This document shows positions 1-64,000 of a stretch of DNA of 64,000 nucleotides, one piece after another. The position numbers were made by a program, and so were the translations under genes. The notes below the pieces were generated by a model. It had not been told where the DNA came from. It did no database searches and saw only the letters and a program-made list of their open reading frames with translations. This DNA comes from an uncultured Chloroflexia bacterium (GTDB lineage: Bacteria > Chloroflexota > Anaerolineae > Anaerolineales > UBA11579), in contig CAVROH010000012.1 of NCBI GenBank assembly GCA_963722735.1, positions 103,735 to 167,734 on the forward strand, written 5' to 3'. The stretch's first letter is position 1; every line of letters starts with the position of its first letter.

Positions 1-534
1 CTGTAGGCCGGTAAAGGGCTGGTGCAGTTCGGTCTCCTCCAATGGGATGTTGACCGGGACGGTCAAACTGATCGGGATCTCTGTATCCACCGGGACGGAA
101 AGGTCCAATCTGACGGGAAGACGGGTTCCCTTGGGGAGCACAATATCTGTCGGCGCGGAGCGGATGTTCAGCCCGCCGGTATTCATCGTCACCGTGGCGC
201 CTTTGATCTCCGTGTCCTTGGTCAGCACCACGACGGTATTCTGCGTCAGGGGGAGGTCAAACTGCACCGGGATGGTGTCTTCCACCGTGACGGTGGTCTC
301 GATGGTGGCCTGGTCCATGAGGACGAAATTGTAATACAGACCGCCGATGAACTTATCGGTGAGGATCGTGTTGATCGTGTTCAGCTTGCCCAGCAGGACG
401 AATACGATGATCAGCAGGATAAAATTCATCAGGATCGACAGCCCGGCGCCGACACTCCAATACGCCGGCAGCACGCGTTCCCGCCAGATTTGACCGGAGG
501 GGGATTTGCGGGAGGCGTCTGGTTTTTTATTCAT
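1..534 (-). CDS. hypothetical membrane-anchored protein, 3' end outside the window
   Basis: The minus-strand frame is open from nt 534 to the window edge, so it is absent from the ORF track. ATG at 534-532 is preceded by an in-frame TGA (555-553). The N-terminus MNKKPDASRKSPSGQIWRERVLPAYWSVGAGLSILMNFILLIIVFVLLGKL has one clear TM helix. The + ORFs 22..564 and 47..334 are its antisense shadows. Confidence 0.6.
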   Translation of the reverse strand, partial: MNKKPDASRKSPSGQIWRERVLPAYWSVGAGLSILMNFILLIIVFVLLGKLNTINTILTDKFIGGLYYNFVLMDQATIETTVTVEDTIPVQFDLPLTQNTVVVLTKDTEIKGATVTMNTGGLNIRSAPTDIVLPKGTRLPVRLDLSVPVDTEIPISLTVPVNIPLEETELHQPFTGLQ

Positions 535-663
535 ATCAATCTGCCTTACCGATCAAGGTTGTAAGTCTCCTGTAGCGTTTTCCGGGCTGATACAAAGTAT
601 CATGGAGGTAAAGACTTAAATATTCGAGGCTTTTCCAACACCGTTACTATACCGTTCGCCGTA

Positions 664-723
664 ATGATGTTTACATCATGAAGGCGAAGGGTTAGATAAT
701 CGAGAACATCGTTCTCGATTATC
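664..723. promoter_or_regulatory. two perfect inverted repeats in an AT-rich divergent intergenic region (candidate operator sites)
   Basis: ATGATGT-TT-ACATCAT at 664-679. GATAATCGAGAAC-ATC-GTTCTCGATTATC at 695-723 (13-bp arms, 3-nt spacer). Both lie between divergently transcribed genes (534 minus, 840 plus). Confidence 0.4.
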
Positions 724-839
724 AATATAGCACAGACAAAAGAAATCGGATACTTGGAGCGTCTATTAAATGAAGATAATAAGATAAATTTTATCAAAAT
801 AGGGCGGTTCTGTGGTAACATTTACCGCCGGAGGATTGT

Positions 840-2228
840 TTGATGACAGAAAAGCAGTATATTCCCCACCCGGTCGCGGTGATCGGTGCAGGACCGGCAG
901 GCGTGTTCGCCGCCCGCCATTTGGCGGATGCCGGTTTGCCGGTGGCTTTGATCAACCGGGATATCAGGCCCGGCGGATTGGCTGAATACGGCATCTATTA
1001 TGACAAATACAAGATGAAACTGGGTCTGCGCAAACAGTTCCAGCGGATCATTGATTCTCCCGGGATACATTATTTTGGCAACGTGAAGGTCGGCGAGCAT
1101 GGGGCGTTGAGCCTCTCCGATCTGAAAGAGATTGGCTTTAAGGGGATTATGGTCACTGTTGGGGCGCAGGGTACCAAATGGCTGGGGCTGCCCGGCGAGG
1201 AGCTGGACGGAGTCTATCATGCCAAGGACCTGGTGTATCACTACAACCAACTGCCGCCATACAGCACGCAGCAGTACCATATCGGTGAGCATGTCGTCCT
1301 GATTGGCGCTGGCAATGTGATGCTGGATATCGCCCGTTACTGCATCCGGGATTTAAAAGTCAAAACTGTCACCGCGGTGGTGCGCCGCGGCCCGGCGGAT
1401 GTGAAATTTGATAAGAAAGAAATGCAAGCCGTAATCCAGAACCTGAATCAGAATGCGCTGGATGCGGAGGTCCGCAAGGCAGCGCCGGTGATGGAAGCAG
1501 TCGGCCAGGATCCGCTGGCTGCCAAGGCATTCATCCTATCGGCGGTTTTACAGGCTGAGTTGACCGGGTCGCATACCGATTTCTCCTTCCGCTTCCTGGC
1601 AACCCCCAAAGCGATCATCGGCGACACGAATGGCAAGGTGACCGGGTTTGAGATTGAGCACACCACGTTAAAACTGCGGGAGGGGAGCAATGGCTCGGGC
1701 CGCACCAGCGCGATTGGGCTGGGGACCACCGAGGTGCTGGAGGCCGATACGGTGATCTTCTGCATTGGCGATACGGTTTCTTCTGGGTTGGGCCTGACGG
1801 TCGACCATTGGGGAGAGTACAGCAAGAATCCAACACCCGCCTACCCGGTGGAGGGCACATCCTACGAAGCCTATGATGACCAGCTCGATCAACCGCTGGA
1901 AGGAGTCTTCCTGGCGGGGTGGGCGCGCGAAGCCAGCAGCGGTCTGGTGGGTACCGCTCGCAAAGATGGGGAGAAAGGTGCCGAAGCGCTGCTAAATTAC
2001 TTGGAAACGCTGTCAGAGGAAACACACTCACAGTCGGCAATGACGCGGTTGGAGGAGGTGCTCTCAGCTCAGATCCCGCCTGCGGTGCGGAATGAGGATT
2101 TTCTCCGTCTGGCAGAGGCGGAAGCCACCCGGGCAGAGGAATTGGGGATCGAGGTCTTCAAGTTCAATACCAATGAAGAGATGTTCCATGCGATGGGGAT
2201 GATGGAGATATCCAGCAACCAGGAGTGA
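840..2228 (+). CDS. FAD/NAD(P)-binding oxidoreductase, adrenodoxin-reductase/FprA-like ferredoxin-NADP+ reductase family
   Basis: 462-aa ORF (TTG 840, ATG 843). N-terminal dinucleotide fold VAVIGAGPAGVFAARHL and a second Rossmann motif VVLIGAGNVMLDIARY. The overall layout matches FprA/AdR-type reductases from memory. Confidence 0.7.
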   Translation: MMTEKQYIPHPVAVIGAGPAGVFAARHLADAGLPVALINRDIRPGGLAEYGIYYDKYKMKLGLRKQFQRIIDSPGIHYFGNVKVGEHGALSLSDLKEIGFKGIMVTVGAQGTKWLGLPGEELDGVYHAKDLVYHYNQLPPYSTQQYHIGEHVVLIGAGNVMLDIARYCIRDLKVKTVTAVVRRGPADVKFDKKEMQAVIQNLNQNALDAEVRKAAPVMEAVGQDPLAAKAFILSAVLQAELTGSHTDFSFRFLATPKAIIGDTNGKVTGFEIEHTTLKLREGSNGSGRTSAIGLGTTEVLEADTVIFCIGDTVSSGLGLTVDHWGEYSKNPTPAYPVEGTSYEAYDDQLDQPLEGVFLAGWAREASSGLVGTARKDGEKGAEALLNYLETLSEETHSQSAMTRLEEVLSAQIPPAVRNEDFLRLAEAEATRAEELGIEVFKFNTNEEMFHAMGMMEISSNQE

Positions 2229-2262
2229 GATCGCCCCCAGCCGATTGATCATCATTAAACAA

Positions 2263-2290
2263 AAGAGCCTGATTTCAGGCTCTTATTTTA
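2263..2290. terminator. bidirectional intrinsic terminator between convergent genes
   Basis: 9-bp stem AAGAGCCTG / CAGGCTCTT (2263-2271 / 2276-2284) with a 4-nt loop. It is flanked by an A-run upstream and a T-rich tract downstream. Confidence 0.5.
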
Positions 2291-2827
2291 TTCCTCGTCG
2301 AGCTGGATGGCAGGTTTATCCTCTGCCTGATCCTCGGTCTCGTCTTCGCCGGGCAGCGGCGGGGGTGGGAACTCCCGCTTGTAGGGGATCATCATCAGGA
2401 AGCCGATCAAAATGACTGCCTCCCCGATCAGCACGCCGCGTGCCTGCCAGAATCCGAAATAAGTGTGGGTGGTGATCAACGGGCTGGTACCCAGTCCCAG
2501 GATGTCGGCCATGCCGGCGACAGCAGCCAGCACCCACCCGGACCAGGATACCCGCAGGCCAATATCGGCGGCAATCGACCGCCAGTGTGAGGGCCACAGG
2601 GAGTTGAGCGCAAACGTGCCTCCCACGGTGATCAGCAGCAGGCCGATGGTGAAGACCCCTACCTGGACGAATCCGACTGCTTCGCTGATGTCCAGCCCGA
2701 ACATCTGTGGCACTGCCCCGATCAGGAACAGCAGCAAACCAACGCCTGTGGCGATCAGGCCAAAGCGGCGAGAAAAGGTGTTGTTGATCGGTTTGGGGGT
2801 GAATTCTGGCTGCGAGTTATCGCTCAT
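2288..2827 (-). CDS. hypothetical polytopic membrane protein
   Basis: 179-aa ORF with about 4 hydrophobic helices and an acidic C-terminal tail. Its start overlaps the stop of the upstream dipeptidase gene (2824-2827). Confidence 0.55.
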   Translation of the reverse strand: MSDNSQPEFTPKPINNTFSRRFGLIATGVGLLLFLIGAVPQMFGLDISEAVGFVQVGVFTIGLLLITVGGTFALNSLWPSHWRSIAADIGLRVSWSGWVLAAVAGMADILGLGTSPLITTHTYFGFWQARGVLIGEAVILIGFLMMIPYKREFPPPPLPGEDETEDQAEDKPAIQLDEE

Positions 2828-3991
2828 ACGCTCTCCGGCAGGGCGGATTGTAACATGGTCAGCCAGTTCTTGCCAAAGATGGCGGTCAGGTCGGCATCGG
2901 TGTAGCCTTTGTCTGCCAGCATGGGGGCCAGCAGGTGCAGGTCGGAGATGGTTTTCAGTTCGTGGGGGACATGCTGCCAGCCAAAGCCGCCGTCGAAATC
3001 ACTGCCAAAACCGACATGCCGGGCATCTCCGGCTCGCTGGCAGTAATAATCGATCACCGCGGCGACCTTATCCAGTCCCACCAGCTCGCGGCGCATCCCT
3101 TTGACCCAGTTGGGGTCCAGGAAGCGGTTGAAAGGCACTGTACCGATGACTGCATCCCTTTCCAGGGCGGCTTCGATCAGGTCGTCCGGCAGGAAGCGGT
3201 TGCTCTCTTCTCTGGGGAGCAGGGCCAGCGGGTTGGCGTGGCTGGCAATCACCGTGCCCTCATATACGTCCAGGGCTTGCATGGCAGCGTACGGGTCCAT
3301 GTGGCTGATATCGAGAATAAAGCCGAGATCGCCCATCGCTTCCAGCAGGGCGTAGCCTTCTTTGGTTAGCGGGCCGGGTTCTCCGGTGCCGCCGCAGAAT
3401 CGGGTGCCGGCCCAGGCGGGACCGATGATCCGCACCCCGCCAGACCACCATTCCGGCAGCTCATCCACATTGCGGACGCCCTCAGCATTCTCCATCAGGA
3501 TCACCAACCCGACAGGTAAACCGCCTGGCTGCGTGGGATCGGCATCCGGGTCATCGAGGTCCGGGTCTTCGAGGTCGTTCTCGGGCGGTGAGGGCTGGTT
3601 CTCCCATTCCTGTAAATGGGTGGTAGAGCGCGGCCTGATCCTGGATCAGGCGGTATTTGTCGGGGTGATCGTCTGTCAGCTGGTGATAGGCGTCAAGTTG
3701 CTTGCGGTAAAGCTGGTGTGCCTCCTCCGGATTTTGGTAGCACTGGGTATCCCATTCACCAAGCTGCTTGTGCTTCGGGGCATTGAACAGGGTGGCGAAG
3801 ATTAGCGCCACCCTGCCTTGCTGGTAGTCCGGCCAGCCCAGCAGGGTATCGCCATTCAACCTGGGAGTCTCTGTCCCGGCTTCCATGGCGCGGGTCTCTG
3901 CCGCCGAACGGGTATAGTCGCGGCCAAAGGTGAGCATATTCCAGGCGAGGTCCTGGTGGGCATCGACAAGCAGAAGTCTGGATGGCTTCAT
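2824..3991 (-). CDS. membrane dipeptidase (peptidase M19), frame-interrupted near 3612-3625
   Basis: ORF 3551..3991 gives the N-terminus (LLVDAHQDLAWNML...). ORF 2824..3507, extended upstream in its own frame (HLQEWENQPSPP...LVILMENAEG...ISHMD...GFGSDFDGGFG), gives the rest. The two frames join with a one-base shift. Confidence 0.75.
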
Positions 3992-4032
3992 AAGAATGGA
4001 TCCTGGTATGGGACTGGCACCTGGTTGGCAGA

Positions 4033-5082
4033 TCAGCTGAGCAGGTAGGCGATGATCCAGTCGGTGGTGGCTCTGAGGGCATCGATGTGGGTGCGCTCGT
4101 AGCTGTGTGAGGCATCCACGCCCGGGCCGATCAGGGAGACGGCTACATCCCCGCCGGCACGCCAGAAGGCCTCACCATCTGAGCCGTAGTAGGGATAGAT
4201 ATCGATCTTGTGGGCGATGGCGTGTTTTTCGGCCAGTTGGCGCAGTCTTTTGTTCAGCGAGAAGTGGTACGGCCCGCCGGAATCCTTGACGCACAGGGTG
4301 GCGTGGAATTCATCCGAGTTTTGCCCATCGCCGAGAGCGGCCATGTCTACGGTGACCAGTTCGGCCATGTCCTCGGGGAAGCCGACCGAAGCGCCGTGCC
4401 CGACCTCTTCGTAATTGGAGAAGTGCAGGGTCACATCCTGGGCGGGTCTCAGGCCGGCATCGTGGAAGGCTTTGACGGCGGCGACGATGTTGGCAACGCA
4501 GGCTTTGTCATCCAGGTGGCGCGAGCGGATGAATCCGTTGTTGATTTCTACCCGGGGGTCGAAGGCGACAAAGTCGCCGACCTCGATGCCCAGGGCGCGG
4601 GTCTCTTTTTCATTGGATGTGCGCGCGTCCAGCCGGACTTCGACCACGTCGGCATTTCGTTCTGTTTTGGTTACATCTGCACCGTGTACATGGCTGGAGG
4701 ATTTGGTCAGCAGCAGCGAGCCGCGGATCTCTTTTTCATCGGCGGTGAAGATGGTCAGCCCCTCCCCTTCGACAGTGTTCCAGGCAAACCCGCCGATATT
4801 GGTCAGCTTGAGCCGTCCGTTGGATTTGATCTCCTTGACCATGGCACCGAGGGTGTCCACATGGGCGGTCAACCCGCGGGGTGTGTGACGGGCATCTCCG
4901 GGCCAATGGGCGACCAATGCGCCCTTGCGGGTGGCTTTGAGTTCAAGCTGGTCGAATTGTTTCAGGGTTTTGGATACCAGGGTGACGGCGTGGTGGGTGT
5001 ATCCGGTCGGGCTGGGGGTGTTGAGCAGCTCAACCAGAAAGCCCATCATGAAATCCTGGTCAAATTTAGGGAGATTGGACAT
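4033..5082 (-). CDS. M42 family metallopeptidase (FrvX/YpdE/PepA-like aminopeptidase)
   Basis: 349-aa ORF with LLNTPSPTGYT near the N-terminus, an AHVDTLG metal-ligand motif and NYEEVGHGAS. Confidence 0.8.
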   Translation of the reverse strand: MSNLPKFDQDFMMGFLVELLNTPSPTGYTHHAVTLVSKTLKQFDQLELKATRKGALVAHWPGDARHTPRGLTAHVDTLGAMVKEIKSNGRLKLTNIGGFAWNTVEGEGLTIFTADEKEIRGSLLLTKSSSHVHGADVTKTERNADVVEVRLDARTSNEKETRALGIEVGDFVAFDPRVEINNGFIRSRHLDDKACVANIVAAVKAFHDAGLRPAQDVTLHFSNYEEVGHGASVGFPEDMAELVTVDMAALGDGQNSDEFHATLCVKDSGGPYHFSLNKRLRQLAEKHAIAHKIDIYPYYGSDGEAFWRAGGDVAVSLIGPGVDASHSYERTHIDALRATTDWIIAYLLS

Positions 5083-5106
5083 AGGGTATTCCTTCTAGGG
5101 TATCGG

Positions 5107-6717
5107 TTAGGATTGGATTTTGTGCTTCTGGCGATAAAGTTCTATATCAGCCAGGGCGATCAGCGATTCTGCGGTCTGGGCGTCCTCCGGATAGCTGGCT
5201 GCACCGGCAGCGGCCTGCAGGTTGACCATTGTGTCGTGCTGGGGCCAGGGCATTCCCCAATTACTGAGATTATTACAGATCTTCTCGACGAGGATGGCGG
5301 CGCGTTCCTTCTCGGTCTCGGGCAGGATCAGGGCGAATTCATCGCCGCCATAGCGGGCGACAAAATCGGTATCGCGGGCGGAGTTCATCAGGCAGGCAGC
5401 TACCTCCTGCAGGGTCTCATCTCCTACCGGGTGACCAAAGGTATCATTTACTTGTTTGAAGCTGTTGATATCCATCATCACCAGGGTGAAGGGGTGCTCA
5501 TACCGTTTTGAACGGCGGATCTCTTCATCGAGGCGGTCATTGAACGCCCGGCGGTTGGCGAGAGCGGTCAGCGGATCGGTGATCGCCTGGTGTTTGACAA
5601 AGTCATGCAGGGAAGCGTTGTAGATTGCAATGGCGGCCTGGTCGCTCAACAGGCCCAGCAGCCGCAGTCGTTCTTCGGTGAATTCCTGTTTGGCGCGGTA
5701 GGCGATGTTCATCACCCCGACAGTCTGAGCGCCGGTCTTCAATGGAAGCCCGATGATCGAGCCTTTCCACCCGTTTTTAATCCATTCCGAGTCTTTATAC
5801 AACGGGTGAAGATCAACGCGTTCGATGGCCATGAATTTCCCCGTTGTGGCAACCGTATCGGTCAGCCCACCCTTGCGCACCTTCTTGTAAGCCGGGCCTT
5901 GTGTGTTATCCGCCCACAGGGAAGCGCCGTAGAGGATCTCGCCATCCTGGATGGTGAAGATATGGGCATCCAGCGCATCCGGGGAGAGCTGCAGGGCTGA
6001 TTGCAGAATCGCCTGGAAGACTTGCTGCCGGTCGAGGCTGGAGGTGAGCTTGATGCTGGCCTGGCGGATGATCTCCAGGTGGGCCGCCTGGCGTTTGGCT
6101 TCTTCCAGCAGGATGCCGCGTTCGAGGGCTATCCCGGCATGCTCGGCTATCACCTGGATGTTGGCAATCTCTTCGACAGTGAAATCGCGTTCAGTTGAGT
6201 TTTCGAAGACCTCGATCAGCCCGATGACCTTTCCCTGGGCTTCCAGCGGTAGCATCAATAGGGCGGAAGCGCCCAGACCTTTCATCACGAGGCGTTCGCC
6301 TTCATGCAGGGTGGGGTCCTTGATATGCAGCTTGACTGGTTTTGCGAAGCGCAGCACCAGTTCGGTGGTGGGGTAATCGGATGCCGGATAAGGCAGGAAG
6401 GATACGGGGGAGGCCAGGTCATCTCCCCGGTGGTATTCTGCCCATAAGGCGATGGTATTGTCCTGGCTGTCCCAGCGGGAGAAGGTGCAGACATCGGCTT
6501 CGGAGAATAGCACCACCTGCTGGGCGGCTACCTGGGCAACTTTTTGGGTACTAAGAGGGGAAGAGATGGCGGCGATTGCATCCAAAAGAGCCACAGGGTT
6601 GCCGGGCTGCACCTTTTCAGGGAACATGACCTCCTGCTCCCTGAGGTGTTTCTGTTTCAGGGGCTCGGTCTTCTTGATCGGTGCAGTCGGTCTTTCCGAG
6701 TTCTTCTGGGCAGCCAT
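5107..6717 (-). CDS. GAF-GAF-GGDEF diguanylate cyclase
   Basis: 536-aa ORF. The C-terminus has DPLTALANRRAF...MMDINSFKQVNDTFGHPVGDETL...ARYGGDEFALILPE (GGDEF active-site motif). Two GAF-like regions lie upstream. Confidence 0.85.
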   Translation of the reverse strand: MAAQKNSERPTAPIKKTEPLKQKHLREQEVMFPEKVQPGNPVALLDAIAAISSPLSTQKVAQVAAQQVVLFSEADVCTFSRWDSQDNTIALWAEYHRGDDLASPVSFLPYPASDYPTTELVLRFAKPVKLHIKDPTLHEGERLVMKGLGASALLMLPLEAQGKVIGLIEVFENSTERDFTVEEIANIQVIAEHAGIALERGILLEEAKRQAAHLEIIRQASIKLTSSLDRQQVFQAILQSALQLSPDALDAHIFTIQDGEILYGASLWADNTQGPAYKKVRKGGLTDTVATTGKFMAIERVDLHPLYKDSEWIKNGWKGSIIGLPLKTGAQTVGVMNIAYRAKQEFTEERLRLLGLLSDQAAIAIYNASLHDFVKHQAITDPLTALANRRAFNDRLDEEIRRSKRYEHPFTLVMMDINSFKQVNDTFGHPVGDETLQEVAACLMNSARDTDFVARYGGDEFALILPETEKERAAILVEKICNNLSNWGMPWPQHDTMVNLQAAAGAASYPEDAQTAESLIALADIELYRQKHKIQS

Positions 6718-6917
6718 CTCTCGTTTCGGTCAATCTTATTGCAACTAATCGGCAGTTCGCACGTATAGGTATTATAAGCGTGAAAGTACGGATTTTGATT
6801 AATCTTGCCAGGAATTTATTGACAATTTTGAAATGGGGTCCATTTTGAACTTGTACGGTCAAAAAAACCATTTCCGGGCCTGAAAGTGCCGGGACTACAG
6901 ATTTGGAGGCAAATATA

Positions 6918-7328
6918 ATGAGTGAAGAACACACCAACCGGGATAACAGCCTGCGGGATGAGTTCAGGGCATTGGGCGAAAATCTCAAATCGATCTTCAA
7001 TGCAGCCTGGGAAAGCGAAGAACGCAGAAAACTGCAAGAGGATGTTGAAGCCGGGATGCGCGAATTGGGCACGGCGATGAATGACTTCGCCGATGATATC
7101 CGGCACAGCCAGGCAGGCGAGACCATCCGCCGGGAAGCGAACGAGTTCCATGAGCGCGTGAAGAGCGGTGCGGTGGAAACTAAAGCGCGGGAAGAGTTTG
7201 TCAAGGTGCTTCAGGGGCTGAATATCGAGATCTCCAAAGCGGTGGACAAGATGTCTGGCACGGTGGAGGTTGAAGCTGATGATGCGCCTGAAGAACCAGA
7301 GGCGAAGGAAAGTAATTTGAGAGATTAA
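6918..7328 (+). CDS. hypothetical small acidic protein
   Basis: GGAGG lies 7 nt before ATG 6918, inside ORF 6903..7328. The product is helical, charged and low-complexity. I recognise no family. Confidence 0.45.
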   Translation: MSEEHTNRDNSLRDEFRALGENLKSIFNAAWESEERRKLQEDVEAGMRELGTAMNDFADDIRHSQAGETIRREANEFHERVKSGAVETKAREEFVKVLQGLNIEISKAVDKMSGTVEVEADDAPEEPEAKESNLRD

Positions 7329-7332
7329 CGAC

Positions 7333-7758
7333 CTAGGAAAGCTGTACCTGTTTATTGATGGTTTGTAACTTTTCATCTGTCACATACTTGAGCAGCTTTT
7401 TGTTCATCATCCTCTTCAATATATAATTGCGAGAGATTTTCGAACGCCCAAACTTTGGTAGGAAAAGGTCAACCACTTGTTCGAATTGAGAGAGGGCTAG
7501 AAGGTTTTTTCCAAGTTTCATGTTTGATACTGCCAGGTAGGACATAAGAACCAATTGGTCATTCAGATCATTCCTATAAGTGTTACAGGCAATTATTGCT
7601 TCTTCATATCTGCTAAGACTGTATAACTGATCTATCAAACTTCTAAGTGCCTCAGTTTTATCGAATCGAATAGCAATATCTAAATAGGTAGGGTCAATAT
7701 CTGGAGAGTTTAGTTCCTGGCAAAGATATACACCAATATATTCATCAATATCGGGCAT
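7333..7758 (-). CDS. AT-rich orphan protein (weak TPR-like helical character)
   Basis: 141-aa ORF in a conspicuously AT-rich segment. It lies tail-to-tail, 4 nt from the previous gene. I recognise no family. Confidence 0.45.
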   Translation of the reverse strand: MPDIDEYIGVYLCQELNSPDIDPTYLDIAIRFDKTEALRSLIDQLYSLSRYEEAIIACNTYRNDLNDQLVLMSYLAVSNMKLGKNLLALSQFEQVVDLFLPKFGRSKISRNYILKRMMNKKLLKYVTDEKLQTINKQVQLS

Positions 7759-7779
7759 CCAAACAGCTCTCCGTCTGAC

Positions 7780-7810
7780 TTGACCGAAATCTTGTTCCTC
7801 AGGTTATAAT
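7780..7810 (+). promoter_or_regulatory. sigma-70-like promoter upstream of the Nfu gene
   Basis: TTGACC (7780-7785), a 19-nt spacer and TATAAT (7805-7810). AGGAG at 7831 and ATG at 7843 follow. Confidence 0.4.
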
Positions 7811-7842
7811 GAGGTATCTACTCATCACAAAGGAGCGGAACA

Positions 7843-8093
7843 ATGGCAGCGCATAATCATCAGGTCGCCGATGACCACGAAAAGATGCAAGCCCTGATCG
7901 AGAACATCAGCGCCTATATTGAGCAGTACCATGGCGGTTGGGTCAAGATGATTTCATTCGACGGCAAGGTTTTGAAGGTTAAATTGGGCGGAGCATGTGA
8001 TGGCTGCCCCTGACCGAGACCACCCTGCAGGGTTGGGTTGCCGGTACGGTGCGCCAGTTCTTCCCGGATGTGGAGACGATCGAGGCGGCTTAG
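7843..8093 (+). CDS. NifU C-terminal-domain (Nfu-type) Fe-S scaffold protein, frame-interrupted at the C4 run 8007-8010
   Basis: MAAHNHQVADDHEKMQALIENISAYIEQYHGGWVKMISFDGKVLKVKLGGACDGCP runs into TGA at 8011. Adding one C restores ...GCPLTETTLQGWVAGTVRQFFPDVETIEAA*, the canonical GaCxGCP...TL motif. Both halves are under 60 aa, so the gene is not in the ORF track. Confidence 0.65.
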
Positions 8094-8280
8094 GCGAGAC
8101 TGGCAATAATGATAGAAACCTGATTTCTCATCCTTTAATTGTTTCGACAGAGATTCACCTTCCGCAATAAATTCGCGCAACAAAGCACGAACCTCCCTTC
8201 GGAGTTGAAGACGGGCGTATTTAGGTGCGCCGCAGGCGGACTTTTATTGTGTGGGTCGATTAAGTCGGCACAATACAAGA

Positions 8281-8517
8281 TCAGGGGTGAATCGTGTTGA
8301 GCACCGGTTCATAGGTGCAGATGCAGCCGCCGGGGCGGGAGCATTCCTCGCGGGGGAGTTCCGGGACGCTGTCCTTGTCGTAGGTGCCCTGGATGGTCAA
8401 GCCGAAGGGGCAGTCTTCCGGGGCGGCCAGGCGGATGGCGGAAACACGCGGATTCTCTTGCATACGTTTGAGCATCGCGGCTTTTTCTTTGGCTCGGTAG
8501 GTCAGATCGATTTTCAT
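8281..8517 (-). CDS. hypothetical small Cys-containing protein (78 aa)
   Basis: Internal ATG (8517-8515) of ORF 8281..8814 is preceded by GGAGG (reverse complement of 8523-8527). The longer version would overlap the tgt-like gene and its promoter region. Confidence 0.4.
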   Translation of the reverse strand: MKIDLTYRAKEKAAMLKRMQENPRVSAIRLAAPEDCPFGLTIQGTYDKDSVPELPREECSRPGGCICTYEPVLNTIHP

Positions 8518-8613
8518 TGGGGTTCCTCCGTGATGGCAAAAGCATGGTCGCTGCTTCAAATCATGCTTAGGTTTAGCTGAGATTATACTACTACTCGGTG
8601 CTACAATAGCGGT

Positions 8614-9701
8614 ATGAGCGCGATGAAAACTCTCTCCCTGGCACATGGCGAGCTTCAATTCCCCACATTCCTTCCCGATGCGACCCGCGGGGTGGTTCGG
8701 GGCGTCTCGGCGGAAGACCTGGCTGGGATCGGCACCCAGGCGCTGGTGATGAACACCTTCCACCTGATGCTCAAGCCCGGAGCGCTGGCGGTCTCCGACC
8801 TTGGCGGGCTGCACAAGATGAGCGGCTGGAGCGGCCCGATCATGACTGACTCAGGCGGCTTCCAGGCCTATTCGCTGATCCGGGAGAACCCCAAACACGG
8901 CAGTATCCACAATAAGGGGCTGACTTTCAAGCCGCAGGAGGGGACGCGCAAATACCAGCTCACCCCGGAGAAGACCATCCAACTGCAATTGGGTTTTGGC
9001 GCCGATATCGTCGTCTGCTTGGATGACTGCACCCATGTGGATGAGGAGGATGCCGCCCAGCAGGCGCCGTGGACCGCACGATCAGTTGGGCGAAGCGCTG
9101 CCGGACCGAATTCGACCGGCTGACCGAGGAGCGCGGCTTTGAGGCGGAGCGGATGCCGCGGCTGTTTGCTGTGGTGCAGGGCGGCGGGGATAAAAGTGAG
9201 CGGAAACGCTGCGCCGATGCCTTGCTGGAGATCGGATTTGATGGCTACGGCTACGGCGGCTGGCCGCTGGACGCCGAGTACCGCCTGCTGGATGAGATGC
9301 TCGGCTACGTGCGGGAATTGGTCCCGGCGGAGTACCCGTTGCACGCCCTGGGAGTGGGACACCCGGAGAATGTGGCCGCCTGCGCCCGGATGGGCTACCA
9401 GATGTTTGACAGCGCCCTGCCGACGCGCGATGCCCGGCGAGGACGGTTGTACACCTTCACCGGGCCGGACGGATTGCGCGGCGAGTGGTTCCGGGGGATC
9501 TATATCCACGATAAGGCGCATGTCCGCGATGCCGGCTCGATCTCCGATCACTGCGACTGCGCCACCTGCCGGACCTATTCGCGGGGATATTTGCAGCACC
9601 TCTTCAGGCTGAAGGACCACCTGTTCTACCGGCTGGCGACGGTGCACAATCTGCGCTTCATGCGCCTGCTGGAAGATCGGATGCGAGCGGAAAATGGATG
9701 A
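8614..9701 (+). CDS. tgt: tRNA-guanine transglycosylase (Tgt) family protein, frame-interrupted near 9065
   Basis: ORFs 8614..9123 and 9069..9701 join into one Tgt-like protein. Motifs: FPTFLPDAT, MTDSGGFQ, LHALGVGHP and the Zn site HCDCATCRTYSRGYLQH. A one-base deletion explains the shift. Confidence 0.75.
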
Positions 9702-10498
9702 GCAGGTCTCCGCGCTGACCGCCCAGGTACTCTCCAGCCGCAAGTATGCTCACATCTCCACGGAACTGGCTGCCCGTCTGGTGGGAGAGGAATTAGCCAA
9801 GGGACGAAAGCCGAAGGAAATCATCAAAGCGGTGCGCAACAAGCTACACCAGGTCGGCGGGGCCTACCAGACCCAAGCGCCGCAGTACCACACCTGGCTG
9901 GAGTGGCTGCGGGAGGCGGGGTCGCCGGAGGAATTTGAAATTGGTCTGCCGGGAGGTGATGGGAGCGCATGCCTCCACCAAAGAACGCCTGCCGATCCTG
10001 GATGAGATCTACACCGGGATATTCAAATTGCTGCCGCCGGTACGCTCGGTGCTGGACGCGGCCTGCGGGCTGAATCCGCTGGCGCTGCCTTGGATGCCGC
10101 TGGGTGCGGATGCCCGCTATTATGCCTGCGATATCTATGCCGATATGGCCGCCTTCCTGAATGGGTTCTTTGAGCTGGTGCCGCAGGCGGGCAGGGCCAG
10201 TGTATGTGACCTGGCCGCGTCTTCGCCCGATCAGCGCGTCGACCTGGCGCTGGTGATGAAGTCGATCCCCTGTCTGGAGCAGATCGATAAGCAAGCCGGG
10301 GAGCGTCTGCTGGATGGGCTGCAGAGCCGCTATCTGGCGGTGTCTTTTCCGGCCAAGAGCCTGGGCGGGCGCAGCAAGGGGATGGTAGAGAACTACTCAG
10401 CCCGGTTTGAGGAACTGATCGCCGGGCGGGGGTGGCAGGTGCTGGGGGAGCTGGCATTTTCCACTGAGCTGGTCTTTGTGGTGGAATGTGAAGGATAG
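9694..10498 (+). CDS. 16S rRNA (guanine1405-N7)-methyltransferase, ArmA/Rmt/FmrO family, frame-interrupted at T-run 9934-9936
   Basis: ORFs 9694..10005 and 9935..10498 join. VLSSRKYAHIS...AVRNKLHQVGGAY, HASTKERL, LDAACGLNPLAL, MKSIPCLEQ and AVSFPAKSLGGRSKGMVENY parallel RmtB/ArmA motifs recalled from memory. The start overlaps the tgt stop (9694-9701). Confidence 0.75.
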
Positions 10499-10507
10499 GA
10501 GGATGAG

Positions 10508-11017
10508 ATGGGTAAAACCGCGTTATTGGTGATCGACGTGCAGAGGGGGATCTTTGAGCAGCGCACAAAGGTGTACAAAGCTGAGGAGATGCTGGCAAAT
10601 ATTAACCTGCTGGCGGAGAAAGCTCATCAGGCCAGTGCACCGGTGGTCTACATCCAGCACAGCAACGACAAGTTCCTGAAGTACGGCAGCGATCTATGGA
10701 AGTTCCATCCGGAGATCAAGCCTCAGTCCGGTGATCTGCATTTCCACAAGCTGCACGGCAACGCCTTCATCGAAACCGATTTAGAAGCCAAACTGCGCGA
10801 CCTGGGGGTCGAGCGGATTATGTGCTGCGGGCTGGTGACGCAAGGTTGTGTGCGGGCTACCTGCCTGGGCGGGCTGGATCTGGGATTTGAGGTCATGCTG
10901 GCTTCGGACGCGAACAGTACGTACAGTAAACCCGCCGAGAAGGTTATCGATCGCTGGCACAAGGAACTGGTAGAGGCGGGAGTGACCCTGCTAGTCAGCG
11001 AGGAAGTCTCTTTCTGA
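10508..11017 (+). CDS. isochorismatase-family cysteine hydrolase
   Basis: 169-aa ORF with ALLVIDVQ and CCGLVTQGCV (catalytic Cys context). Confidence 0.8.
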   Translation: MGKTALLVIDVQRGIFEQRTKVYKAEEMLANINLLAEKAHQASAPVVYIQHSNDKFLKYGSDLWKFHPEIKPQSGDLHFHKLHGNAFIETDLEAKLRDLGVERIMCCGLVTQGCVRATCLGGLDLGFEVMLASDANSTYSKPAEKVIDRWHKELVEAGVTLLVSEEVSF

Positions 11018-11602
11018 GAGGGCGGCGAGCAAGGGGGTGAGCAGGTCGGCCTCTGGGCGGACATCCAGGGTCAGCAGGCGGTGGTTGGGTATCCCTGCCA
11101 GCCATTCTTCCAAATAGGAATCCAACAACGGTAGATCCTCCAATGTGACGATTTGTTCGAGGTCAATTGTGCGGGCGCGGGCGCGCAGGCGGTCTTCCAG
11201 CAGGGAGAGCGGGGCGCGCAGCCAGACGATCAGGTCGGGGGCAGGCAGCCCGGCGCGCAGGGCCTGCTAGGTGCGCTGGCAGAGGGCGAACTCACGCTCG
11301 TCGAGGAAGCCCTTGTGGTGGAAGAGCCGGGTATAGAGGTGGTAATCCTGATCAAGGCCGCCGTCCTGCACCCCGGTGTTCTTCCCGGCACGGATCTGGC
11401 GCTCCTGTTCGGCGCGGCGCAGCAGGTAGTCGATCTGGTTGGGCTGGGCATAGCGCCTGACATCCTTTGAGAACAGCGTCTGATAGGGACGGTCTTCGTG
11501 GCTCTCCAGCCAGGGGGTGAAGCCAGTTTGCTGGCAAATGGCCTGGGCGAGGGTGGTCTTGCCGGAGGCGTTGCTGCCCACGATGGTGATCAATTTGCCC
11601 AC
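10991..11602 (-). pseudogene. deoxynucleoside kinase-like P-loop kinase with an in-frame TAG (11269-11267)
   Basis: ORF 11267..11602 (GSNASGKTT P-loop) stops at TAG. The same frame continues as QALRAGLPAPDLIVWLRAPLSLLEDRLRARAR... to the TAG at 10993-10991, including the dNK-type PDLIVWL...R..R.R lid motif. Confidence 0.7.
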
Positions 11603-12067
11603 CTATATCTCCTTGTTCTCTCCGGTCAAGCGGTAATCCAGTTCCCAGAGGGCGTTGCGGTTGCTGTCGAAGCGCAGCAGGCGCTGGGCGGTGGCATAGT
11701 CCACCCAGCGGAAGTCCTCATGCTCGGGGGAGAGCACGATCTCCTGATCCTGGGCATCTGCGCCGAAGGCGTATTCCGGGACGACGAGCACATCCGGTCC
11801 CCAGAGCATCCCGGCGGCCTGCGAGGCGGGGAGGGTGGCGGTGGAATCGAGGGGCAGGAAGTGTGTTTCAGGGGACAGCCCGCCTTCCTCCAAAGATTCG
11901 CGTACGGCAGCTTGCAGCGGGGTCTCATCGTCCTCGCCGCCGCCGGCGATCCCCTGCCAGAAATCCCCATAGCGCGGGCTGCGGCGGAAGAAGATCGCGT
12001 ATTCATAGACACCGTCTGCGGTGCGGCGGTAGGGAAAGACGAGAACCTGGAAGGGGGCGCGGGCCAT
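11603..12067 (-). CDS. NUDIX hydrolase
   Basis: Nudix box GGGEDDETPLQAAVRESLEEGGL. Abuts the kinase start and overlaps the CPBP stop, so the three form an operon. Confidence 0.8.
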   Translation of the reverse strand: MARAPFQVLVFPYRRTADGVYEYAIFFRRSPRYGDFWQGIAGGGEDDETPLQAAVRESLEEGGLSPETHFLPLDSTATLPASQAAGMLWGPDVLVVPEYAFGADAQDQEIVLSPEHEDFRWVDYATAQRLLRFDSNRNALWELDYRLTGENKEI

Positions 12068-12741
12068 TAGGATTTCCAGAAGAGATTGCGCAGCTGCTTA
12101 TCCCAATCGTAGTACATCATCACCAGCGAGGCGGTGTCGATGAAACCGTGTATCAGGATTACCAGCCACAGATTAAGCCCGGAGAGCACGAAGATGATGC
12201 TGATGACTGCCCCGATGGTGGCTGTGCTGATCACGCCGCTTTTGTCCTGGTACCAGTGGGCCAGCCCGAAGATGATGGATGTGATCAGGATGTTGAGGGT
12301 CAGCGCCAGCGGCTCGCTGCCGAGGAACTTGCTGATCTCGGTCATCAGGAAGCCGCGGAAGAGGATCTCTTCCAGGAAGGCAACGGTCAGCCAGACGATC
12401 AGAAGCAGCTGCACCAGGGCTTTGATATCGCCGCGCACCCCGTCCACCAGGCTGAGGTCGTGGGGGATGCCGGTGATCTTCTCGGCCAGCGGGTCGACCA
12501 GGATGGTGCTCAGAATCGAGATCCCGACCCCCAGCAGCAGGCTCAGCCCGATGGTGGCGAGCCAGTTTTCCTGGGCGCGGAAGCCGATCCCGGCGAAGCT
12601 GTTGTGTTTGAGGACAAAGGCGGCGATGATCCCGGCGGCGGATACCAGGATACCGATCCCCGGCACTTTTTTGATCCCGGAGAGGACCAGGGCGAGGGAC
12701 ATGGCCAGGACGATGAATAGGGCAATCAGGCTTTCGGACAT
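12067..12741 (-). CDS. CPBP-family intramembrane glutamic endopeptidase (CAAX protease-like)
   Basis: Polytopic 224-aa ORF with EEILFRGF, FGLAHW and HGFID motifs. Confidence 0.8.
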   Translation of the reverse strand: MSESLIALFIVLAMSLALVLSGIKKVPGIGILVSAAGIIAAFVLKHNSFAGIGFRAQENWLATIGLSLLLGVGISILSTILVDPLAEKITGIPHDLSLVDGVRGDIKALVQLLLIVWLTVAFLEEILFRGFLMTEISKFLGSEPLALTLNILITSIIFGLAHWYQDKSGVISTATIGAVISIIFVLSGLNLWLVILIHGFIDTASLVMMYYDWDKQLRNLFWKS

Positions 12742-12760
12742 GCATGCTCCTTATGCAGAA

Positions 12761-13984
12761 TCAGAACTCGAAGACGGCCTTGATCATCGGGTGGGATTTC
12801 TTATCGCGGATCTGGTGCAGGGCGGTTCCGTAATCATCCAGGGCGAAGCGGCGGTTGACCATCCAGCCGATATCCAGGGTGCCGGAGGCCATCAGCTCCA
12901 GGGTGATGTTGAAGGTGGAGCGGGTCTCGCCGCGCCAGTCTTCGGCGTGGTGGTAGATGTAGCTGGCGGTGACGGTCAGCTCGTTGTCGAAGATCGCCGT
13001 CCAATCGATGCCCTTGGCCATCCCGGGCACACCGACGATGGTGACTTTGCCCCCGGCTTTGGTCAGGCGGAAGGCGTCATCCAGGGTGCTGTCGGCGCCG
13101 ACGCACTCGAAGGTGTGATCCACGCCGCCTTTGAGGACGCGCTTGCCGATCAGCGGGGTGTAGAGCGCCCCATTGGTGCGCTCGGCGATCTGCTGGTAGA
13201 GGTCTCCACCGGTGAGGACTTCATCAGCGCCGAGTTTTTCGGCGGCTTGCGCCTGGAAGGGGTAGCGGGCGGTGATCAGGATCTTCGCCTTCAACCCGGC
13301 AGCCCGCAATGCGGCCAGCTGCATCAGCCCGATGGTGCCAGCCCCAATGATCAGGACGGTGTCGTCATCGTCGGGCATGTTCTGCAGGGCGGCGTGCAGG
13401 GCGCAGGCAAATGGCTCGACCAGCAGGGCGTTCTCGTCGCTGATCTGCTCCGGGACGCGGTAGAGTTGGGATTTATGGGCGGTGAGGGTCTGGCTCCAAC
13501 TGCCGCCGGTATCGGCGCACGAGCCGATCGACATTCCGGGGGCGAGATTCCCATGGGCGACGTTGGTGCAGCGGTTAGGTTCGCCTTTCCGGCAGTACTC
13601 ACACCAGTCTTCCTCGGCGTAGCCGCGCGGGGCGCACCACAGGGTCGGCTCGACGATCACGCGCTCGCCAACTTGCCAGCCTTCCACTTCGGAGCCGAGT
13701 AAGGCAATCGTGGCGACCATCTCGTGTCCCAGGGTGAAGGGGGAGGAGGAGAACGGCTCGTAGTAGGTGCTGGTGTGCAGGGTGATGGTGGACATATCGG
13801 TGCCGCAGATGCCCGCCAGCCGTGTGTTGAGCTTGACCCAGTCGGGGCCGGGGAGTTCGGGTTCAGGGATGTCTTTGTAGGACATGCACGAGATCCCGCT
13901 CCACAGCAGCGGGGGATAGAGCTGTCCGGCGGCTTTACCAATGATGTATTTGGGGATGGTTACGTCAAATTGGATTGCTTTCAT
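12761..13984 (-). CDS. zinc-dependent alcohol dehydrogenase family (MDR) oxidoreductase
   Basis: GICGTD, GHEMV and a Rossmann IIGAGTIGL. 407 aa. Confidence 0.8.
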   Translation of the reverse strand: MKAIQFDVTIPKYIIGKAAGQLYPPLLWSGISCMSYKDIPEPELPGPDWVKLNTRLAGICGTDMSTITLHTSTYYEPFSSSPFTLGHEMVATIALLGSEVEGWQVGERVIVEPTLWCAPRGYAEEDWCEYCRKGEPNRCTNVAHGNLAPGMSIGSCADTGGSWSQTLTAHKSQLYRVPEQISDENALLVEPFACALHAALQNMPDDDDTVLIIGAGTIGLMQLAALRAAGLKAKILITARYPFQAQAAEKLGADEVLTGGDLYQQIAERTNGALYTPLIGKRVLKGGVDHTFECVGADSTLDDAFRLTKAGGKVTIVGVPGMAKGIDWTAIFDNELTVTASYIYHHAEDWRGETRSTFNITLELMASGTLDIGWMVNRRFALDDYGTALHQIRDKKSHPMIKAVFEF

Positions 13985-14189
13985 AGTAATGATTAAAACA
14001 TAGAAAATAGGTTTGGGTTGCTAAAATCAGATGTGAGGGTTCCCAAGAATTCCACCATCCCGCCGGTTTCGCCGACACCTTCCCCTACTCTAGGGGAAAG
14101 GGATTCGCGCTCGGTGATAGCTAGCTGGCAATTGTTCTCCCCTTTTATCAAGGGGGAGGAAACCGGCATCAGCCGGAGGAGGGGTTTTT

Positions 14190-14827
14190 TTACAACTTCT
14201 CCAGCCGCTCTTCCAACTCCGTCCTCGAGCGGATATCGATCGGGGCGGTGAGGAAGCGGCGCAGATTGGCTTCGGAGTCGTCCGGGGTGTAGTGATTGCG
14301 GTACATCTCCACGATCGAGACGGTCTCGCCAGAATACGGCTCAAAGGTCACGGCGTCCCCGGGGCGGATCGTACCGGTGTGCAGCACGCGGCAGTACAAA
14401 CCGGGGCGTTCGGCGTCCCGGAATTTCTTGATGAACTGGGGATCTTCCATGCGGGCGGCGAACTTATTGCAGGGGATCCGTGGGGAGGTCACTTGCAGGC
14501 GGACCTCGCCGATCAGTGAGATAGTCACCGATATTGAAATTTCCGCTTTCCAGCCCGCTGATCGTCAAATTCTCGCCGAACAGGCCGGGTTCGACCGGCT
14601 GCCCCAGCGCCTCTGCCCAGAAGTCATAATCGGCCTGCCCGTAAATGTAGACCGCCTGGTCGGGGCCGCCATGGTGCTTCTGGTTGGCGATGAAATCCCC
14701 TTCGAGGCCGAGTTCCCCACGGTCACCGGGCTGGCGGCCGGGGTCTTGAAGATGCCGGTGTCCTGCTGCGGGTTTGGGTGGTATTGATCTTTTCATTCTT
14801 ACCGATATTGATGCTGATAATTCGCAT
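14190..14827 (-). CDS. MOSC-domain protein (YiiM-like), three frame breaks
   Basis: Four frame segments: [21 protein letters not shown] / [15 protein letters not shown] / [25 protein letters not shown]...NIGD / [16 protein letters not shown].... Breaks lie near 14758-14765, at the C4 run 14715-14718 and near 14525-14538. Two deletions and one insertion give 213 codons. Confidence 0.7.
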
Positions 14828-14829
14828 GG

Positions 14830-15939
14830 TTAAATCTCCATTTCAAATACACGGTAGCGGCGCAGCGGGGTGGCGTTGAGCTTCTTGATGGCGTTGACCA
14901 TCGGCCAGTTGTCTTCCAGCACGTAGTTGATCTCCATCCAGATATTTTTGGAATACAGCGATTCGTACAGGGCGCGGTACAGCAGGCTGTCAACGGCCTT
15001 GCCCTGGTATTCGGGGATCACCCCGAGCGCGAACATGCGGAAGCGGGTCAGACGGGGCAGCCCGTAGAGCAGCTTGAAGGCGCCGGTGGGGAAAAGCCGC
15101 CCGTTACCGCCCTTGAGCAGGGTGTTGATGTCTGGCAGGGCGATGGCAAAGCCGATCACCTCTCCGTGCTCGTCCTCGGCGAAGATCACGCCGCGCTCCT
15201 GGGCCACCAGCTTGAGGTCCTCCGCCATAGACTGCGCCTCGGCGTCGGTGACCGGGGAATAGCCCCAGTTATCGATGATTGAGTTGTTGGACAACGCCAG
15301 GATGTGCTTGACCTCGTTGTCGTAGTCCTTGAGGTTCATGTGCCGGATGCGCACTTTGTAGCGTTTGGCAACCGCATCGGTCAGGCGCATGATCCGTTCG
15401 GGGATCTCGTACTCGGCGCCGTCAATCTGCCAGCAAAGCATGTCCTGAACTTTCTCCAGGCCGAAAGCGGCGTAGTCCTCGTTGTAGTAGGGTGGGTTGT
15501 AAGGCCCCATGATCACCGGGGAGGGGGTGAAGCCTTCCACCACCGAGCCCCATTCCTGCGAGACAAAACTCCATGGGCCGCGCATCCGGGTGCAGCCTTT
15601 CTCCAGCAGCCAGTCGCGGGCGGTCTCCAGCAGCAGTCGGCCGGCAGCCGGGTCCTGGACGCATTCGTAATAGCCAAACAGCCCGATGCGCTCTCCCCAG
15701 TAGTCCATGGCGATATGGTCGATGAAGGCGGCGATCCGCCCGATGAGCACGCGGTTATCCTCCAGCAGAAAGAGTTGATAGGTACAGTGATCGAGGAAGG
15801 CGTTCTTGCGCGGGTTGAACGCCTTGCGCTGGTCAAAGCGTGGCAGCGGTACCCAGACAGGGTCGTCCTTGTAGTGATCGTATGGGAACTGGATAAATGC
15901 TCTCAGGTCGGATTTGCTTTCAACAGGTCGGATGCGCAT
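14830..15939 (-). CDS. GNAT-fold acyltransferase-like protein of unknown specificity
   Basis: Start chosen at the internal ATG 15939-15937 (MRIRPVESK...), which is preceded by AGGAGG. The 83-aa N-terminal extension of ORF 14830..16188 looks non-coding. Confidence 0.55.
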   Translation of the reverse strand: MRIRPVESKSDLRAFIQFPYDHYKDDPVWVPLPRFDQRKAFNPRKNAFLDHCTYQLFLLEDNRVLIGRIAAFIDHIAMDYWGERIGLFGYYECVQDPAAGRLLLETARDWLLEKGCTRMRGPWSFVSQEWGSVVEGFTPSPVIMGPYNPPYYNEDYAAFGLEKVQDMLCWQIDGAEYEIPERIMRLTDAVAKRYKVRIRHMNLKDYDNEVKHILALSNNSIIDNWGYSPVTDAEAQSMAEDLKLVAQERGVIFAEDEHGEVIGFAIALPDINTLLKGGNGRLFPTGAFKLLYGLPRLTRFRMFALGVIPEYQGKAVDSLLYRALYESLYSKNIWMEINYVLEDNWPMVNAIKKLNATPLRRYRVFEMEI

Positions 15940-16005
15940 GAAGTCCTCCTGGGTGGGGTTTTGTTCATTATAACCCTGGTTTATGACCATGGTTTTGATG
16001 AGAGC

Positions 16006-16034
16006 TTGAATCCGTCCCTGGGATGTTGTATAGT
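16006..16034 (+). promoter_or_regulatory. sigma-70-like promoter for the 16062-18599 operon
   Basis: TTGAAT (16006-16011), a 17-nt spacer and TATAGT (16029-16034). Confidence 0.45.
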
Positions 16035-16061
16035 TTAACCACACAGTCCGGAGGGAAGAAT

Positions 16062-17300
16062 ATGAATGGAAAGGGTTTACGTCAATCATTGTCCGTCTGT
16101 TTGCTTGCTGGGGGGATCCTGGCACTGCTGCTGGCCGGGGTATGGGCGCTGGAAGCCCGGGCGCAGGATCAAGGCCCGGTCTGCCCACCGGGATTCGAAT
16201 GGCAGCGCATGTCCGGGGTGGGCTGTGTGCAGTCGGACTGTTATGATGCCGGCGGGCGGTTATCTTACACCAGTGCCTGCATCTGCGAGGAGGGGATGAA
16301 AGATTGCTCCGAGCCGGTGGACTATGCCGATTTTGATCAGGCGCTTTGCGGTATCAACTGCCCCGGCTGGAGGCTGACCGCCTGCGTGCCGCAGGATGCG
16401 CTCTGCCCGGGAGAGGAAGCCCCGCAGCGGGAAGAGCCTTTCTATGAAGAGCCTTCCATGGATTGGGAAGCCCCGATGTTCGGCGGCGGCGAGTTCCGCG
16501 AAACTGTGGAGCATTTTATTCTTGGCGGGCATGCCTATCCGCCGACACCGGGGCGGGCAGCCGCCGCGGCCGTCACCGGCACAGTGATGATGGGGCTGTG
16601 GACATTTGTCCAGGGTATGGGACAGGGCACTGGTGGTGGAGGTTCCTCATTGGGCAAGAGCAGCGCTTCAAGTGGAGGTCAGTCTATTAAACGACCAGCC
16701 GGACAACAGGTAAGGGGGCAGCAGACCGGCAAAGCTGGCCTGGAGGCCCCAGCGGATGTAACGCCTTCAGAAAGGCCAAATCTTCGCGAGGCGGCAGGCG
16801 GGTTTGTCAATGATCTCTCTGATGTGATCGATAAATGGCCGGGCGGCGGCAAGGGGAGTGAGGATGCCCCCATTCTCCGGCCGATGGATTCGGATGCGGG
16901 CGGGGTGGTATTCAATGGCGAGAATGTCCGCCTGATCCTGATTGGGATGGGCAAGCTGCCGGTAAATACCGCCCAATCTGAGACGCTGTTGGTTGGAGAA
17001 GGCGGATTTACCGCGCTTGCTGGCAGGCATCCGGATGGGACCGAGCAGCAAATTACGCTGGTATCGGGGCTGGATATTTCGGTCTCCGAGGTGGTTTCAG
17101 TGGGGTATGAGGGAATTTCTCCCGGCCAGACTGGCACGGTTGAGATCGATTTTAGCCCGAAGCTGACTCTTATCGCCAGACTGGATTTTGAAGCCCCCAC
17201 AATACGGGCATCTGAGGTAGACCTTTTCGAGGCACCGACGATGATGCGCAAGGATATAACGGAAGATCAAGACGAAGAGGACGGGGAGGTGCAGTCATGA
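16062..17300 (+). CDS. secreted/anchored Cys-rich hypothetical protein
   Basis: GGAGGG precedes ATG 16062. A signal/anchor helix is followed by a Cys-rich module (about 14 Cys in about 90 aa) and a Gly/Ser-rich linker. Confidence 0.5.
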   Translation: MNGKGLRQSLSVCLLAGGILALLLAGVWALEARAQDQGPVCPPGFEWQRMSGVGCVQSDCYDAGGRLSYTSACICEEGMKDCSEPVDYADFDQALCGINCPGWRLTACVPQDALCPGEEAPQREEPFYEEPSMDWEAPMFGGGEFRETVEHFILGGHAYPPTPGRAAAAAVTGTVMMGLWTFVQGMGQGTGGGGSSLGKSSASSGGQSIKRPAGQQVRGQQTGKAGLEAPADVTPSERPNLREAAGGFVNDLSDVIDKWPGGGKGSEDAPILRPMDSDAGGVVFNGENVRLILIGMGKLPVNTAQSETLLVGEGGFTALAGRHPDGTEQQITLVSGLDISVSEVVSVGYEGISPGQTGTVEIDFSPKLTLIARLDFEAPTIRASEVDLFEAPTMMRKDITEDQDEEDGEVQS

Positions 17301-17767
17301 TCGCCACGGTCCTCGATATTGTCACGATCATTTTCTCGGTGGTCATTCTGGTGTTCACCGTGCTGATGTTAGCCTCTTACACCAAACCGAAGAAGTTCAG
17401 CCTTTCGGGCATCTTCTCATCAGTCGCCCTCAGCATGGGGACACTGTTGATCTTCCTGCTGGTGAGCGGGGCTCGGCTGAACCTGATTCTGGGCGTGGTG
17501 CTGTTCATCCTGGGGAGCATCTGGGGCGTGATCCGCGGGATGACGATCAAGATGTACCGTCAGGAGGGGGATGTGATCGTGCGCAACGCGGCTCTCACGC
17601 TGATCGGATACGGCGGGTCTCTGGCGCTTTCCTCGCTGATGAGCTCGTTCGATTCAGCCCTGCTGGCCGCTCTGGGCCTGATCCCGCTCTTCATGTCCAC
17701 TGGGACGGATGTGGGACTCAAATTCACCTTGCTCTTCCGACGGCTGATGATGGGAAAGTTGAGTTAG
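17297..17767 (+). CDS. hypothetical 4-TM membrane protein
   Basis: ATGA overlap with the upstream gene. Four hydrophobic helices. Confidence 0.5.
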   Translation: MIATVLDIVTIIFSVVILVFTVLMLASYTKPKKFSLSGIFSSVALSMGTLLIFLLVSGARLNLILGVVLFILGSIWGVIRGMTIKMYRQEGDVIVRNAALTLIGYGGSLALSSLMSSFDSALLAALGLIPLFMSTGTDVGLKFTLLFRRLMMGKLS

Positions 17768-17843
17768 GTTGACGCCAGGCAGGGAATAGATCCCTGGATT
17801 GACCGATTCCTTGAATAGCAAAGCTCTACCTTTAGGAGGAAAG

Positions 17844-18599
17844 ATGTCACATACAAAGTTTCGACTTACGATAACGATTTTATTTTTGCTTGCCTTGGCG
17901 TTTGGCTGCAATCTCCCCAGTATGATGAATGTAGAACCTCAGGGAAATATTGAGGATGCTGCGATTGCGAATTCAAGTGAGGAAGACACTGCCGGCGAAG
18001 CACAGCCAGATACGCTCCCTGAACCGGAAATGGAACCTCAACCTGAGCCAGCCGGTGCTGCAATCCCTGGGTTTGATACCACTGATCTGTGTAGTGTGGT
18101 ATCGCCAGAGATCGCCGAGCAGATATTGGGCCAGCCGGTTGAAGCGATTGAGGGGCCGGGCACCTGTCTGTATTCCAACGGCACAGCCTCCATTACCATC
18201 AGCCTGCTTGAGGGGGAGAGCGCAAAGAACTCGCTGGCATCCCAGATTTTACAGTTGGAGGCGGACTGCTCAATGTCGTTCTCGTATAGTTCCGACCAAC
18301 CCGACCCAACTCCGCTGCCTCCTGAGGCAGATCCCTTGCTGGCAATGAGCTTGCCGGAGTTGACGGAAAAGTCACTTGCTTTGCAGCAGAGCTGCGGCGG
18401 CCCGGCATACGAGCCACTGACTGAATATGGCCCCGGGGTCTATCTGGTGCCCTTTGAGTTGTTCATGCCTGGTGGGCAGGCCTCAATCGTGACAGCGGAT
18501 TACTCCCTGTCGATCCTGTATACCGATATCAATGCGGATACAGATGCGGCAGTTGAGGTTGCCCGGCAGCTTTTGGGACTGGTGGCTGCTGGAGAGTAG
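17844..18599 (+). CDS. hypothetical lipoprotein
   Basis: AGGAGG precedes ATG 17844. Lipobox LLALAFGC. Acidic Pro/Glu-rich linker. Confidence 0.55.
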   Translation: MSHTKFRLTITILFLLALAFGCNLPSMMNVEPQGNIEDAAIANSSEEDTAGEAQPDTLPEPEMEPQPEPAGAAIPGFDTTDLCSVVSPEIAEQILGQPVEAIEGPGTCLYSNGTASITISLLEGESAKNSLASQILQLEADCSMSFSYSSDQPDPTPLPPEADPLLAMSLPELTEKSLALQQSCGGPAYEPLTEYGPGVYLVPFELFMPGGQASIVTADYSLSILYTDINADTDAAVEVARQLLGLVAAGE

Positions 18600-18625
18600 A
18601 TCATTAAATTGCCAGATAAATCAGA

Positions 18626-18656
18626 TAAAAAACGCCCCCACTTAAAAGTGGGGGCG
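18626..18656 (-). terminator. intrinsic terminator of thrS
   Basis: 11-bp stem CGCCCCCACTT/AAGTGGGGGCG (18633-18656), followed on the minus strand by a T6 run (A-run 18627-18632). Confidence 0.65.
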
Positions 18657-18678
18657 AAATCGTTTCATCAGGGTTTGC

Positions 18679-20496
18679 TTACAGATCAGAAGCCCGCGAG
18701 CTATCCTTCTCGGAGAGCAAGGCCATAAAGTCAGCGAAGGCCATGTCGTTGATCTGGGAGCCATCGCGCTTGCGCAGCGAAACTGTGTTGCTCTCGATCT
18801 CCTGATCGCCGATCACCAACATATAAGGCACCTGGAACTTCTGGGCCTCGCGGATCTTGGCGTTCATCCGGTTGGCGCTCAGGTCAGCCTCGGAGCGGAA
18901 GCCCTTGGCAAACAGCTCCTTGGCCAGCTTTTTGGCGTGCTCGTTGTGGTTGTCCGTGATCGGGATGATGCGTACCTGCTCCGGGGAGAGCCACACCGGG
19001 AACTTGCCGGCGTAATGCTCGATCAGGAAACCGATCATGCGCTCGTGCGTGCTCAGGGGTGCCCGGTGGATGCACAGCGGGGTTTCTTCCTCGCCCTTCT
19101 CATTGATGAAGGTCAGGTCAAAGCGCTCGGGGACGGCGAAGTCCACCTGGTTGGTAGCCAGGGAGAACTCGCGCCCGATGGCGGACCAGATCTGCACATC
19201 GATCTTGGGGCCGTAGAAGGCGGCCTCGTCGACCGCTTCCACATACGGCACACCGCCATTGTCCATCGCTCTGCGGACCATCTCTTCTGTCTTGAGCCAC
19301 AGCTTACCATTATCCACATACTTCTTGCCGAGACCATCCGGGTGGTGCAGGGAGAAGCGCATGACATACTTGTCGATATTGAAGATCTCGAAGTATTCAC
19401 GGTAGATTTCGATCACATCCATGAATTCCTGCTCAAAATCATCCTCAGAGCAATAGATATGGGCATCGTTCATCTGCATCGAACGCACGCGCATCAGGCC
19501 AAACAGTTCACCGCTTTTCTCGTAGCGGTAGCAGGTGCCATACTCGCCCAGGCGGATCGGCAGGTCGCGGTAGCTGCGCATTTGGCTGCCAAAGATCTTG
19601 TGGTGGAAGGGGCAGTTCATCGGCTTGACGAAGTATCGCGTCCCATCCATCTCCATGGGCGGGTACATGCTCTCTTCGTAGTAGGGCAGGTGCCCGCTGC
19701 GGATGAAGAGGTCTTCCTTGGTGACGTGGGGTGTACGCACGGCTTTGTAGCCGTGGGCGCGCTCGACTTCGGCAGCCAGCTTCTCAAGCTGCTCGATGAT
19801 GACTGTGCCGCGCGGCGTCCACAGGGGCAGGCCGGGGCCGACTTCGTCGTCAAAGGTAAAGAGGTCCAGTTCCTTGCCCAGCTTGCGGTGATCGCGCTTT
19901 TTAGCTTCCTCCAACTGCCAGATGTAATCCTTGAGTTCGTCCTTGTTCTTCCAGGCCGTGCCGTAGATGCGCTGCAGTTGGGCCTTGTGCTCGTCGCCGC
20001 GCCAGTAAGCCCCGGCAATACTCATTAGCTTGAAGGCCGAGGGATTGATCTGCCCGGTATTCTCCACATGCGGCCCGCGGCACAGGTCTGTAAATGTGTC
20101 GTGGGTGAAGAAGGAGATCTCGGGCTTCTCATCCAGCGGCTCGCCGTATTCGTCCACTCCGCCAGCTTCCAGTCCCTCGATCAGTTCCAGTTTGTAGGGC
20201 TGGCCCTTGAACTGGGCTTTGGCTTCCTCGGCGCTGATCACCTGTTTCTTGAATTCGTGCCTGCCGCCGATGATCTGACGCATGCGCTTCTCAATCGCTT
20301 TGAGATCGTCCGGAGTCAGGTTGCGGGGGAGGTCAAAGTCGTAGTAGAAGCCGTCGGCAATCGGCGGCCCGATGGCAACTTTGGCCTCGCCGGGCTCAAA
20401 TAGCTCGGTGACTGCCTGGGCCATGATGTGGGCGGCCGAGTGGCGGATCTTGTACAATTCGGATTGTTCGTAGGGTACTTGTTTTTCTTCACTCAT
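18679..20496 (-). CDS. thrS: threonine--tRNA ligase (short form without an N-terminal TGS domain)
   Basis: 605-aa ORF. It begins at the editing-domain motif IRHSAAHIMAQAV and carries class-II core motifs (FRYE-type CYRYEKSGE, GREFSLATNQ). AAGGA RBS. Confidence 0.95.
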   Translation of the reverse strand: MSEEKQVPYEQSELYKIRHSAAHIMAQAVTELFEPGEAKVAIGPPIADGFYYDFDLPRNLTPDDLKAIEKRMRQIIGGRHEFKKQVISAEEAKAQFKGQPYKLELIEGLEAGGVDEYGEPLDEKPEISFFTHDTFTDLCRGPHVENTGQINPSAFKLMSIAGAYWRGDEHKAQLQRIYGTAWKNKDELKDYIWQLEEAKKRDHRKLGKELDLFTFDDEVGPGLPLWTPRGTVIIEQLEKLAAEVERAHGYKAVRTPHVTKEDLFIRSGHLPYYEESMYPPMEMDGTRYFVKPMNCPFHHKIFGSQMRSYRDLPIRLGEYGTCYRYEKSGELFGLMRVRSMQMNDAHIYCSEDDFEQEFMDVIEIYREYFEIFNIDKYVMRFSLHHPDGLGKKYVDNGKLWLKTEEMVRRAMDNGGVPYVEAVDEAAFYGPKIDVQIWSAIGREFSLATNQVDFAVPERFDLTFINEKGEEETPLCIHRAPLSTHERMIGFLIEHYAGKFPVWLSPEQVRIIPITDNHNEHAKKLAKELFAKGFRSEADLSANRMNAKIREAQKFQVPYMLVIGDQEIESNTVSLRKRDGSQINDMAFADFMALLSEKDSSRASDL

Positions 20497-20510
20497 GGTT
20501 TAGTCCTTAG

Positions 20511-20552
20511 TAGTCAGTAGTCAGTAGTCAGTAGTTGGTAGGCAGTGGGCAG
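20511..20552. repeat. heptanucleotide tandem repeat in the thrS 5' UTR
   Basis: TAGTCAG x3 perfect (20511-20531), then TAGTTGG, TAGGCAG, TGGGCAG. On the mRNA strand this reads (CUGACUA)n. Confidence 0.85.
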
Positions 20553-20602
20553 CAGCGAAAAATGGTTTTCCTAATCACTAGTTGCCTGATCACGAATCAC
20601 TT

Positions 20603-20858
20603 AAACAAGAAAGCTCCTGCCATCAGGGCATGAGCTTGCTCACACGGTTCCACCTGAAGTTGACTGCGCTTTTCAGCCATCTCAACTCTGGCCTGTAACG
20701 GGGCCTGCCGTTCTTCTTACTGCGGCTTTCGCCGGTTCAGATTTCCACTCACGAGGGGTTTTCGCCGGGGGCTTGCTGAGATGGCTTTCAGCCAGTGTCC
20801 ATCTCTCTCTGCGGTCTGCCTGTCCGGGTAGTCGTCTCGGTCAGCGTGTTTTGGGTAT
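20603..20858 (-). promoter_or_regulatory. T-box leader (tRNA-sensing riboswitch) controlling thrS
   Basis: The minus-strand RNA has an AGAGAGAG box (rc of 20803-20810) and an F-box-like CGUUAC (rc of 20695-20700). The T-box core GGUGGAACCGUG is the rc of 20643-20654. A terminator AAGCUCAUGCC...GGCAGGAGCUU plus UCUUGUUU follows (20603-20640). Candidate Thr specifier codons are ACC (rc 20757-20759) or ACG (rc 20709-20711). Confidence 0.7.
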
Positions 20859-20864
20859 GAGCTT

Positions 20865-20892
20865 ATTATAAGAGGGATGGGGGCGGTGTCAA
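20865..20892 (-). promoter_or_regulatory. consensus sigma-70 promoter of the thrS leader
   Basis: On the minus strand: TTGACA (20892-20887), a 16-nt spacer and TATAAT (20870-20865). Confidence 0.6.
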
Positions 20893-21036
20893 GTGCGGAT
20901 GATCGACCAACATCCGGCACCCCCCTCACCCCGCCAATGGCAAAACCATTGTCTGCCCTCTCCCGCGGAGGGGCGATCGCCCAGTCGTCTGGCCGTAAAT
21001 GAGCCGGGTGAGGGGTTCACGGTTTATAATACCCCC

Positions 21037-21699
21037 ATGTCTTCCACTCACCTCCCCCGCTCCTTCTTCAACCGCCCGACGCTGACCGTGGCGCGGGAAC
21101 TGCTGGGTACCCGCCTGGTGCATGTGGCGGACGGCGCCCGTATCTCTGGCTGGATCTGTGAGACGGAGGCCTACTGCGGCGAGACCGACCTGGCCTGCCA
21201 CGCCAAAGCCGGCCGCACACCGCGCACCGAGGTGATGTACGGCCCGCCCGGGGTTGCTTATGTCTATTTCACCTACGGGATGCACTGGCTGTTCAACACG
21301 GTCACCATGCCTGCCGGGCAGCCGGAGGCAGTGCTGGTGCGGGCGATCGTCCCCGTAGAGGGGATTGAAATCATCGCCGAGCGGCGCGGCAGCCAGCCGC
21401 GCGAGCGCTGGACCGATGGGCCGGGTAAGCTCACCCAGGCGTTGGGGATCGATGGCGGCCACAATAAGCTGGACTTGTGCGCCCCTGATGCGGCCATCTT
21501 CATCGAGAAAGGGATCGAGGTTCCGGATGAGTGGGTCACCATCGGGCCGCGGGTGGGGATGGGGACCGTGCCGGAGCCGTGGTTCAGCATGCCCTGGCGC
21601 TTCCTGATCGAGAAGGCGGGGGAGAAGTTTGCCGCTGAATTCACTCTGAGCTGCGGTAAAATAGAAACATGTTCAGAAAAAGAGATGATGCCGACCTGA
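21037..21699 (+). CDS. mpg: DNA-3-methyladenine glycosylase (Mpg/AAG family)
   Basis: Start at the internal ATG 21037 (MSSTHLPRSFFNRPTLTVARELLG...). ETEAY, YFTYGMHWLFN and GPGKLTQALGI motifs. TATAAT (21025-21030) sits 6 nt upstream. Confidence 0.85.
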   Translation: MSSTHLPRSFFNRPTLTVARELLGTRLVHVADGARISGWICETEAYCGETDLACHAKAGRTPRTEVMYGPPGVAYVYFTYGMHWLFNTVTMPAGQPEAVLVRAIVPVEGIEIIAERRGSQPRERWTDGPGKLTQALGIDGGHNKLDLCAPDAAIFIEKGIEVPDEWVTIGPRVGMGTVPEPWFSMPWRFLIEKAGEKFAAEFTLSCGKIETCSEKEMMPT

Positions 21700-22133
21700 C
21701 CCCTGAAGCCGTCCCGACGCAGCCCGAGCGGATCACTTCCGTGCTGGGGGAAGGCACGCACTATAAAGGAAAGCTGACCGGTGAAGGCGGCGTGCGCATC
21801 GAGGGCAATTTTGACGGCGAGATTCGGCTGGACGGCTTGCTGGTGGTGGGCACTACCGGCCGGGTGACCTGTGAGGACCTGCGTGCCAAATCCGTGATCG
21901 TGGCCGGGACGGTGCGGGGGGATATCACCGCCAATAAGGTTGAGATCCGGGCCAGCGGCCGGGTGTGGGGTAATGTCACTTCGGTGACCTTTGCCACTGA
22001 GGAAGGCGCTTTCCTTCGCGGCCAGATCCAGATGGAAGACAGCGTCGATCTGGGGCTGGCCAAGCCGGAAGCCGTGGTTGACGAGGTGCCCGTCTCCGAA
22101 GAGACGGAGGCGCCGAAGGATGATAAATCCTGA
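21669..22133 (+). CDS. bactofilin-family cytoskeletal protein
   Basis: Repetitive beta-helix pattern (G.V.G.I.A..V.I...G.V.G.V) with disordered acidic termini. 154 aa. Confidence 0.8.
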   Translation: MFRKRDDADLTPEAVPTQPERITSVLGEGTHYKGKLTGEGGVRIEGNFDGEIRLDGLLVVGTTGRVTCEDLRAKSVIVAGTVRGDITANKVEIRASGRVWGNVTSVTFATEEGAFLRGQIQMEDSVDLGLAKPEAVVDEVPVSEETEAPKDDKS

Positions 22134-22154
22134 AAAGGGAGCGATTAACGATCG

Positions 22155-22181
22155 AACGGGACCAACTGGTCCCGTTTTTTT
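22155..22181 (+). terminator. intrinsic terminator after the bactofilin gene
   Basis: AACGGGACC-AACT-GGTCCCGTT followed by a T-run (to 22181). Confidence 0.7.
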
Positions 22182-22183
22182 GT

Positions 22184-23109
22184 CTATACCTTGAAGCGGG
22201 GATCCCGATCGAGGGTCAATTGCAGGCCGTCTGCCAGGGTATGGCGGGGAGTAAAGGAGAGCTTGGACTTCGCCACGGAGATATCAGCACTCAGGCGCGA
22301 GACGCCGGCATCGTTGCGCGGGGTGTAAAGGATCTCGGCCTTGTTGCCGGTCAGTTCAAGGATCTGCTCGGCGACCTGGCGCACACTGGTCTCCTGGCCG
22401 GAGCCGATATTGATCACGCCCTGGTTTAGGTTAGGGGCTGTGGCAGCCGCGATCATGGCGCGCACCACATCGGAGACATACACAAAATCACGCGTCTGGC
22501 GGCCGTCTCCGTGGACCACCAGGGTGCCGCCGCGGACTGCCTGCCGCAAAAAGTTGGGGATCAGTGGGGCGTGCGCCGGTGGGATCATCTGGCCGGGGCC
22601 GTAGGCGTTGAAGACCCGCAGGATGACAGTCTCGATCCCCCACAAGGCGCCAATCGTGTGCACGTAGTATTCGGCAGCCAGTTTGGAGACCGCGTAGGGA
22701 GAATGCGGCTGGGGGTGCATCTGCTCGTTCACCGGTTGCTCCTGCTGGTCTCCGTAGACTGCCCCGGAGGAGATGAAGACCACCCGCCCAACCCCGACAT
22801 CGCGCATCGCTTCCATCAGGCTGACCGTGCCGCCGACGTTGACGGCGTTGTATTCGCGCGGGTAGAGCATGACTCAGCGACCAACACACGCGCCGCCAGA
22901 TGATAAACGCAGTCCACATCTTGGAGCAGGGTCCACAGTTTGGGGCGGTCGCTGACATCGCCGCGGGTGAAGTGCACGTCTTCCACCAGGGCTTGCGGGT
23001 CGCCGGTGGAGAGGTCGTCGAGGCCGCGCACCTGGTGTCCTTCTCTGGCAAGCTGGTTGGCCAGAGCTGATCCGAGAAATCCTGCTGCGCCGGTGATCAA
23101 AAAGTTCAT
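22184..23109 (-). CDS. NAD-dependent sugar epimerase/dehydratase (GalE-like SDR), frame-interrupted near 22865-22880
   Basis: ORF 22816..23109 (ITGAAGFLGSALANQL...VYHLAA) and ORF 22184..22870 (SSGAVYG...SPYAVSKLAAE...) join into one extended SDR. Confidence 0.75.
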
Positions 23110-23171
23110 AGTTGGTTGCTCTCTTGTTGGGAATCAGCGCGATTATAGCATGACATTCAGCTTTGTTGAGT

Positions 23172-24938
23172 TTACGGTGCGGACTCCGCTTTAGAGGGCA
23201 GCCTTGTGCCAAGGAAATCCCACTCTGCCGCACTAAGATCACTCATTGCATATAGTTGGGCGTACGAAACCCCGTTGATCGTCACGACTAGCTCTGGTTC
23301 ATGATGGGAAAGCACTTCCAGCACCGGCGGAAGGTAGTTTGTCTGCTTCTCACTGACATAGATCACAATATAGTCTGGTTCTTCCAACGCTTCGTAGGTA
23401 ATCTCGGCCGGCCAAGGTTTTCCGAGTGTTTTCCCCTCGAAGAAATATGACAGCGGCCCATAGGCGTGGAGTGACATCACCGAGGTATTCTCGGCATCTG
23501 GCAGCGTATTCAGGTATGCCCCCACTTGTTCCAGTCCCTCTCCCCAGCCTAACCAGAACATTTTCTCAGCACCTTTCGTCCCGCCCAGCAACGGGTTGTA
23601 ATAGGCATAGTAATACGGGTATGTGGAAACGGTCTGCGTGATCTGCACAGCGAGTACCACCACCAGTACCGCTGCAAGCGTGTGGTTTCGCGCTTTTTGC
23701 CACCAGCCAGCCTTGAAACTCATTTCAGATAATCGTTGCCCGGTTGCAATCCAGCCCAGTGCACTGACCAGCGATAAAAACAGATGGGTCGGGATGATAT
23801 AACGGTCCATTTTCATGGCGCCAAGACCCATCTCAATGGTGAAGAAGAATGCTGCCAGTGCCATTCCGGTGGATAACTGCCGCACTTTCTGCTCTTTGAA
23901 CAACCCCCATTGTCGTATCCAAGCGAGGGCGGCTGCTGCCAGCCCCACCAGTGTCAACGGCGTACTGCGCCAGGCTAATGCGTAGGGATAAAAATACCAT
24001 GGGAAGTTTTGCCCCTGGGTTGTTACCCCATTAAAGAATAATCGGAACCCGATTCCAGCGGTCGCCCGAGAGGAGGATTTCGACAGGATTTTAGTGAATA
24101 TGCCGATAGGTTCTACCCACAGGGCGGGCCAGAAGGCCACCATTACGATGAGCGCGACCAGCAGCCATAAAGCCAGGGGGATTGCCAGCTTGTGCAGGAT
24201 TGCGCGGAGCGAGAAATCCTGTTTCGCAGCCAAATCGATCAGGAGCATCAACCCGGCAAATAGGAACAGGAATACAGCTGGCGCCTTAGTCAGAATTCCC
24301 AATCCACCCATGACCCCGGAAAGAAGCAGGAGAGCTTTCCGCCATAAGCCTGGAAGCTTCTCATCCGGTGCATACATGTAAGCAAGAAGTGCCAGTATTG
24401 AAGAGAACATATAGCTGGCCATCAAACCGTCCATTTGCAGGATGTAAGTCAGGCTAATGAAAAATGGTTCCAGACTGATCAGGGCAAAGACTGGAGCGGC
24501 TATTTTCATGGGCAGTAATTTGCGTGCGATCCAGTAAGACAGCATGAATAAAAACGCATTCTGGGCGATCATGAACTTTCGTCCTGCCACTACTAGGTCC
24601 AGCGGGTTAACGCCTTGCTGCTCTAAAAAGCTGCCAAGTTTCAGGCCGTCTCCAAGGTATCCCTGCCCAAGTCCTCTGAACTCCGGAAACTCGGTCAGGA
24701 AGCCCAGTGTTCCAGCCCACATCATCGGTACCCCAGGATGGAAACGCTGGAATGTGTTTTCAAATTCCCGCTGGCCAAGTGCATAATAGAATTGAGAGGA
24801 GTGGAACATCCACAGTCCCTCGTCGATTGTGATGAAGCGGTCAAGGTCTATCGCCCGCGGCACGATGAATATGGCTAGGATCAGTGCAAATATCAGCGCT
24901 TCACGCCAGAAATTCTTTTGGGTTTTGTGCTTTTCCAT
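23172..24938 (-). CDS. GT-C fold glycosyltransferase, ArnT/PMT (GT39/GT83)-like
   Basis: 588-aa polytopic protein with an N-terminal loop ...RFITIDEGLW... typical of PMT_2/ArnT-like enzymes. Visibly lower GC than its neighbours. Confidence 0.65.
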   Translation of the reverse strand: MEKHKTQKNFWREALIFALILAIFIVPRAIDLDRFITIDEGLWMFHSSQFYYALGQREFENTFQRFHPGVPMMWAGTLGFLTEFPEFRGLGQGYLGDGLKLGSFLEQQGVNPLDLVVAGRKFMIAQNAFLFMLSYWIARKLLPMKIAAPVFALISLEPFFISLTYILQMDGLMASYMFSSILALLAYMYAPDEKLPGLWRKALLLLSGVMGGLGILTKAPAVFLFLFAGLMLLIDLAAKQDFSLRAILHKLAIPLALWLLVALIVMVAFWPALWVEPIGIFTKILSKSSSRATAGIGFRLFFNGVTTQGQNFPWYFYPYALAWRSTPLTLVGLAAAALAWIRQWGLFKEQKVRQLSTGMALAAFFFTIEMGLGAMKMDRYIIPTHLFLSLVSALGWIATGQRLSEMSFKAGWWQKARNHTLAAVLVVVLAVQITQTVSTYPYYYAYYNPLLGGTKGAEKMFWLGWGEGLEQVGAYLNTLPDAENTSVMSLHAYGPLSYFFEGKTLGKPWPAEITYEALEEPDYIVIYVSEKQTNYLPPVLEVLSHHEPELVVTINGVSYAQLYAMSDLSAAEWDFLGTRLPSKAESAP

Positions 24939-24950
24939 GGCCAGATTATA

Positions 24951-25090
24951 TCAGTGTGTCCCTGATACCAGGCGGCCTAATTGTTCCTCGAACTGATCGA
25001 TATTGATCGTGTAGCGCCAATGCGTACCATTCCCGATCAGGGTATCGCCGTACCAGGTATCTACTTTGAAGGAAATTTGTATATTGCCAG
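24951..25090 (-). pseudogene. remnant copy of the 3' end of the hotdog thioesterase gene (26270..26653)
   Basis: 24990-25070 aligns to 26294-26374 at about 85% identity (hand alignment). It translates to KVDTWYGDTLIGNGTHWRYTINIDQFEEQL, versus KVDAWHGDTLIGTGTHWRYTINIEQFKEQL in the intact gene. Confidence 0.65.
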
Positions 25091-25091
25091 G

Positions 25092-26164
25092 TCACTCGCC
25101 AGCCGCCCCTGAATTCGGATCGCCCATCAGACTCGATACATCGACTGCCTCGAAAGCCGAACCGGGCACCGACTTCAACTCGCCCAGAATGTCATTGTCC
25201 CAACACGCGCGTCCGGCACCCCGCTGATGAACCACGCCCCGCCGTTATCTGCCAGGATCAGGCCGTAATCCTTCATCGCTTGCAGGATGATCTGCACCTC
25301 CGGTGAGAAGCCGCTGATGTCGTAATCCGCTGTCAATCGGAAGCGTATTCCCATTGGGGGGTATTGGGCGCCTGTCCGCTCAGAGGCATAGTGCCGCGCC
25401 GGCCAGATATAGGCTTGCTGGGTCTCCTCGGCTGTAAACCGGATGGCATGTGTGATCACGCCGTTCTCGATCTCTTCGTAGCGGATCAACCCCGGCAAAA
25501 CTGGCAGCCCGGCTGCATCGCTGGAGGTCCAACTATCCGGACGCAGCTCATTGCTGGTCAGGTCGAAGACCGCCCCGGAGCCGCCCCACCAGCCGCCTTC
25601 GCCATCCGGCCAGGCATACCAGATCTCGTACAGTATGCAATCGGCGGCGTCCAATACCAGGATATGCCTGTCACCGTCCGCGTCTGGCCCGCCTTCGATC
25701 AGCGGATCTTCCGGGATGGGGTAAGGCCCGGGATCGCTTTCGTCTTCGTAATCAAAGGCCACCGGTGACCAGTTGTGGTTTTCAGTCACCACGTTGTAAG
25801 GGATCCCGATCGGTTCGCCCTCCCAGGTGCCGGAGCCGAAGTCCGGGTGCAGGGTCTCATTGGCGCCAATTGTTCTGATATAGGCATCGCTTTGCGGGTG
25901 GATTGGCAGATCATCTACGCGCACATTCCAGATGTTGTTCGCCGGGAAAATAGGACAGCCGGCGATGCTTGTGCTGTCTGAGTTGAAAGTTGGCTGCGAT
26001 TGGCTGCTGTCCTCCGGCAGAGCATTGTCCGATCCGACCTCCTCTGGCATGGCGTCCACGATCCGGGTGACCTCCACAATTCGGGTGACTTCTACCTCAG
26101 TGATTGGCCGGGTGCATCCTGCCAGCAGGAAAACCCCTAATATCCAGACAGATTTGATTTTCAT
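25092..26164 (-). CDS. secreted lipoprotein of unknown function, frame-interrupted near 25199-25206
   Basis: Lipobox LLAGC. ORF 25175..26164 ends ...GVPDARVGTMTFWAS*. A one-base correction gives ...DARVWDNDILGELKSVPGSAFEAVDVSSLMGDPNSGAAGE* ending at 25092. An internal 18-nt tandem duplication (26058-26093) encodes EVTRIV x2. Confidence 0.6.
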
Positions 26165-26269
26165 AACTCTCCATTACTATTGAAGGTGTCATTGCGAAGG
26201 ATGCGGAGAAACCTTTGGTTTCCCGCTGACTGAAGCAATTTCCTTGAGTGATCAAAGACTCCGTATTGG

Positions 26270-26653
26270 TTACTCGTTGCCAAGTTGCTCTTTGAACTGC
26301 TCGATATTAATCGTGTAACGCCAATGCGTACCCGTCCCGATCAGGGTATCACCATGCCAGGCGTCCACCTTGAGCGTGGTTTTGAGACCGTCAACTTCAG
26401 TGACCTCAGCGGTGACCTTGATCTCTGCGCCTAGCGGGCTGGGGGCCAGGTGGCGGATATCGACACGCGTACCGACGGTGGTGTGTTCCGCGTCGAGGTG
26501 CTCCTGAAGCAATTCCATGGATGTGATCTCCATGTAGGCGATCATGATCGGGGTCCCCAGGACCCTGACGGTGCCAGAGCCGATATGGAAGGCGGTGTGC
26601 TCTTCTTTGACGATAAAGGTTTTGGTCAGGGTCAGTCCAGTTGTGATCGTCAT
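26270..26653 (-). CDS. hotdog-fold thioesterase (FlK-like thioesterase superfamily)
   Basis: Internal ATG 26653-26651 (MTITTGLTLTKTF...) preceded by AGGAGA. The TVGT...DIRHLAPSPLG pattern is typical of this family. Confidence 0.65.
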   Translation of the reverse strand: MTITTGLTLTKTFIVKEEHTAFHIGSGTVRVLGTPIMIAYMEITSMELLQEHLDAEHTTVGTRVDIRHLAPSPLGAEIKVTAEVTEVDGLKTTLKVDAWHGDTLIGTGTHWRYTINIEQFKEQLGNE

Positions 26654-26725
26654 AGGTTCTCCTGTTTGAACTAACTGTAGTAGTGAAGATTGAAATGCAG
26701 GAACCGTATTTTTATCTTCACTTAA

Positions 26726-26754
26726 ATTCAATCCACCTAGGAGGTGGATTGAAT
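26726..26754 (-). terminator. 13-bp perfect hairpin overlapping the stop codon of the GT2 gene
   Basis: ATTCAATCCACCT-AGG-AGGTGGATTGAAT (26726-26754). On the minus strand it is followed by TTTAAGTG. Confidence 0.45.
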
Positions 26755-27770
26755 CACGCTACTGCCCACCAGTCCTGCCCCTCTGCAAGACCGAGAGCTT
26801 CCAGCCGCTGACGGATCAGTTCCCTGGCGCCGCGGGCGCCGACAGAGGCGAGCACTACCGGTCGGTTGGACTGCTCCCAGAGCGGCCCAAGCTCTTCGGC
26901 GGAAAGGATCGGCAGGCTGCGGCGGGTGTTCCCGATCTTTTTGGGGTCTATATCGATAAAGTACTTTAGGGGAACACCGGCCCGGAGCAGGTGCTTACTT
27001 AGCCGCTTCCCGTGCATCCCGGCGCCCCAGAGAATGACCGTCTCCCTGTCAGCAAGCGGACCGGCAGCCAGGTAGTGGGCTTTGGCGCGGATAAAATTCT
27101 CTAGCGAGTAGCGGCTGTCGGTGCGGGTTAATCTTTCGGGGTGCTCGCGCCACTCCACCAGGATCTCTGGGATTTTGGCAAAGCGCCACCCGGCCTGATA
27201 GCCGCGCAGCCACAGATCGTAGTCTTCAGCCCAGCCGTTCTCCCGGTACCCGCCCAGGTCGAGGACAGTCTTCTTGCGGAATGTGACCGTGGGATGACAC
27301 AGCGGGCTTTCGACAAAGATCTCCCGGCAGATGCTCTCATGGTCGGCAACTGAGTTGAGCCACTCGATGTACAGTTTGAAGCCCTGGCGCAGGTCTCCGG
27401 TGGGAAAGCCGATCACCAGTGAGGAGACCAGGTCCACTTCCGGGTGTGTCTGCATGAATGCCGCCTGCTTTTCCAGCCGGGTGGGACGCATCAGGTCGTC
27501 GGCGTCTATGCGCGCCACCAGATCGGCCTGGCAGGCTTGCAGTCCGGCGTTCAGGGCGGGGATGATCCCGGCGTGTTCAATGAGCAGGGGTTTGAACCGG
27601 GGGTCAGCCTGAGCCCAACGGGAGAGGATCTCCGAAGTTTGGTCCTCGGAGCCGTCATCCACGGCAATCACCTCAAAATCGGCGAGTGTCTGGCTGGCGA
27701 TGGAGTGCAGTGTCTCTTCCAGCGTGGCAGCCATGTTGTAACACGGCATGAGAACAGAAATCCTGGGCAT
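26754..27770 (-). CDS. family-2 glycosyltransferase with a C-terminal Rossmann-like extension
   Basis: SVLMPCYNMAATLEETL...VIAVDDGSEDQT...RIDADD (GT-A DxD). Confidence 0.8.
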   Translation of the reverse strand: MPRISVLMPCYNMAATLEETLHSIASQTLADFEVIAVDDGSEDQTSEILSRWAQADPRFKPLLIEHAGIIPALNAGLQACQADLVARIDADDLMRPTRLEKQAAFMQTHPEVDLVSSLVIGFPTGDLRQGFKLYIEWLNSVADHESICREIFVESPLCHPTVTFRKKTVLDLGGYRENGWAEDYDLWLRGYQAGWRFAKIPEILVEWREHPERLTRTDSRYSLENFIRAKAHYLAAGPLADRETVILWGAGMHGKRLSKHLLRAGVPLKYFIDIDPKKIGNTRRSLPILSAEELGPLWEQSNRPVVLASVGARGARELIRQRLEALGLAEGQDWWAVA

Positions 27771-27875
27771 ATTCGTATTCTACATGAGGTTGAGCGTTCC
27801 GTGTGTTATAAATGGATTTGTTCTAATGGATTGGTTTTTGGGCTATAAATGCTCCCAATATGACCGGAAAGGATT

Positions 27876-28709
27876 GTGATGGAAGGGTTATTGGATAATA
27901 TTCTTGTAGTTTTAGAAAAATGGTGGCAGGGTTTTGTTGAAAACCTGCCGAGCCTGATCGCCGGGTTGGTGATCTTTCTGCTCAGCCTGTATCTTGCCAG
28001 GGTGATTTCCAGGGCAGTCAAACGGGTAATGAGGCGTCGTGAAAATGATCAGGAATTGACCGTCTTGATCGTCCGCCTGGTGCGCTGGTCGATCATTGGT
28101 CTGGGTATTCTACTGGCCCTGGAACAGGCAGGTCAGGATGTGACCACCTTGCTGACCGGTTTGGGGATCCTCGGGTTCACGGTTGGTTTTGCGCTGCAGG
28201 ATATCAGCGCCAATCTGGTATCCGGGATCCTGCTGCTTTTCGAGCAGCCCTTTGATATTGGGGATGCAATTGAAGTCGCTGATCATTCCGGCACGGTCAA
28301 AAGCATCAACCTGCGCGCCACCGAGATGATCACCTGGGACGGTTTGCTGGTGATCATCCCCAACCGGGATGTGTTCACCAATACGATCACGAACTTCTCC
28401 CGGATCGAGCAGCGCCGGATCGGACTGAGTGTGGGCGTCGGCTATGAGAGCGATCTGGACCATGTGGAAGCCGTAGCTTTGGCGGCGGTGAAATCCCTGA
28501 AGGGGATCAAAGAAGATCCGCCCCCATTCTTTTTGGTGGATAATTTTGGTGATTCGGCGATCAATACAACCGTGTATTACTGGTACGATACCAAAGCCGA
28601 GGGGCTGGCAGATATGACCAATGTCGGTGCGGTGGCTCTCAAAAAGGCTCTCGATCAGGCTGGAATTGATCTCCCGTACCCCATCCGGAGTGTGCGCCTG
28701 GAGAAATAG
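27876..28709 (+). CDS. small-conductance mechanosensitive channel (MscS family)
   Basis: Three TM helices, then FDIGDAIEV...GTVKSINLRATEMITWDGLLVIIPN. Confidence 0.85.
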   Translation: MMEGLLDNILVVLEKWWQGFVENLPSLIAGLVIFLLSLYLARVISRAVKRVMRRRENDQELTVLIVRLVRWSIIGLGILLALEQAGQDVTTLLTGLGILGFTVGFALQDISANLVSGILLLFEQPFDIGDAIEVADHSGTVKSINLRATEMITWDGLLVIIPNRDVFTNTITNFSRIEQRRIGLSVGVGYESDLDHVEAVALAAVKSLKGIKEDPPPFFLVDNFGDSAINTTVYYWYDTKAEGLADMTNVGAVALKKALDQAGIDLPYPIRSVRLEK

Positions 28710-28723
28710 AGCTGTGTAAAAAA

Positions 28724-28762
28724 AACCAGCGGTGCCGATTAGAAGCACCGCTGGTTATATTT
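28724..28762. terminator. bidirectional terminator between convergent genes
   Basis: AACCAGCGGTGC / GCACCGCTGGTT (28724-28735 / 28745-28756), with an A8 run upstream and ATATTT downstream. Confidence 0.6.
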
Positions 28763-28772
28763 AAGGATTAGA

Positions 28773-29267
28773 TCAGTTGGCCCGCAGCACTTTGTCGGGG
28801 CCTTCGTCCACCTCCCAGGGGTAGATGATATGGGCATCGGTGCTGGCAGCGAAGTAATCTGGCCGGTTGGTGCCAAACAGGTTGCGGTAGGGGTTGAAAT
28901 GCAGCACGCAGGTGTACGGGTTTCCGCCAGCAGCTGAGACCCGGTTCTTGACTGCAGTGATCGTGCGCCCGGACCCCCAGACATCATCGAGGACCAGCAC
29001 GCGTCGCCCGGAGAGGGTTTCTGCCTCCGGGAATTGGATGAACTGCGGCCAGATCAGCAGTTTGGTCTCTTCATTCTCAAATTGTGCGGGAAAGTCGACT
29101 GCCGCGGTGAGGATATGGGTGACGCCCATCGCCTCTGCCAGCATCCCCCCCGGAATGATCCCGCCGCGGGTGATCATCAGCATGGCTTGGAATTCATGAT
29201 CAAACTGAACCATCAGATGGTCTATCAGTTTCTGGACTTCATTCCAGGTGATCAATTCTCGTCTCAT
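28773..29267 (-). CDS. phosphoribosyltransferase (Gpt/XGPRT-like)
   Basis: Internal ATG 29267-29265 (MRRELITWNEV...) preceded by GGAGGA. PRPP motif VLVLDDVWGSGRT. Confidence 0.75.
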   Translation of the reverse strand: MRRELITWNEVQKLIDHLMVQFDHEFQAMLMITRGGIIPGGMLAEAMGVTHILTAAVDFPAQFENEETKLLIWPQFIQFPEAETLSGRRVLVLDDVWGSGRTITAVKNRVSAAGGNPYTCVLHFNPYRNLFGTNRPDYFAASTDAHIIYPWEVDEGPDKVLRAN

Positions 29268-29451
29268 TCTTCCTCCAGGTGAGGGGTTTTGCTGCAGCGG
29301 CAGGGTATTTACGCAAGAGACATTATACACGCAGTTGGGGAATTCCACCTGTGCCCGAAGCAATTTTGTACTCCTGCATGAGCGAAATTGGAAGAGGTGG
29401 ATCCATAACCGGACTTTTATTCAGCGTAGGGCAATCGGAGGGTTCCGCCCC

Positions 29452-29479
29452 TTGACCGATATTTTCCAGAGGTTATAAT
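29452..29479 (+). promoter_or_regulatory. sigma-70-like promoter at the head of the glycan locus
   Basis: TTGACC (29452-29457), a 16-nt spacer and TATAAT (29474-29479). AAGGAG at 29501 and ATG at 29514 follow. The extended context CCCTTGACCG...GTTATAATTC is shared with 36765-36797. Confidence 0.55.
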
Positions 29480-29513
29480 TCGGGGACTGAATTTTATTTA
29501 AAGGAGACTTTGA

Positions 29514-30473
<960 letters not shown>

Positions 30474-30518
30474 TTCGAATTGTTCGCGCTGTATCGTTCG
30501 ATGTGAAAGGGATACCAG

Positions 30519-32504
30519 GTGACTCAAACCAGAGACCGGTATATGCTCCGCTGGGGACTGACGGTGGAATTCCTGCTCAGTTCTGCCGGGGCATATGCTT
30601 TCTATTTACATAATCAGGCTCAGGGCTGGTGGGCAGTTTCCGCCAAGCTGCAGGTGGTTGGCCTCTTGATGGGGGGGATTGCCGCTGGGGTAGCAGTGTT
30701 GTGCGGATATGCCTGGTGGGGCGGTGCCGACCGCTTACTGGGATGGCTGAATTCTTTCAGCGTGAAACTCGCCAAACTCAGGTGGGCATTGATCCCGCTG
30801 ATGCTGGCTTTGCTGGCAGCCTTTCCACTATTCATGTCCGGCCACACCGGCCTGATCCTGGGCGCTGTCTGGACGCGGTTGGAGATCCTCTCCTGGCTGA
30901 TCATTCTTCTTACGATCAGCCTAACCGCCTATTGGGGCAGACCCTGGATGGAGAGCGCGCTGATCGCGGCGCTGAGTTTGGCGGTTGTCTCCCATCTGAG
31001 TTCCTACATCCCGCATGTGAACAATTATCCTTTCTCCTTGTGGTGGTCTGAAACCACCCGCTTCTATTTAGGCTCGACCTTTTTTGATCAACGCATCTAT
31101 GGGCAGGATCTTCCCTGGGTGTTCCGGGACTTTACCCGCTACCTGATCCAGGCGGTGCCTTTCCTGATCGAGGACAGCCCGTTGTGGGTGCATCGTCTCT
31201 GGCAGGCTGGGCTGCGCTTCCTGAGCGGCTATCTGGTAGGGTATGTCCTTGCCCGCCGGATGAAGATCTCCAAACCGTTGTTTGTCGGTTTGTTCACCGC
31301 CTGGGTGGGTTTATATCTGTTCCAGGGGCCGCTGTTTTACAATCTGGTGCCGATCGTCATTCTCGTGATCTGGCTGGCAGACCCGAAACGATTGTGGAAG
31401 ACAATGCTGGTGGTTGCCGCCGCATCCGCCTATGCCGGTCTTTCGCGGATCAACTGGGTGCCGATGGCTGGGTTGATGACCGCTTTGTTTTACTTTTTGG
31501 AGATCCCATATCAGGGCAAGAAGTTCAGGGAGATGCTGCTCTATCTGGTTCCGCCAGCTGTCTGGACGGTGGCTGGCTCCCTGATCGGGATTGGTGCAAT
31601 CCAGGTCTGGCAGCGAAATTCAGGCAATCCTCCGGAGATCTTCCATTCCTCGTTCACCTCATATTTGATGTACCATCGTTTGCTGCCCAACATTTCCTAT
31701 CCGCCGGGGATCATCCTCGCTACGCTGATCGTTTCTGCTCCGCTGCTGGTTTACCTGATATTGGGGCTGCGAGGCTGGCGGCAGAGGTGGCATCCGATCC
31801 GGTTGGCAGCCATCCTGGCGGTCATGGCCCTGATGGGGGCTGGTGGATTGCTGGTGAGTATCAAGATCGGCGGCGGCACAAATCTGCACAATATGGATGT
31901 CTTCCTGGTGATATTGCTGCTGGTGGCCGTGGAACTGTTTTTCGACCGGGCCGTGACCGACCAGGGCGACCCTGTACACCTGCCGATGCCGGTATGGTTG
32001 AAAGCATTGGTGGTACTGGTACCGGTCGGGTTTGTTTTCTTGTTTCAGGGGCGCAGTGCTGCCACTCTGGATATGGCACAGGCCGAGGCGGACCTGGCTG
32101 CTCTCCAGACCTATGCAACCGAAGCCGTAGAGGCGGGTGGTGAGGTGTTATTTGTCTCCCAGCGGCATTTGCTCACCTTTGGTTTGATCGAAGGCGTTCC
32201 TCTGGTGCATGAGCACGAGAAGCTCCTGCTGCAGGAGATGGTCATGTCTCAGAATCATGCCTATCTGGATAATTTCGCTGAAGAGATGGCTGAACAGCGC
32301 TATGCCCTGCTGGTGATGGATCCTTTGCCAAGATTTTGGAAAAATCCTGACAAGGTTTCCCTGGCCGTGGAGAACAACGTGGTGAATAAGGACTTGGTGC
32401 CCCTGGTGCTGTGTGCCTATGAAACCAAAGGTACCCTGCTGGATGGCAGCCTGGAAATTCTTGTACCAAAAGCTGAACCGACCTGCAATCTTGAGAAGGA
32501 GTAA
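30519..32504 (+). CDS. large polytopic membrane protein (GT-C/polymerase-like) with a soluble C-terminal domain
   Basis: 661-aa ORF (GTG start; an alternative ATG lies at 30543) with at least 12 hydrophobic helices. No family recognised with confidence. Confidence 0.55.
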   Translation: MTQTRDRYMLRWGLTVEFLLSSAGAYAFYLHNQAQGWWAVSAKLQVVGLLMGGIAAGVAVLCGYAWWGGADRLLGWLNSFSVKLAKLRWALIPLMLALLAAFPLFMSGHTGLILGAVWTRLEILSWLIILLTISLTAYWGRPWMESALIAALSLAVVSHLSSYIPHVNNYPFSLWWSETTRFYLGSTFFDQRIYGQDLPWVFRDFTRYLIQAVPFLIEDSPLWVHRLWQAGLRFLSGYLVGYVLARRMKISKPLFVGLFTAWVGLYLFQGPLFYNLVPIVILVIWLADPKRLWKTMLVVAAASAYAGLSRINWVPMAGLMTALFYFLEIPYQGKKFREMLLYLVPPAVWTVAGSLIGIGAIQVWQRNSGNPPEIFHSSFTSYLMYHRLLPNISYPPGIILATLIVSAPLLVYLILGLRGWRQRWHPIRLAAILAVMALMGAGGLLVSIKIGGGTNLHNMDVFLVILLLVAVELFFDRAVTDQGDPVHLPMPVWLKALVVLVPVGFVFLFQGRSAATLDMAQAEADLAALQTYATEAVEAGGEVLFVSQRHLLTFGLIEGVPLVHEHEKLLLQEMVMSQNHAYLDNFAEEMAEQRYALLVMDPLPRFWKNPDKVSLAVENNVVNKDLVPLVLCAYETKGTLLDGSLEILVPKAEPTCNLEKE

Positions 32505-32509
32505 AGGCA

Positions 32510-33436
32510 ATGTTGATTTCTTTTGTGATCCCTTCCTATAATGAAGAGCCTAGCCTGCGTAAGCTGTATGAGCAGATCGTGGTCCATACACAACCGACCG
32601 GAAACGATTATGAGATCATTTTTGTGGATGATGGCAGTACCGATGAGTCTATCCGGGTATTAGCTGAATTACATGCCCAGGACCCGCGGGTCAAGGTGAT
32701 CGAGTTTCGCCGTAATTTTGGCAAGGCGGCTGCCCTGATGGCCGGGTTTGCCATGTCCGGGGGCGAGGTCATCTTCACCATGGATGCTGATCTGCAGGAT
32801 GACCCGGTGGAGATCCCCCGCTTTCTGGAAAAGCTGGAAGAGGGCTATGACCTGGTCTCCGGCTGGAAGTACCCGCGCTTGGACCCAATCACAAAGACCG
32901 CACCTTCCAGACTGGCAAATTCTGCTATCCGCGCAGGGAGTGGGTTGAAGCTGCATGACTTCAATTGCGGCTTCAAGGCGATGCGCGCCGATGTCGCCAA
33001 GGAGATTAAGCTATACGGTGAGCTGCACCGCTATGTGCCCGTTCTGGCTAACTGGCGCGGTTTCAAAGTGACCGAGATCAAGGTGCTCCACCACCCGCGG
33101 CAGTTCGGTTCCTCCAAGTACGGGATCAAACGGCTTTCCCGCGGCTTGTTCGATTTCATCACCGTGGTCTTCCTGATCCGCTTTACCCGTCGCCCGCTGC
33201 ATTTCTTCGGCTGGCCGGGTCTGATCTCTCTGGGGCTTGGCTTCCTGATCGATATCTATCTGACCATTCTTTGGCTGCAGGGAATTACCATCGGACACCG
33301 CCCTCTGCTGACCCTAGGGACCCTGCTGATCATCATCGGCGCACAGTTCTTTGGCCTGGGCTTGCTGGCGGAAATGCTGTCGTACAGCATCCTTTCCCGC
33401 GAAGAGGAGTTTGCGGTCCGCAACACTCTGAAGTAG
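32510..33436 (+). CDS. polyprenyl-phosphate glycosyltransferase (GT2, DPM1/ArnC/GtrB-like)
   Basis: VIPSYNEE...IIFVDDGSTD...RNFGKAAAL...DADLQDDP plus two C-terminal TM helices. Confidence 0.85.
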   Translation: MLISFVIPSYNEEPSLRKLYEQIVVHTQPTGNDYEIIFVDDGSTDESIRVLAELHAQDPRVKVIEFRRNFGKAAALMAGFAMSGGEVIFTMDADLQDDPVEIPRFLEKLEEGYDLVSGWKYPRLDPITKTAPSRLANSAIRAGSGLKLHDFNCGFKAMRADVAKEIKLYGELHRYVPVLANWRGFKVTEIKVLHHPRQFGSSKYGIKRLSRGLFDFITVVFLIRFTRRPLHFFGWPGLISLGLGFLIDIYLTILWLQGITIGHRPLLTLGTLLIIIGAQFFGLGLLAEMLSYSILSREEEFAVRNTLK

Positions 33437-33495
33437 TATCACCAAAATTTAAATCCACATTCTTGTAGAACAAGAATTTCTAGGGAGATTTTAGT

Positions 33496-35193
33496 ATGAA
33501 TTTTATTGGCAAAACGCTAACCCATCCTGTTATTCAACATGCCCAGCAGTCGCCGGATGCCACCACCCTGATTATGATCAACCAGGATGGCAGCGAGAAC
33601 GTGATCACGGCAGCCGAGTTTGATTGCCAGGCGGCTGAGTTTGCCCGTACCCTGAAGCAGTTTGGGGTTGGCCCTGAAGACCTGGTGATCCTGGTGCTCA
33701 AGCACTCCGAGGTGCTGCTATTTGCTTTCTGGGGGGCATTGTATCTGGGCGCGATCCCATCGATCTTCCCCTTCCTGACCGAAAAGCTGGACCCCGAATT
33801 GTATCTGCAGCGGGTCAAAGCCCTGGTGACCAACGAAAGCGCCAAAGCGGTGATTACCTACCCGGAATTCAAGCAGGAATTGACCGATCTGCTCTCTGAG
33901 GCAGGCTGCCGGGTGATCGGTACCGATGAGGTCTCAGCCACTGCCGCCGAGGACGGACAGCCGGAAGATTTCTGGCAGGAGCCGTCCGGGGACAAGATCG
34001 CCTTCCTGCAGCACAGCAGCGGGACCACCGGTCTGCAAAAGGGGGTGGCGCTCTCACACCGCTCAGTCCTGAATCAGATCGCTTCATATAGGGAAGCGAT
34101 CGAGCTGAATGATGAGGATGTGATCGTCAGTTGGCTGCCGCTTTATCACGATATGGGCCTGATCGCCGGATTCGTGCTGCCGATCGTGACCGGCGTCCCG
34201 CTTGTGCTGATGTCTCCGTTCCACTGGATCCGGGACCCGAAGATATTATTCAAAGCGATTGACAAGCACAAAGGCACCCTGTGCTGGCTGCCGAACTTTG
34301 CTTACAACCACATGGCGCGGGTTGCGCGTCCCTCTGCTCTGGAAGGGTTGGATCTAAGCTCCTGGCGGGCGACGATCAACTGTTCCGAACCGGTCTATCA
34401 CCAGAGCCATCAGGTGCTGCTGGAAAAGCTCTCACCTTACGGATTGCGCGAAGAAGCGCTGTCGGTCTCTTATGCGATGGCGGAGAACACCTTTGCCGTC
34501 ACCCAGACAAAGATGGATGAGCCGCCCAACGTGGATTGGGTTGAGATCGCCGCCTTGCAGGGTGATGGGAAGGCGATTCCGGCGGAGGCTGGTACAGCCG
34601 GCGCGGTGGCGATGGTCAGTTGTGGCGGCCCGATCAAGGGCACGGAGATCGCCATTGTAGATCCGGATCGAAATGAACTGCCCGAACGCCGGGTGGGTGA
34701 GATCAAGCTGCGTTCCAACTGCATGCTGACCGAATATTACAAGCGCCCGGGGATCACCGCTGAGGCGATTGTGGATGGCTGGTATCACACCGGGGATATG
34801 GGTTACATTGTCGATGGGGAACTCTACATCACCGGCCGCATGAAGGATCTGATCATTGTTGGCGGGAAGAACATATACCCTCAGGATCTGGAGGCAATCG
34901 CCAACCACATCCCGGGAGTCTATCCGGGGCGGGCGGTAGCTTTTGGTCTGGTCGATGAGCGCATCGGCTCTGAAGTCATCGTGATGGTGGCGGAATTGAA
35001 GTCCGATCTGGATGGCGTTACCCCGGAAGAGATCGAGCGCGAGCTGCGTAAGCAGGTGGTAGCCACAACCGAAGTGACCCTGGCAGATGTGCGTCTGGTG
35101 GAAGAGCGCTGGGTGATCAAGACCTCTAGCGGCAAGATCGGCCGGGCCGATAACCGCGAGAAATATTTGAAGCAGTTCAGGAGCCATGGATAA
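33496..35193 (+). CDS. fatty acyl-AMP ligase (FAAL-type ANL adenylating enzyme)
   Basis: LQHSSGTTGLQKGV, LPLYHDMGL, YHTGDMGY and KTSSGKIGR. No thioester-forming partner is adjacent. Confidence 0.8.
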   Translation: MNFIGKTLTHPVIQHAQQSPDATTLIMINQDGSENVITAAEFDCQAAEFARTLKQFGVGPEDLVILVLKHSEVLLFAFWGALYLGAIPSIFPFLTEKLDPELYLQRVKALVTNESAKAVITYPEFKQELTDLLSEAGCRVIGTDEVSATAAEDGQPEDFWQEPSGDKIAFLQHSSGTTGLQKGVALSHRSVLNQIASYREAIELNDEDVIVSWLPLYHDMGLIAGFVLPIVTGVPLVLMSPFHWIRDPKILFKAIDKHKGTLCWLPNFAYNHMARVARPSALEGLDLSSWRATINCSEPVYHQSHQVLLEKLSPYGLREEALSVSYAMAENTFAVTQTKMDEPPNVDWVEIAALQGDGKAIPAEAGTAGAVAMVSCGGPIKGTEIAIVDPDRNELPERRVGEIKLRSNCMLTEYYKRPGITAEAIVDGWYHTGDMGYIVDGELYITGRMKDLIIVGGKNIYPQDLEAIANHIPGVYPGRAVAFGLVDERIGSEVIVMVAELKSDLDGVTPEEIERELRKQVVATTEVTLADVRLVEERWVIKTSSGKIGRADNREKYLKQFRSHG

Positions 35194-36754
35194 GTTGAAG
35201 ATCACTGCCAGGCAAGTCTGGATCGCGGCTGGCGCGGCTGTGCTGCTGGCCGGGCTTTCCTTGCTGATGGCCTGGGTCTCGAACGGCGCTCAATCACTGG
35301 CTGGCAGGCATCGATTTTTGCTTGCCGGAATAGTTGGATTGGCGCTGTGCTGGGCCTGGGCGTTGGTCGTGCGCAAGGAAGCGCCTCCACGCTGGCTGAT
35401 CTGGCTGGTGGCGGGAGCAATTGTGCTGCGGCTGGTGGTGGGGATCTTCTGGGTGGCGGCGCTGCCGGTGTGGGGCAACCCGAATGAGGTCCAGCAGGCC
35501 GGTTATGTGATGTTCGATCCCTACCTGCGGGATGGCGCTGCCTGGGAGCTGGCTCAGTCTGGCGAGCCGCTGCTGTCTGCTTTTGCGGGGTATTCGTCGC
35601 ATGATCAATACGGCGGGCTGCTGTTCCTCAGCGCGCTGACCTACCGCCTGCTGGGCGGGGAGCTGCACCAGCCTTTGCTGATGGTCATGCTGACCGGCAT
35701 GGCCTCGGGGATGGCGGTGCTATTTACCTGGGCGTTTGTGCGCCGCCTGTGGGGTGAATCGGGAGCCAGGATTGCTGTCTGGGCATTGGCCCTCTATCCG
35801 GAGGCGGTGCTGCTGGGGAGTTCCCAGATGCGCGAGGCCTTCACCATCCCCCTGAGCGCGGTGCTGGCTTATCTGCTGGTGCGTTATTACCAGGAGCGGG
35901 ATAAAAGAGACCTGCTGCTGATCGCGCTGACGGCGTTGATCACGGCAGCGTTTACCTGGACATTCTTACTGCAACTGGCGGCGATGTTAGCCCTGTTGGG
36001 CGTGGGCTTATGGTTTGGCGGCCGTGATAGGAAAGCGCTCCCGCGCTGGATGACTGCATTGCTGGCGTTTGGCGGGCTGGTGGCTGTGGTCGCCGGGGGG
36101 TATCTGTGGCGCTGGCTGTTGACCATGAACAACTTCCAGAGCTATCTGACTGTACATGCCTCCGGGGTGGTCCAGGCTGTGATCGGACGCTTGCCTGAAT
36201 TGCTGCAGGTTCCTTTTATTGTGGCTTACGGGGTGGTGCGCCCCTTATTACCAGCGGCGCTGACCGAACTTGGCCCGGCGGAATTCTGGCGCTGGGTGGC
36301 GATCTGGCGCTCCCTGGGCTGGACGATATTACTTACCATGCTGGTGTATGCCACCCTGATGGTGATCCGCAAGCGGCAGTGGTTGCAGCCCGCCGGGATG
36401 CTGGCCTGGGGCAGTTGGGGGATGATCCTGGTGGCCTCCTTCAGAGCGGGCGGTGATATGTGGGATAACCCGCGCTATCGGGCCAGCGCTGTGGTCATCC
36501 AGGTGGCGCTGGTGATCTGGGCATGGCTGCACCATCAGGAAGACCGGGAGCCGCTGCTGCGCCGGCTGGTGGTGATGGTCGCCTTGATGGAAGTGGTGAT
36601 CACCCTTTGGTATGCAGCGCGCTATTCGGAATCAGGCGGGCTGGCTGGCCGGGTAGAGACCCGGGTGGCGATCGGTCTGGGTGTAGGCGTGTTGTATTGG
36701 CTGCTGGACTGGCTCTGGGAGCTGCGCAAAAACAGGGAAGGGCTTTCTTCCTGA
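35186..36754 (+). CDS. polytopic membrane protein (GT-C/ArnT-like or polymerase-like)
   Basis: 522 aa, about 12 TM helices. Its ATG overlaps the FAAL stop by 8 nt and has its own AGGAG. Confidence 0.55.
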   Translation: MDKLKITARQVWIAAGAAVLLAGLSLLMAWVSNGAQSLAGRHRFLLAGIVGLALCWAWALVVRKEAPPRWLIWLVAGAIVLRLVVGIFWVAALPVWGNPNEVQQAGYVMFDPYLRDGAAWELAQSGEPLLSAFAGYSSHDQYGGLLFLSALTYRLLGGELHQPLLMVMLTGMASGMAVLFTWAFVRRLWGESGARIAVWALALYPEAVLLGSSQMREAFTIPLSAVLAYLLVRYYQERDKRDLLLIALTALITAAFTWTFLLQLAAMLALLGVGLWFGGRDRKALPRWMTALLAFGGLVAVVAGGYLWRWLLTMNNFQSYLTVHASGVVQAVIGRLPELLQVPFIVAYGVVRPLLPAALTELGPAEFWRWVAIWRSLGWTILLTMLVYATLMVIRKRQWLQPAGMLAWGSWGMILVASFRAGGDMWDNPRYRASAVVIQVALVIWAWLHHQEDREPLLRRLVVMVALMEVVITLWYAARYSESGGLAGRVETRVAIGLGVGVLYWLLDWLWELRKNREGLSS

Positions 36755-36767
36755 CCGGGTTCAACCC

Positions 36768-36811
36768 TTGACCGGTTTCCTCACACTGTTATAATTCAGA
36801 TGCTGAATTAT
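36768..36811 (+). promoter_or_regulatory. internal promoter with an operator-like palindrome overlapping the -10 box
   Basis: TTGACC (36768-36773), a 16-nt spacer and TATAAT (36790-36795). A perfect inverted repeat ATAATTCAG-ATG-CTGAATTAT spans 36791-36811. Confidence 0.55.
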
Positions 36812-37328
36812 GGAGCGTATGAATATGGAACCATCGATTGAAGAAGTAAGAGAATTGAATTTACTGGAAAGGATCGAAGAAGATCCGGATATTACCCAGG
36901 CCAATCTGGCCGACCAACTGGGTGTGGCCGTTGGTACGGTCAATTGGCATATTAAACGCCTGGTTGAAAAAGGTTATGTCAAGGTCAAGCGCGCCCAGCG
37001 CAAAAAGCTGCGCTATATCATCACTCCCAGCGGGATCGCGCTGCGCGCCCGCCTAACGGTGGAATATATTGAATGGTCGATGCTGCTCTACCGCAAGACC
37101 CGTCAGCGAGTGGGCAAGCTGCTGACTGAGCTGCAGGAATCCGGCTACAACTCTGTGCGCATCGAGGTCAGTGACCAGGGCCCCGACGATATTCTGGATA
37201 TTTGCCGCCTGACCTGCCTCGAACACGGTGTAGAGACCTTGGTGGAGTCAGACCCGGGCGAGACCCCCGTGCTGGAAGTGAGCGGCTCAAAAGTGTATTT
37301 GCATTTTCCTAAACAAACGATGAATTAA
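36810..37328 (+). CDS. winged-helix (MarR/Lrp-type HTH) transcriptional regulator
   Basis: EDPDITQANLADQLGVAVGTVNWHIKRLVEKGYV is an HTH plus wing. The start is ambiguous (ATG 36810, 36819 or 36825); GGAG at 36813 favours 36825. Confidence 0.7.
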   Translation: MERMNMEPSIEEVRELNLLERIEEDPDITQANLADQLGVAVGTVNWHIKRLVEKGYVKVKRAQRKKLRYIITPSGIALRARLTVEYIEWSMLLYRKTRQRVGKLLTELQESGYNSVRIEVSDQGPDDILDICRLTCLEHGVETLVESDPGETPVLEVSGSKVYLHFPKQTMN

Positions 37329-38303
<975 letters not shown>

Positions 38304-38338
38304 GGCGTTCCGCTGCCTGTGATCGGAAAGCAAAATTT

Positions 38339-39196
38339 ATGGAACAAAACCTGACAACAACCTCTCCGGAAAGATCGGAGCGCGAGGTGATCCTCAAGCC
38401 GACCAAGGGCTGGATCTCTCTCAATTTGAGAGACCTGTGGCTCTACCGTGAGCTGGTCTATTTCCTTACCTGGCGGGATATCCTCGTCCGTTATAAGCAG
38501 ACCCTGCTGGGCGCGGCCTGGGCGATCATCCAACCATTGATGCAGATGGTGGTCTTTAACTTCCTGTTCGGCAATATGGCCGATATACCCACCGGGGAAG
38601 TGCCGCGCACGATCTTCACCTTCTCCGCCCTGCTGCCGTGGAACCTGTTCTCCAAGGCGCTCAGCGATGCCAGCCGTTCGCTGGTTTCCAGCCGCGGGAT
38701 GATCACCAAAGTGTACTTCCCCAGGCTGGTGATCCCGCTGTCCTCGATTCTCAGCGGGCTGGTCGATTTCCTGATCGCGGCTGTGATCCTGGCAGGGATG
38801 ATGATCTATTATCAGGTCAAGATATCGGCGGTGGCATGGCTGCTTCCGCTGGTGATCCTGTTCGTTCTGATCCTGGCCCTGGGTGTGGGGTTGTGGTTCT
38901 CCGCCTGGAATCTGCATTACCGGGATGTGCAGTATTTTGTCCCCTTCCTGACCCAGTTCTGGCTGCTGGCTTCTCCGATCGCCTATCCGCTCAGCGAGAT
39001 TCCCGAACAGTGGCAGACCCTGTATATGCTCAACCCAATGGTTGGGGTGGTGGAAAGCTTTCGTTGGGCGCTGGTGGGTGGAGACCCGGTGCCAACCTTT
39101 GCACTGGTCTCCACCGGGGTGATCAGTCTGGTTGTTTTGGTCAGCGGCCTGTTCTACTTCCGCCGCATGGAACGCACATTCGCGGATATGGTGTGA
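38339..39196 (+). CDS. wzm: ABC-2 type polysaccharide export permease
   Basis: 285 aa with 6 TM helices. The N-terminal LWxYRELxxxLxxRDIxxRYKQTxLG motif is typical of Wzm/TagG/KpsM. Confidence 0.85.
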   Translation: MEQNLTTTSPERSEREVILKPTKGWISLNLRDLWLYRELVYFLTWRDILVRYKQTLLGAAWAIIQPLMQMVVFNFLFGNMADIPTGEVPRTIFTFSALLPWNLFSKALSDASRSLVSSRGMITKVYFPRLVIPLSSILSGLVDFLIAAVILAGMMIYYQVKISAVAWLLPLVILFVLILALGVGLWFSAWNLHYRDVQYFVPFLTQFWLLASPIAYPLSEIPEQWQTLYMLNPMVGVVESFRWALVGGDPVPTFALVSTGVISLVVLVSGLFYFRRMERTFADMV

Positions 39197-39205
39197 GGTG
39201 AGAAC

Positions 39206-40479
39206 ATGGGCAATATAGTCGTTAAAGCAGAGAATTTAGGTAAAAAGTACAAGATTGGAGCGGTGGTTGACCGTTCTCCCACGCTGCGCGATGCGATAGT
39301 CCGGGCGGCAAAACGCCCGGGAGAGATCCTGCGCGGAGAATCGCCTCCGAAGACGGAAATTATCTGGGCGCTGCGGAATGTATCCTTTGAGGTTGAGCAA
39401 GGCCAGGTGCTGGGCGTGATCGGACGCAACGGGGCCGGCAAGAGTACGCTGCTAAAGCTGCTCTCCCGGATCACCGAGCCATCAGAGGGCTATGCCCGCA
39501 TCACCGGCCGGGTGGGTTCCCTGCTGGAGGTGGGTACCGGATTCAATCCGGAGCTGACCGGGCGGGAGAATATCTTCCTGAACGGGGCCATTCTGGGGAT
39601 GCGCCGCAATGAGATCGCGAGTAAGTTCGACGAGATCGTGGAGTTCTCCGGGGTGGAGAAGTTCATCGAAACCCCGGTGAAGCGCTATTCCTCCGGGATG
39701 TACCTGCGGCTGGCTTTCTCGGTGGCGGCGCATCTGGAACCGGAGATCCTGGTGGTGGATGAGGTGCTGGCGGTCGGGGATGCTGAATTCCAGCGCAAGT
39801 GCTTGGGCAAGATGAGCGAAGTCGCCGGCGAAGGGCGTACGGTGCTGTTCGTCAGCCACAACATGTCTGCTGTCATGCGGCTGACCGATGAATCCATCGT
39901 ACTGGAAGGCGGCGAGATGGTTTTTCGCGCCCCAACCCAGGAAGCCGTGGAATATTATATGTCCTCGGGCTTTTCCCAGTCCAGCGAACGGCGCTGGAAA
40001 GCGGATGAGATCCCCGCATCGGCCAAACCTTTCCGCCCGATCTCCGTGCGGGTGATTGACCCCGCGGAGAAATAGGTGATGTGGTCCGTTCGATCGAGCC
40101 GCTGACTGTGGAAATGGAATATGAGCTGGATGAGGAAATCCAGGGCTTGCGGGTGGGTATTTATCTGATCACCATTCGGGGTGACTTGGTTTTCACCTCG
40201 TTCGATACCGATTCTGGTGAGGAATACGAGAAGTACGGTGTTCGTCCCAAGGGACGTTATATCAGCCGCTGCCAGATCCCGGCCGATTTCTTCAATGAAG
40301 GCCAGTATGTGTTGGGGATCAATGCTTCCTCCTTCCGGGTGAAGCGCTACTTCCAGGATGAGCACGCCCTGACCTTCTCGGTGGATCCGATGGGCGCACC
40401 GGGTAAGCAGTGGCCGGAGACCCGCATGGGCACTGTCCGCCCGCGCCTGAACTGGAAGATAGAGGAACAATTTGAATGA
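39206..40479 (+). CDS. wzt: polysaccharide ABC exporter ATPase with a C-terminal carbohydrate-binding (Wzt_C-like) domain, frame-interrupted at about 40066
   Basis: Walker A GRNGAGKST, signature YSSGM and Walker B ILVVDE. ORF 40081..40479 is the beta-sandwich C-domain. Restoring one G (GCGGAG to GCGGGAG) gives ...VIDPAGEIGDVVRSIEPLTVEMEY.... Confidence 0.85.
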
Positions 40480-42062
40480 GTGAGCCCGAACAGCGCAATT
40501 GGCGGATCGGCGAAAAGCTCCCCTTCCTGGTTGATCTGGAATGGTACCTCTTCCGCAAGCGCAGATCCATGAATTTCAAACGCTTCAGGGATATGACCGA
40601 GTATGTTCTAGACATGGTTCAGGATGCCGAATCTGTCACCCCGCGTGAAGCGAATGGTAAGAAAGTGTTCATCTTCGGGATGATTAGATTGTGGATCCAG
40701 TATTCCGCCAGCCTGAGCCTGACCTTCGACCTGATGGGGTACGATGTCACCCTGGCATACCTGCCCTACAATGATTGGTTTACCGATAGTTCCAACCGGG
40801 AAGACGGGCGTTTAAATCATATCTACGGCGAGTGTCTTAAGCCGCTTTCCACGCGGGTAAAAATGGAACCGCTTTTTTCTCCGGCTGTCCTGGAAGTTGA
40901 ACTGCCGGAAGAACTGGCCCGGGGGATTGAACTGATCTCAGAGCGTGATTTCCAATACTCCCGCCAGGTGGAAGAAGTGGATCGATCTGACCAATTGTTT
41001 GCCCTGCGCCAGAAGCGCAACCGCTATGCGGCGCGCCAATTCCTGGATATGCTGCAAGCTGACCGGCCGGATGTGGCGCTCATCCCCAACGGGATGATCC
41101 TGGAGTATGGGGCCCTTTACCAGGTTGCCCAATATCTGGGTATCCCCGCAGTGACGTACGAATTTGGCGAACAAAAGGACAAGATTTGGATCTCACAGGA
41201 TAAGCCGGTGATGTTCCAGAATACCGATGCGATGTGGGCACGCTTCAAGGATCAGCCCTTTAGCGATGAGCAGCATCAGCAGGTTGAGGAGCTGTTTGCC
41301 TCCCGCAAGAATGCCACCCTGTGGCAGAAGTTCTCCCGCCAGTGGCAGGAAATCCCCTCCGAGGGCGAGAGCGAGGTCAAGACCAAGCTGGGGCTGGACC
41401 AGCGCCCGATCGTGCTGATGGCCGTGAATGTGATCGGCGACAGCCTGACCCTGGGGCGCCAGGTGTATTCCAAGGATATGACCGAGTGGATCAGCCGCAC
41501 GCTGGAATATTTCAGGGACAAACCGGAGGTGCAGTTCGTGCTGCGCATCCATCCCGGAGAGCGGTACACAGACGGCCCTTCCGTAGAGGACATTGTCCGC
41601 CAGCGGATCGTGGATGTCCCCGACCATTTCCGGGTGATCTCGGCCAGCGACAAGGTCAATACCTATGATCTGGTGGAGATCGCCGATCTGGGGCTGACCT
41701 ATACCACCACGGTGGGGATGGAGATGGCGATGAGTGGCCTGCCGGTGATCGTCTCCGGGAAGACCCATTACCGTGACAAGGGCTTTACCCTGGACCCTGG
41801 CTCCTGGGAAGAGTTTTTCTCGATGGTGGAAGCAGTCCTTTCCTCCCCGGAGGAATATCAGTACTCGGAAGAAAAAGTGAGGACCGCCTGGCAGTATGCT
41901 TACCGCTTCTACTTTGATTACCCCTTCGCCAGTCCGTGGCACCTGCGGGGGATGCGTCCGATGTTCGATGATTTCCCCATCTCCCGGTTGTTCACAGATG
42001 AGGGATGGCAGCAGTATGGGAAGACATTTAAATTCTTGCTGAATGAGCCGGATGAAGGTTGA
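40476..42062 (+). CDS. hypothetical protein, possibly a KpsC/KpsS (Capsule_synth)-like glycosyltransferase
   Basis: 528 aa with an ATGA overlap to wzt. FVLRIHPGE...TYDLVEIADLGLTYTTTVGMEMAMSGLPVIV resembles capsule-synthesis/GT-B C-terminal halves. The functional call is tentative. Confidence 0.45.
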   Translation: MSEPEQRNWRIGEKLPFLVDLEWYLFRKRRSMNFKRFRDMTEYVLDMVQDAESVTPREANGKKVFIFGMIRLWIQYSASLSLTFDLMGYDVTLAYLPYNDWFTDSSNREDGRLNHIYGECLKPLSTRVKMEPLFSPAVLEVELPEELARGIELISERDFQYSRQVEEVDRSDQLFALRQKRNRYAARQFLDMLQADRPDVALIPNGMILEYGALYQVAQYLGIPAVTYEFGEQKDKIWISQDKPVMFQNTDAMWARFKDQPFSDEQHQQVEELFASRKNATLWQKFSRQWQEIPSEGESEVKTKLGLDQRPIVLMAVNVIGDSLTLGRQVYSKDMTEWISRTLEYFRDKPEVQFVLRIHPGERYTDGPSVEDIVRQRIVDVPDHFRVISASDKVNTYDLVEIADLGLTYTTTVGMEMAMSGLPVIVSGKTHYRDKGFTLDPGSWEEFFSMVEAVLSSPEEYQYSEEKVRTAWQYAYRFYFDYPFASPWHLRGMRPMFDDFPISRLFTDEGWQQYGKTFKFLLNEPDEG

Positions 42063-42118
42063 AGATGATCGGGCCTGAGCGGATCAGGGAATAACAAACC
42101 AACTCTTTGGAGAGATTT

Positions 42119-43132
42119 ATGAACTGGAAAAAATCAACAGTGCTGGTGACCGGCGGGACCGGGTCGTTTGGCAAGAAATTCATCAAGTCGATGCTGGAAA
42201 ATCAGCAAGCAGAGAAGGTGATCGTCTTCAGCCGGGATGAGCTTAAACAGCACGAAATGCGCATGGCCGGTTTCAACCAGGCCAACCTGCGCTACTTCAT
42301 CGGTGACGTGCGCGATCAGGACCGTCTGCGCCGCGCAATGCAAGGCGTGGATGTGGTTGTTCATGCGGCTGCCCTCAAGCAGGTGCCGGCGTGTGAATAC
42401 AACCCCAAAGAAGCGATCAAGACCAATATCAACGGGACCAGCAATGTGGTTGATGCCGCCATGGATGCCGGTGTGAAGAAGGTGCTGGCCCTGAGCACGG
42501 ATAAGGCCGTCAACCCGGTGAACCTGTACGGCGCCACCAAGCTGGCCGCCGAGAAGCTGGCAGTCCAGTCGAATGCCTATGCCGGCGGACCGAGACGCGC
42601 ATCTCCTGTGTGCGCTACGGCAACGTGGTCGGCAGCCGGGGGAGTGTGGTGCCCATGTTCCTGCAGCAGCGCGATAGCGGCGCCGGCAAATTGACCGTCA
42701 CCGACGAGCGCATGACCCGCTTCTGGATCACCCTGGAGCAGGGCGTGGCTTTCGTGATCCGCTGCATCGAGCAGATGCACGGCGGCGAGGTGTTCGTGCC
42801 CAAGATCCCCAGCACCACGATCGTGGACCTGGCCAGGGCGATTGCCCCGGATGCCGAGATGGAGTTCATCGGCATCCGCCCCGGCGAGAAGCTGCACGAG
42901 GTGCTGATCTCTGAGGATGAGGCTCGCTCCACCGTGGAGTTGGACGATATGTACGTCGTCCAGCCGGCTACCTCTCCGTGGTTTGGTTACGAGTGGGAGA
43001 AATCACGGCAAAAAGCTGGAAGATGACTTCCGCTATGCCTCCAACACCAATGATGAGTGGCTGACGATGGAAGAGATCAAGGCGATCGTCGCCCCGATCG
43101 AAGAAGAGTATCTGACAGGGAAATTGTTCTGA
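42119..43132 (+). CDS. UDP-GlcNAc 4,6-dehydratase (PseB/FlaA1/FnlA/CapE family), two frame breaks (about 42586-42590 and about 43003-43015)
   Basis: VTGGTGSFGK, NLYGATKLAAEK, then VRYGNVVGSRGSVVPMF...GEVFVPKIPS, then KKLEDDFRYASNTNDEWLT. Three ORF-track pieces (42107, 42610, 42917) join. Confidence 0.85.
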
Positions 43133-44046
43133 TGAAGATCCTGATCACCGGCTCCAGCGGATTGCTGGGGCTAAACCTGGCGCTGGAGCTGTCTGCCGAT
43201 CATCAGGTTGTCGGCGCAGACCGTAATCTGCTGGCGTCAAAGCCTTATTTTGAGTCGGTGGGTGTAGATCTGCTGGCTCCTGATGCGGTCGTGCGGCTGA
43301 TGGATGACATCCGGCCGGATGCGGTGATCCATTGTGCTGCGCTGGCTAATATAGATGCTTGTGAGAGCGATCCGGAGGTGGCACAGCGCTTGAATGCCTG
43401 GCTGCCTGGTGAGATTGCCGCCCGCTGCGCCGAACACGGGGCCCAACTGGTGCACATCTCCACGGATGCAGTTTTTGATGGCAAGGTTGGCGGCTACACT
43501 GAGGAAGACACCCCCAATCCGCTGAGCGTGTATGCCCAGACCAAGCTGGACGGTGAGGAATCGGTCTTCTCGGCGATGCCGGAGGCAGCCGTCACCCGGA
43601 TCAATATTTTTGGCTGGAGCGCAACGGCCAACCGCAGTCTGGCGGAATTCTTCTATTACGGGCTGGCTGCCGGGAAGCCTCTGAAAGGCTTCACCGATGT
43701 ATGCTTCTGCCCGTTGCTGGTCGACGACCTGGCGGGTGTCTTCGCCCGGATCTTTGAGAAGCAGCTCAGCGGGTTGTATCACCTGGTCAGCCCGGTGGGA
43801 TTGAGCAAGCACGAGTTTGGTGTGCGCATCGCCGAGATGTTTGGCTTCGACCCGGCAGTCATCGAGCCGGTCAGGGTGGCCGATTTTGGCCTCAAGGCGG
43901 CTCGCTCGCCCCTGCTGACCCTGGATACGAGCAAGTTGAGTCAAGCGCTGGGCCAACCGCTGCCGGATGTGTTTGACGGGCTGGAGCGTTTCTATCAGCT
44001 TCACCAGCAGGGCCACCCTGAAAAGCTAAAGGCGATGCTAGGCTAG
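43132..44046 (+). CDS. RmlD-like NAD(P)-dependent sugar reductase
   Basis: Internal ATG 43132 (TGATG overlap with the previous stop). MKILITGSSGLLG, YAQTKLDGE. About 304 aa. Confidence 0.75.
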   Translation: MKILITGSSGLLGLNLALELSADHQVVGADRNLLASKPYFESVGVDLLAPDAVVRLMDDIRPDAVIHCAALANIDACESDPEVAQRLNAWLPGEIAARCAEHGAQLVHISTDAVFDGKVGGYTEEDTPNPLSVYAQTKLDGEESVFSAMPEAAVTRINIFGWSATANRSLAEFFYYGLAAGKPLKGFTDVCFCPLLVDDLAGVFARIFEKQLSGLYHLVSPVGLSKHEFGVRIAEMFGFDPAVIEPVRVADFGLKAARSPLLTLDTSKLSQALGQPLPDVFDGLERFYQLHQQGHPEKLKAMLG

Positions 44047-44086
44047 TAGTTCAGCCGCAGGCTGAACGTCAGTCAGGAGAGAAACT

Positions 44087-45154
44087 ATGGACATCAAAAT
44101 TCTGGATAAAACCATTGGGCTGAACCACCCGACCTACTTCATCGCCGATATTGCCGCCAACCACGATGGTGACCTGGAACGGGCAAAATTACTGATCCGG
44201 CTGGCGAAAGAGGCCGGGGCGGACGCAGCCAAATTCCAGAACTTCCGCGCCCCAAAAATCGTCTCCGATTATGGTTTCAAGGCGATGGGCGGGCAGGTCT
44301 CCCACCAGGCGGCCTGGTCAAAATCGGTCTATGAAGTGTATAACGATGCCTCGATCCCCTTTGAATGGACGCCGATCCTTGCAGAAGAATGCGACAAGGT
44401 CGGGATTCATTATTTCTCCTCTCCCTATGATGATGACGCCATTGATATGCTTGATCCCTATGTGCCGGCTTACAAGGCGGGTTCCGGGCTGATCTCCTGG
44501 CCCGAGGCGATCGTCAGGATGGCTCAGAAAGGCAAGCCTGTGCTGATCGCCACCGGAGCGAGCAACCTGGGTGAGGTGGTCAACGCCATGGACAAGCTGA
44601 TGGCGGTCACCGACGAGATTGTGCTGATGCAGTGTAACACCAATTACACCGCCAGCCCGGATAATTATAACCATCTGCACCTGCGGGTGCTGGAAACCTA
44701 CAAGGCGATCTACCCGGATGTGATCCTCGGACTCTCGGACCATACCCACAGCCCGGCACCGGTGGTTGGGGCGGTGGCAATGGGCGCAAGGGTGATTGAG
44801 CGCCATTTCACCGACAGCAACGACCGTGAAGGCCCGGACCACAAGTTTGCCCTCAACCCGCAGACCTGGGCCGATATGGTCGAACAGGTGCGCCTGCTGG
44901 AGCGTTCCTTTGGCTCCCCAATAAAGCGGGTGGCCGACAATGAGAAGGATACCTATATCGTCCAGCGGCGCTGCCTGCGGGCGGCACGTGAGATCAAAGC
45001 CGGCGAGGTATTCACCGAAGAGATGATCGAGGTCCTCCGCCCGGCGACCCCCGGTGCATTGATGAGCTGGGACCTGGACAAGGTCATCGGGATGAAAGCG
45101 CGTGCCGCTATGCCCTTTGGCAAAGACCTGCGCTGGACCGACCTGGAGGAATAA
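44087..45154 (+). CDS. NeuB/SpsE-family sugar-PEP aldolase (nonulosonic/sialic-acid-synthase-like) with a SAF domain
   Basis: YFIADIAANHDGDLERAKLLI...AAKFQ, SDHT and a C-terminal SAF-like RRCLRAAREIKAGEVF...LRPATPG. Confidence 0.85.
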   Translation: MDIKILDKTIGLNHPTYFIADIAANHDGDLERAKLLIRLAKEAGADAAKFQNFRAPKIVSDYGFKAMGGQVSHQAAWSKSVYEVYNDASIPFEWTPILAEECDKVGIHYFSSPYDDDAIDMLDPYVPAYKAGSGLISWPEAIVRMAQKGKPVLIATGASNLGEVVNAMDKLMAVTDEIVLMQCNTNYTASPDNYNHLHLRVLETYKAIYPDVILGLSDHTHSPAPVVGAVAMGARVIERHFTDSNDREGPDHKFALNPQTWADMVEQVRLLERSFGSPIKRVADNEKDTYIVQRRCLRAAREIKAGEVFTEEMIEVLRPATPGALMSWDLDKVIGMKARAAMPFGKDLRWTDLEE

Positions 45155-45178
45155 TCCCCGACCGGGACATACCTGCCG

Positions 45179-46310
45179 ATGAAGATCATTTATTTATCCC
45201 GCGACTATACCCCGCATGACCACCGCTTCCTGACCGCCATGGTCGGGATGCGGTTTGAGGTGCATTATCTGCGGCTGGAACGGCGCGGGCACCCTCAGGA
45301 GGACCGTATGCTGCCTCCGGGGGTGATCCCGGTCTCATGGGCGGGCGGGCAGGAGCCATATGACCCGCGTCACCACAAGGAGCTGATTACAGACCTGCGC
45401 AAGCTGGTCAAGCAGATCAGGCCCGATCTGATCCATGCCGGGCCGGTGCAGACTGCTGCCTGGCTGGCGGCACAGGCGCGCTTCCGTCCCCTGGTGACGA
45501 TGTCGTGGGGGTCGGATATGCTCGTGGATGCCGAATCCAGCGGGCAGATGCGCCGGATGACCGAGTTTACCCTGGGGAACACAGATGTGCTCATCGGCGA
45601 CTGCCAGGCGGTGAAGGACAAAGCAATTGAATTTGGCTTTCCCGCCGATCGAGTTGTGACCTTCCCCTGGGGCGTGGACCTGGAGAGGTTCTCCCCCGGT
45701 GAGAAGCACAACGATCTGCGGGTGCGGGCCGGCTGGCAGGAGGAGTTTGTAGTGCTGCATTTGCGCTCTTGGGAGCCGGTCTACGGGGTGGAGGTATTCG
45801 CCAGAGCCTTCCTGCAAGCCGCCGGGGAATGCCCGGAACTGCGTCTGTTCATGCCGGGCAACGGCTCGCTGGCCCCGCAGATCCGCAAGATCCTCATGCC
45901 GGTGATGGATCGGGTGCAGTTCGTCGGTCAGGTCACCCAGGAGAAGCTGCCGGCCTATTACCAGGCGGCGGACCTGTATGTCTCTGCCTCACACAGCGAC
46001 GGCTCTTCCGTCTCGCTGATGGAAGCCCTGGCCAGCGGCTTGCCGGCGCTGGTCTCCGATATCCCCGGCAACCGGGAGTGGATCGCCGATTCAGAAGCCG
46101 CCGGTTCAAAACCGGGCTGGCTCTTCCCGGATGGGGATGTGGATGCCCTGGCGAAGGGATTGGTCCAGGCGGTTGAGGAACGCAAGTCCATTGGCTGAGA
46201 ATGGGGCAGCTGCCCGCCAACTGGCCGAGGAACGCGCCGACTGGACCAAGAATGTTGAGAAGCTGATGGAAGCATATCAGACTGGCTGTGGAATTTGGAG
46301 GAAAGCGATG
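45179..46310 (+). CDS. GT4 (GT-B) glycosyltransferase, frame-interrupted near 46185-46195; true stop uncertain
   Basis: ...ADLYVSASHSDGSSVSLMEALASGLPALVSD (E-x7-E region). The C-terminus continues in the frame of ORF 46131 (LAENGAAARQLAEERADWTKNVEKLMEAY). That frame has no stop before the next start. Confidence 0.7.
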
Positions 46311-47078
46311 AGTGCCGAACATAAAGTCGTCGCCATCATCCAGGCCCGTATGGCCGCCAGCCGGCTGCCGGGCAAGGTGCTGAAGGAACTCGGTCACCAG
46401 CCGGTGTTGGGCTGGATGATCGCCCGTACCCGCCGGGCTGAATGGATCGACGAGGTGGTCATCGCCACCACCACCGATCCCAGCGATGACCCGGTGGCGG
46501 CTTATTGTCAGGATCAGGGCGTGGCTTGTTTTCGCGGCAGTATGCACGATGTGCTCGACCGTTATTACCAGGCTGCCAAACAGCACCAGGCGGATGTGAT
46601 CGTACGGCTGACCGCCGATTGCCCCTTCATCGACCCGGCCATGCTGGATGACAACCTGCGGGCCTTCTTTGCTTCCGAGCCGCGGGCGGATTTTGCCGCC
46701 AACCGGCTGCCGCCGCCCTTCGAGCGCACCATCCCCATCGGGCTGGATGCCGAATACTGCTGGTTCGAGGGGCTGGAGACTGTCTGGCAGGAAGCCAAAC
46801 AGAAGCACCAGCGCGAGCATGTCATGCCATTCTTCTACGAGCATCCGGAGCGCTTCAATATTCTGCATATCACCCACCATCCTGGCTATGGGCACTTGCG
46901 CTGGACGGTGGATACCCCCGAAGACCTGGCGATGCTGCGCCAGATCGTGGAACACTTCCCCGGGCGGGATGATTTCTCCTGGCAGGAAGTGCTGGCGCTG
47001 GTGGAAGCCCATCCAGAATTGGGGGAGATCAACGCCGGGGTGCGGCACAAAGATTACCGCGAGGTGGATGAACGCTAA
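46308..47078 (+). CDS. SpsF-like cytidylyltransferase (CTP_transf_3 family)
   Basis: GGAGGA precedes ATG 46308. VVAIIQARMAASRLPGKVL and VIVRLTADCPFIDP. Confidence 0.8.
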   Translation: MSAEHKVVAIIQARMAASRLPGKVLKELGHQPVLGWMIARTRRAEWIDEVVIATTTDPSDDPVAAYCQDQGVACFRGSMHDVLDRYYQAAKQHQADVIVRLTADCPFIDPAMLDDNLRAFFASEPRADFAANRLPPPFERTIPIGLDAEYCWFEGLETVWQEAKQKHQREHVMPFFYEHPERFNILHITHHPGYGHLRWTVDTPEDLAMLRQIVEHFPGRDDFSWQEVLALVEAHPELGEINAGVRHKDYREVDER

Positions 47079-47975
47079 TGACCCTGCTGACCATTTTTAC
47101 CGCCCCCAAACCCTTTGTGGACCCGCATATCACCACCATCCAGCGGAATGCGCTGCGCTCCTGGCAACTGCTTGGCCCCGAGGTGGATGTGATCCTGCAT
47201 GGGGATGATCCCGGGATTGCCGAAGCCGCCGCAGAATTCGGGATGATCCATGTTCCCGATGTGGCTTGTAACGAGAAGGGCGTGCCCTACATTGACGACT
47301 ATGTTCCAGCGCACCCGGCAGCTCTCGGATGCCCCGGTGCTGGCGGTGGTGAATGCCGATATCCTCCTCTTCCCGGACTTTGTGGCCAATGCCCGCCATG
47401 CCCTGGAGACTTTGGGCGACTTCGTGCTCGTCGGCCGGCGCTGGGATCTGGATATTACTGAGGAGTTGGCTTTTGACGATGGTTTTGAGCAGCGTCTGCG
47501 GTCAGAAGTGGAGGCCAGCGGCGTGTTGAAAGGGTTTACAGCCAGCGATTATTTCATGTTCTCCCGTTCGGTGCTGACCGAGGTCCCCAACTTCACCATC
47601 GGGCGGGCTGGCTGGGACAGCTGGATGATCTACCATTCCATGCAGCAGCCCTGGCCGATCCTGGATGCGACCAGCGAGATCTTCATCATCCACCAGAACC
47701 ATGATTACAGCCACCTGCCTGACGGCCAGAAGCATTACAAACTGGCAGAGAGCAAGCGCAATGTGGCTCTGGGCGGCGGTGAGCGCAATATGTACGATCA
47801 ATCCGATCTGCGCTATGCCCTGGTGAACGGCAAGATGGTGCGCAAGCCAGCCAACTGGTACCGGATGTTACGCCGGGCAGAGCACTGGCTCCATCCGGGA
47901 GAAGAGATCACTGGTTTGCGGGGCAGGTTGTTTGTGAAGCTGAAACGCTACCGCAAGAGGTTGAAAAATGGCTAG
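47078..47975 (+). CDS. conserved hypothetical, GT-A-like glycosyltransferase candidate, frame-interrupted near 47294-47302
   Basis: ORFs 47078..47461 and 47250..47975 join (…EKGVPYIDD / MFQRTRQLSDAPVLAVVNADILLFPDF…). TAATG overlap with the upstream stop. Confidence 0.5.
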
Positions 47976-48963
47976 ATTTGGCGTCAGCCCAACGAGGAAC
48001 AAGGTCTCAGAGTACCGCCCGTCGAAAGTGACCGCCGCGGTGCTGGTCTATATTCCCCAGAGTGAAGGCTATTACCGTCACCGGCTGGATGTGCTGCGGC
48101 TGAACCTGGAAAGTCTGATCCAGACCTCTGCCGGGGAAGTTGATCTGCTGGTATTTGACAACGGCAGTTCACAGGAAGTCGTGGACTATTTGCAGTCCCT
48201 CCACCAGGCGGGGAAGATCGATCTCCTGATGCTTTCTTCCCGCAATCTGGGCAAGATCGGCGCGCTGCAACTGATGTTCAATGCTGCACCAGGTGACTAT
48301 ATCGCCTATTGTGATGATGATATTCTCTTCTACCCTGGCTGGCTGCCGGCCCATCTGGCTGTATTTGACGCCTTTCCCAATGTGGGGGTGGTCAGCGGGC
48401 TGCCTGTGCGGGATGCCGCCCGGCATGCGGTCAGTTCAAATCAGCAATTCATCGAGAGACGCCCCGCGGGGCTGAGTGTCAAAAATGAACGCTGGATCGA
48501 AGAGGACTGGGACCTGGACTGGGCGGAGAGCACCGGCCGCGATCTGGAGAAGCATATTGAAGTTTTCAAGGATTTTCAGGACCCGTTGTGGGAGATGTCG
48601 GGCGTGAGGGCTTTCCCGGCAGCCAATCATTTCCAGTTTGTAGCCCGCAAGGACGTGATCCTCAAAGCCCTGCCGGAGGAATGGTCGGGCAGGCTGATGG
48701 GCAAAATGGTCGAGCTTGACCAGGCAATCGATGCCCAGGGCTGCCTGCGGCTTTCAACCGCCGGGAGATATGTCCGCCATATCGGGAATGTGGTCTCGCC
48801 CAGATTGGCGGCAGATATTCAGGATCTGGGGCTGGATCTGGAAGCCGCGGAGGTGGTCCGGCGGGATAAAACCCACTGGCTGCTTAGAATTCCGCGCATG
48901 TGGCATTTTTTGGAGAGAATTTACAGCAAGCTGTTTGATATTCTTTACCAGGTGGAACGATGA
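47968..48963 (+). CDS. GT2-like glycosyltransferase
   Basis: LVFDNGSSQEVVDYL and IAYCDDDILFYPGWL (DxD). Overlaps its neighbours by 8 and 4 nt. Confidence 0.6.
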   Translation: MARFGVSPTRNKVSEYRPSKVTAAVLVYIPQSEGYYRHRLDVLRLNLESLIQTSAGEVDLLVFDNGSSQEVVDYLQSLHQAGKIDLLMLSSRNLGKIGALQLMFNAAPGDYIAYCDDDILFYPGWLPAHLAVFDAFPNVGVVSGLPVRDAARHAVSSNQQFIERRPAGLSVKNERWIEEDWDLDWAESTGRDLEKHIEVFKDFQDPLWEMSGVRAFPAANHFQFVARKDVILKALPEEWSGRLMGKMVELDQAIDAQGCLRLSTAGRYVRHIGNVVSPRLAADIQDLGLDLEAAEVVRRDKTHWLLRIPRMWHFLERIYSKLFDILYQVER

Positions 48964-49959
48964 GGAGGGATGTTTTGAGAGATCATCCAATTTTTATTTG
49001 CGGGCATCCCAAATCGGGGACCAGTCTGATGCGGAACCTGCTAGACCACCATCCCCAATTGGCAGTATATCCGGAGGAGAGCCATTTCTTTCGCAATTTC
49101 CTTCCCAGGGCAGCGGGATTGTCATTAGAGCAGATGATTGCGTTAGGTGAGGAGAAACTGCTCCATATATTTGAGTGGAACCTGGAGAATCCGCCAGATC
49201 ACCAGACCGGGTTTCTGGACCGTGATTACAGTTTCATTTCATTCGAGGAGGTCAGGCGAAAATTTGGAGAGCTGCTCAGGGCAGAAGGCATCCGCCATCC
49301 CGGGGATGTGCTTTGGGCGGCAGCCCAGACATTTTCCCAGGTGAGTGGGGGCCAGGTAGAAAAACAGGTGGGCTGGGTAGAAAAGACCCCGTCCAATGAG
49401 TATTATGCCCCTCGGATTTTTGCATGGTGGCCGGAAGCCGCGCTGTATCCATATTGTGCGTGACCCACGCGATAACTACGCTTCTTATCAGCAAAAACAG
49501 GGTTCCTGGTCAGCGGGGAAGTTCTCCGCCCACTGGAACCGGTCAACAGCCGCTGGCTGTCTGAATGAGGCGGATTATGGTGATGACCGTTATTGGTTGC
49601 TTCGCTATGAAGATCTGGTGACAGAACCGGAAAAAACGCTGGGACAAATCTGCCAATTCCTGGGGATCGAAGACCATCCTACCCTGCGGAAACCGACGCG
49701 GGTCGGAGACCTGTGGCGCGGCAATTCAATGTTTGCGGCTGAATTTCAAGGAATCAGTTCAGCAGCGGTCGGGCGATGGAAAGAGCAGCTTCCCGCTTCT
49801 CAGGCAGGTGTAGTCCAAACTGCCAGCCGGCAGTATATTAAGCGCTTTAATTACCAGGATGTAATTCCGGTAAGTTTCCGTGACCGGCTGACCGGCTGGT
49901 ATTGGCGATTGCGCGGCCAATTCTATGATTTGCGGAATGGTTTGAGAAGGAAGGCCTAA
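48960..49959 (+). CDS. PAPS-dependent sulfotransferase, frame-interrupted near 49436-49442
   Basis: 5'-PSB loop GHPKSGTS in ORF 48960..49463. 3'-PB motif IVRDPRDNYASY in ORF 49396..49959. Confidence 0.8.
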
Positions 49960-49965
49960 GTTATT

Positions 49966-51000
49966 ATGTTGAGAAAAATGAACAAACGCCTGGAGCTGGT
50001 ACTTCGGATAGCCCGCTATGGGCATCTGGGTAGACATCAGCCGAAACCGATGCAGCAGATCACTGCGGAGGAACTGGCGGAGATCAAGAGCTTCTTCCCG
50101 ATGGACAAATTCTTCGTCTTCGGGCATGCCCGGTCGGGGACCACGCTCCTCGCCCGCCTGATCCGGGTGCACCCGGAGATCCATTGTGACTATCAGGCAC
50201 ACTTCTTCAGCCGCCCGCCGCTGCTTAGCGGGGTCGCGGCTGACCCTGCTATCAGCGTCTGGTTTTCCCGGCCCAGCAACCGCTGGAACCGGGGTGAAAA
50301 TCTCTCTACGCCAGCTTTGAGGGCAATGGCCGATTTCATCCTGGAACGGGAGGCGCGGGTGGAAGGCGCCAGGATCGTGGGGGATAAAAGCCCGAATGTG
50401 CTCTTGAATGGTCAGGCGATCCATGAGATGAATATGTTCTACCCGGAAGCAAAGGTGGTCTATATTGTCCGTGATGGACGTGATGCACTGATCTCTCACC
50501 GCTTCCAGCATTTCATTGATGGTTACCGGCACTTACGCCATGAGGACCTGCGTATTCGGGATGCCTTTGCGGCTAACCCCGATCCATTCCTGTCCGGGGA
50601 GCGTTCGATCTTCAATGACAGAAGTATCCGCAAGATGGCATCCAGTTGGGCTGCGAATGTGACCGAGACTGATCGGGAGGGCAGGGCGATCTATGGAGAC
50701 CACTATTATGTCCTCAAATATGAAGATCTGCTCTCCCGTCCTTTTGAGACCATCTCCGGGGTGTGGCAGTTCCTGGGCGCTGATCCGACCGGGCTGGAAG
50801 CGCTGATCGATGAAGAAATGAATGTCAACCCGGATGCCGACTACCAGAATGTTGTTGCTTCTGAGCTGGTCAGGACGCTGGAGAAAGGGCACCGCGGTTC
50901 GTGGCGGGAGCTGTTCACCGAGCGTGATAAGCGGGTGTTCAAGGAGATTGCCGGCCAGGTATTGATCGATTGGGGCTATGAGCCGGATATGGAGTGGTAA
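49966..51000 (+). CDS. PAPS-dependent sulfotransferase (second copy, divergent)
   Basis: GHARSGTTLL and YIVRDGRDALIS motifs. 344 aa, intact. Confidence 0.8.
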   Translation: MLRKMNKRLELVLRIARYGHLGRHQPKPMQQITAEELAEIKSFFPMDKFFVFGHARSGTTLLARLIRVHPEIHCDYQAHFFSRPPLLSGVAADPAISVWFSRPSNRWNRGENLSTPALRAMADFILEREARVEGARIVGDKSPNVLLNGQAIHEMNMFYPEAKVVYIVRDGRDALISHRFQHFIDGYRHLRHEDLRIRDAFAANPDPFLSGERSIFNDRSIRKMASSWAANVTETDREGRAIYGDHYYVLKYEDLLSRPFETISGVWQFLGADPTGLEALIDEEMNVNPDADYQNVVASELVRTLEKGHRGSWRELFTERDKRVFKEIAGQVLIDWGYEPDMEW

Positions 51001-51003
51001 GCG

Positions 51004-52008
51004 ATGAGTGATCGCAAGTTGAAATTCATGATCGCGGGCCTGGGTTCGATTGGCAGGCGTCATCTGCGTCATTTGCAGGCACTGGGACAGGATGATCTGC
51101 TGCTGTTTCGCACGCTTCAGAGCACGCTCCCGGATGATGATTTGGCTGGTATCCCGGTGGAGACCGAGCTGCAAGCCGCCCTGGCGCACAAGCCGGATGC
51201 AGTGATCGTTTCCAACCCGACCGCGTTGCACCTGGATGTGGCCATCCCGGCTGCCGAGGCGGGCTGCCATATTTTGCTGGAGAAACCGGTTTCCCACTCG
51301 CTGGAGGGTCTCGATCGGCTTGAGAAGGCGGCTAAAAAGAGCGGTTCCCGCATCCTGGTGGGGTTCCAGTTCCGCTACCACCCTGGGCTGCGGCGCATCG
51401 CTGAGATCCTGCAAAGCAGCCAGGTTGGGCAGCCGATCTCCTTCCGTGCCCATTGGGGCGAGTATCTACCCGCCTGGCATCCCTGGGAGGATTACCGCAC
51501 CAGTTACAGCGCCCGGCAGGACCTGGGCGGGGGTGTGATCCTGACCCTGACCCATCCGCTGGATTATGTGCACTGGCTGTTGGGGCCGGTTTCGGAGCTA
51601 TGGTCTTTTGCCGGGCAGTACAGCGATCTGGACTTGGAAGTGGTCGATACCGCCGAGATCGGGCTGCGGTTTGCCTCAGGGGTAGTGGGCAGCGTGCATC
51701 TCAACTATTTCCAGCGCCCTCCCCGACATCAATTGGAGATCGTCTGCAGCGAAGGCACCATCCGTTGGGACAACGCCGGTTTGGCACTGGAAGCCTACCG
51801 CGCCGACCTGGCCCAGTGGGAGCAGCATCCACTGCCGGTCGGTTTTGATCGCGATGACCTCTTCAGCGCCCAGATGGCCCACTTCCTCAAAGTGGCTGCC
51901 GGCGAGGCGGAACCGGTTTGCAGCCTGCGCGATGGGATTATGGCGTTGGAGATTGCTCTGGCGGCTCACCGGTCTGCTGAAGACAAGAAAATGGTTAAGA
52001 TCGGTTGA
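51004..52008 (+). CDS. Gfo/Idh/MocA-family NAD(P)-dependent sugar oxidoreductase
   Basis: FMIAGLGSIGRRHL Rossmann start and the EKP motif (LLEKPVS). Confidence 0.85.
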   Translation: MSDRKLKFMIAGLGSIGRRHLRHLQALGQDDLLLFRTLQSTLPDDDLAGIPVETELQAALAHKPDAVIVSNPTALHLDVAIPAAEAGCHILLEKPVSHSLEGLDRLEKAAKKSGSRILVGFQFRYHPGLRRIAEILQSSQVGQPISFRAHWGEYLPAWHPWEDYRTSYSARQDLGGGVILTLTHPLDYVHWLLGPVSELWSFAGQYSDLDLEVVDTAEIGLRFASGVVGSVHLNYFQRPPRHQLEIVCSEGTIRWDNAGLALEAYRADLAQWEQHPLPVGFDRDDLFSAQMAHFLKVAAGEAEPVCSLRDGIMALEIALAAHRSAEDKKMVKIG

Positions 52009-52027
52009 AAGAGTTACGGAGATTTCC

Positions 52028-53152
52028 ATGAAAGTCCTGTATATTGCTGGCAAATATGATCCAAGAGACCACGATTCCGGAAGCGGGGTCGATTATATGA
52101 TTTACCAGTCGTTAAAACAGAAGGGAATTGATCTGACTCTGGCTGGGCCTTTTGACAAACCTTGGACTCTTATTGAAGAGCTATATTTTCTGGTGCACAC
52201 GATCATATCTTCAAAAGGCCCGGTCAAATATCCCCGCTCATACCTCAAGGATGCATCCCGGCAAGTGGATAGGGCGATTAGAGATGTGGACCCAGATGTC
52301 ATTTTTACCAAGCACGCAGCTTCTCTGTCCTATTGCCCGATAGAAAAACCATTGGTATACCTGATCGATTCCACATTGGTTGGCTATCGTTCTCAATGGG
52401 GGAATTTCACCGATTCAGCCTATAAGAGTATGCTGGCCTGGGAAACCCGTGTGGTTCAGGCCAGCCGCGAGGTTATTACCAATAGTGATTGGTCAGCCTC
52501 AATTTTGGCTGATGACTATCATGTAGATAAGAGCAGGATCACTGTATATGCAAATCCTTCATCTATTCCTCAAGATGTGGTCCCTGAAAATCTTGAGCTT
52601 GATACCAAGGATTTTGATCCAATTAAGTTGCTTCTGGTTGGACGAGCTTATCGCCGCAAAGGTATCGATATTGCCATAGAAACCGTACAGCAATTGAATG
52701 CCAGCGGGCACCCAGCCGAATTGAGAATTGTGGGTATGGATGGCGAAGATAAGCCCCATGTACGCTATATGGGGTATTACAAGAAAACGATTCGGGAAGA
52801 GTTGATAGGATATGTGGAGAACTATTCTTGGGCCAATTTCCTAATTCACCCGGCAAGATTTGAAGCCGCAGGAATTGTCCCTGGTGAAGCCGCTGCCTTT
52901 GGGGTGCCTACCATCACGAATAATGCTGGAGGTCTGGGGACGACAGTAAAAGATGGTGTCTCAGGAATCGTGCTGCCGATTGGCAGTTCTGCTGATTTGT
53001 ATGTCGAAGCCATTCTTCGTTTGGTCAATAATCCGGAAGATTACATAAAACTTTGTATATCTTCCCGAAATAGATACGAGAGCGAATTGAATTGGGACCA
53101 TGCAAGCGATGTGATTATTGATGCCCTGAAACGGGCTGCGAGGGTTAGTTAG
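52028..53152 (+). CDS. GT4 (GT-B) glycosyltransferase, low-GC
   Basis: Internal ATG 52028 (MKVLYIAGKYDPRDHDSGSG...). ...FEAAGIVPGEAAAFGVPTITNNAGG. Visibly AT-richer than its flanks. Confidence 0.8.
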   Translation: MKVLYIAGKYDPRDHDSGSGVDYMIYQSLKQKGIDLTLAGPFDKPWTLIEELYFLVHTIISSKGPVKYPRSYLKDASRQVDRAIRDVDPDVIFTKHAASLSYCPIEKPLVYLIDSTLVGYRSQWGNFTDSAYKSMLAWETRVVQASREVITNSDWSASILADDYHVDKSRITVYANPSSIPQDVVPENLELDTKDFDPIKLLLVGRAYRRKGIDIAIETVQQLNASGHPAELRIVGMDGEDKPHVRYMGYYKKTIREELIGYVENYSWANFLIHPARFEAAGIVPGEAAAFGVPTITNNAGGLGTTVKDGVSGIVLPIGSSADLYVEAILRLVNNPEDYIKLCISSRNRYESELNWDHASDVIIDALKRAARVS

Positions 53153-53240
53153 CGGTGAATGAGTCATTTAAACAAAATGTCACTTCGTGGTATCATGTGG
53201 GGCTGGGGTGGCCTAGCCACCCAGCTAAATCCATGAATAA

Positions 53241-55015
<1,775 letters not shown>

Positions 55016-55020
55016 TTTTT

Positions 55021-55064
55021 ATCCCGGGGCGAGCGATGGGTTTAGACCCCTGCTCGCCCCGGAT
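55021..55064. other. long GC-rich hairpin between the PAPS synthase and SDR genes
   Basis: ATCCCGGGGCGAGC ... GCTCGCCCCGGAT (one bulged C) around a 17-nt loop. No T-run follows. Confidence 0.4.
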
Positions 55065-55075
55065 AGGATTTAGCC

Positions 55076-55900
55076 ATGAATAAACTTCCAGAGATGTTCA
55101 GTCTGAAGGACCGCGCCGCGGTAGTCACTGGCGGGGCTGGCCTGCTGGGCAGGCAGTTTTGCCTCACTCTGGCAGAGGCCGGCGCATCTGTGGCGGTAGT
55201 GGATATCAATGCTGAGATGGCCGAGTTGGTTGCTGCCGAGATCAACGAATTGGGGGGGAAGGCGATCGCCATCCCGACCAATATCGCTGACCCGGATTCT
55301 GTCAACGCAATGACTGCTAAAACACTGAAATCCTTCGGCCGGTTGGATGTCCTGGTCAACAGCGCTGCCCTGGACCCGAAATTTGACCCGGACAGCATCG
55401 GTGAGCAGGGCGCCAATGCCTTTGAGACATTCCCGCTGGATGGCTGGCAGCAGGCTCTGGATGTCAACTTGACCGGGATGTTCCTGTGCTCGCAGGCAGC
55501 GGTTAAACCAATGCTGGAGCAGCGCAAGGGCGTGATCATCAACTTGTGTTCCACCTATGGCCTGGGCGGCCCGGACCAGCGTCTCTATCAGCGCAAAGGG
55601 CAGCCGCCGCAGTATAAGCCGGTCACCTACACCGTGACCAAGTCCGGCGTGATTGGGATGACCAAATATCTGGCCACCTATTACGGCACCCGCAATATCC
55701 GGGTGAATGCCCTGACCCCCGGCGGTATTTACAACAACCACGACCCGGAATTCACCATGGCGTATTCCTACCGCACCGCCATGGGGCGGATGGCAGAACA
55801 GGATGAGATGAACGGGGCTTTGCTGTTTCTGGCCTCGGATGCTTCCAGCTATATGACCGGCAATAACCTGATCGTGGATGGCGGCTGGACAGCCTGGTAG
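55076..55900 (+). CDS. SDR-family oxidoreductase
   Basis: VTGGAGLLG, NSAA and YTVTKSG (YxxxK). Confidence 0.85.
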   Translation: MNKLPEMFSLKDRAAVVTGGAGLLGRQFCLTLAEAGASVAVVDINAEMAELVAAEINELGGKAIAIPTNIADPDSVNAMTAKTLKSFGRLDVLVNSAALDPKFDPDSIGEQGANAFETFPLDGWQQALDVNLTGMFLCSQAAVKPMLEQRKGVIINLCSTYGLGGPDQRLYQRKGQPPQYKPVTYTVTKSGVIGMTKYLATYYGTRNIRVNALTPGGIYNNHDPEFTMAYSYRTAMGRMAEQDEMNGALLFLASDASSYMTGNNLIVDGGWTAW

Positions 55901-55917
55901 CGCATAACAAGGATTTT

Positions 55918-57168
55918 GTGATGGACGAGATCAGAGCAGGTGAGGTATTGGCCGTGATTCCGGCCCGGGGCGGCTCCAAGAGCATTCCTCGGAAAAATAT
56001 CCTGCCCTTTGCCGGTCATCCGCTGCTGGCCTACAGCATCGCGGCTGCCTTGCAGTCTGATCTGGTGACCCGTACGATCGTCTCTACTGATGATGAAGAG
56101 ATCGCCGCGGTGGCGCGGCAATATGGCGCCGAAGTGCCCTTCCTGCGTCCGGCCGAACATGCCCAGGATGCCACTCCGGACCTGCCGGTATTTGTGCATG
56201 CTGTTGAATGGTTCCGGGAAACGGAGGGATACTTGCCAGAGATGGTGGTCCAGCTGCGCCCAACCACACCGGTGCGTCCGCCCGGTTGTGTGGATGACGG
56301 GATCAAAGTATTACGCGCCCGTCCGGACGCCGATTCGTTGCGGGCGGTGGTGCCCTCAGGCCAGAATCCGCACAAGATGTGGCGGATCAATCGAAGATGG
56401 CGAGATGTCGCCGCTGCTGACTGTAGATGGAGATTGCCGAACCGTACAATGCTCCCCGCCAACACCTGCCGCCGACCTACTGGCAGACCGGCCACCTGGA
56501 TATCATCCGCCCGGCGACCTTGCTGGAGAAGAAATCGATGACCGGGGATGTGATCCTCTCATTGGTGCTGGACCCGCGCTACACGGTGGATATTGATACA
56601 TCCAAATGACTGGAACAAGGCTGAATGGCTGATCCGGCATGGCGGGCTGGATGTGGTTGTCCCCAAAAGCGCGGCTACGGCCTGCCCGAGAAACTGGACC
56701 TGATCGTCTTTGATTTTGACGGCGTATTCACCGATAACCGGGTCTGGGTGGACCAGAACGGGGTTGAACAGATCTGCCGCCAGTCGTGGTGATGGGATGG
56801 GCATTTCGCTGCTGAAGAAAGCCGGATTTGAAGCGATGGTATTCTCCACAGAAACCAACCCGGTGGTGGCTGCCCGCTGCAAGAAGATGAAATTGCCGGT
56901 CTACCAGGGCGTGGAAGCCAAAGGACAGGTGCTGCAAAATTTGCTGGAAGAAAAGGGTGTCCCCGGCGAGAATGTGATCTTTGTCGGTAATGATGTCAAT
57001 GACCTGCCGTGTTTCCCGCTGGTGGGCTGTGCTGTGGCGGTGGCTGATGCGCACCCGATGTGCCTGCCGCAAGCTGACCTGATGTTGAGTAAGCCCGGCG
57101 GTTTTGGCGCGGTGCGTGAATTGTGTGATCTGATCCTCAGCCATTATCCAGATAAGGAGAACTTAATT
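55918..57168 (+). pseudogene. acylneuraminate cytidylyltransferase (NeuA/CTP_transf_3) apparently fused to a HAD-IIIA (KdsC-like) sugar-phosphate phosphatase; 5 frame breaks
   Basis: VIPARGGSKSIPRKN... / EDGEMSPLLTVDG / EIAEPYNAPRQHLPPTYWQTGHLDII...DIDTS / NDWNKAEWLIRHGGLDVVVPK / KRGYGLPEKLDLIVFDFDGVFTDN / SRGDGMGISLLKKAGF...GNDVNDLP.... Successive frames are 1,2,0,1,0,1. After correction no stop separates the two domains. Confidence 0.7.
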
Positions 57169-58180
57169 ATGAAACGTGAAGTCAAGATTGGCGAATACCT
57201 TTGTTGGCGATGGTCATCCGACCTATATTGTTGGTGAGATCGGGATCAACCACAATGGCGATATGGAAATCGCCAAGCAGTTGATCGATGTCGCCAAATG
57301 GGCCGGCGTCAGATGCGGTCAAGTTCCAGAAGCGCACCCCCGAACTGTGCGTGCCTGAAGATCAGAAAGGCAAAATGCGGGAGACTCCCTGGGGCTATAT
57401 CTCCTATCTGGATTACCGCTACAAGGTTGAATTTGGCAAGGATGAGTACCAGGAAATTGATAACTATGCAAAGAAAAAGGGATGATGTGGTTTGCCTCTC
57501 CCTGGGATGAGAAATCGGTGGATTTTCTGGAAGACTTTTCGCCGGTGTGCTATAAAGTTGCTTCTGCATCCCTGACGGATGAGATCTTGCTGAAGCGGCT
57601 GAAGGAGACTGGCCGCCCGGCGATCCTTTCTACCGGGATGTCCACGGTGGAAGAGATCAAGAAAGCGGTATGCCCTTTTGGGTACAGATAATCTGGTGAT
57701 CACGCATACCACCAGCGCCTATCCCTGTGAACCGGACGAACTCAACCTGAAGATGATCCACACGCTTGAAGAGATGTTCCCCAGTGTGCCGGTGGGCTAC
57801 TCCGGACATGAGGTTGGTCTGGTGCCTTCGGCGGTGGCAGTGGCATTGGGCGCTTGCATGGTGGAGCGCCATATCACCCTGGACCGGGCATTATGGGGCA
57901 GTGATCAGGCTGCTTCTGTGGAACCCGGCGGGTTGAACAAGCTGGTGAAATATATTCGCACCACCGAGGCGGCATTGGGCACTGGCGAGAAAATGATCTA
58001 CGAAAGTGAGACTGTCTTCACTCTCCAAACTGCGCCGCAGCAATTGGCGTTCGCCACAAGGTAAATAAGAGGATTAGCCGGATGAACCGAGTTTGCCAAG
58101 ATGGCCCGAAGGGTGCAGCAGGAAATTTCCTCCTCCGCCGGGAAAAAAATGATCAATCTTGCCAGTGACGGGCTAGCTTG
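57169..58180 (+). pseudogene. second NeuB-family synthase, at least 5 frame breaks; 3' end approximate
   Basis: AAGGAG precedes ATG 57169. Pieces: VGDGHPTYIVGEIGINHNGDMEIAKQLIDVAKWAGV / AVKFQKRTPE... / MMWFASPWDEKSVDFL... / NLVITHTTSAYPCEPDELNL...GYSGHEVG...ERHITLD. The degraded SAF-like tail cannot be reconstructed cleanly. Confidence 0.7.
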
Positions 58181-58190
58181 ACCAGAGAGG

Positions 58191-59750
58191 TTGAGCAAGC
58201 TGCCAGTCCAGATCGCAGAAGATGCCGGCACGGTGGTGGTGTTCAATGCCAGTACCCGGCTGTCTAATTTCAGCCTGAATGCGGCTTATCTCACTGCTTT
58301 CATCCTGGGGGCTGCGCCTTTCCGGCTGGCGGGTGATCAATTTTGTCTGTCAGGGCGGGATGAGCCGCTGTCTGCAGGGCAGTTCAGAAAACCATCCATA
58401 CTGCAGCCTCCCTGCACGATCTGTGCATGGCATTACTCACATCATCTATATACTGGCGCCGAAGTAAGCGGCTTTGAGTATAAGCGTGATGAAGATTTGA
58501 GCGTTGTGCTGGATCGGGAAATCGGTTGCCGAAATGTCTGATCTGGTGTTTGAGGATCTGCCGTTGGGTGAGCTGGTGCTGCCCTCCATTCGCTGGCGGA
58601 TGCGCCGCCATCACCTGGAAGATGATCAGGCCACCTTGCTTTTGTTCCGGGAATTCATCCTCTCCGCCTACCACGTGGGGAAAGAGTTCAAGGCCTTGGC
58701 AGACCGGGAGCAGCCTGACCTGGTGCTGGTATTCAACGGGCAGATGTTCCCTGAGGCGATGGTCCGCTATTTGGCCCGCCAGCGGGGTATCAAGGTGATC
58801 TCCCATGAAACTGGCTACCAGCCGTTCACCGCTTTCATGACCACGGGAGATGCCACTGCCCGCAAAGTGTATCTCTCCGATGAAGAGCTCAATCTCTCAC
58901 TCCGGAAGAGAACAGAAGCTGGATATCTACCTGGAGAAACGCTTCCAGGGAGAGTTCAGCATGGCGGGGATCCAGTTCTGGCAGGAGATGAAAGATTTCC
59001 CGGTTGAGATCGAGCAGAAGCTGGAAGAATATCGACCAGATGGTGCCGATCTTTACCAATGTGATCTTTGATACCAGCCAGGCACATGCCAATAAGGCCT
59101 TTGCGCACATGTTCGACTGGCTGGATGCCACCCTGGAAGTGGTCAAAGCCACCCGGATACCTTGTTTGTACTGCGCGCTCATCCGGATGAACTGCGGCCA
59201 AATTCGATGAAGAAGTCCAAGGAAACAGTCCAGGCCTGGGTCGAGCGGCGCAGGGCAGCCGACCTGCCCAACCTGGTATTCATCCCGCCGCTCCAGTTTG
59301 TCAGCTCCTATGATCTGATCCAGCGGCCAAATTCGTGCTGGCCTATAATTCATCGATTGCGCTGGAATCTGTATTGCTGGGCGGTTGGCGCTGTGTGCCG
59401 GATGGGCCTGGTACGCGGAATATCCGACCGTGATCCTGCCTGCCACCCCGGAAGAATATTCTAAACAGCTCGGTGAACTGCTGGCGGCGGAGAGCGTAAT
59501 ACTGCCGGAAGAATTCCAACAGATGGCTCGCAGCCTGGTATACCATCAGAATTTCCGGGTCTCGATTCCATTTGACCGCCATCTGGAGCCGCATACGCTG
59601 CCCGGATTTGTGCGCATCAAAGAGTTTGAGGTCAGCGAATTGAATGACAGGGATGATCCCGCGATCAGGTCTCTCGTCGCCGGCATCCGAAATGATCTGC
59701 CGGTAATCAGGATTGAGGAGCAAGAAAATGGCAACAGAGGACAGACTTGA
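58191..59750 (+). pseudogene. paralog of the 40476..42062 Capsule_synth-like protein, about 8 frame changes
   Basis: Conserved segments appear successively in frames 0,1,0,1,2,0,2,1,0 (ORF-track pieces 58191, 58279, 58504, 58850, 59004, 59162, 59385). FVLRAHPDE...SYDLIQR..VLAYNSSIALESVLLG parallels FVLRIHPGE...TYDLVEIADLGLTYTTTVGMEMAMSG. Confidence 0.55.
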
Positions 59751-60630
59751 AATTCTCTCCAGTCCTTTGCTGGATGACAACCGGGAGCTGGTCAATGAGC
59801 TAAAACAGATCGTTGCCCAGATGCGGCTGGAATTTGGCTGGCATTATTTGCTCGATCTGGTTTGGATCATCAATAACCTGGATCTGGAGCGTCTGGAAGT
59901 GGCCCTGGATGCCGGCGCAGGCGAAGGCGTGCTGCAGTGGTATCTGGCCTCTAAAGGGGTCGATGTAATCAGCGTAGACCGGGACAGCCGGGCATTCCTG
60001 CCGCTGCATTATCGTAAGTTCTATCAGATCGAAGGGCTGAACCCAGGCGACCTGGCATCACCGGTAAGGACGCTGTTCCGCTTTGGCGGGCGGGTTGGCA
60101 GCTTCAGCCAGAAGCTGCGCGAATTTGGCCGCGATCTGGTTTTCTGGCTGCAAGGCACAAGTCATACAGCGAACAGCGGCAAAGTGATCTTCTATCACCA
60201 GGACCTGCGCACGCTGAAAAATATAGCCAGTAATACCGTCGATGTGGTAGTGGCGGTCTCTTCCCTGGAGCATAACGACCCGGACCAGCTGCCGGTGGTG
60301 GTGGCTGAACTGCTGCGCGTGCTTAAACCTGGCGGCAAGTTGGTGGCGACCCTCTCAACGACCGGCGATGCAGATTTGTACCATGAGCCTTCTTCCGGTT
60401 GGACGTATTGTGAGGACAGCATGCGCTCTTATTTCGGGCTGGAGGCTGATACCGTCTCGAACTACGACCAGTACCCGGAATTATTAGAAGGATTGAAAAA
60501 CTCTGCTGAACTGAAAGAAGGGCTGGCAAAATTCTACTTCCAGCGAGGCGAGGGCGGGATGCCGTGGGGCGTCTGGGACCCGCAGTATGTACCGATCGGA
60601 GTTTGCAAGGTAAAGCCGGTTGGAATTTAG
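59728..60630 (+). CDS. class I SAM-dependent methyltransferase
   Basis: GAGGAG precedes ATG 59728. Motif I LDAGAGEGVLQWYL. Post-II VVAVSSLEH...LKPGGKLV. Confidence 0.75.
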   Translation: MATEDRLEILSSPLLDDNRELVNELKQIVAQMRLEFGWHYLLDLVWIINNLDLERLEVALDAGAGEGVLQWYLASKGVDVISVDRDSRAFLPLHYRKFYQIEGLNPGDLASPVRTLFRFGGRVGSFSQKLREFGRDLVFWLQGTSHTANSGKVIFYHQDLRTLKNIASNTVDVVVAVSSLEHNDPDQLPVVVAELLRVLKPGGKLVATLSTTGDADLYHEPSSGWTYCEDSMRSYFGLEADTVSNYDQYPELLEGLKNSAELKEGLAKFYFQRGEGGMPWGVWDPQYVPIGVCKVKPVGI

Positions 60631-60643
60631 GAGGATGATGACC

Positions 60644-60889
60644 ATGGATACTCAAAATACTCTCGCAGAGAAAGTGCAGGCCGTATTGGCTGAGGCGCTG
60701 CGCGTGGAGGCAGGTCAGATCGGCCCGCAAACTGAATTCGGCGATCTGCCGCAGTGGGATTCGATGGGACACATGGAAGTGATGGTTGCCCTGGAGAAAG
60801 CCTTTGGCGTGGAGATCACCGCGGAAACGATCACGGAGCTGGTCACCGTGCCAGCGATCTGCGCCCACATCGAGGCCAGCGATGAGTGA
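60644..60889 (+). CDS. acyl/peptidyl carrier protein
   Basis: AGGAGG (60629-60634) is followed by three ATGs; 60644 has the best spacing. The phosphopantetheine-attachment context is LPQWDSMGHMEVMVALE. Confidence 0.8.
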   Translation: MDTQNTLAEKVQAVLAEALRVEAGQIGPQTEFGDLPQWDSMGHMEVMVALEKAFGVEITAETITELVTVPAICAHIEASDE

Positions 60890-62069
60890 GAAATTCGAAT
60901 TTACCCCAGTTGTCACCATCCCGGCGCATCTGATCGGGCAGATCAGGGCCAAGCTGGCTTACGTGGATGAGCAGATCGGTGAGGCGGAGATCGCTGCTGA
61001 TGGTGAGAAGATCACCCTGACCCTGCGCCGCGCGGTGGATGATGCCCACAAGACAAAAATCAAAGAGAAGGTCCAGCATGTGGTCGAGGAAATGGCCCGC
61101 GGGGCGATCCAGCCCAAAGTGGAGATCCTGGAAGACCACTCGCACCGCCCGACGTATTACGATCAGGATCCGATGGATGAGTTGCTGGCCCGCGGCGAGG
61201 TCTATGAAGAGGAGACCGGGGTATTTGTGTTTGGCCCGCTGGTCACCCGCTTGATGGACTTCTTTGAAAGCCGCTTCCTGATGCTGGCAGATGAATTTGA
61301 GGCCAAACCGTACCGCTTCCCGACGTTGATCTCCGCCAAAATGCTCGACCGGGTGGATTATTTCAGTGCCTTCCCGCATTCGCTGACATTTGCCACCCAC
61401 CTGCGCGAAGACCTGGATGTGATCAATCATTTCGCCCATGAAGCGCACTATGAAGACGACGGGCTGAATGCCCCGGCAGACAGCTTCTCAAAGTTCAAGG
61501 TGCTTAATTCTCCGGCGGTGTGCTATCACCTGTATTTCTCGCTGGCCGATCATCCTTTGCCGGACGGAAAGCTGATCGCCACCGCGGTGGGGCACTGCTT
61601 CCGCTACGAGTCCACTAATCTGACCTCGATGGAGCGGCTGTGGAACTTCACCATGCGTGAGGTCATCTTTGTCGGGCCAAAGGACTTTGTGCTGGAGAAC
61701 CGTGAGAAATCCCGCCAGTTCATGGAGAAGATCTTTGATCAGATCGGTCTGGTCTATCACGTGGAGACGGCCAACGACCCCTTCTTTGTCGGCGAGTTCC
61801 GCAAGCAGGCCGCCTTCCAGACTGCCTTCCAGTTGAAATACGAGATTCGGGCTGCGCTGCCGTTCAAGAACAGCACCCTGGCAGTCGGCTCCTATAACTA
61901 TCACCAGAACTTCTTCGGCCGCCACCTGGAGATCACCCTGCCGGATGGCGATCCGATCCATACCGGGTGCACCGCCTTTGGCCTGGAGCGGATCGTGTAT
62001 GCTTTCCTGGCGCAGTTCGGTTTTGACCAGGAGAACTGGCCCCAGGTGGTCAAGGATTGGCTGATATGA
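60882..62069 (+). CDS. class-II aaRS-like (atypical SerRS-core) amino acid:[carrier protein] ligase
   Basis: Internal ATG 60882 overlaps the ACP stop (ATGAGTGA). Class-II motif 2-like GHCFRYES and motif 3-like TGCTAFGLERIVYAF. Candidate Zn ligands (AVCYHL, FRYE, GCTAF) match methanogen-type SerRS homologs. No tRNA-binding coiled-coil or anticodon domain. Confidence 0.7.
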   Translation: MSEKFEFTPVVTIPAHLIGQIRAKLAYVDEQIGEAEIAADGEKITLTLRRAVDDAHKTKIKEKVQHVVEEMARGAIQPKVEILEDHSHRPTYYDQDPMDELLARGEVYEEETGVFVFGPLVTRLMDFFESRFLMLADEFEAKPYRFPTLISAKMLDRVDYFSAFPHSLTFATHLREDLDVINHFAHEAHYEDDGLNAPADSFSKFKVLNSPAVCYHLYFSLADHPLPDGKLIATAVGHCFRYESTNLTSMERLWNFTMREVIFVGPKDFVLENREKSRQFMEKIFDQIGLVYHVETANDPFFVGEFRKQAAFQTAFQLKYEIRAALPFKNSTLAVGSYNYHQNFFGRHLEITLPDGDPIHTGCTAFGLERIVYAFLAQFGFDQENWPQVVKDWLI

Positions 62070-62582
62070 CCGAAGGAAAAGTTAAAGTCACCTACCGGGT
62101 GGGCACGGAAGAAGATTACCCGGTGATCCAGGGATTTTACGAGAAGCTGGACGACGTTCTTCCGTGAGATCGATCTGGGGCTGCCGATGCCCGAGGATGT
62201 CGGCCAGGCCTGGCTGGATTCCTTTTCCCGGCTGTACGGCAAGTTCTCGCTGGTGCATATTGCCGAGATTGATGGCGAGATTGTCGGGTTCATGCTCTCG
62301 CGCATCAAGCGTGTGCCTCCCTATTGGGGCGGCGTGATGGTCGGGACGCTCAGCGATATGTGGATCGAGGAGAAAGGCCGCCGGTTTGGGATTGGGCGCA
62401 AGCTCTCCGAGCTGGCTCTGGACTGGCTGCGCGAGCAGGGCGTGCACTCGATCGAGATCCAGGTGCTGGCCCAGAATGACCCCAGTTGGAGTCTGTATGA
62501 GAGCATGGGCTTCAAACCAGAACTGCGGCAGGCCCGCCTGCTGTGGGAAGATTACGACACCTATAAAAATGCAAGAGGTTAG
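62066..62582 (+). CDS. GNAT-family N-acetyltransferase, frame-interrupted near 62151-62158
   Basis: ATGA overlap with the ligase stop. MTEGKVKVTYRVGTEEDYPVIQGFYEKLDD / FFREIDLGLPMPED...IVGFML...RRFGIGRKLSELALDWLREQG (acetyl-CoA pocket). Confidence 0.75.
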
Positions 62583-63354
62583 CCGGCAGGAAGTCATAGA
62601 TTGTTTAGCGGCAGTGGGCATTTCCAGGGGCGATGGCCTGCTGGTGCACTCTGCCTTGCAGTTCCTGGGGAGGCCGGCAGGCGGGTATGGGAGTGTATCT
62701 GGAAGCGCTGGACGAGGTGGTGGGCTTATCCGGGCCGGATGCCGGGGGGCAGATTGGCGGTGCCGACCTTTAATTTTGGCTTTGCGCATGGTGAAGACTA
62801 CGACCCGGCGACAGCCCCGGCCGTGGGGATGGGGGCCTTCTCCGAATTTGTGCGCCAGGATGTCCGAGCGCGCCGTACCACCCATCCGATGCAGTCCTTT
62901 GCGTTGATCGGCGACCAGGCGGAAGAACTGGCTGCCCTGGATACCCCCTCGGCATTTGACGATGGCTCCGCCGTGGACCGCATGCTGGAGATGGATGACA
63001 AATTACTGCTGCTGGGGGCCAATATCCAGGCGGTCTCGGCTTTACATTACAGCGAGCAGCGCGTCGGCGTTCCCTACCGCTTTTGGAAGGATTTTTCCGG
63101 CCAGGTGCTGCCGTGACGGGGAATGGCAAACCGCCGCATACCGCATGTACGTCCGCGATATGGAGATCGATGCCCGGTTGGAGATCTTTGAGGTCGAGGC
63201 AGAGATGAAAGCCCGCGGTCTGTGGCAGGAAGTCTCGCTGAATTACGGCAAGATCGCTGCCTGCCGGCTGCGCGATTTCATCCAGGTGACCAGCGAACTG
63301 CTTGAGGAAGACCCCTGGCGATTTGTGACCAATAAACCGGGAGGTACAGTATGA
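62569..63354 (+). CDS. AAC(3)-family (Antibiotic_NAT fold) aminosugar N-acyltransferase, three frame breaks (about 62683, the G6 run 62744-62749, about 63111)
   Basis: GISRGDGLLVHSALQFLGRPAGG / MGVYLEALDEVVGLSGPDAGG / RLAVPTFNFGF...RTTHPMQSFALIG...LLLLGANIQAVSALHYSE / RDGEWQTAAYRMYVRD.... Confidence 0.7.
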
Positions 63355-64000
63355 GCTCGATGATGGAACTGATCGGTGAATTGTGGTATCTGGCCCGCGA
63401 GCTGGTCTCGGATGAGTACGACCAGGCGCTGCGCCGTCTGGCAGAAGAAGTGCCGATGACGATCCACGAATATCCCAGCGGGATGCCGGTATGGTCCTGG
63501 ACGGTGCCGGAAAAGTGGACCTGCCATGAGGCAACCCTGGAGACGCTGGACGGCCGCCGGATCATTGACCGGGCCGATCATCCGCTGCATGTGGTCTCCT
63601 ATTCGCTGCCCTTTGAGGGCGTCGTCGAGCGGGAAGAGCTGCTGGCGCATCTGCACGTTCACCCGCAGGAACCCGACCTGATCCCCTTTGTATTCAAATA
63701 CTACCAGCGCGATTGGGGCCTGTGTCTGCCGCAGACCCTGCGGGATACCCTGGACGAAGACCAATACCGGGTGGTGATCCGCACCAGCTTCGAGCCTGGG
63801 ACCCTCAAGGTGGGGGAAGTGGCCGTGCCTGGTGAGGTCGAAGAGAGCTTCGTGCTGGCCGCCCATCTGTGCCATCCGGCCCAGGTCAATGATGACCTCA
63901 CCGGGGTGGTGGTGGGGCTGGACGTGATCCGCCGTCTGCTGGCCGGGCCAAAGCCGCACTTCACCTATCGCTTTTTAATCCTCCCGGAGACGATCGGCTC
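63351..64000 (+). CDS. DUF4910/DUF2172-type aminopeptidase-like domain protein, 3' end outside the window
   Basis: GGGAGG precedes ATG 63351 (ATGA overlap with the previous stop). The frame is open to the window end, so it is absent from the ORF track. MSSMMELIGELWYLARELVSDEY...VLAAHLCHPAQVNDDLTGVVVG...FLILPETIG resembles the family recalled from polysaccharide loci. Confidence 0.55.
   Translation, partial: MSSMMELIGELWYLARELVSDEYDQALRRLAEEVPMTIHEYPSGMPVWSWTVPEKWTCHEATLETLDGRRIIDRADHPLHVVSYSLPFEGVVEREELLAHLHVHPQEPDLIPFVFKYYQRDWGLCLPQTLRDTLDEDQYRVVIRTSFEPGTLKVGEVAVPGEVEESFVLAAHLCHPAQVNDDLTGVVVGLDVIRRLLAGPKPHFTYRFLILPETIG

Follow-up and report, generated by a model that had tools for sequence, protein, structure and literature searches.

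What does an enzyme resembling an aminoacyl-tRNA synthetase (aaRS) do when its gene overlaps that of a carrier protein and both lie among genes for a glycan? We addressed this question for a 64-kb stretch of DNA from an uncultured Chloroflexia bacterium (hereafter, the window). The original prediction had read the genes at its right end as a glycan aminoacylation system built around an amino acid:[carrier protein] ligase, and had called the role of that ligase family unresolved. This description still holds, as a 2022 review considered the physiological role of the family to be unknown (PMC9437257), and no published link between the family and glycans was found in the literature. The location of the cassette in a sialic-acid-like sugar operon offers a testable cellular role for enzymes that have been without one since 2010.

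The first cassette gene (60644-60889, + strand) encodes the predicted 81-residue acyl carrier protein (ACP), which begins MDTQ, contains WDSMGHM and matches PF00550 (E 4.6e-11). Ser40 of its WDSMGH motif is the predicted phosphopantetheine serine. Solved ACPs align with the window ACP such that this serine falls on the DSL position, and the WDSxxH motif is common to the ACPs of three related loci (L087, L093 and L094). The proposed start-stop coupling was also observed, with the ATG of the ligase overlapping the ACP stop by 8 nt (ATGAGTGA at 60882-60889).

The 395-residue protein that follows (60882-62069, + strand) was characterized by sequence, profile and fold matches. The class II motifs 2 and 3 that had been recognized in it (GHCFRYES and TGCTAFGLERIVYAF) are both present. 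The Cys/Glu/Cys pattern, C214/E243/C363, is the predicted zinc triad and is invariant, together with R241 of motif 2 and R370 of motif 3, in 31 relatives with 27-62% identity. Among solved structures, the best match is Bll0957 (amino acid--[ACP] ligase 1; E 1.3e-34), and type-2 seryl-tRNA synthetase (SerRS) ranks behind it (E 2.3e-18). An AF2 model (pLDDT 95) was matched to Bll0957 by Foldseek with a TM-score of 0.87 (normalised to Bll0957) and an rmsd of 3.0 Å. Against the NCBIfam models, the protein scored 162 bits for amino acid--[ACP] ligase (cutoff 357) and 141 bits for methanogen-type SerRS (cutoff 611). Approximately 95-130 N-terminal residues stand before the catalytic core. The protein had been described as lacking a tRNA-binding domain, and it does lack the initial ~120 residues of the N-domain seen in methanogen-type SerRS; however, residues 32-95 align with positions ~121-175 of the methanogen-type SerRS models, and from this alignment residues 1 to ~130 read as a vestigial SerRS-type N-terminal region. 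Considering these matches, the ACP partner found in 76 of 77 loci and the absence of any tRNA gene from the 64-kb window, we agree that the protein is most likely of the amino acid:[carrier protein] ligase type and not a tRNA-charging SerRS. The residue two positions past the third zinc ligand is Ala, the same as in glycine-specific Bll0957, and on this basis glycine would be our low-confidence guess for the amino acid loaded. This prediction builds on what an A281G study reportedly found.

Two acyltransferase genes come next, a GNAT acetyltransferase of ~171 residues (62066-62582, + strand; PF00583, E 9e-16) and an AAC(3)-fold (Antibiotic_NAT) N-acyltransferase of ~260 residues (hereafter, AAC3; 62569-63354, + strand; PF02522, E 1.8e-32), both Pfam matches being those of frame-corrected reconstructions. 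Their predicted coupling is visible in the ATGA overlaps of ligase and GNAT (62066-62069) and of AAC3 and the following DUF4910 gene (63351-63354), but both frames are broken, GNAT by a single-base +1 insertion near 62156 and AAC3 by three more of the same kind, near 62686, 62751 and 63110. These indels are absent from two related loci, L001 and L002, to which the flanking codons remain 80-87% identical at the protein level, and L002 carries an intact GNAT of 170 residues. The four insertions, like the other frameshifts in the window, are probably assembly errors and not gene decay. AAC3 keeps the catalytic HxSE motif (ALHYSEQR) and has BA2930, FrbF and AAC(3)-IVa as PDB relatives (E ~1e-15), while scoring below the NCBIfam AAC_3 cutoff (80 versus 270 bits). 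FrbF acts on a CMP-linked amine. To our knowledge, AAC(3) enzymes have known acyl-CoA donors and no known ACP donors. Coupling of GNAT and ligase extends to L093 and L094, and for one GNAT, SbzI, use of an acyl donor tethered to a carrier protein is documented (PMC11685415).

As anticipated, the cassette continues past the window, since its last gene, encoding a DUF4910/DUF2172 metallopeptidase-like protein (63351-64000, + strand; PF16254, E 9e-33; PF09940, E 4e-31), is cut by the window end. The window holds the first 216 of ~440 residues, with the first two zinc ligands present (CHPAQVND). The full-length orthologue from L002 matched 3K9T (CA_C2195) with an E of 2e-61 and aligned H/D/H ligands. 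The Asp and Glu that serve catalysis in the peptidases are missing from CA_C2195, and the neighbours of its gene encode NeuB, a Maf-like protein, an ACP and an 'aminosugar N-acetyltransferase' (PMC4000134). In Campylobacter jejuni, Pse5(di-O-methylglyceroyl)7Ac genetically requires the DUF4910 protein Cj1295, the loss of which abolishes the alternative N-acyl group altogether; the authors proposed that Cj1295 cleaves the N5-acetamido group of pseudaminic acid (PMC3068675). For DUF4910, Das et al. also raised transacylation. Based on the Cj1295 genetics and the non-peptidase active site, we consider it more likely that the DUF4910 protein frees a sugar amine than that it acts as a peptidase.

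The cassette was compared across 80 genome loci, all from Chloroflexota and with ligase identities of 61-87%. The order ACP-ligase-(GNAT)-AAC3-DUF4910 hardly varies, and all cassette genes lie on the same strand. The ACP adjoins the ligase as counted above; among 65 loci, AAC3 comes next in 62, DUF4910 occurs in at least 57 and GNAT in 55; ~10 loci without GNAT retain the other four genes. The co-occurrence that the original prediction had asked about is therefore present, and the association exceeds chance, though the synteny is partly inherited and not independent evidence because the 80 close loci belong to a single phylum. Beyond this set, one relative with 45% ligase identity has ACP-ligase-GNAT-AAC3, and L087 and L094 (45-46%) have an MBOAT gene and an ACP alongside the ligase. 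ACP-ligase pairs at 33-36% identity sit in PKS/NRPS-like clusters, where distant pairs keep company with acyl-CoA dehydrogenase family and 3-hydroxyacyl-CoA dehydrogenase domain proteins. A mainly non-glycan setting (for example NRPS) in other genomes had been named as counterevidence; the 80 Chloroflexota loci show the glycan operon instead, and the distant contexts suggest that a glycan role would apply to this clade and not to the whole ligase family. An Agrobacterium plasmid carries an AAC(3) and DUF4910 pair beside a complete pseBCFGHI set, the two proteins matching 70 and 66 of the 80 loci, respectively; no ACP or ligase is annotated in this 19-kb stretch, for which the PLSDB annotation is incomplete.

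Upstream, all on the + strand, lie genes that place the cassette in a pathway. A class I SAM methyltransferase directly precedes the ACP (59728-60630; PF08241, PF13649) and is an optional cassette member, missing from a minority of the 80 loci. Before it are a frameshifted Capsule_synth/BFO_1060-like putative ulosonic-acid glycosyltransferase (58191-59750), a CMP-ulosonate synthetase/KdsC-like phosphatase fusion followed by a NeuB-family synthase, both frameshifted (55918-58064), and an ATP sulfurylase/APS kinase with two frameshifts plus an SDR (53280-55900), which by their families would supply PAPS and redox steps to the operon. The frameshifted sugar genes were assigned through their L002 orthologues: an intact glycosyltransferase of 547 residues (PF05159, weak; NF046086, BFO_1060 family, E 1.7e-13), only part of which tblastn finds in the window, a CMP-synthetase/phosphatase (PseF, E 6.5e-47; KdsC, E 1.2e-33) and a NeuB-family protein (NeuB_NnaB, E 9e-77; PseI, E 2e-65). 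With NeuB, a PseF-like CMP-transferase, a KdsC-like phosphatase, a BFO_1060-like glycosyltransferase, an MptE-like protein and sulfotransferases as its context, the cassette sits, judged by gene content, mid-operon in a sialic-acid-like sugar operon. It had been assigned to the distal end of the operon, but in relatives, glycan genes on the same strand extend for at least 8 kb beyond DUF4910. The gene context in related loci supports the idea that the ligase acts with acyltransferases inside a glycan operon. PseC/DegT, PseG and PseH were found neither in the window nor in the 80 related loci, and no aminotransferase lies near the cassette in either. The MBOAT/DltB-like transferase that had been sought beyond the window was found neither in the 64 kb nor within 10 kb of the ligase in the 80 relatives.

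Overall, we propose, with a probability of roughly 0.55, that the cassette works as a module for N-acyl exchange on a nonulosonic acid in the cytoplasm, with an aminoacyl-ACP from an aaRS-type enzyme as the donor. By homology to enzymes that do so in vitro, the ligase would use ATP to activate a small amino acid at its zinc site and thioester it onto the phosphopantetheine of the ACP. The GNAT, which accompanies the ligase regardless of the output enzyme, may N-acetylate the α-amine of the ACP-bound amino acid in an optional step. The DUF4910 protein, a putative M28-like hydrolase with a single zinc and no peptidase catalytic residues, would de-N-acetylate the sugar that the adjoining NeuB and CMP-transferase genes produce and free its amine, as suggested by the Cj1295 genetics and by the lack of a nearby aminotransferase. 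The AAC(3)-fold enzyme would then acylate the freed amine, taking the (N-acetyl)aminoacyl group from its pantetheine thioester. From the gene context, the sugar would be CMP-activated, and the Capsule_synth/BFO_1060-like or MptE-like transferases may install it in a sulfated glycan. The original prediction had an aminoacyl group transferred to an amino or hydroxyl group of the glycan. An amino group is the likely acceptor, but since both output enzymes are cytoplasmic, it probably belongs to a nonulosonic acid precursor and not to an extracellular finished polymer. N-acetyl-alanyl legionaminic acid occurs naturally (PMC7371886). Against this model, NeuB with a KdsC-like phosphatase would fit an N-free sugar of the Kdn/Kdo type equally well as one of the Neu5Ac type, the de-N-acetylase role of DUF4910 is a published hypothesis only, the ligase scores far below the curated amino acid--[ACP] ligase cutoff, and two of the five cassette genes are out of frame in the window.

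Other readings redistribute the same enzymes, and we regard the foremost of them as unlikely: the GNAT caps the aminoacyl-ACP, AAC3 transfers it to a sugar amine arising elsewhere, and DUF4910 removes the N-acetyl cap, leaving a free, positively charged aminoacyl group. The γ-glutamyl protecting group of butirosin biosynthesis is an analogue, N-acyl-amino-acid deacylases exist in the M20/M28 clan, and GNAT-ligase coupling recurs in three different contexts. However, GNAT-less loci still keep DUF4910, no aminotransferase is at hand to make the amine, the Agrobacterium pair stands beside a plain pse cluster in which, within the incomplete annotation, no ACP or ligase appears, and losing Cj1295 abolishes the alternative acyl group (PMC3068675). 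It is slightly more doubtful that aminoacyl transfer falls to the GNAT or the DUF4910 protein, with AAC3 as an ordinary N-acetyltransferase that uses acetyl-CoA and acts on the sugar or the amino acid. The donor of SbzI (PMC11685415) and the transacylation suggested by Das et al. would agree with it, but the GNAT is missing where ACP, ligase, AAC3 and DUF4910 persist, and DUF4910 is without known acyltransferase features.

A Dlt-like route, in which a membrane transferase esterifies the amino acid to hydroxyls of the extracellular finished glycan, appears improbable. The MBOAT genes beside L087 and L094 make the predicted DltA/DltC analogy apt for the wider family, but not here, where no MBOAT homologue was found in the 64 kb or within 10 kb of the ligase in the 80 relatives and where two soluble proteins, the AAC(3)-fold enzyme and DUF4910, are the constant partners. 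We give slightly less credence still to remodelling of the amino acid on its carrier (oxidised, deaminated or methylated), as when seryl-ACP becomes aminomalonyl-ACP, so that the final substituent is not an amino acid. The dehydrogenases near the distant PKS/NRPS pairs, the acyl-CoA dehydrogenase and DUF1839 beside rhizobial ACP-ligase pairs, the methyltransferase gene upstream of the window ACP and the di-O-methylglyceroyl group of C. jejuni point that way; the conserved core, however, is without acyl-CoA or hydroxyacyl dehydrogenases, and its modifiers are only the GNAT and the optional methyltransferase. Finally, a divergent SerRS charging tRNA beside a coincidental ACP is very improbable: JGI annotates relatives as seryl-tRNA synthetase and an N-domain remnant is kept, but the missing ~120 residues, the low SerRS score, the closer sequence and profile match to Bll0957, the nearly constant ACP coupling and the lack of a tRNA gene in the window all speak against it.

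The proposed exchange module combines parts of several known systems. Similar to the Bradyrhizobium and Agrobacterium ligases (Bll0957; PDB 3MEY, 4H2S; NCBIfam NF005479), the window ligase has a class II core (~30% identity), a Cys/Glu/Cys zinc site, the motif 2 and 3 arginines and an adjacent small carrier-protein gene. In contrast, it is ~50 residues longer, with the vestigial SerRS N-domain, its ACP has no detectable relationship to the rhizobial ACP, and its context is a nonulosonic-acid operon with GNAT, AAC3 and DUF4910 instead of ACP-acyl-CoA dehydrogenase-ligase-DUF1839. It shares the zinc-dependent catalytic core with type-2 SerRS (PDB 2CIM, 3W3S; profile E 1e-54), and the Foldseek alignment with that enzyme reaches into the N-terminal region, but it is paired with an ACP and is not a stand-alone housekeeping gene. 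Carrier-protein-mediated aminoacylation of envelope glycans is known from D-alanylation by DltABCD and from the attachment of glycine to lipid A by AlmEFG. With these systems the cassette shares an ATP-dependent ligase, a dedicated carrier protein and, as predicted here, an amino acid destined for a surface glycoconjugate. Its activating enzyme, however, is an aaRS paralogue and not an ANL adenylase, no DltB, DltD or LpxL-type transferase is found at the cassette, and cytoplasmic N-acylation of a sugar precursor is predicted. AAC3 has the fold family and catalytic His/Glu (HxSE) of AAC(3) aminoglycoside N-acetyltransferases and FrbF; unlike them, it lies within a glycan operon, does not qualify as an NCBIfam AAC_3 equivalog, and has a predicted aminoacyl-ACP donor and a nonulosonic-acid amine as its predicted acceptor. 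In C. jejuni (Cj1295/Cj1296-97) and Clostridium acetobutylicum (CA_C2195-2199), a DUF4910/DUF2172 gene likewise adjoins an N-acetyltransferase gene. No aaRS-like ligase is reported in either cluster; the C. acetobutylicum cluster, with documented ACP, methyltransferase and NeuB/Maf-type genes, has an ATP-grasp ligase in its place, and the C. jejuni acyl group is di-O-methylglyceroyl, with the DUF4910 protein of this flagellin glycosylation island genetically tied to replacement of the N5-acetyl group of pseudaminic acid (PMC3068675).

Five genes lie on one strand (+) at 60560-64000, with overlapping stops and starts that were read directly from the window. The carrier protein (ACP) gene at 60644-60889 encodes 81 aa from MDTQ and matches PF00550 (E 4.6e-11), and solved ACPs have their DSL serine at the position of the serine in its WDSMGH motif. 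The ligase gene at 60882-62069 encodes a 395-aa class-II synthetase homologue containing GHCFRYES and TGCTAFGLERIVYAF; its ATG falls inside ATGAGTGA and overlaps the ACP stop by 8 nt. A GNAT gene starts at 62066 in an ATGA overlap with the ligase, and an AAC(3)-like acyltransferase gene (AAC3) begins at 62569, 14 nt before the GNAT stop. The DUF4910/DUF2172 gene starts at 63351, again in an ATGA overlap, and runs off the end of the window, which holds its first 216 codons. The original prediction had noted the start/stop coupling of ACP and ligase, both motif strings and the ATGA-coupled GNAT, and all of them were read in the sequence. Promoter and terminator scans gave signals at background level only.

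Two of these genes are not open in the window: the GNAT reading frame holds for 36 codons only, and three frames are needed to read through the AAC(3)-like gene. DNA alignment with two relatives located single-base insertions near 62156, 62686, 62751 and 63110, all outside homopolymer runs and absent from both relatives. The upstream ATP sulfurylase/APS kinase, CMP-transferase/phosphatase, NeuB and Capsule_synth-like genes are likewise frameshifted, and their frame pieces are each 64-92% identical to intact orthologues. Gene decay is an unlikely cause of the broken frames, because the insertions are private to the window, the related locus L001 (90% identical) carries its own, different indels, and the frames are 80-87% identical to intact orthologues. 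Since the frame pieces stay conserved, and since long reads underlie the metagenome assemblies of L001 and several relatives, we regard the window indels as putative, unproven assembly errors. Short-read MAGs have whole genes for all three downstream proteins, with GNAT at 170 aa, AAC3 at 258 aa and DUF4910 at 440 aa. Across 53280-59750, Sat/CysC is broken into three frames, and splits also affect NeuB, the Capsule_synth-like gene and the CMP-transferase/KdsC-like fusion. The neighbouring SDR, methyltransferase, ACP and ligase genes are intact; the frameshifts resemble long-read assembly error but are clumped.

A genome scan with one genome per species, using a pattern built from a 10-sequence subset of our 31-sequence ligase alignment (the full set was too diverse), returned 183 relatives. 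The best 80 of these 183 loci were analyzed; all belong to Chloroflexota, mostly Anaerolineales MAGs, with ligase identities of 61-87%, and other phyla were sampled locus by locus or through plasmids. Mapping 19 proteins of the intact reference locus L002 onto the 80 loci revealed an almost invariant gene order, which opens with Sat/CysC, SDR, CMP-transferase/phosphatase, NeuB, Capsule_synth-like and, optionally, methyltransferase. The order continues with ACP, ligase, optional GNAT, AAC3, DUF4910, sulfotransferases, GT2 and a second CMP-transferase, and ends with a 2-hydroxyacid dehydrogenase, an SDR and an MptE-like gene. The region past 64000 was deduced from relatives of 87-90% identity. 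Because glycan genes continue past DUF4910 in relatives, the cassette sits mid-operon and not at the distal end, as had been proposed. Among loci with enough flank, an ACP adjoins the ligase in 76 of 77, and AAC3, DUF4910 and GNAT lie downstream of it in 62, at least 57 and 55 of 65, respectively. These frequencies define ACP, ligase, AAC3 and DUF4910 as the cassette core, with GNAT and the methyltransferase as accessories. The Chloroflexota loci sit in this nonulosonic-acid operon and not mainly in NRPS contexts. An ACP also stands beside the ligase at four loci of more distant relatives (L087, L090, L093 and L094).

By sequence, the closest solved relative of the ligase is Bll0957, the Bradyrhizobium amino acid--[ACP] ligase 1 (E 1.3e-34), with type-2 SerRS behind it (E 2.3e-18); a profile of the 31-sequence family gave 2e-67 against Bll0957 and 1e-54 against type-2 SerRS. 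The core matches PF00587 (class II aaRS, E 9e-7), and the NCBIfam ranking puts the amino acid--[ACP] ligase model first and the methanogen-type SerRS second. The scores were 161.9 bits for NF005479, short of its curated cutoff of 357, 140.9 bits for PRK00960 (cutoff 611, alignment beginning at model position 148) and 110.9 bits for TIGR00415 (cutoff 489.55, beginning at model position 121). Because both NCBIfam scores fall far under their curated cutoffs, the ligase forms a separate, unnamed branch, hence public labels such as 'hypothetical', 'seryl-tRNA synthetase' and 'aminoacyl--tRNA ligase-related'. C214, E243 and C363 align with the Cys, Glu and Cys of the Bll0957 zinc site, and this predicted zinc triad is invariant, together with the motif 2/3 arginines R241 and R370, in the alignment of 31 relatives (27-62% identity). 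In Foldseek, the AlphaFold model (pLDDT 95) superposed on Bll0957 with a TM of 0.87 normalised to Bll0957 and an rmsd of 3.0 Å, and aligned with type-2 SerRS over 386-430 columns (429 for 3W3S).

About 95-130 N-terminal residues are retained ahead of the ligase core. Because residues 32-95 match SerRS-model positions ~121-175, the extension appears to be a remnant of the SerRS tRNA-binding domain from which about 120 residues are gone. The original statement that the enzyme has no tRNA-binding domain therefore stands for the first ~120 SerRS positions, which are missing, but not for residues 32-95, where the remnant aligns. The extension is a family trait: among the 150 best representative clusters, most members are 390-410 aa long and align from about residue 12. 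Despite its second place in the ranking, a tRNA-charging SerRS was rejected, since the SerRS models score far below cutoff, an ACP partner is present in 76/77 loci, and the 64-kb window contains no tRNA gene. Homology and the linked ACP both uphold the earlier assignment to the amino acid:[carrier protein] ligase class and its carrier-protein logic, and the ligase is very probably an enzyme that loads an amino acid onto the carrier phosphopantetheine.

The choice of amino acid is less clear-cut. HTGCxAFG is found in 79 of the 80 Chloroflexota ligases, and an Ala stands two residues past the third zinc ligand; glycine-specific Bll0957 has Ala there too, and the wider ligase family allows Ala or Gly only. 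In Bll0957, the change A281G reportedly relaxed specificity towards alanine. We propose glycine as the substrate with low confidence.

The frame-corrected AAC3 protein scores 113 bits for PF02522 (Antibiotic_NAT, cutoff 25) and keeps the catalytic HxSE motif, which aligns with BA2930. The DUF4910 fragment in the window matches PF16254 and PF09940, as expected of a DUF4910 protein with an inserted DUF2172 domain, and shows only the first two zinc ligands; its L002 orthologue matches 3K9T, the structure of the DUF4910 protein CA_C2195, with E 2e-61, and CHP..ND and YHSSAD (the His/Asp/His ligands of a single-zinc site) are aligned. The family of CA_C2195, a C. acetobutylicum protein, is without the M28 catalytic Asp and Glu (Das et al., PMC4000134), and occurs in operons of the modified-sugar type alongside genes for NeuB, a Maf-like protein, ACP and an 'aminosugar N-acetyltransferase' (PMC4000134). 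Another DUF4910 protein, Cj1295 of C. jejuni, is needed for pseudaminic acid with a 5-N-(2,3-di-O-methylglyceroyl) group, and was proposed to cleave the N5-acetamido bond, allowing another acyl group (Hitchen et al., PMC3068675); the adjoining Cj1296/7 is listed as an N-acetyltransferase (PMC3068675). On an Agrobacterium plasmid, an 'AAC(3) family N-acetyltransferase' gene and a DUF4910 gene adjoin pseBCFGHI, and used as queries these match the Chloroflexota AAC3 in 70 and DUF4910 in 66 of the 80 loci. A DUF4910 homologue of 51% identity occurs in a Solidesulfovibrio nonulosonic-acid cluster.

The local NeuB sugars would carry a single nitrogen, in the N-acetyl group that comes with the hexosamine precursor, and an acyl swap would therefore fit. 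From the homologies, conserved catalytic residues and gene linkage observed here, we infer the following catalytic steps. The ligase would form aminoacyl-S-ACP, DUF4910 would take off the sugar N-acetyl group, and AAC3 would shift the aminoacyl group off the pantetheine thioester onto the amine thus exposed. GNAT would acetylate the alpha-amine, acting on the donor rather than on the sugar. We place it on the donor because homologous GNATs keep their start/stop coupling to the ligase in two settings, an ACP-ligase-GNAT-AAC3 locus of 45% identity and an MBOAT-ACP-ligase-GNAT locus whose acceptor must be a different one. N-acetyl-alanyl legionaminic acid is a natural product class (PMC7371886), and a GNAT taking a carrier-protein-bound donor exists (PMC11685415). 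We assign this full pathway, a cytoplasmic N-acyl exchange on a nonulosonic-acid precursor, a probability of roughly 55%.

Other routes were weighed against this exchange. A Dlt-like decoration of the polymer, as originally predicted, would pass through an MBOAT, but tblastn with the MBOAT of L087 found no match in either the window or the 80 loci, and the called genes of L001, L002, L004 and L006 include no MBOAT Pfam match. The Dlt/MBOAT route was thus rejected for this locus and replaced by the cytoplasmic exchange. An aminotransferase of the PseC type was set aside as well as the maker of the acceptor amine, since none of the PseC/DegT kind was found in the window or the 80 loci; PseG and PseH were absent from them too. 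Public annotation calls glycan-linked AAC(3) proteins 'AAC(3) family N-acetyltransferase' and gives them the GO term 'response to antibiotic'. The AAC3 of the window is not an equivalog of the aminoglycoside 3-N-acetyltransferase resistance enzymes: its 79.9 bits miss the NCBIfam AAC_3 cutoff of 270.

Further genes were observed around the cassette and at related loci. The stretch 42107-45154 holds a true PseB homologue (frameshifted, 59% identical to the Agrobacterium protein) and, after it, an RmlD-like reductase and a NeuB+SAF synthase, and no PseC aminotransferase was found anywhere in the window; this combination suggests a second nonulosonic acid with a hydroxyl in place of the 7-amino group of pseudaminic acid. 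An ABC-2 permease and ATPase pair of the Wzm/Wzt type at 38339-40075 indicates ABC-transporter-dependent glycan export. In the same polysaccharide region (33496-36754), an AMP-binding (ANL) gene at 33496-35193 (565 aa), 26 kb upstream and outside the cassette, precedes a 522-aa protein without a Pfam match and a MarR regulator, and may provide a second acyl-activating step. An ordinary threonyl-tRNA synthetase (class II core, anticodon-binding, tRNA_SAD), unrelated to the cassette, lies at 18679-20496 on the minus strand. The related loci L004 (6222-8108) and L006 (5246-7150) encode a NeuB synthase of 628-634 aa fused to SAF and AP_endonuc_2 (a xylose-isomerase-like TIM barrel), and L004-type loci have two GNATs in tandem.

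The ligase branch is large: about 430 clusters (50% identity) fall below E 1e-30, those listed being mostly ~395 aa long. Two of its more distant members adjoin MBOAT genes: L087 (46% identity to the query), ordered ligase-ACP-unknown-MBOAT-thioesterase, and L094 (45%), ordered GT4-methyltransferase-MBOAT-ACP-ligase-GNAT. Both loci (L087 8001-12903, with a 4HBT thioesterase; L094 5549-8661, with the GNAT) resemble a Dlt-like system built on an aaRS paralogue. On a Streptomyces plasmid (33%; L097 5614-10483), a 395-aa-type ACP-ligase pair lies in a PKS/NRPS cluster with phosphopantetheine-binding, acyl-CoA dehydrogenase family and 3-hydroxyacyl-CoA dehydrogenase domain proteins, a context resembling aminomalonyl-ACP formation. 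A pair of the same type on a Bacillus mycoides plasmid (34%; L098 4666-9134) lies beside a BtrH-domain acyltransferase in a secondary-metabolite context. A B. thuringiensis plasmid (36%) has the ACP-ligase pair only, and the ligase of L088 (36%) adjoins a carbamoyltransferase. The canonical annotated Rhizobium 'amino acid--[ACP] ligase' (~26-27%) lies near nif genes in the order ACP, acyl-CoA dehydrogenase family, ligase, DUF1839; on the Rhizobium gallicum plasmid (L096 5647-8967), nifN/nifX/fdxB lie immediately upstream. The ligase/acyl-CoA dehydrogenase pairing is also annotated at matches in Azospirillum and Burkholderia plasmids. WDSxxH at the pantetheine serine is common to the ACPs of the window, L093, L094 and L087 and absent from the Bacillus thuringiensis and Rhizobium partner ACPs, and the motif may be a recognition signature.

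Because the ACP-ligase pair recurs in such diverse gene contexts, it is a portable loading unit, and the glycan role is confined to the clades with AAC3/DUF4910 or MBOAT rather than shared by the entire ligase family. We tentatively suggest that the aaRS-derived branch could be a general 'DltA-independent' carrier-loading system for surface-glycan decoration with two interchangeable output modules. One may be a cytoplasmic AAC(3)/DUF4910 pair, as in the window, that would exchange the N-acetyl of nonulosonic acids for an (N-acetyl)aminoacyl group, and the other MBOAT esterification of glycans outside the cell.

In pathogens, the N-acyl groups of nonulosonic acids influence flagellar assembly, phage binding and recognition by the immune system. 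As the enzyme logic may be common, it may also explain the alanyl, glycyl and glyceroyl variants found there. Amino acid:[carrier protein] ligases were reportedly shown in a 2010 study to load Gly or Ala onto carrier proteins. As late as 2022, the cell's use of the aminoacyl-carrier product was described as unknown (PMC9437257), and our literature search, whose coverage left out many subscription papers, found no published link between these ligases and glycans. The cassette would give one ligase clade a concrete, conserved and testable role, the supply of donors for N-acyl diversification of sialic-acid-like sugars. If the general reading is true, the physiological role that amino acid:[carrier protein] ligases have long lacked would be supplied, and functions would be assigned to two widespread orphans, DUF4910 (Cj1295 in Campylobacter) and a non-resistance, glycan-linked AAC(3) clade.

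The cassette would also show clearly how nature has turned an aaRS catalytic core to carrier-protein chemistry. DltA is an adenylating ligase of the ANL family, whereas the activating enzyme of the window cassette is an aaRS homologue. With the Bll0957-type ligases, the window ligase shares the class II core, the arginines, the Cys/Glu/Cys triad and the adjoining carrier gene.
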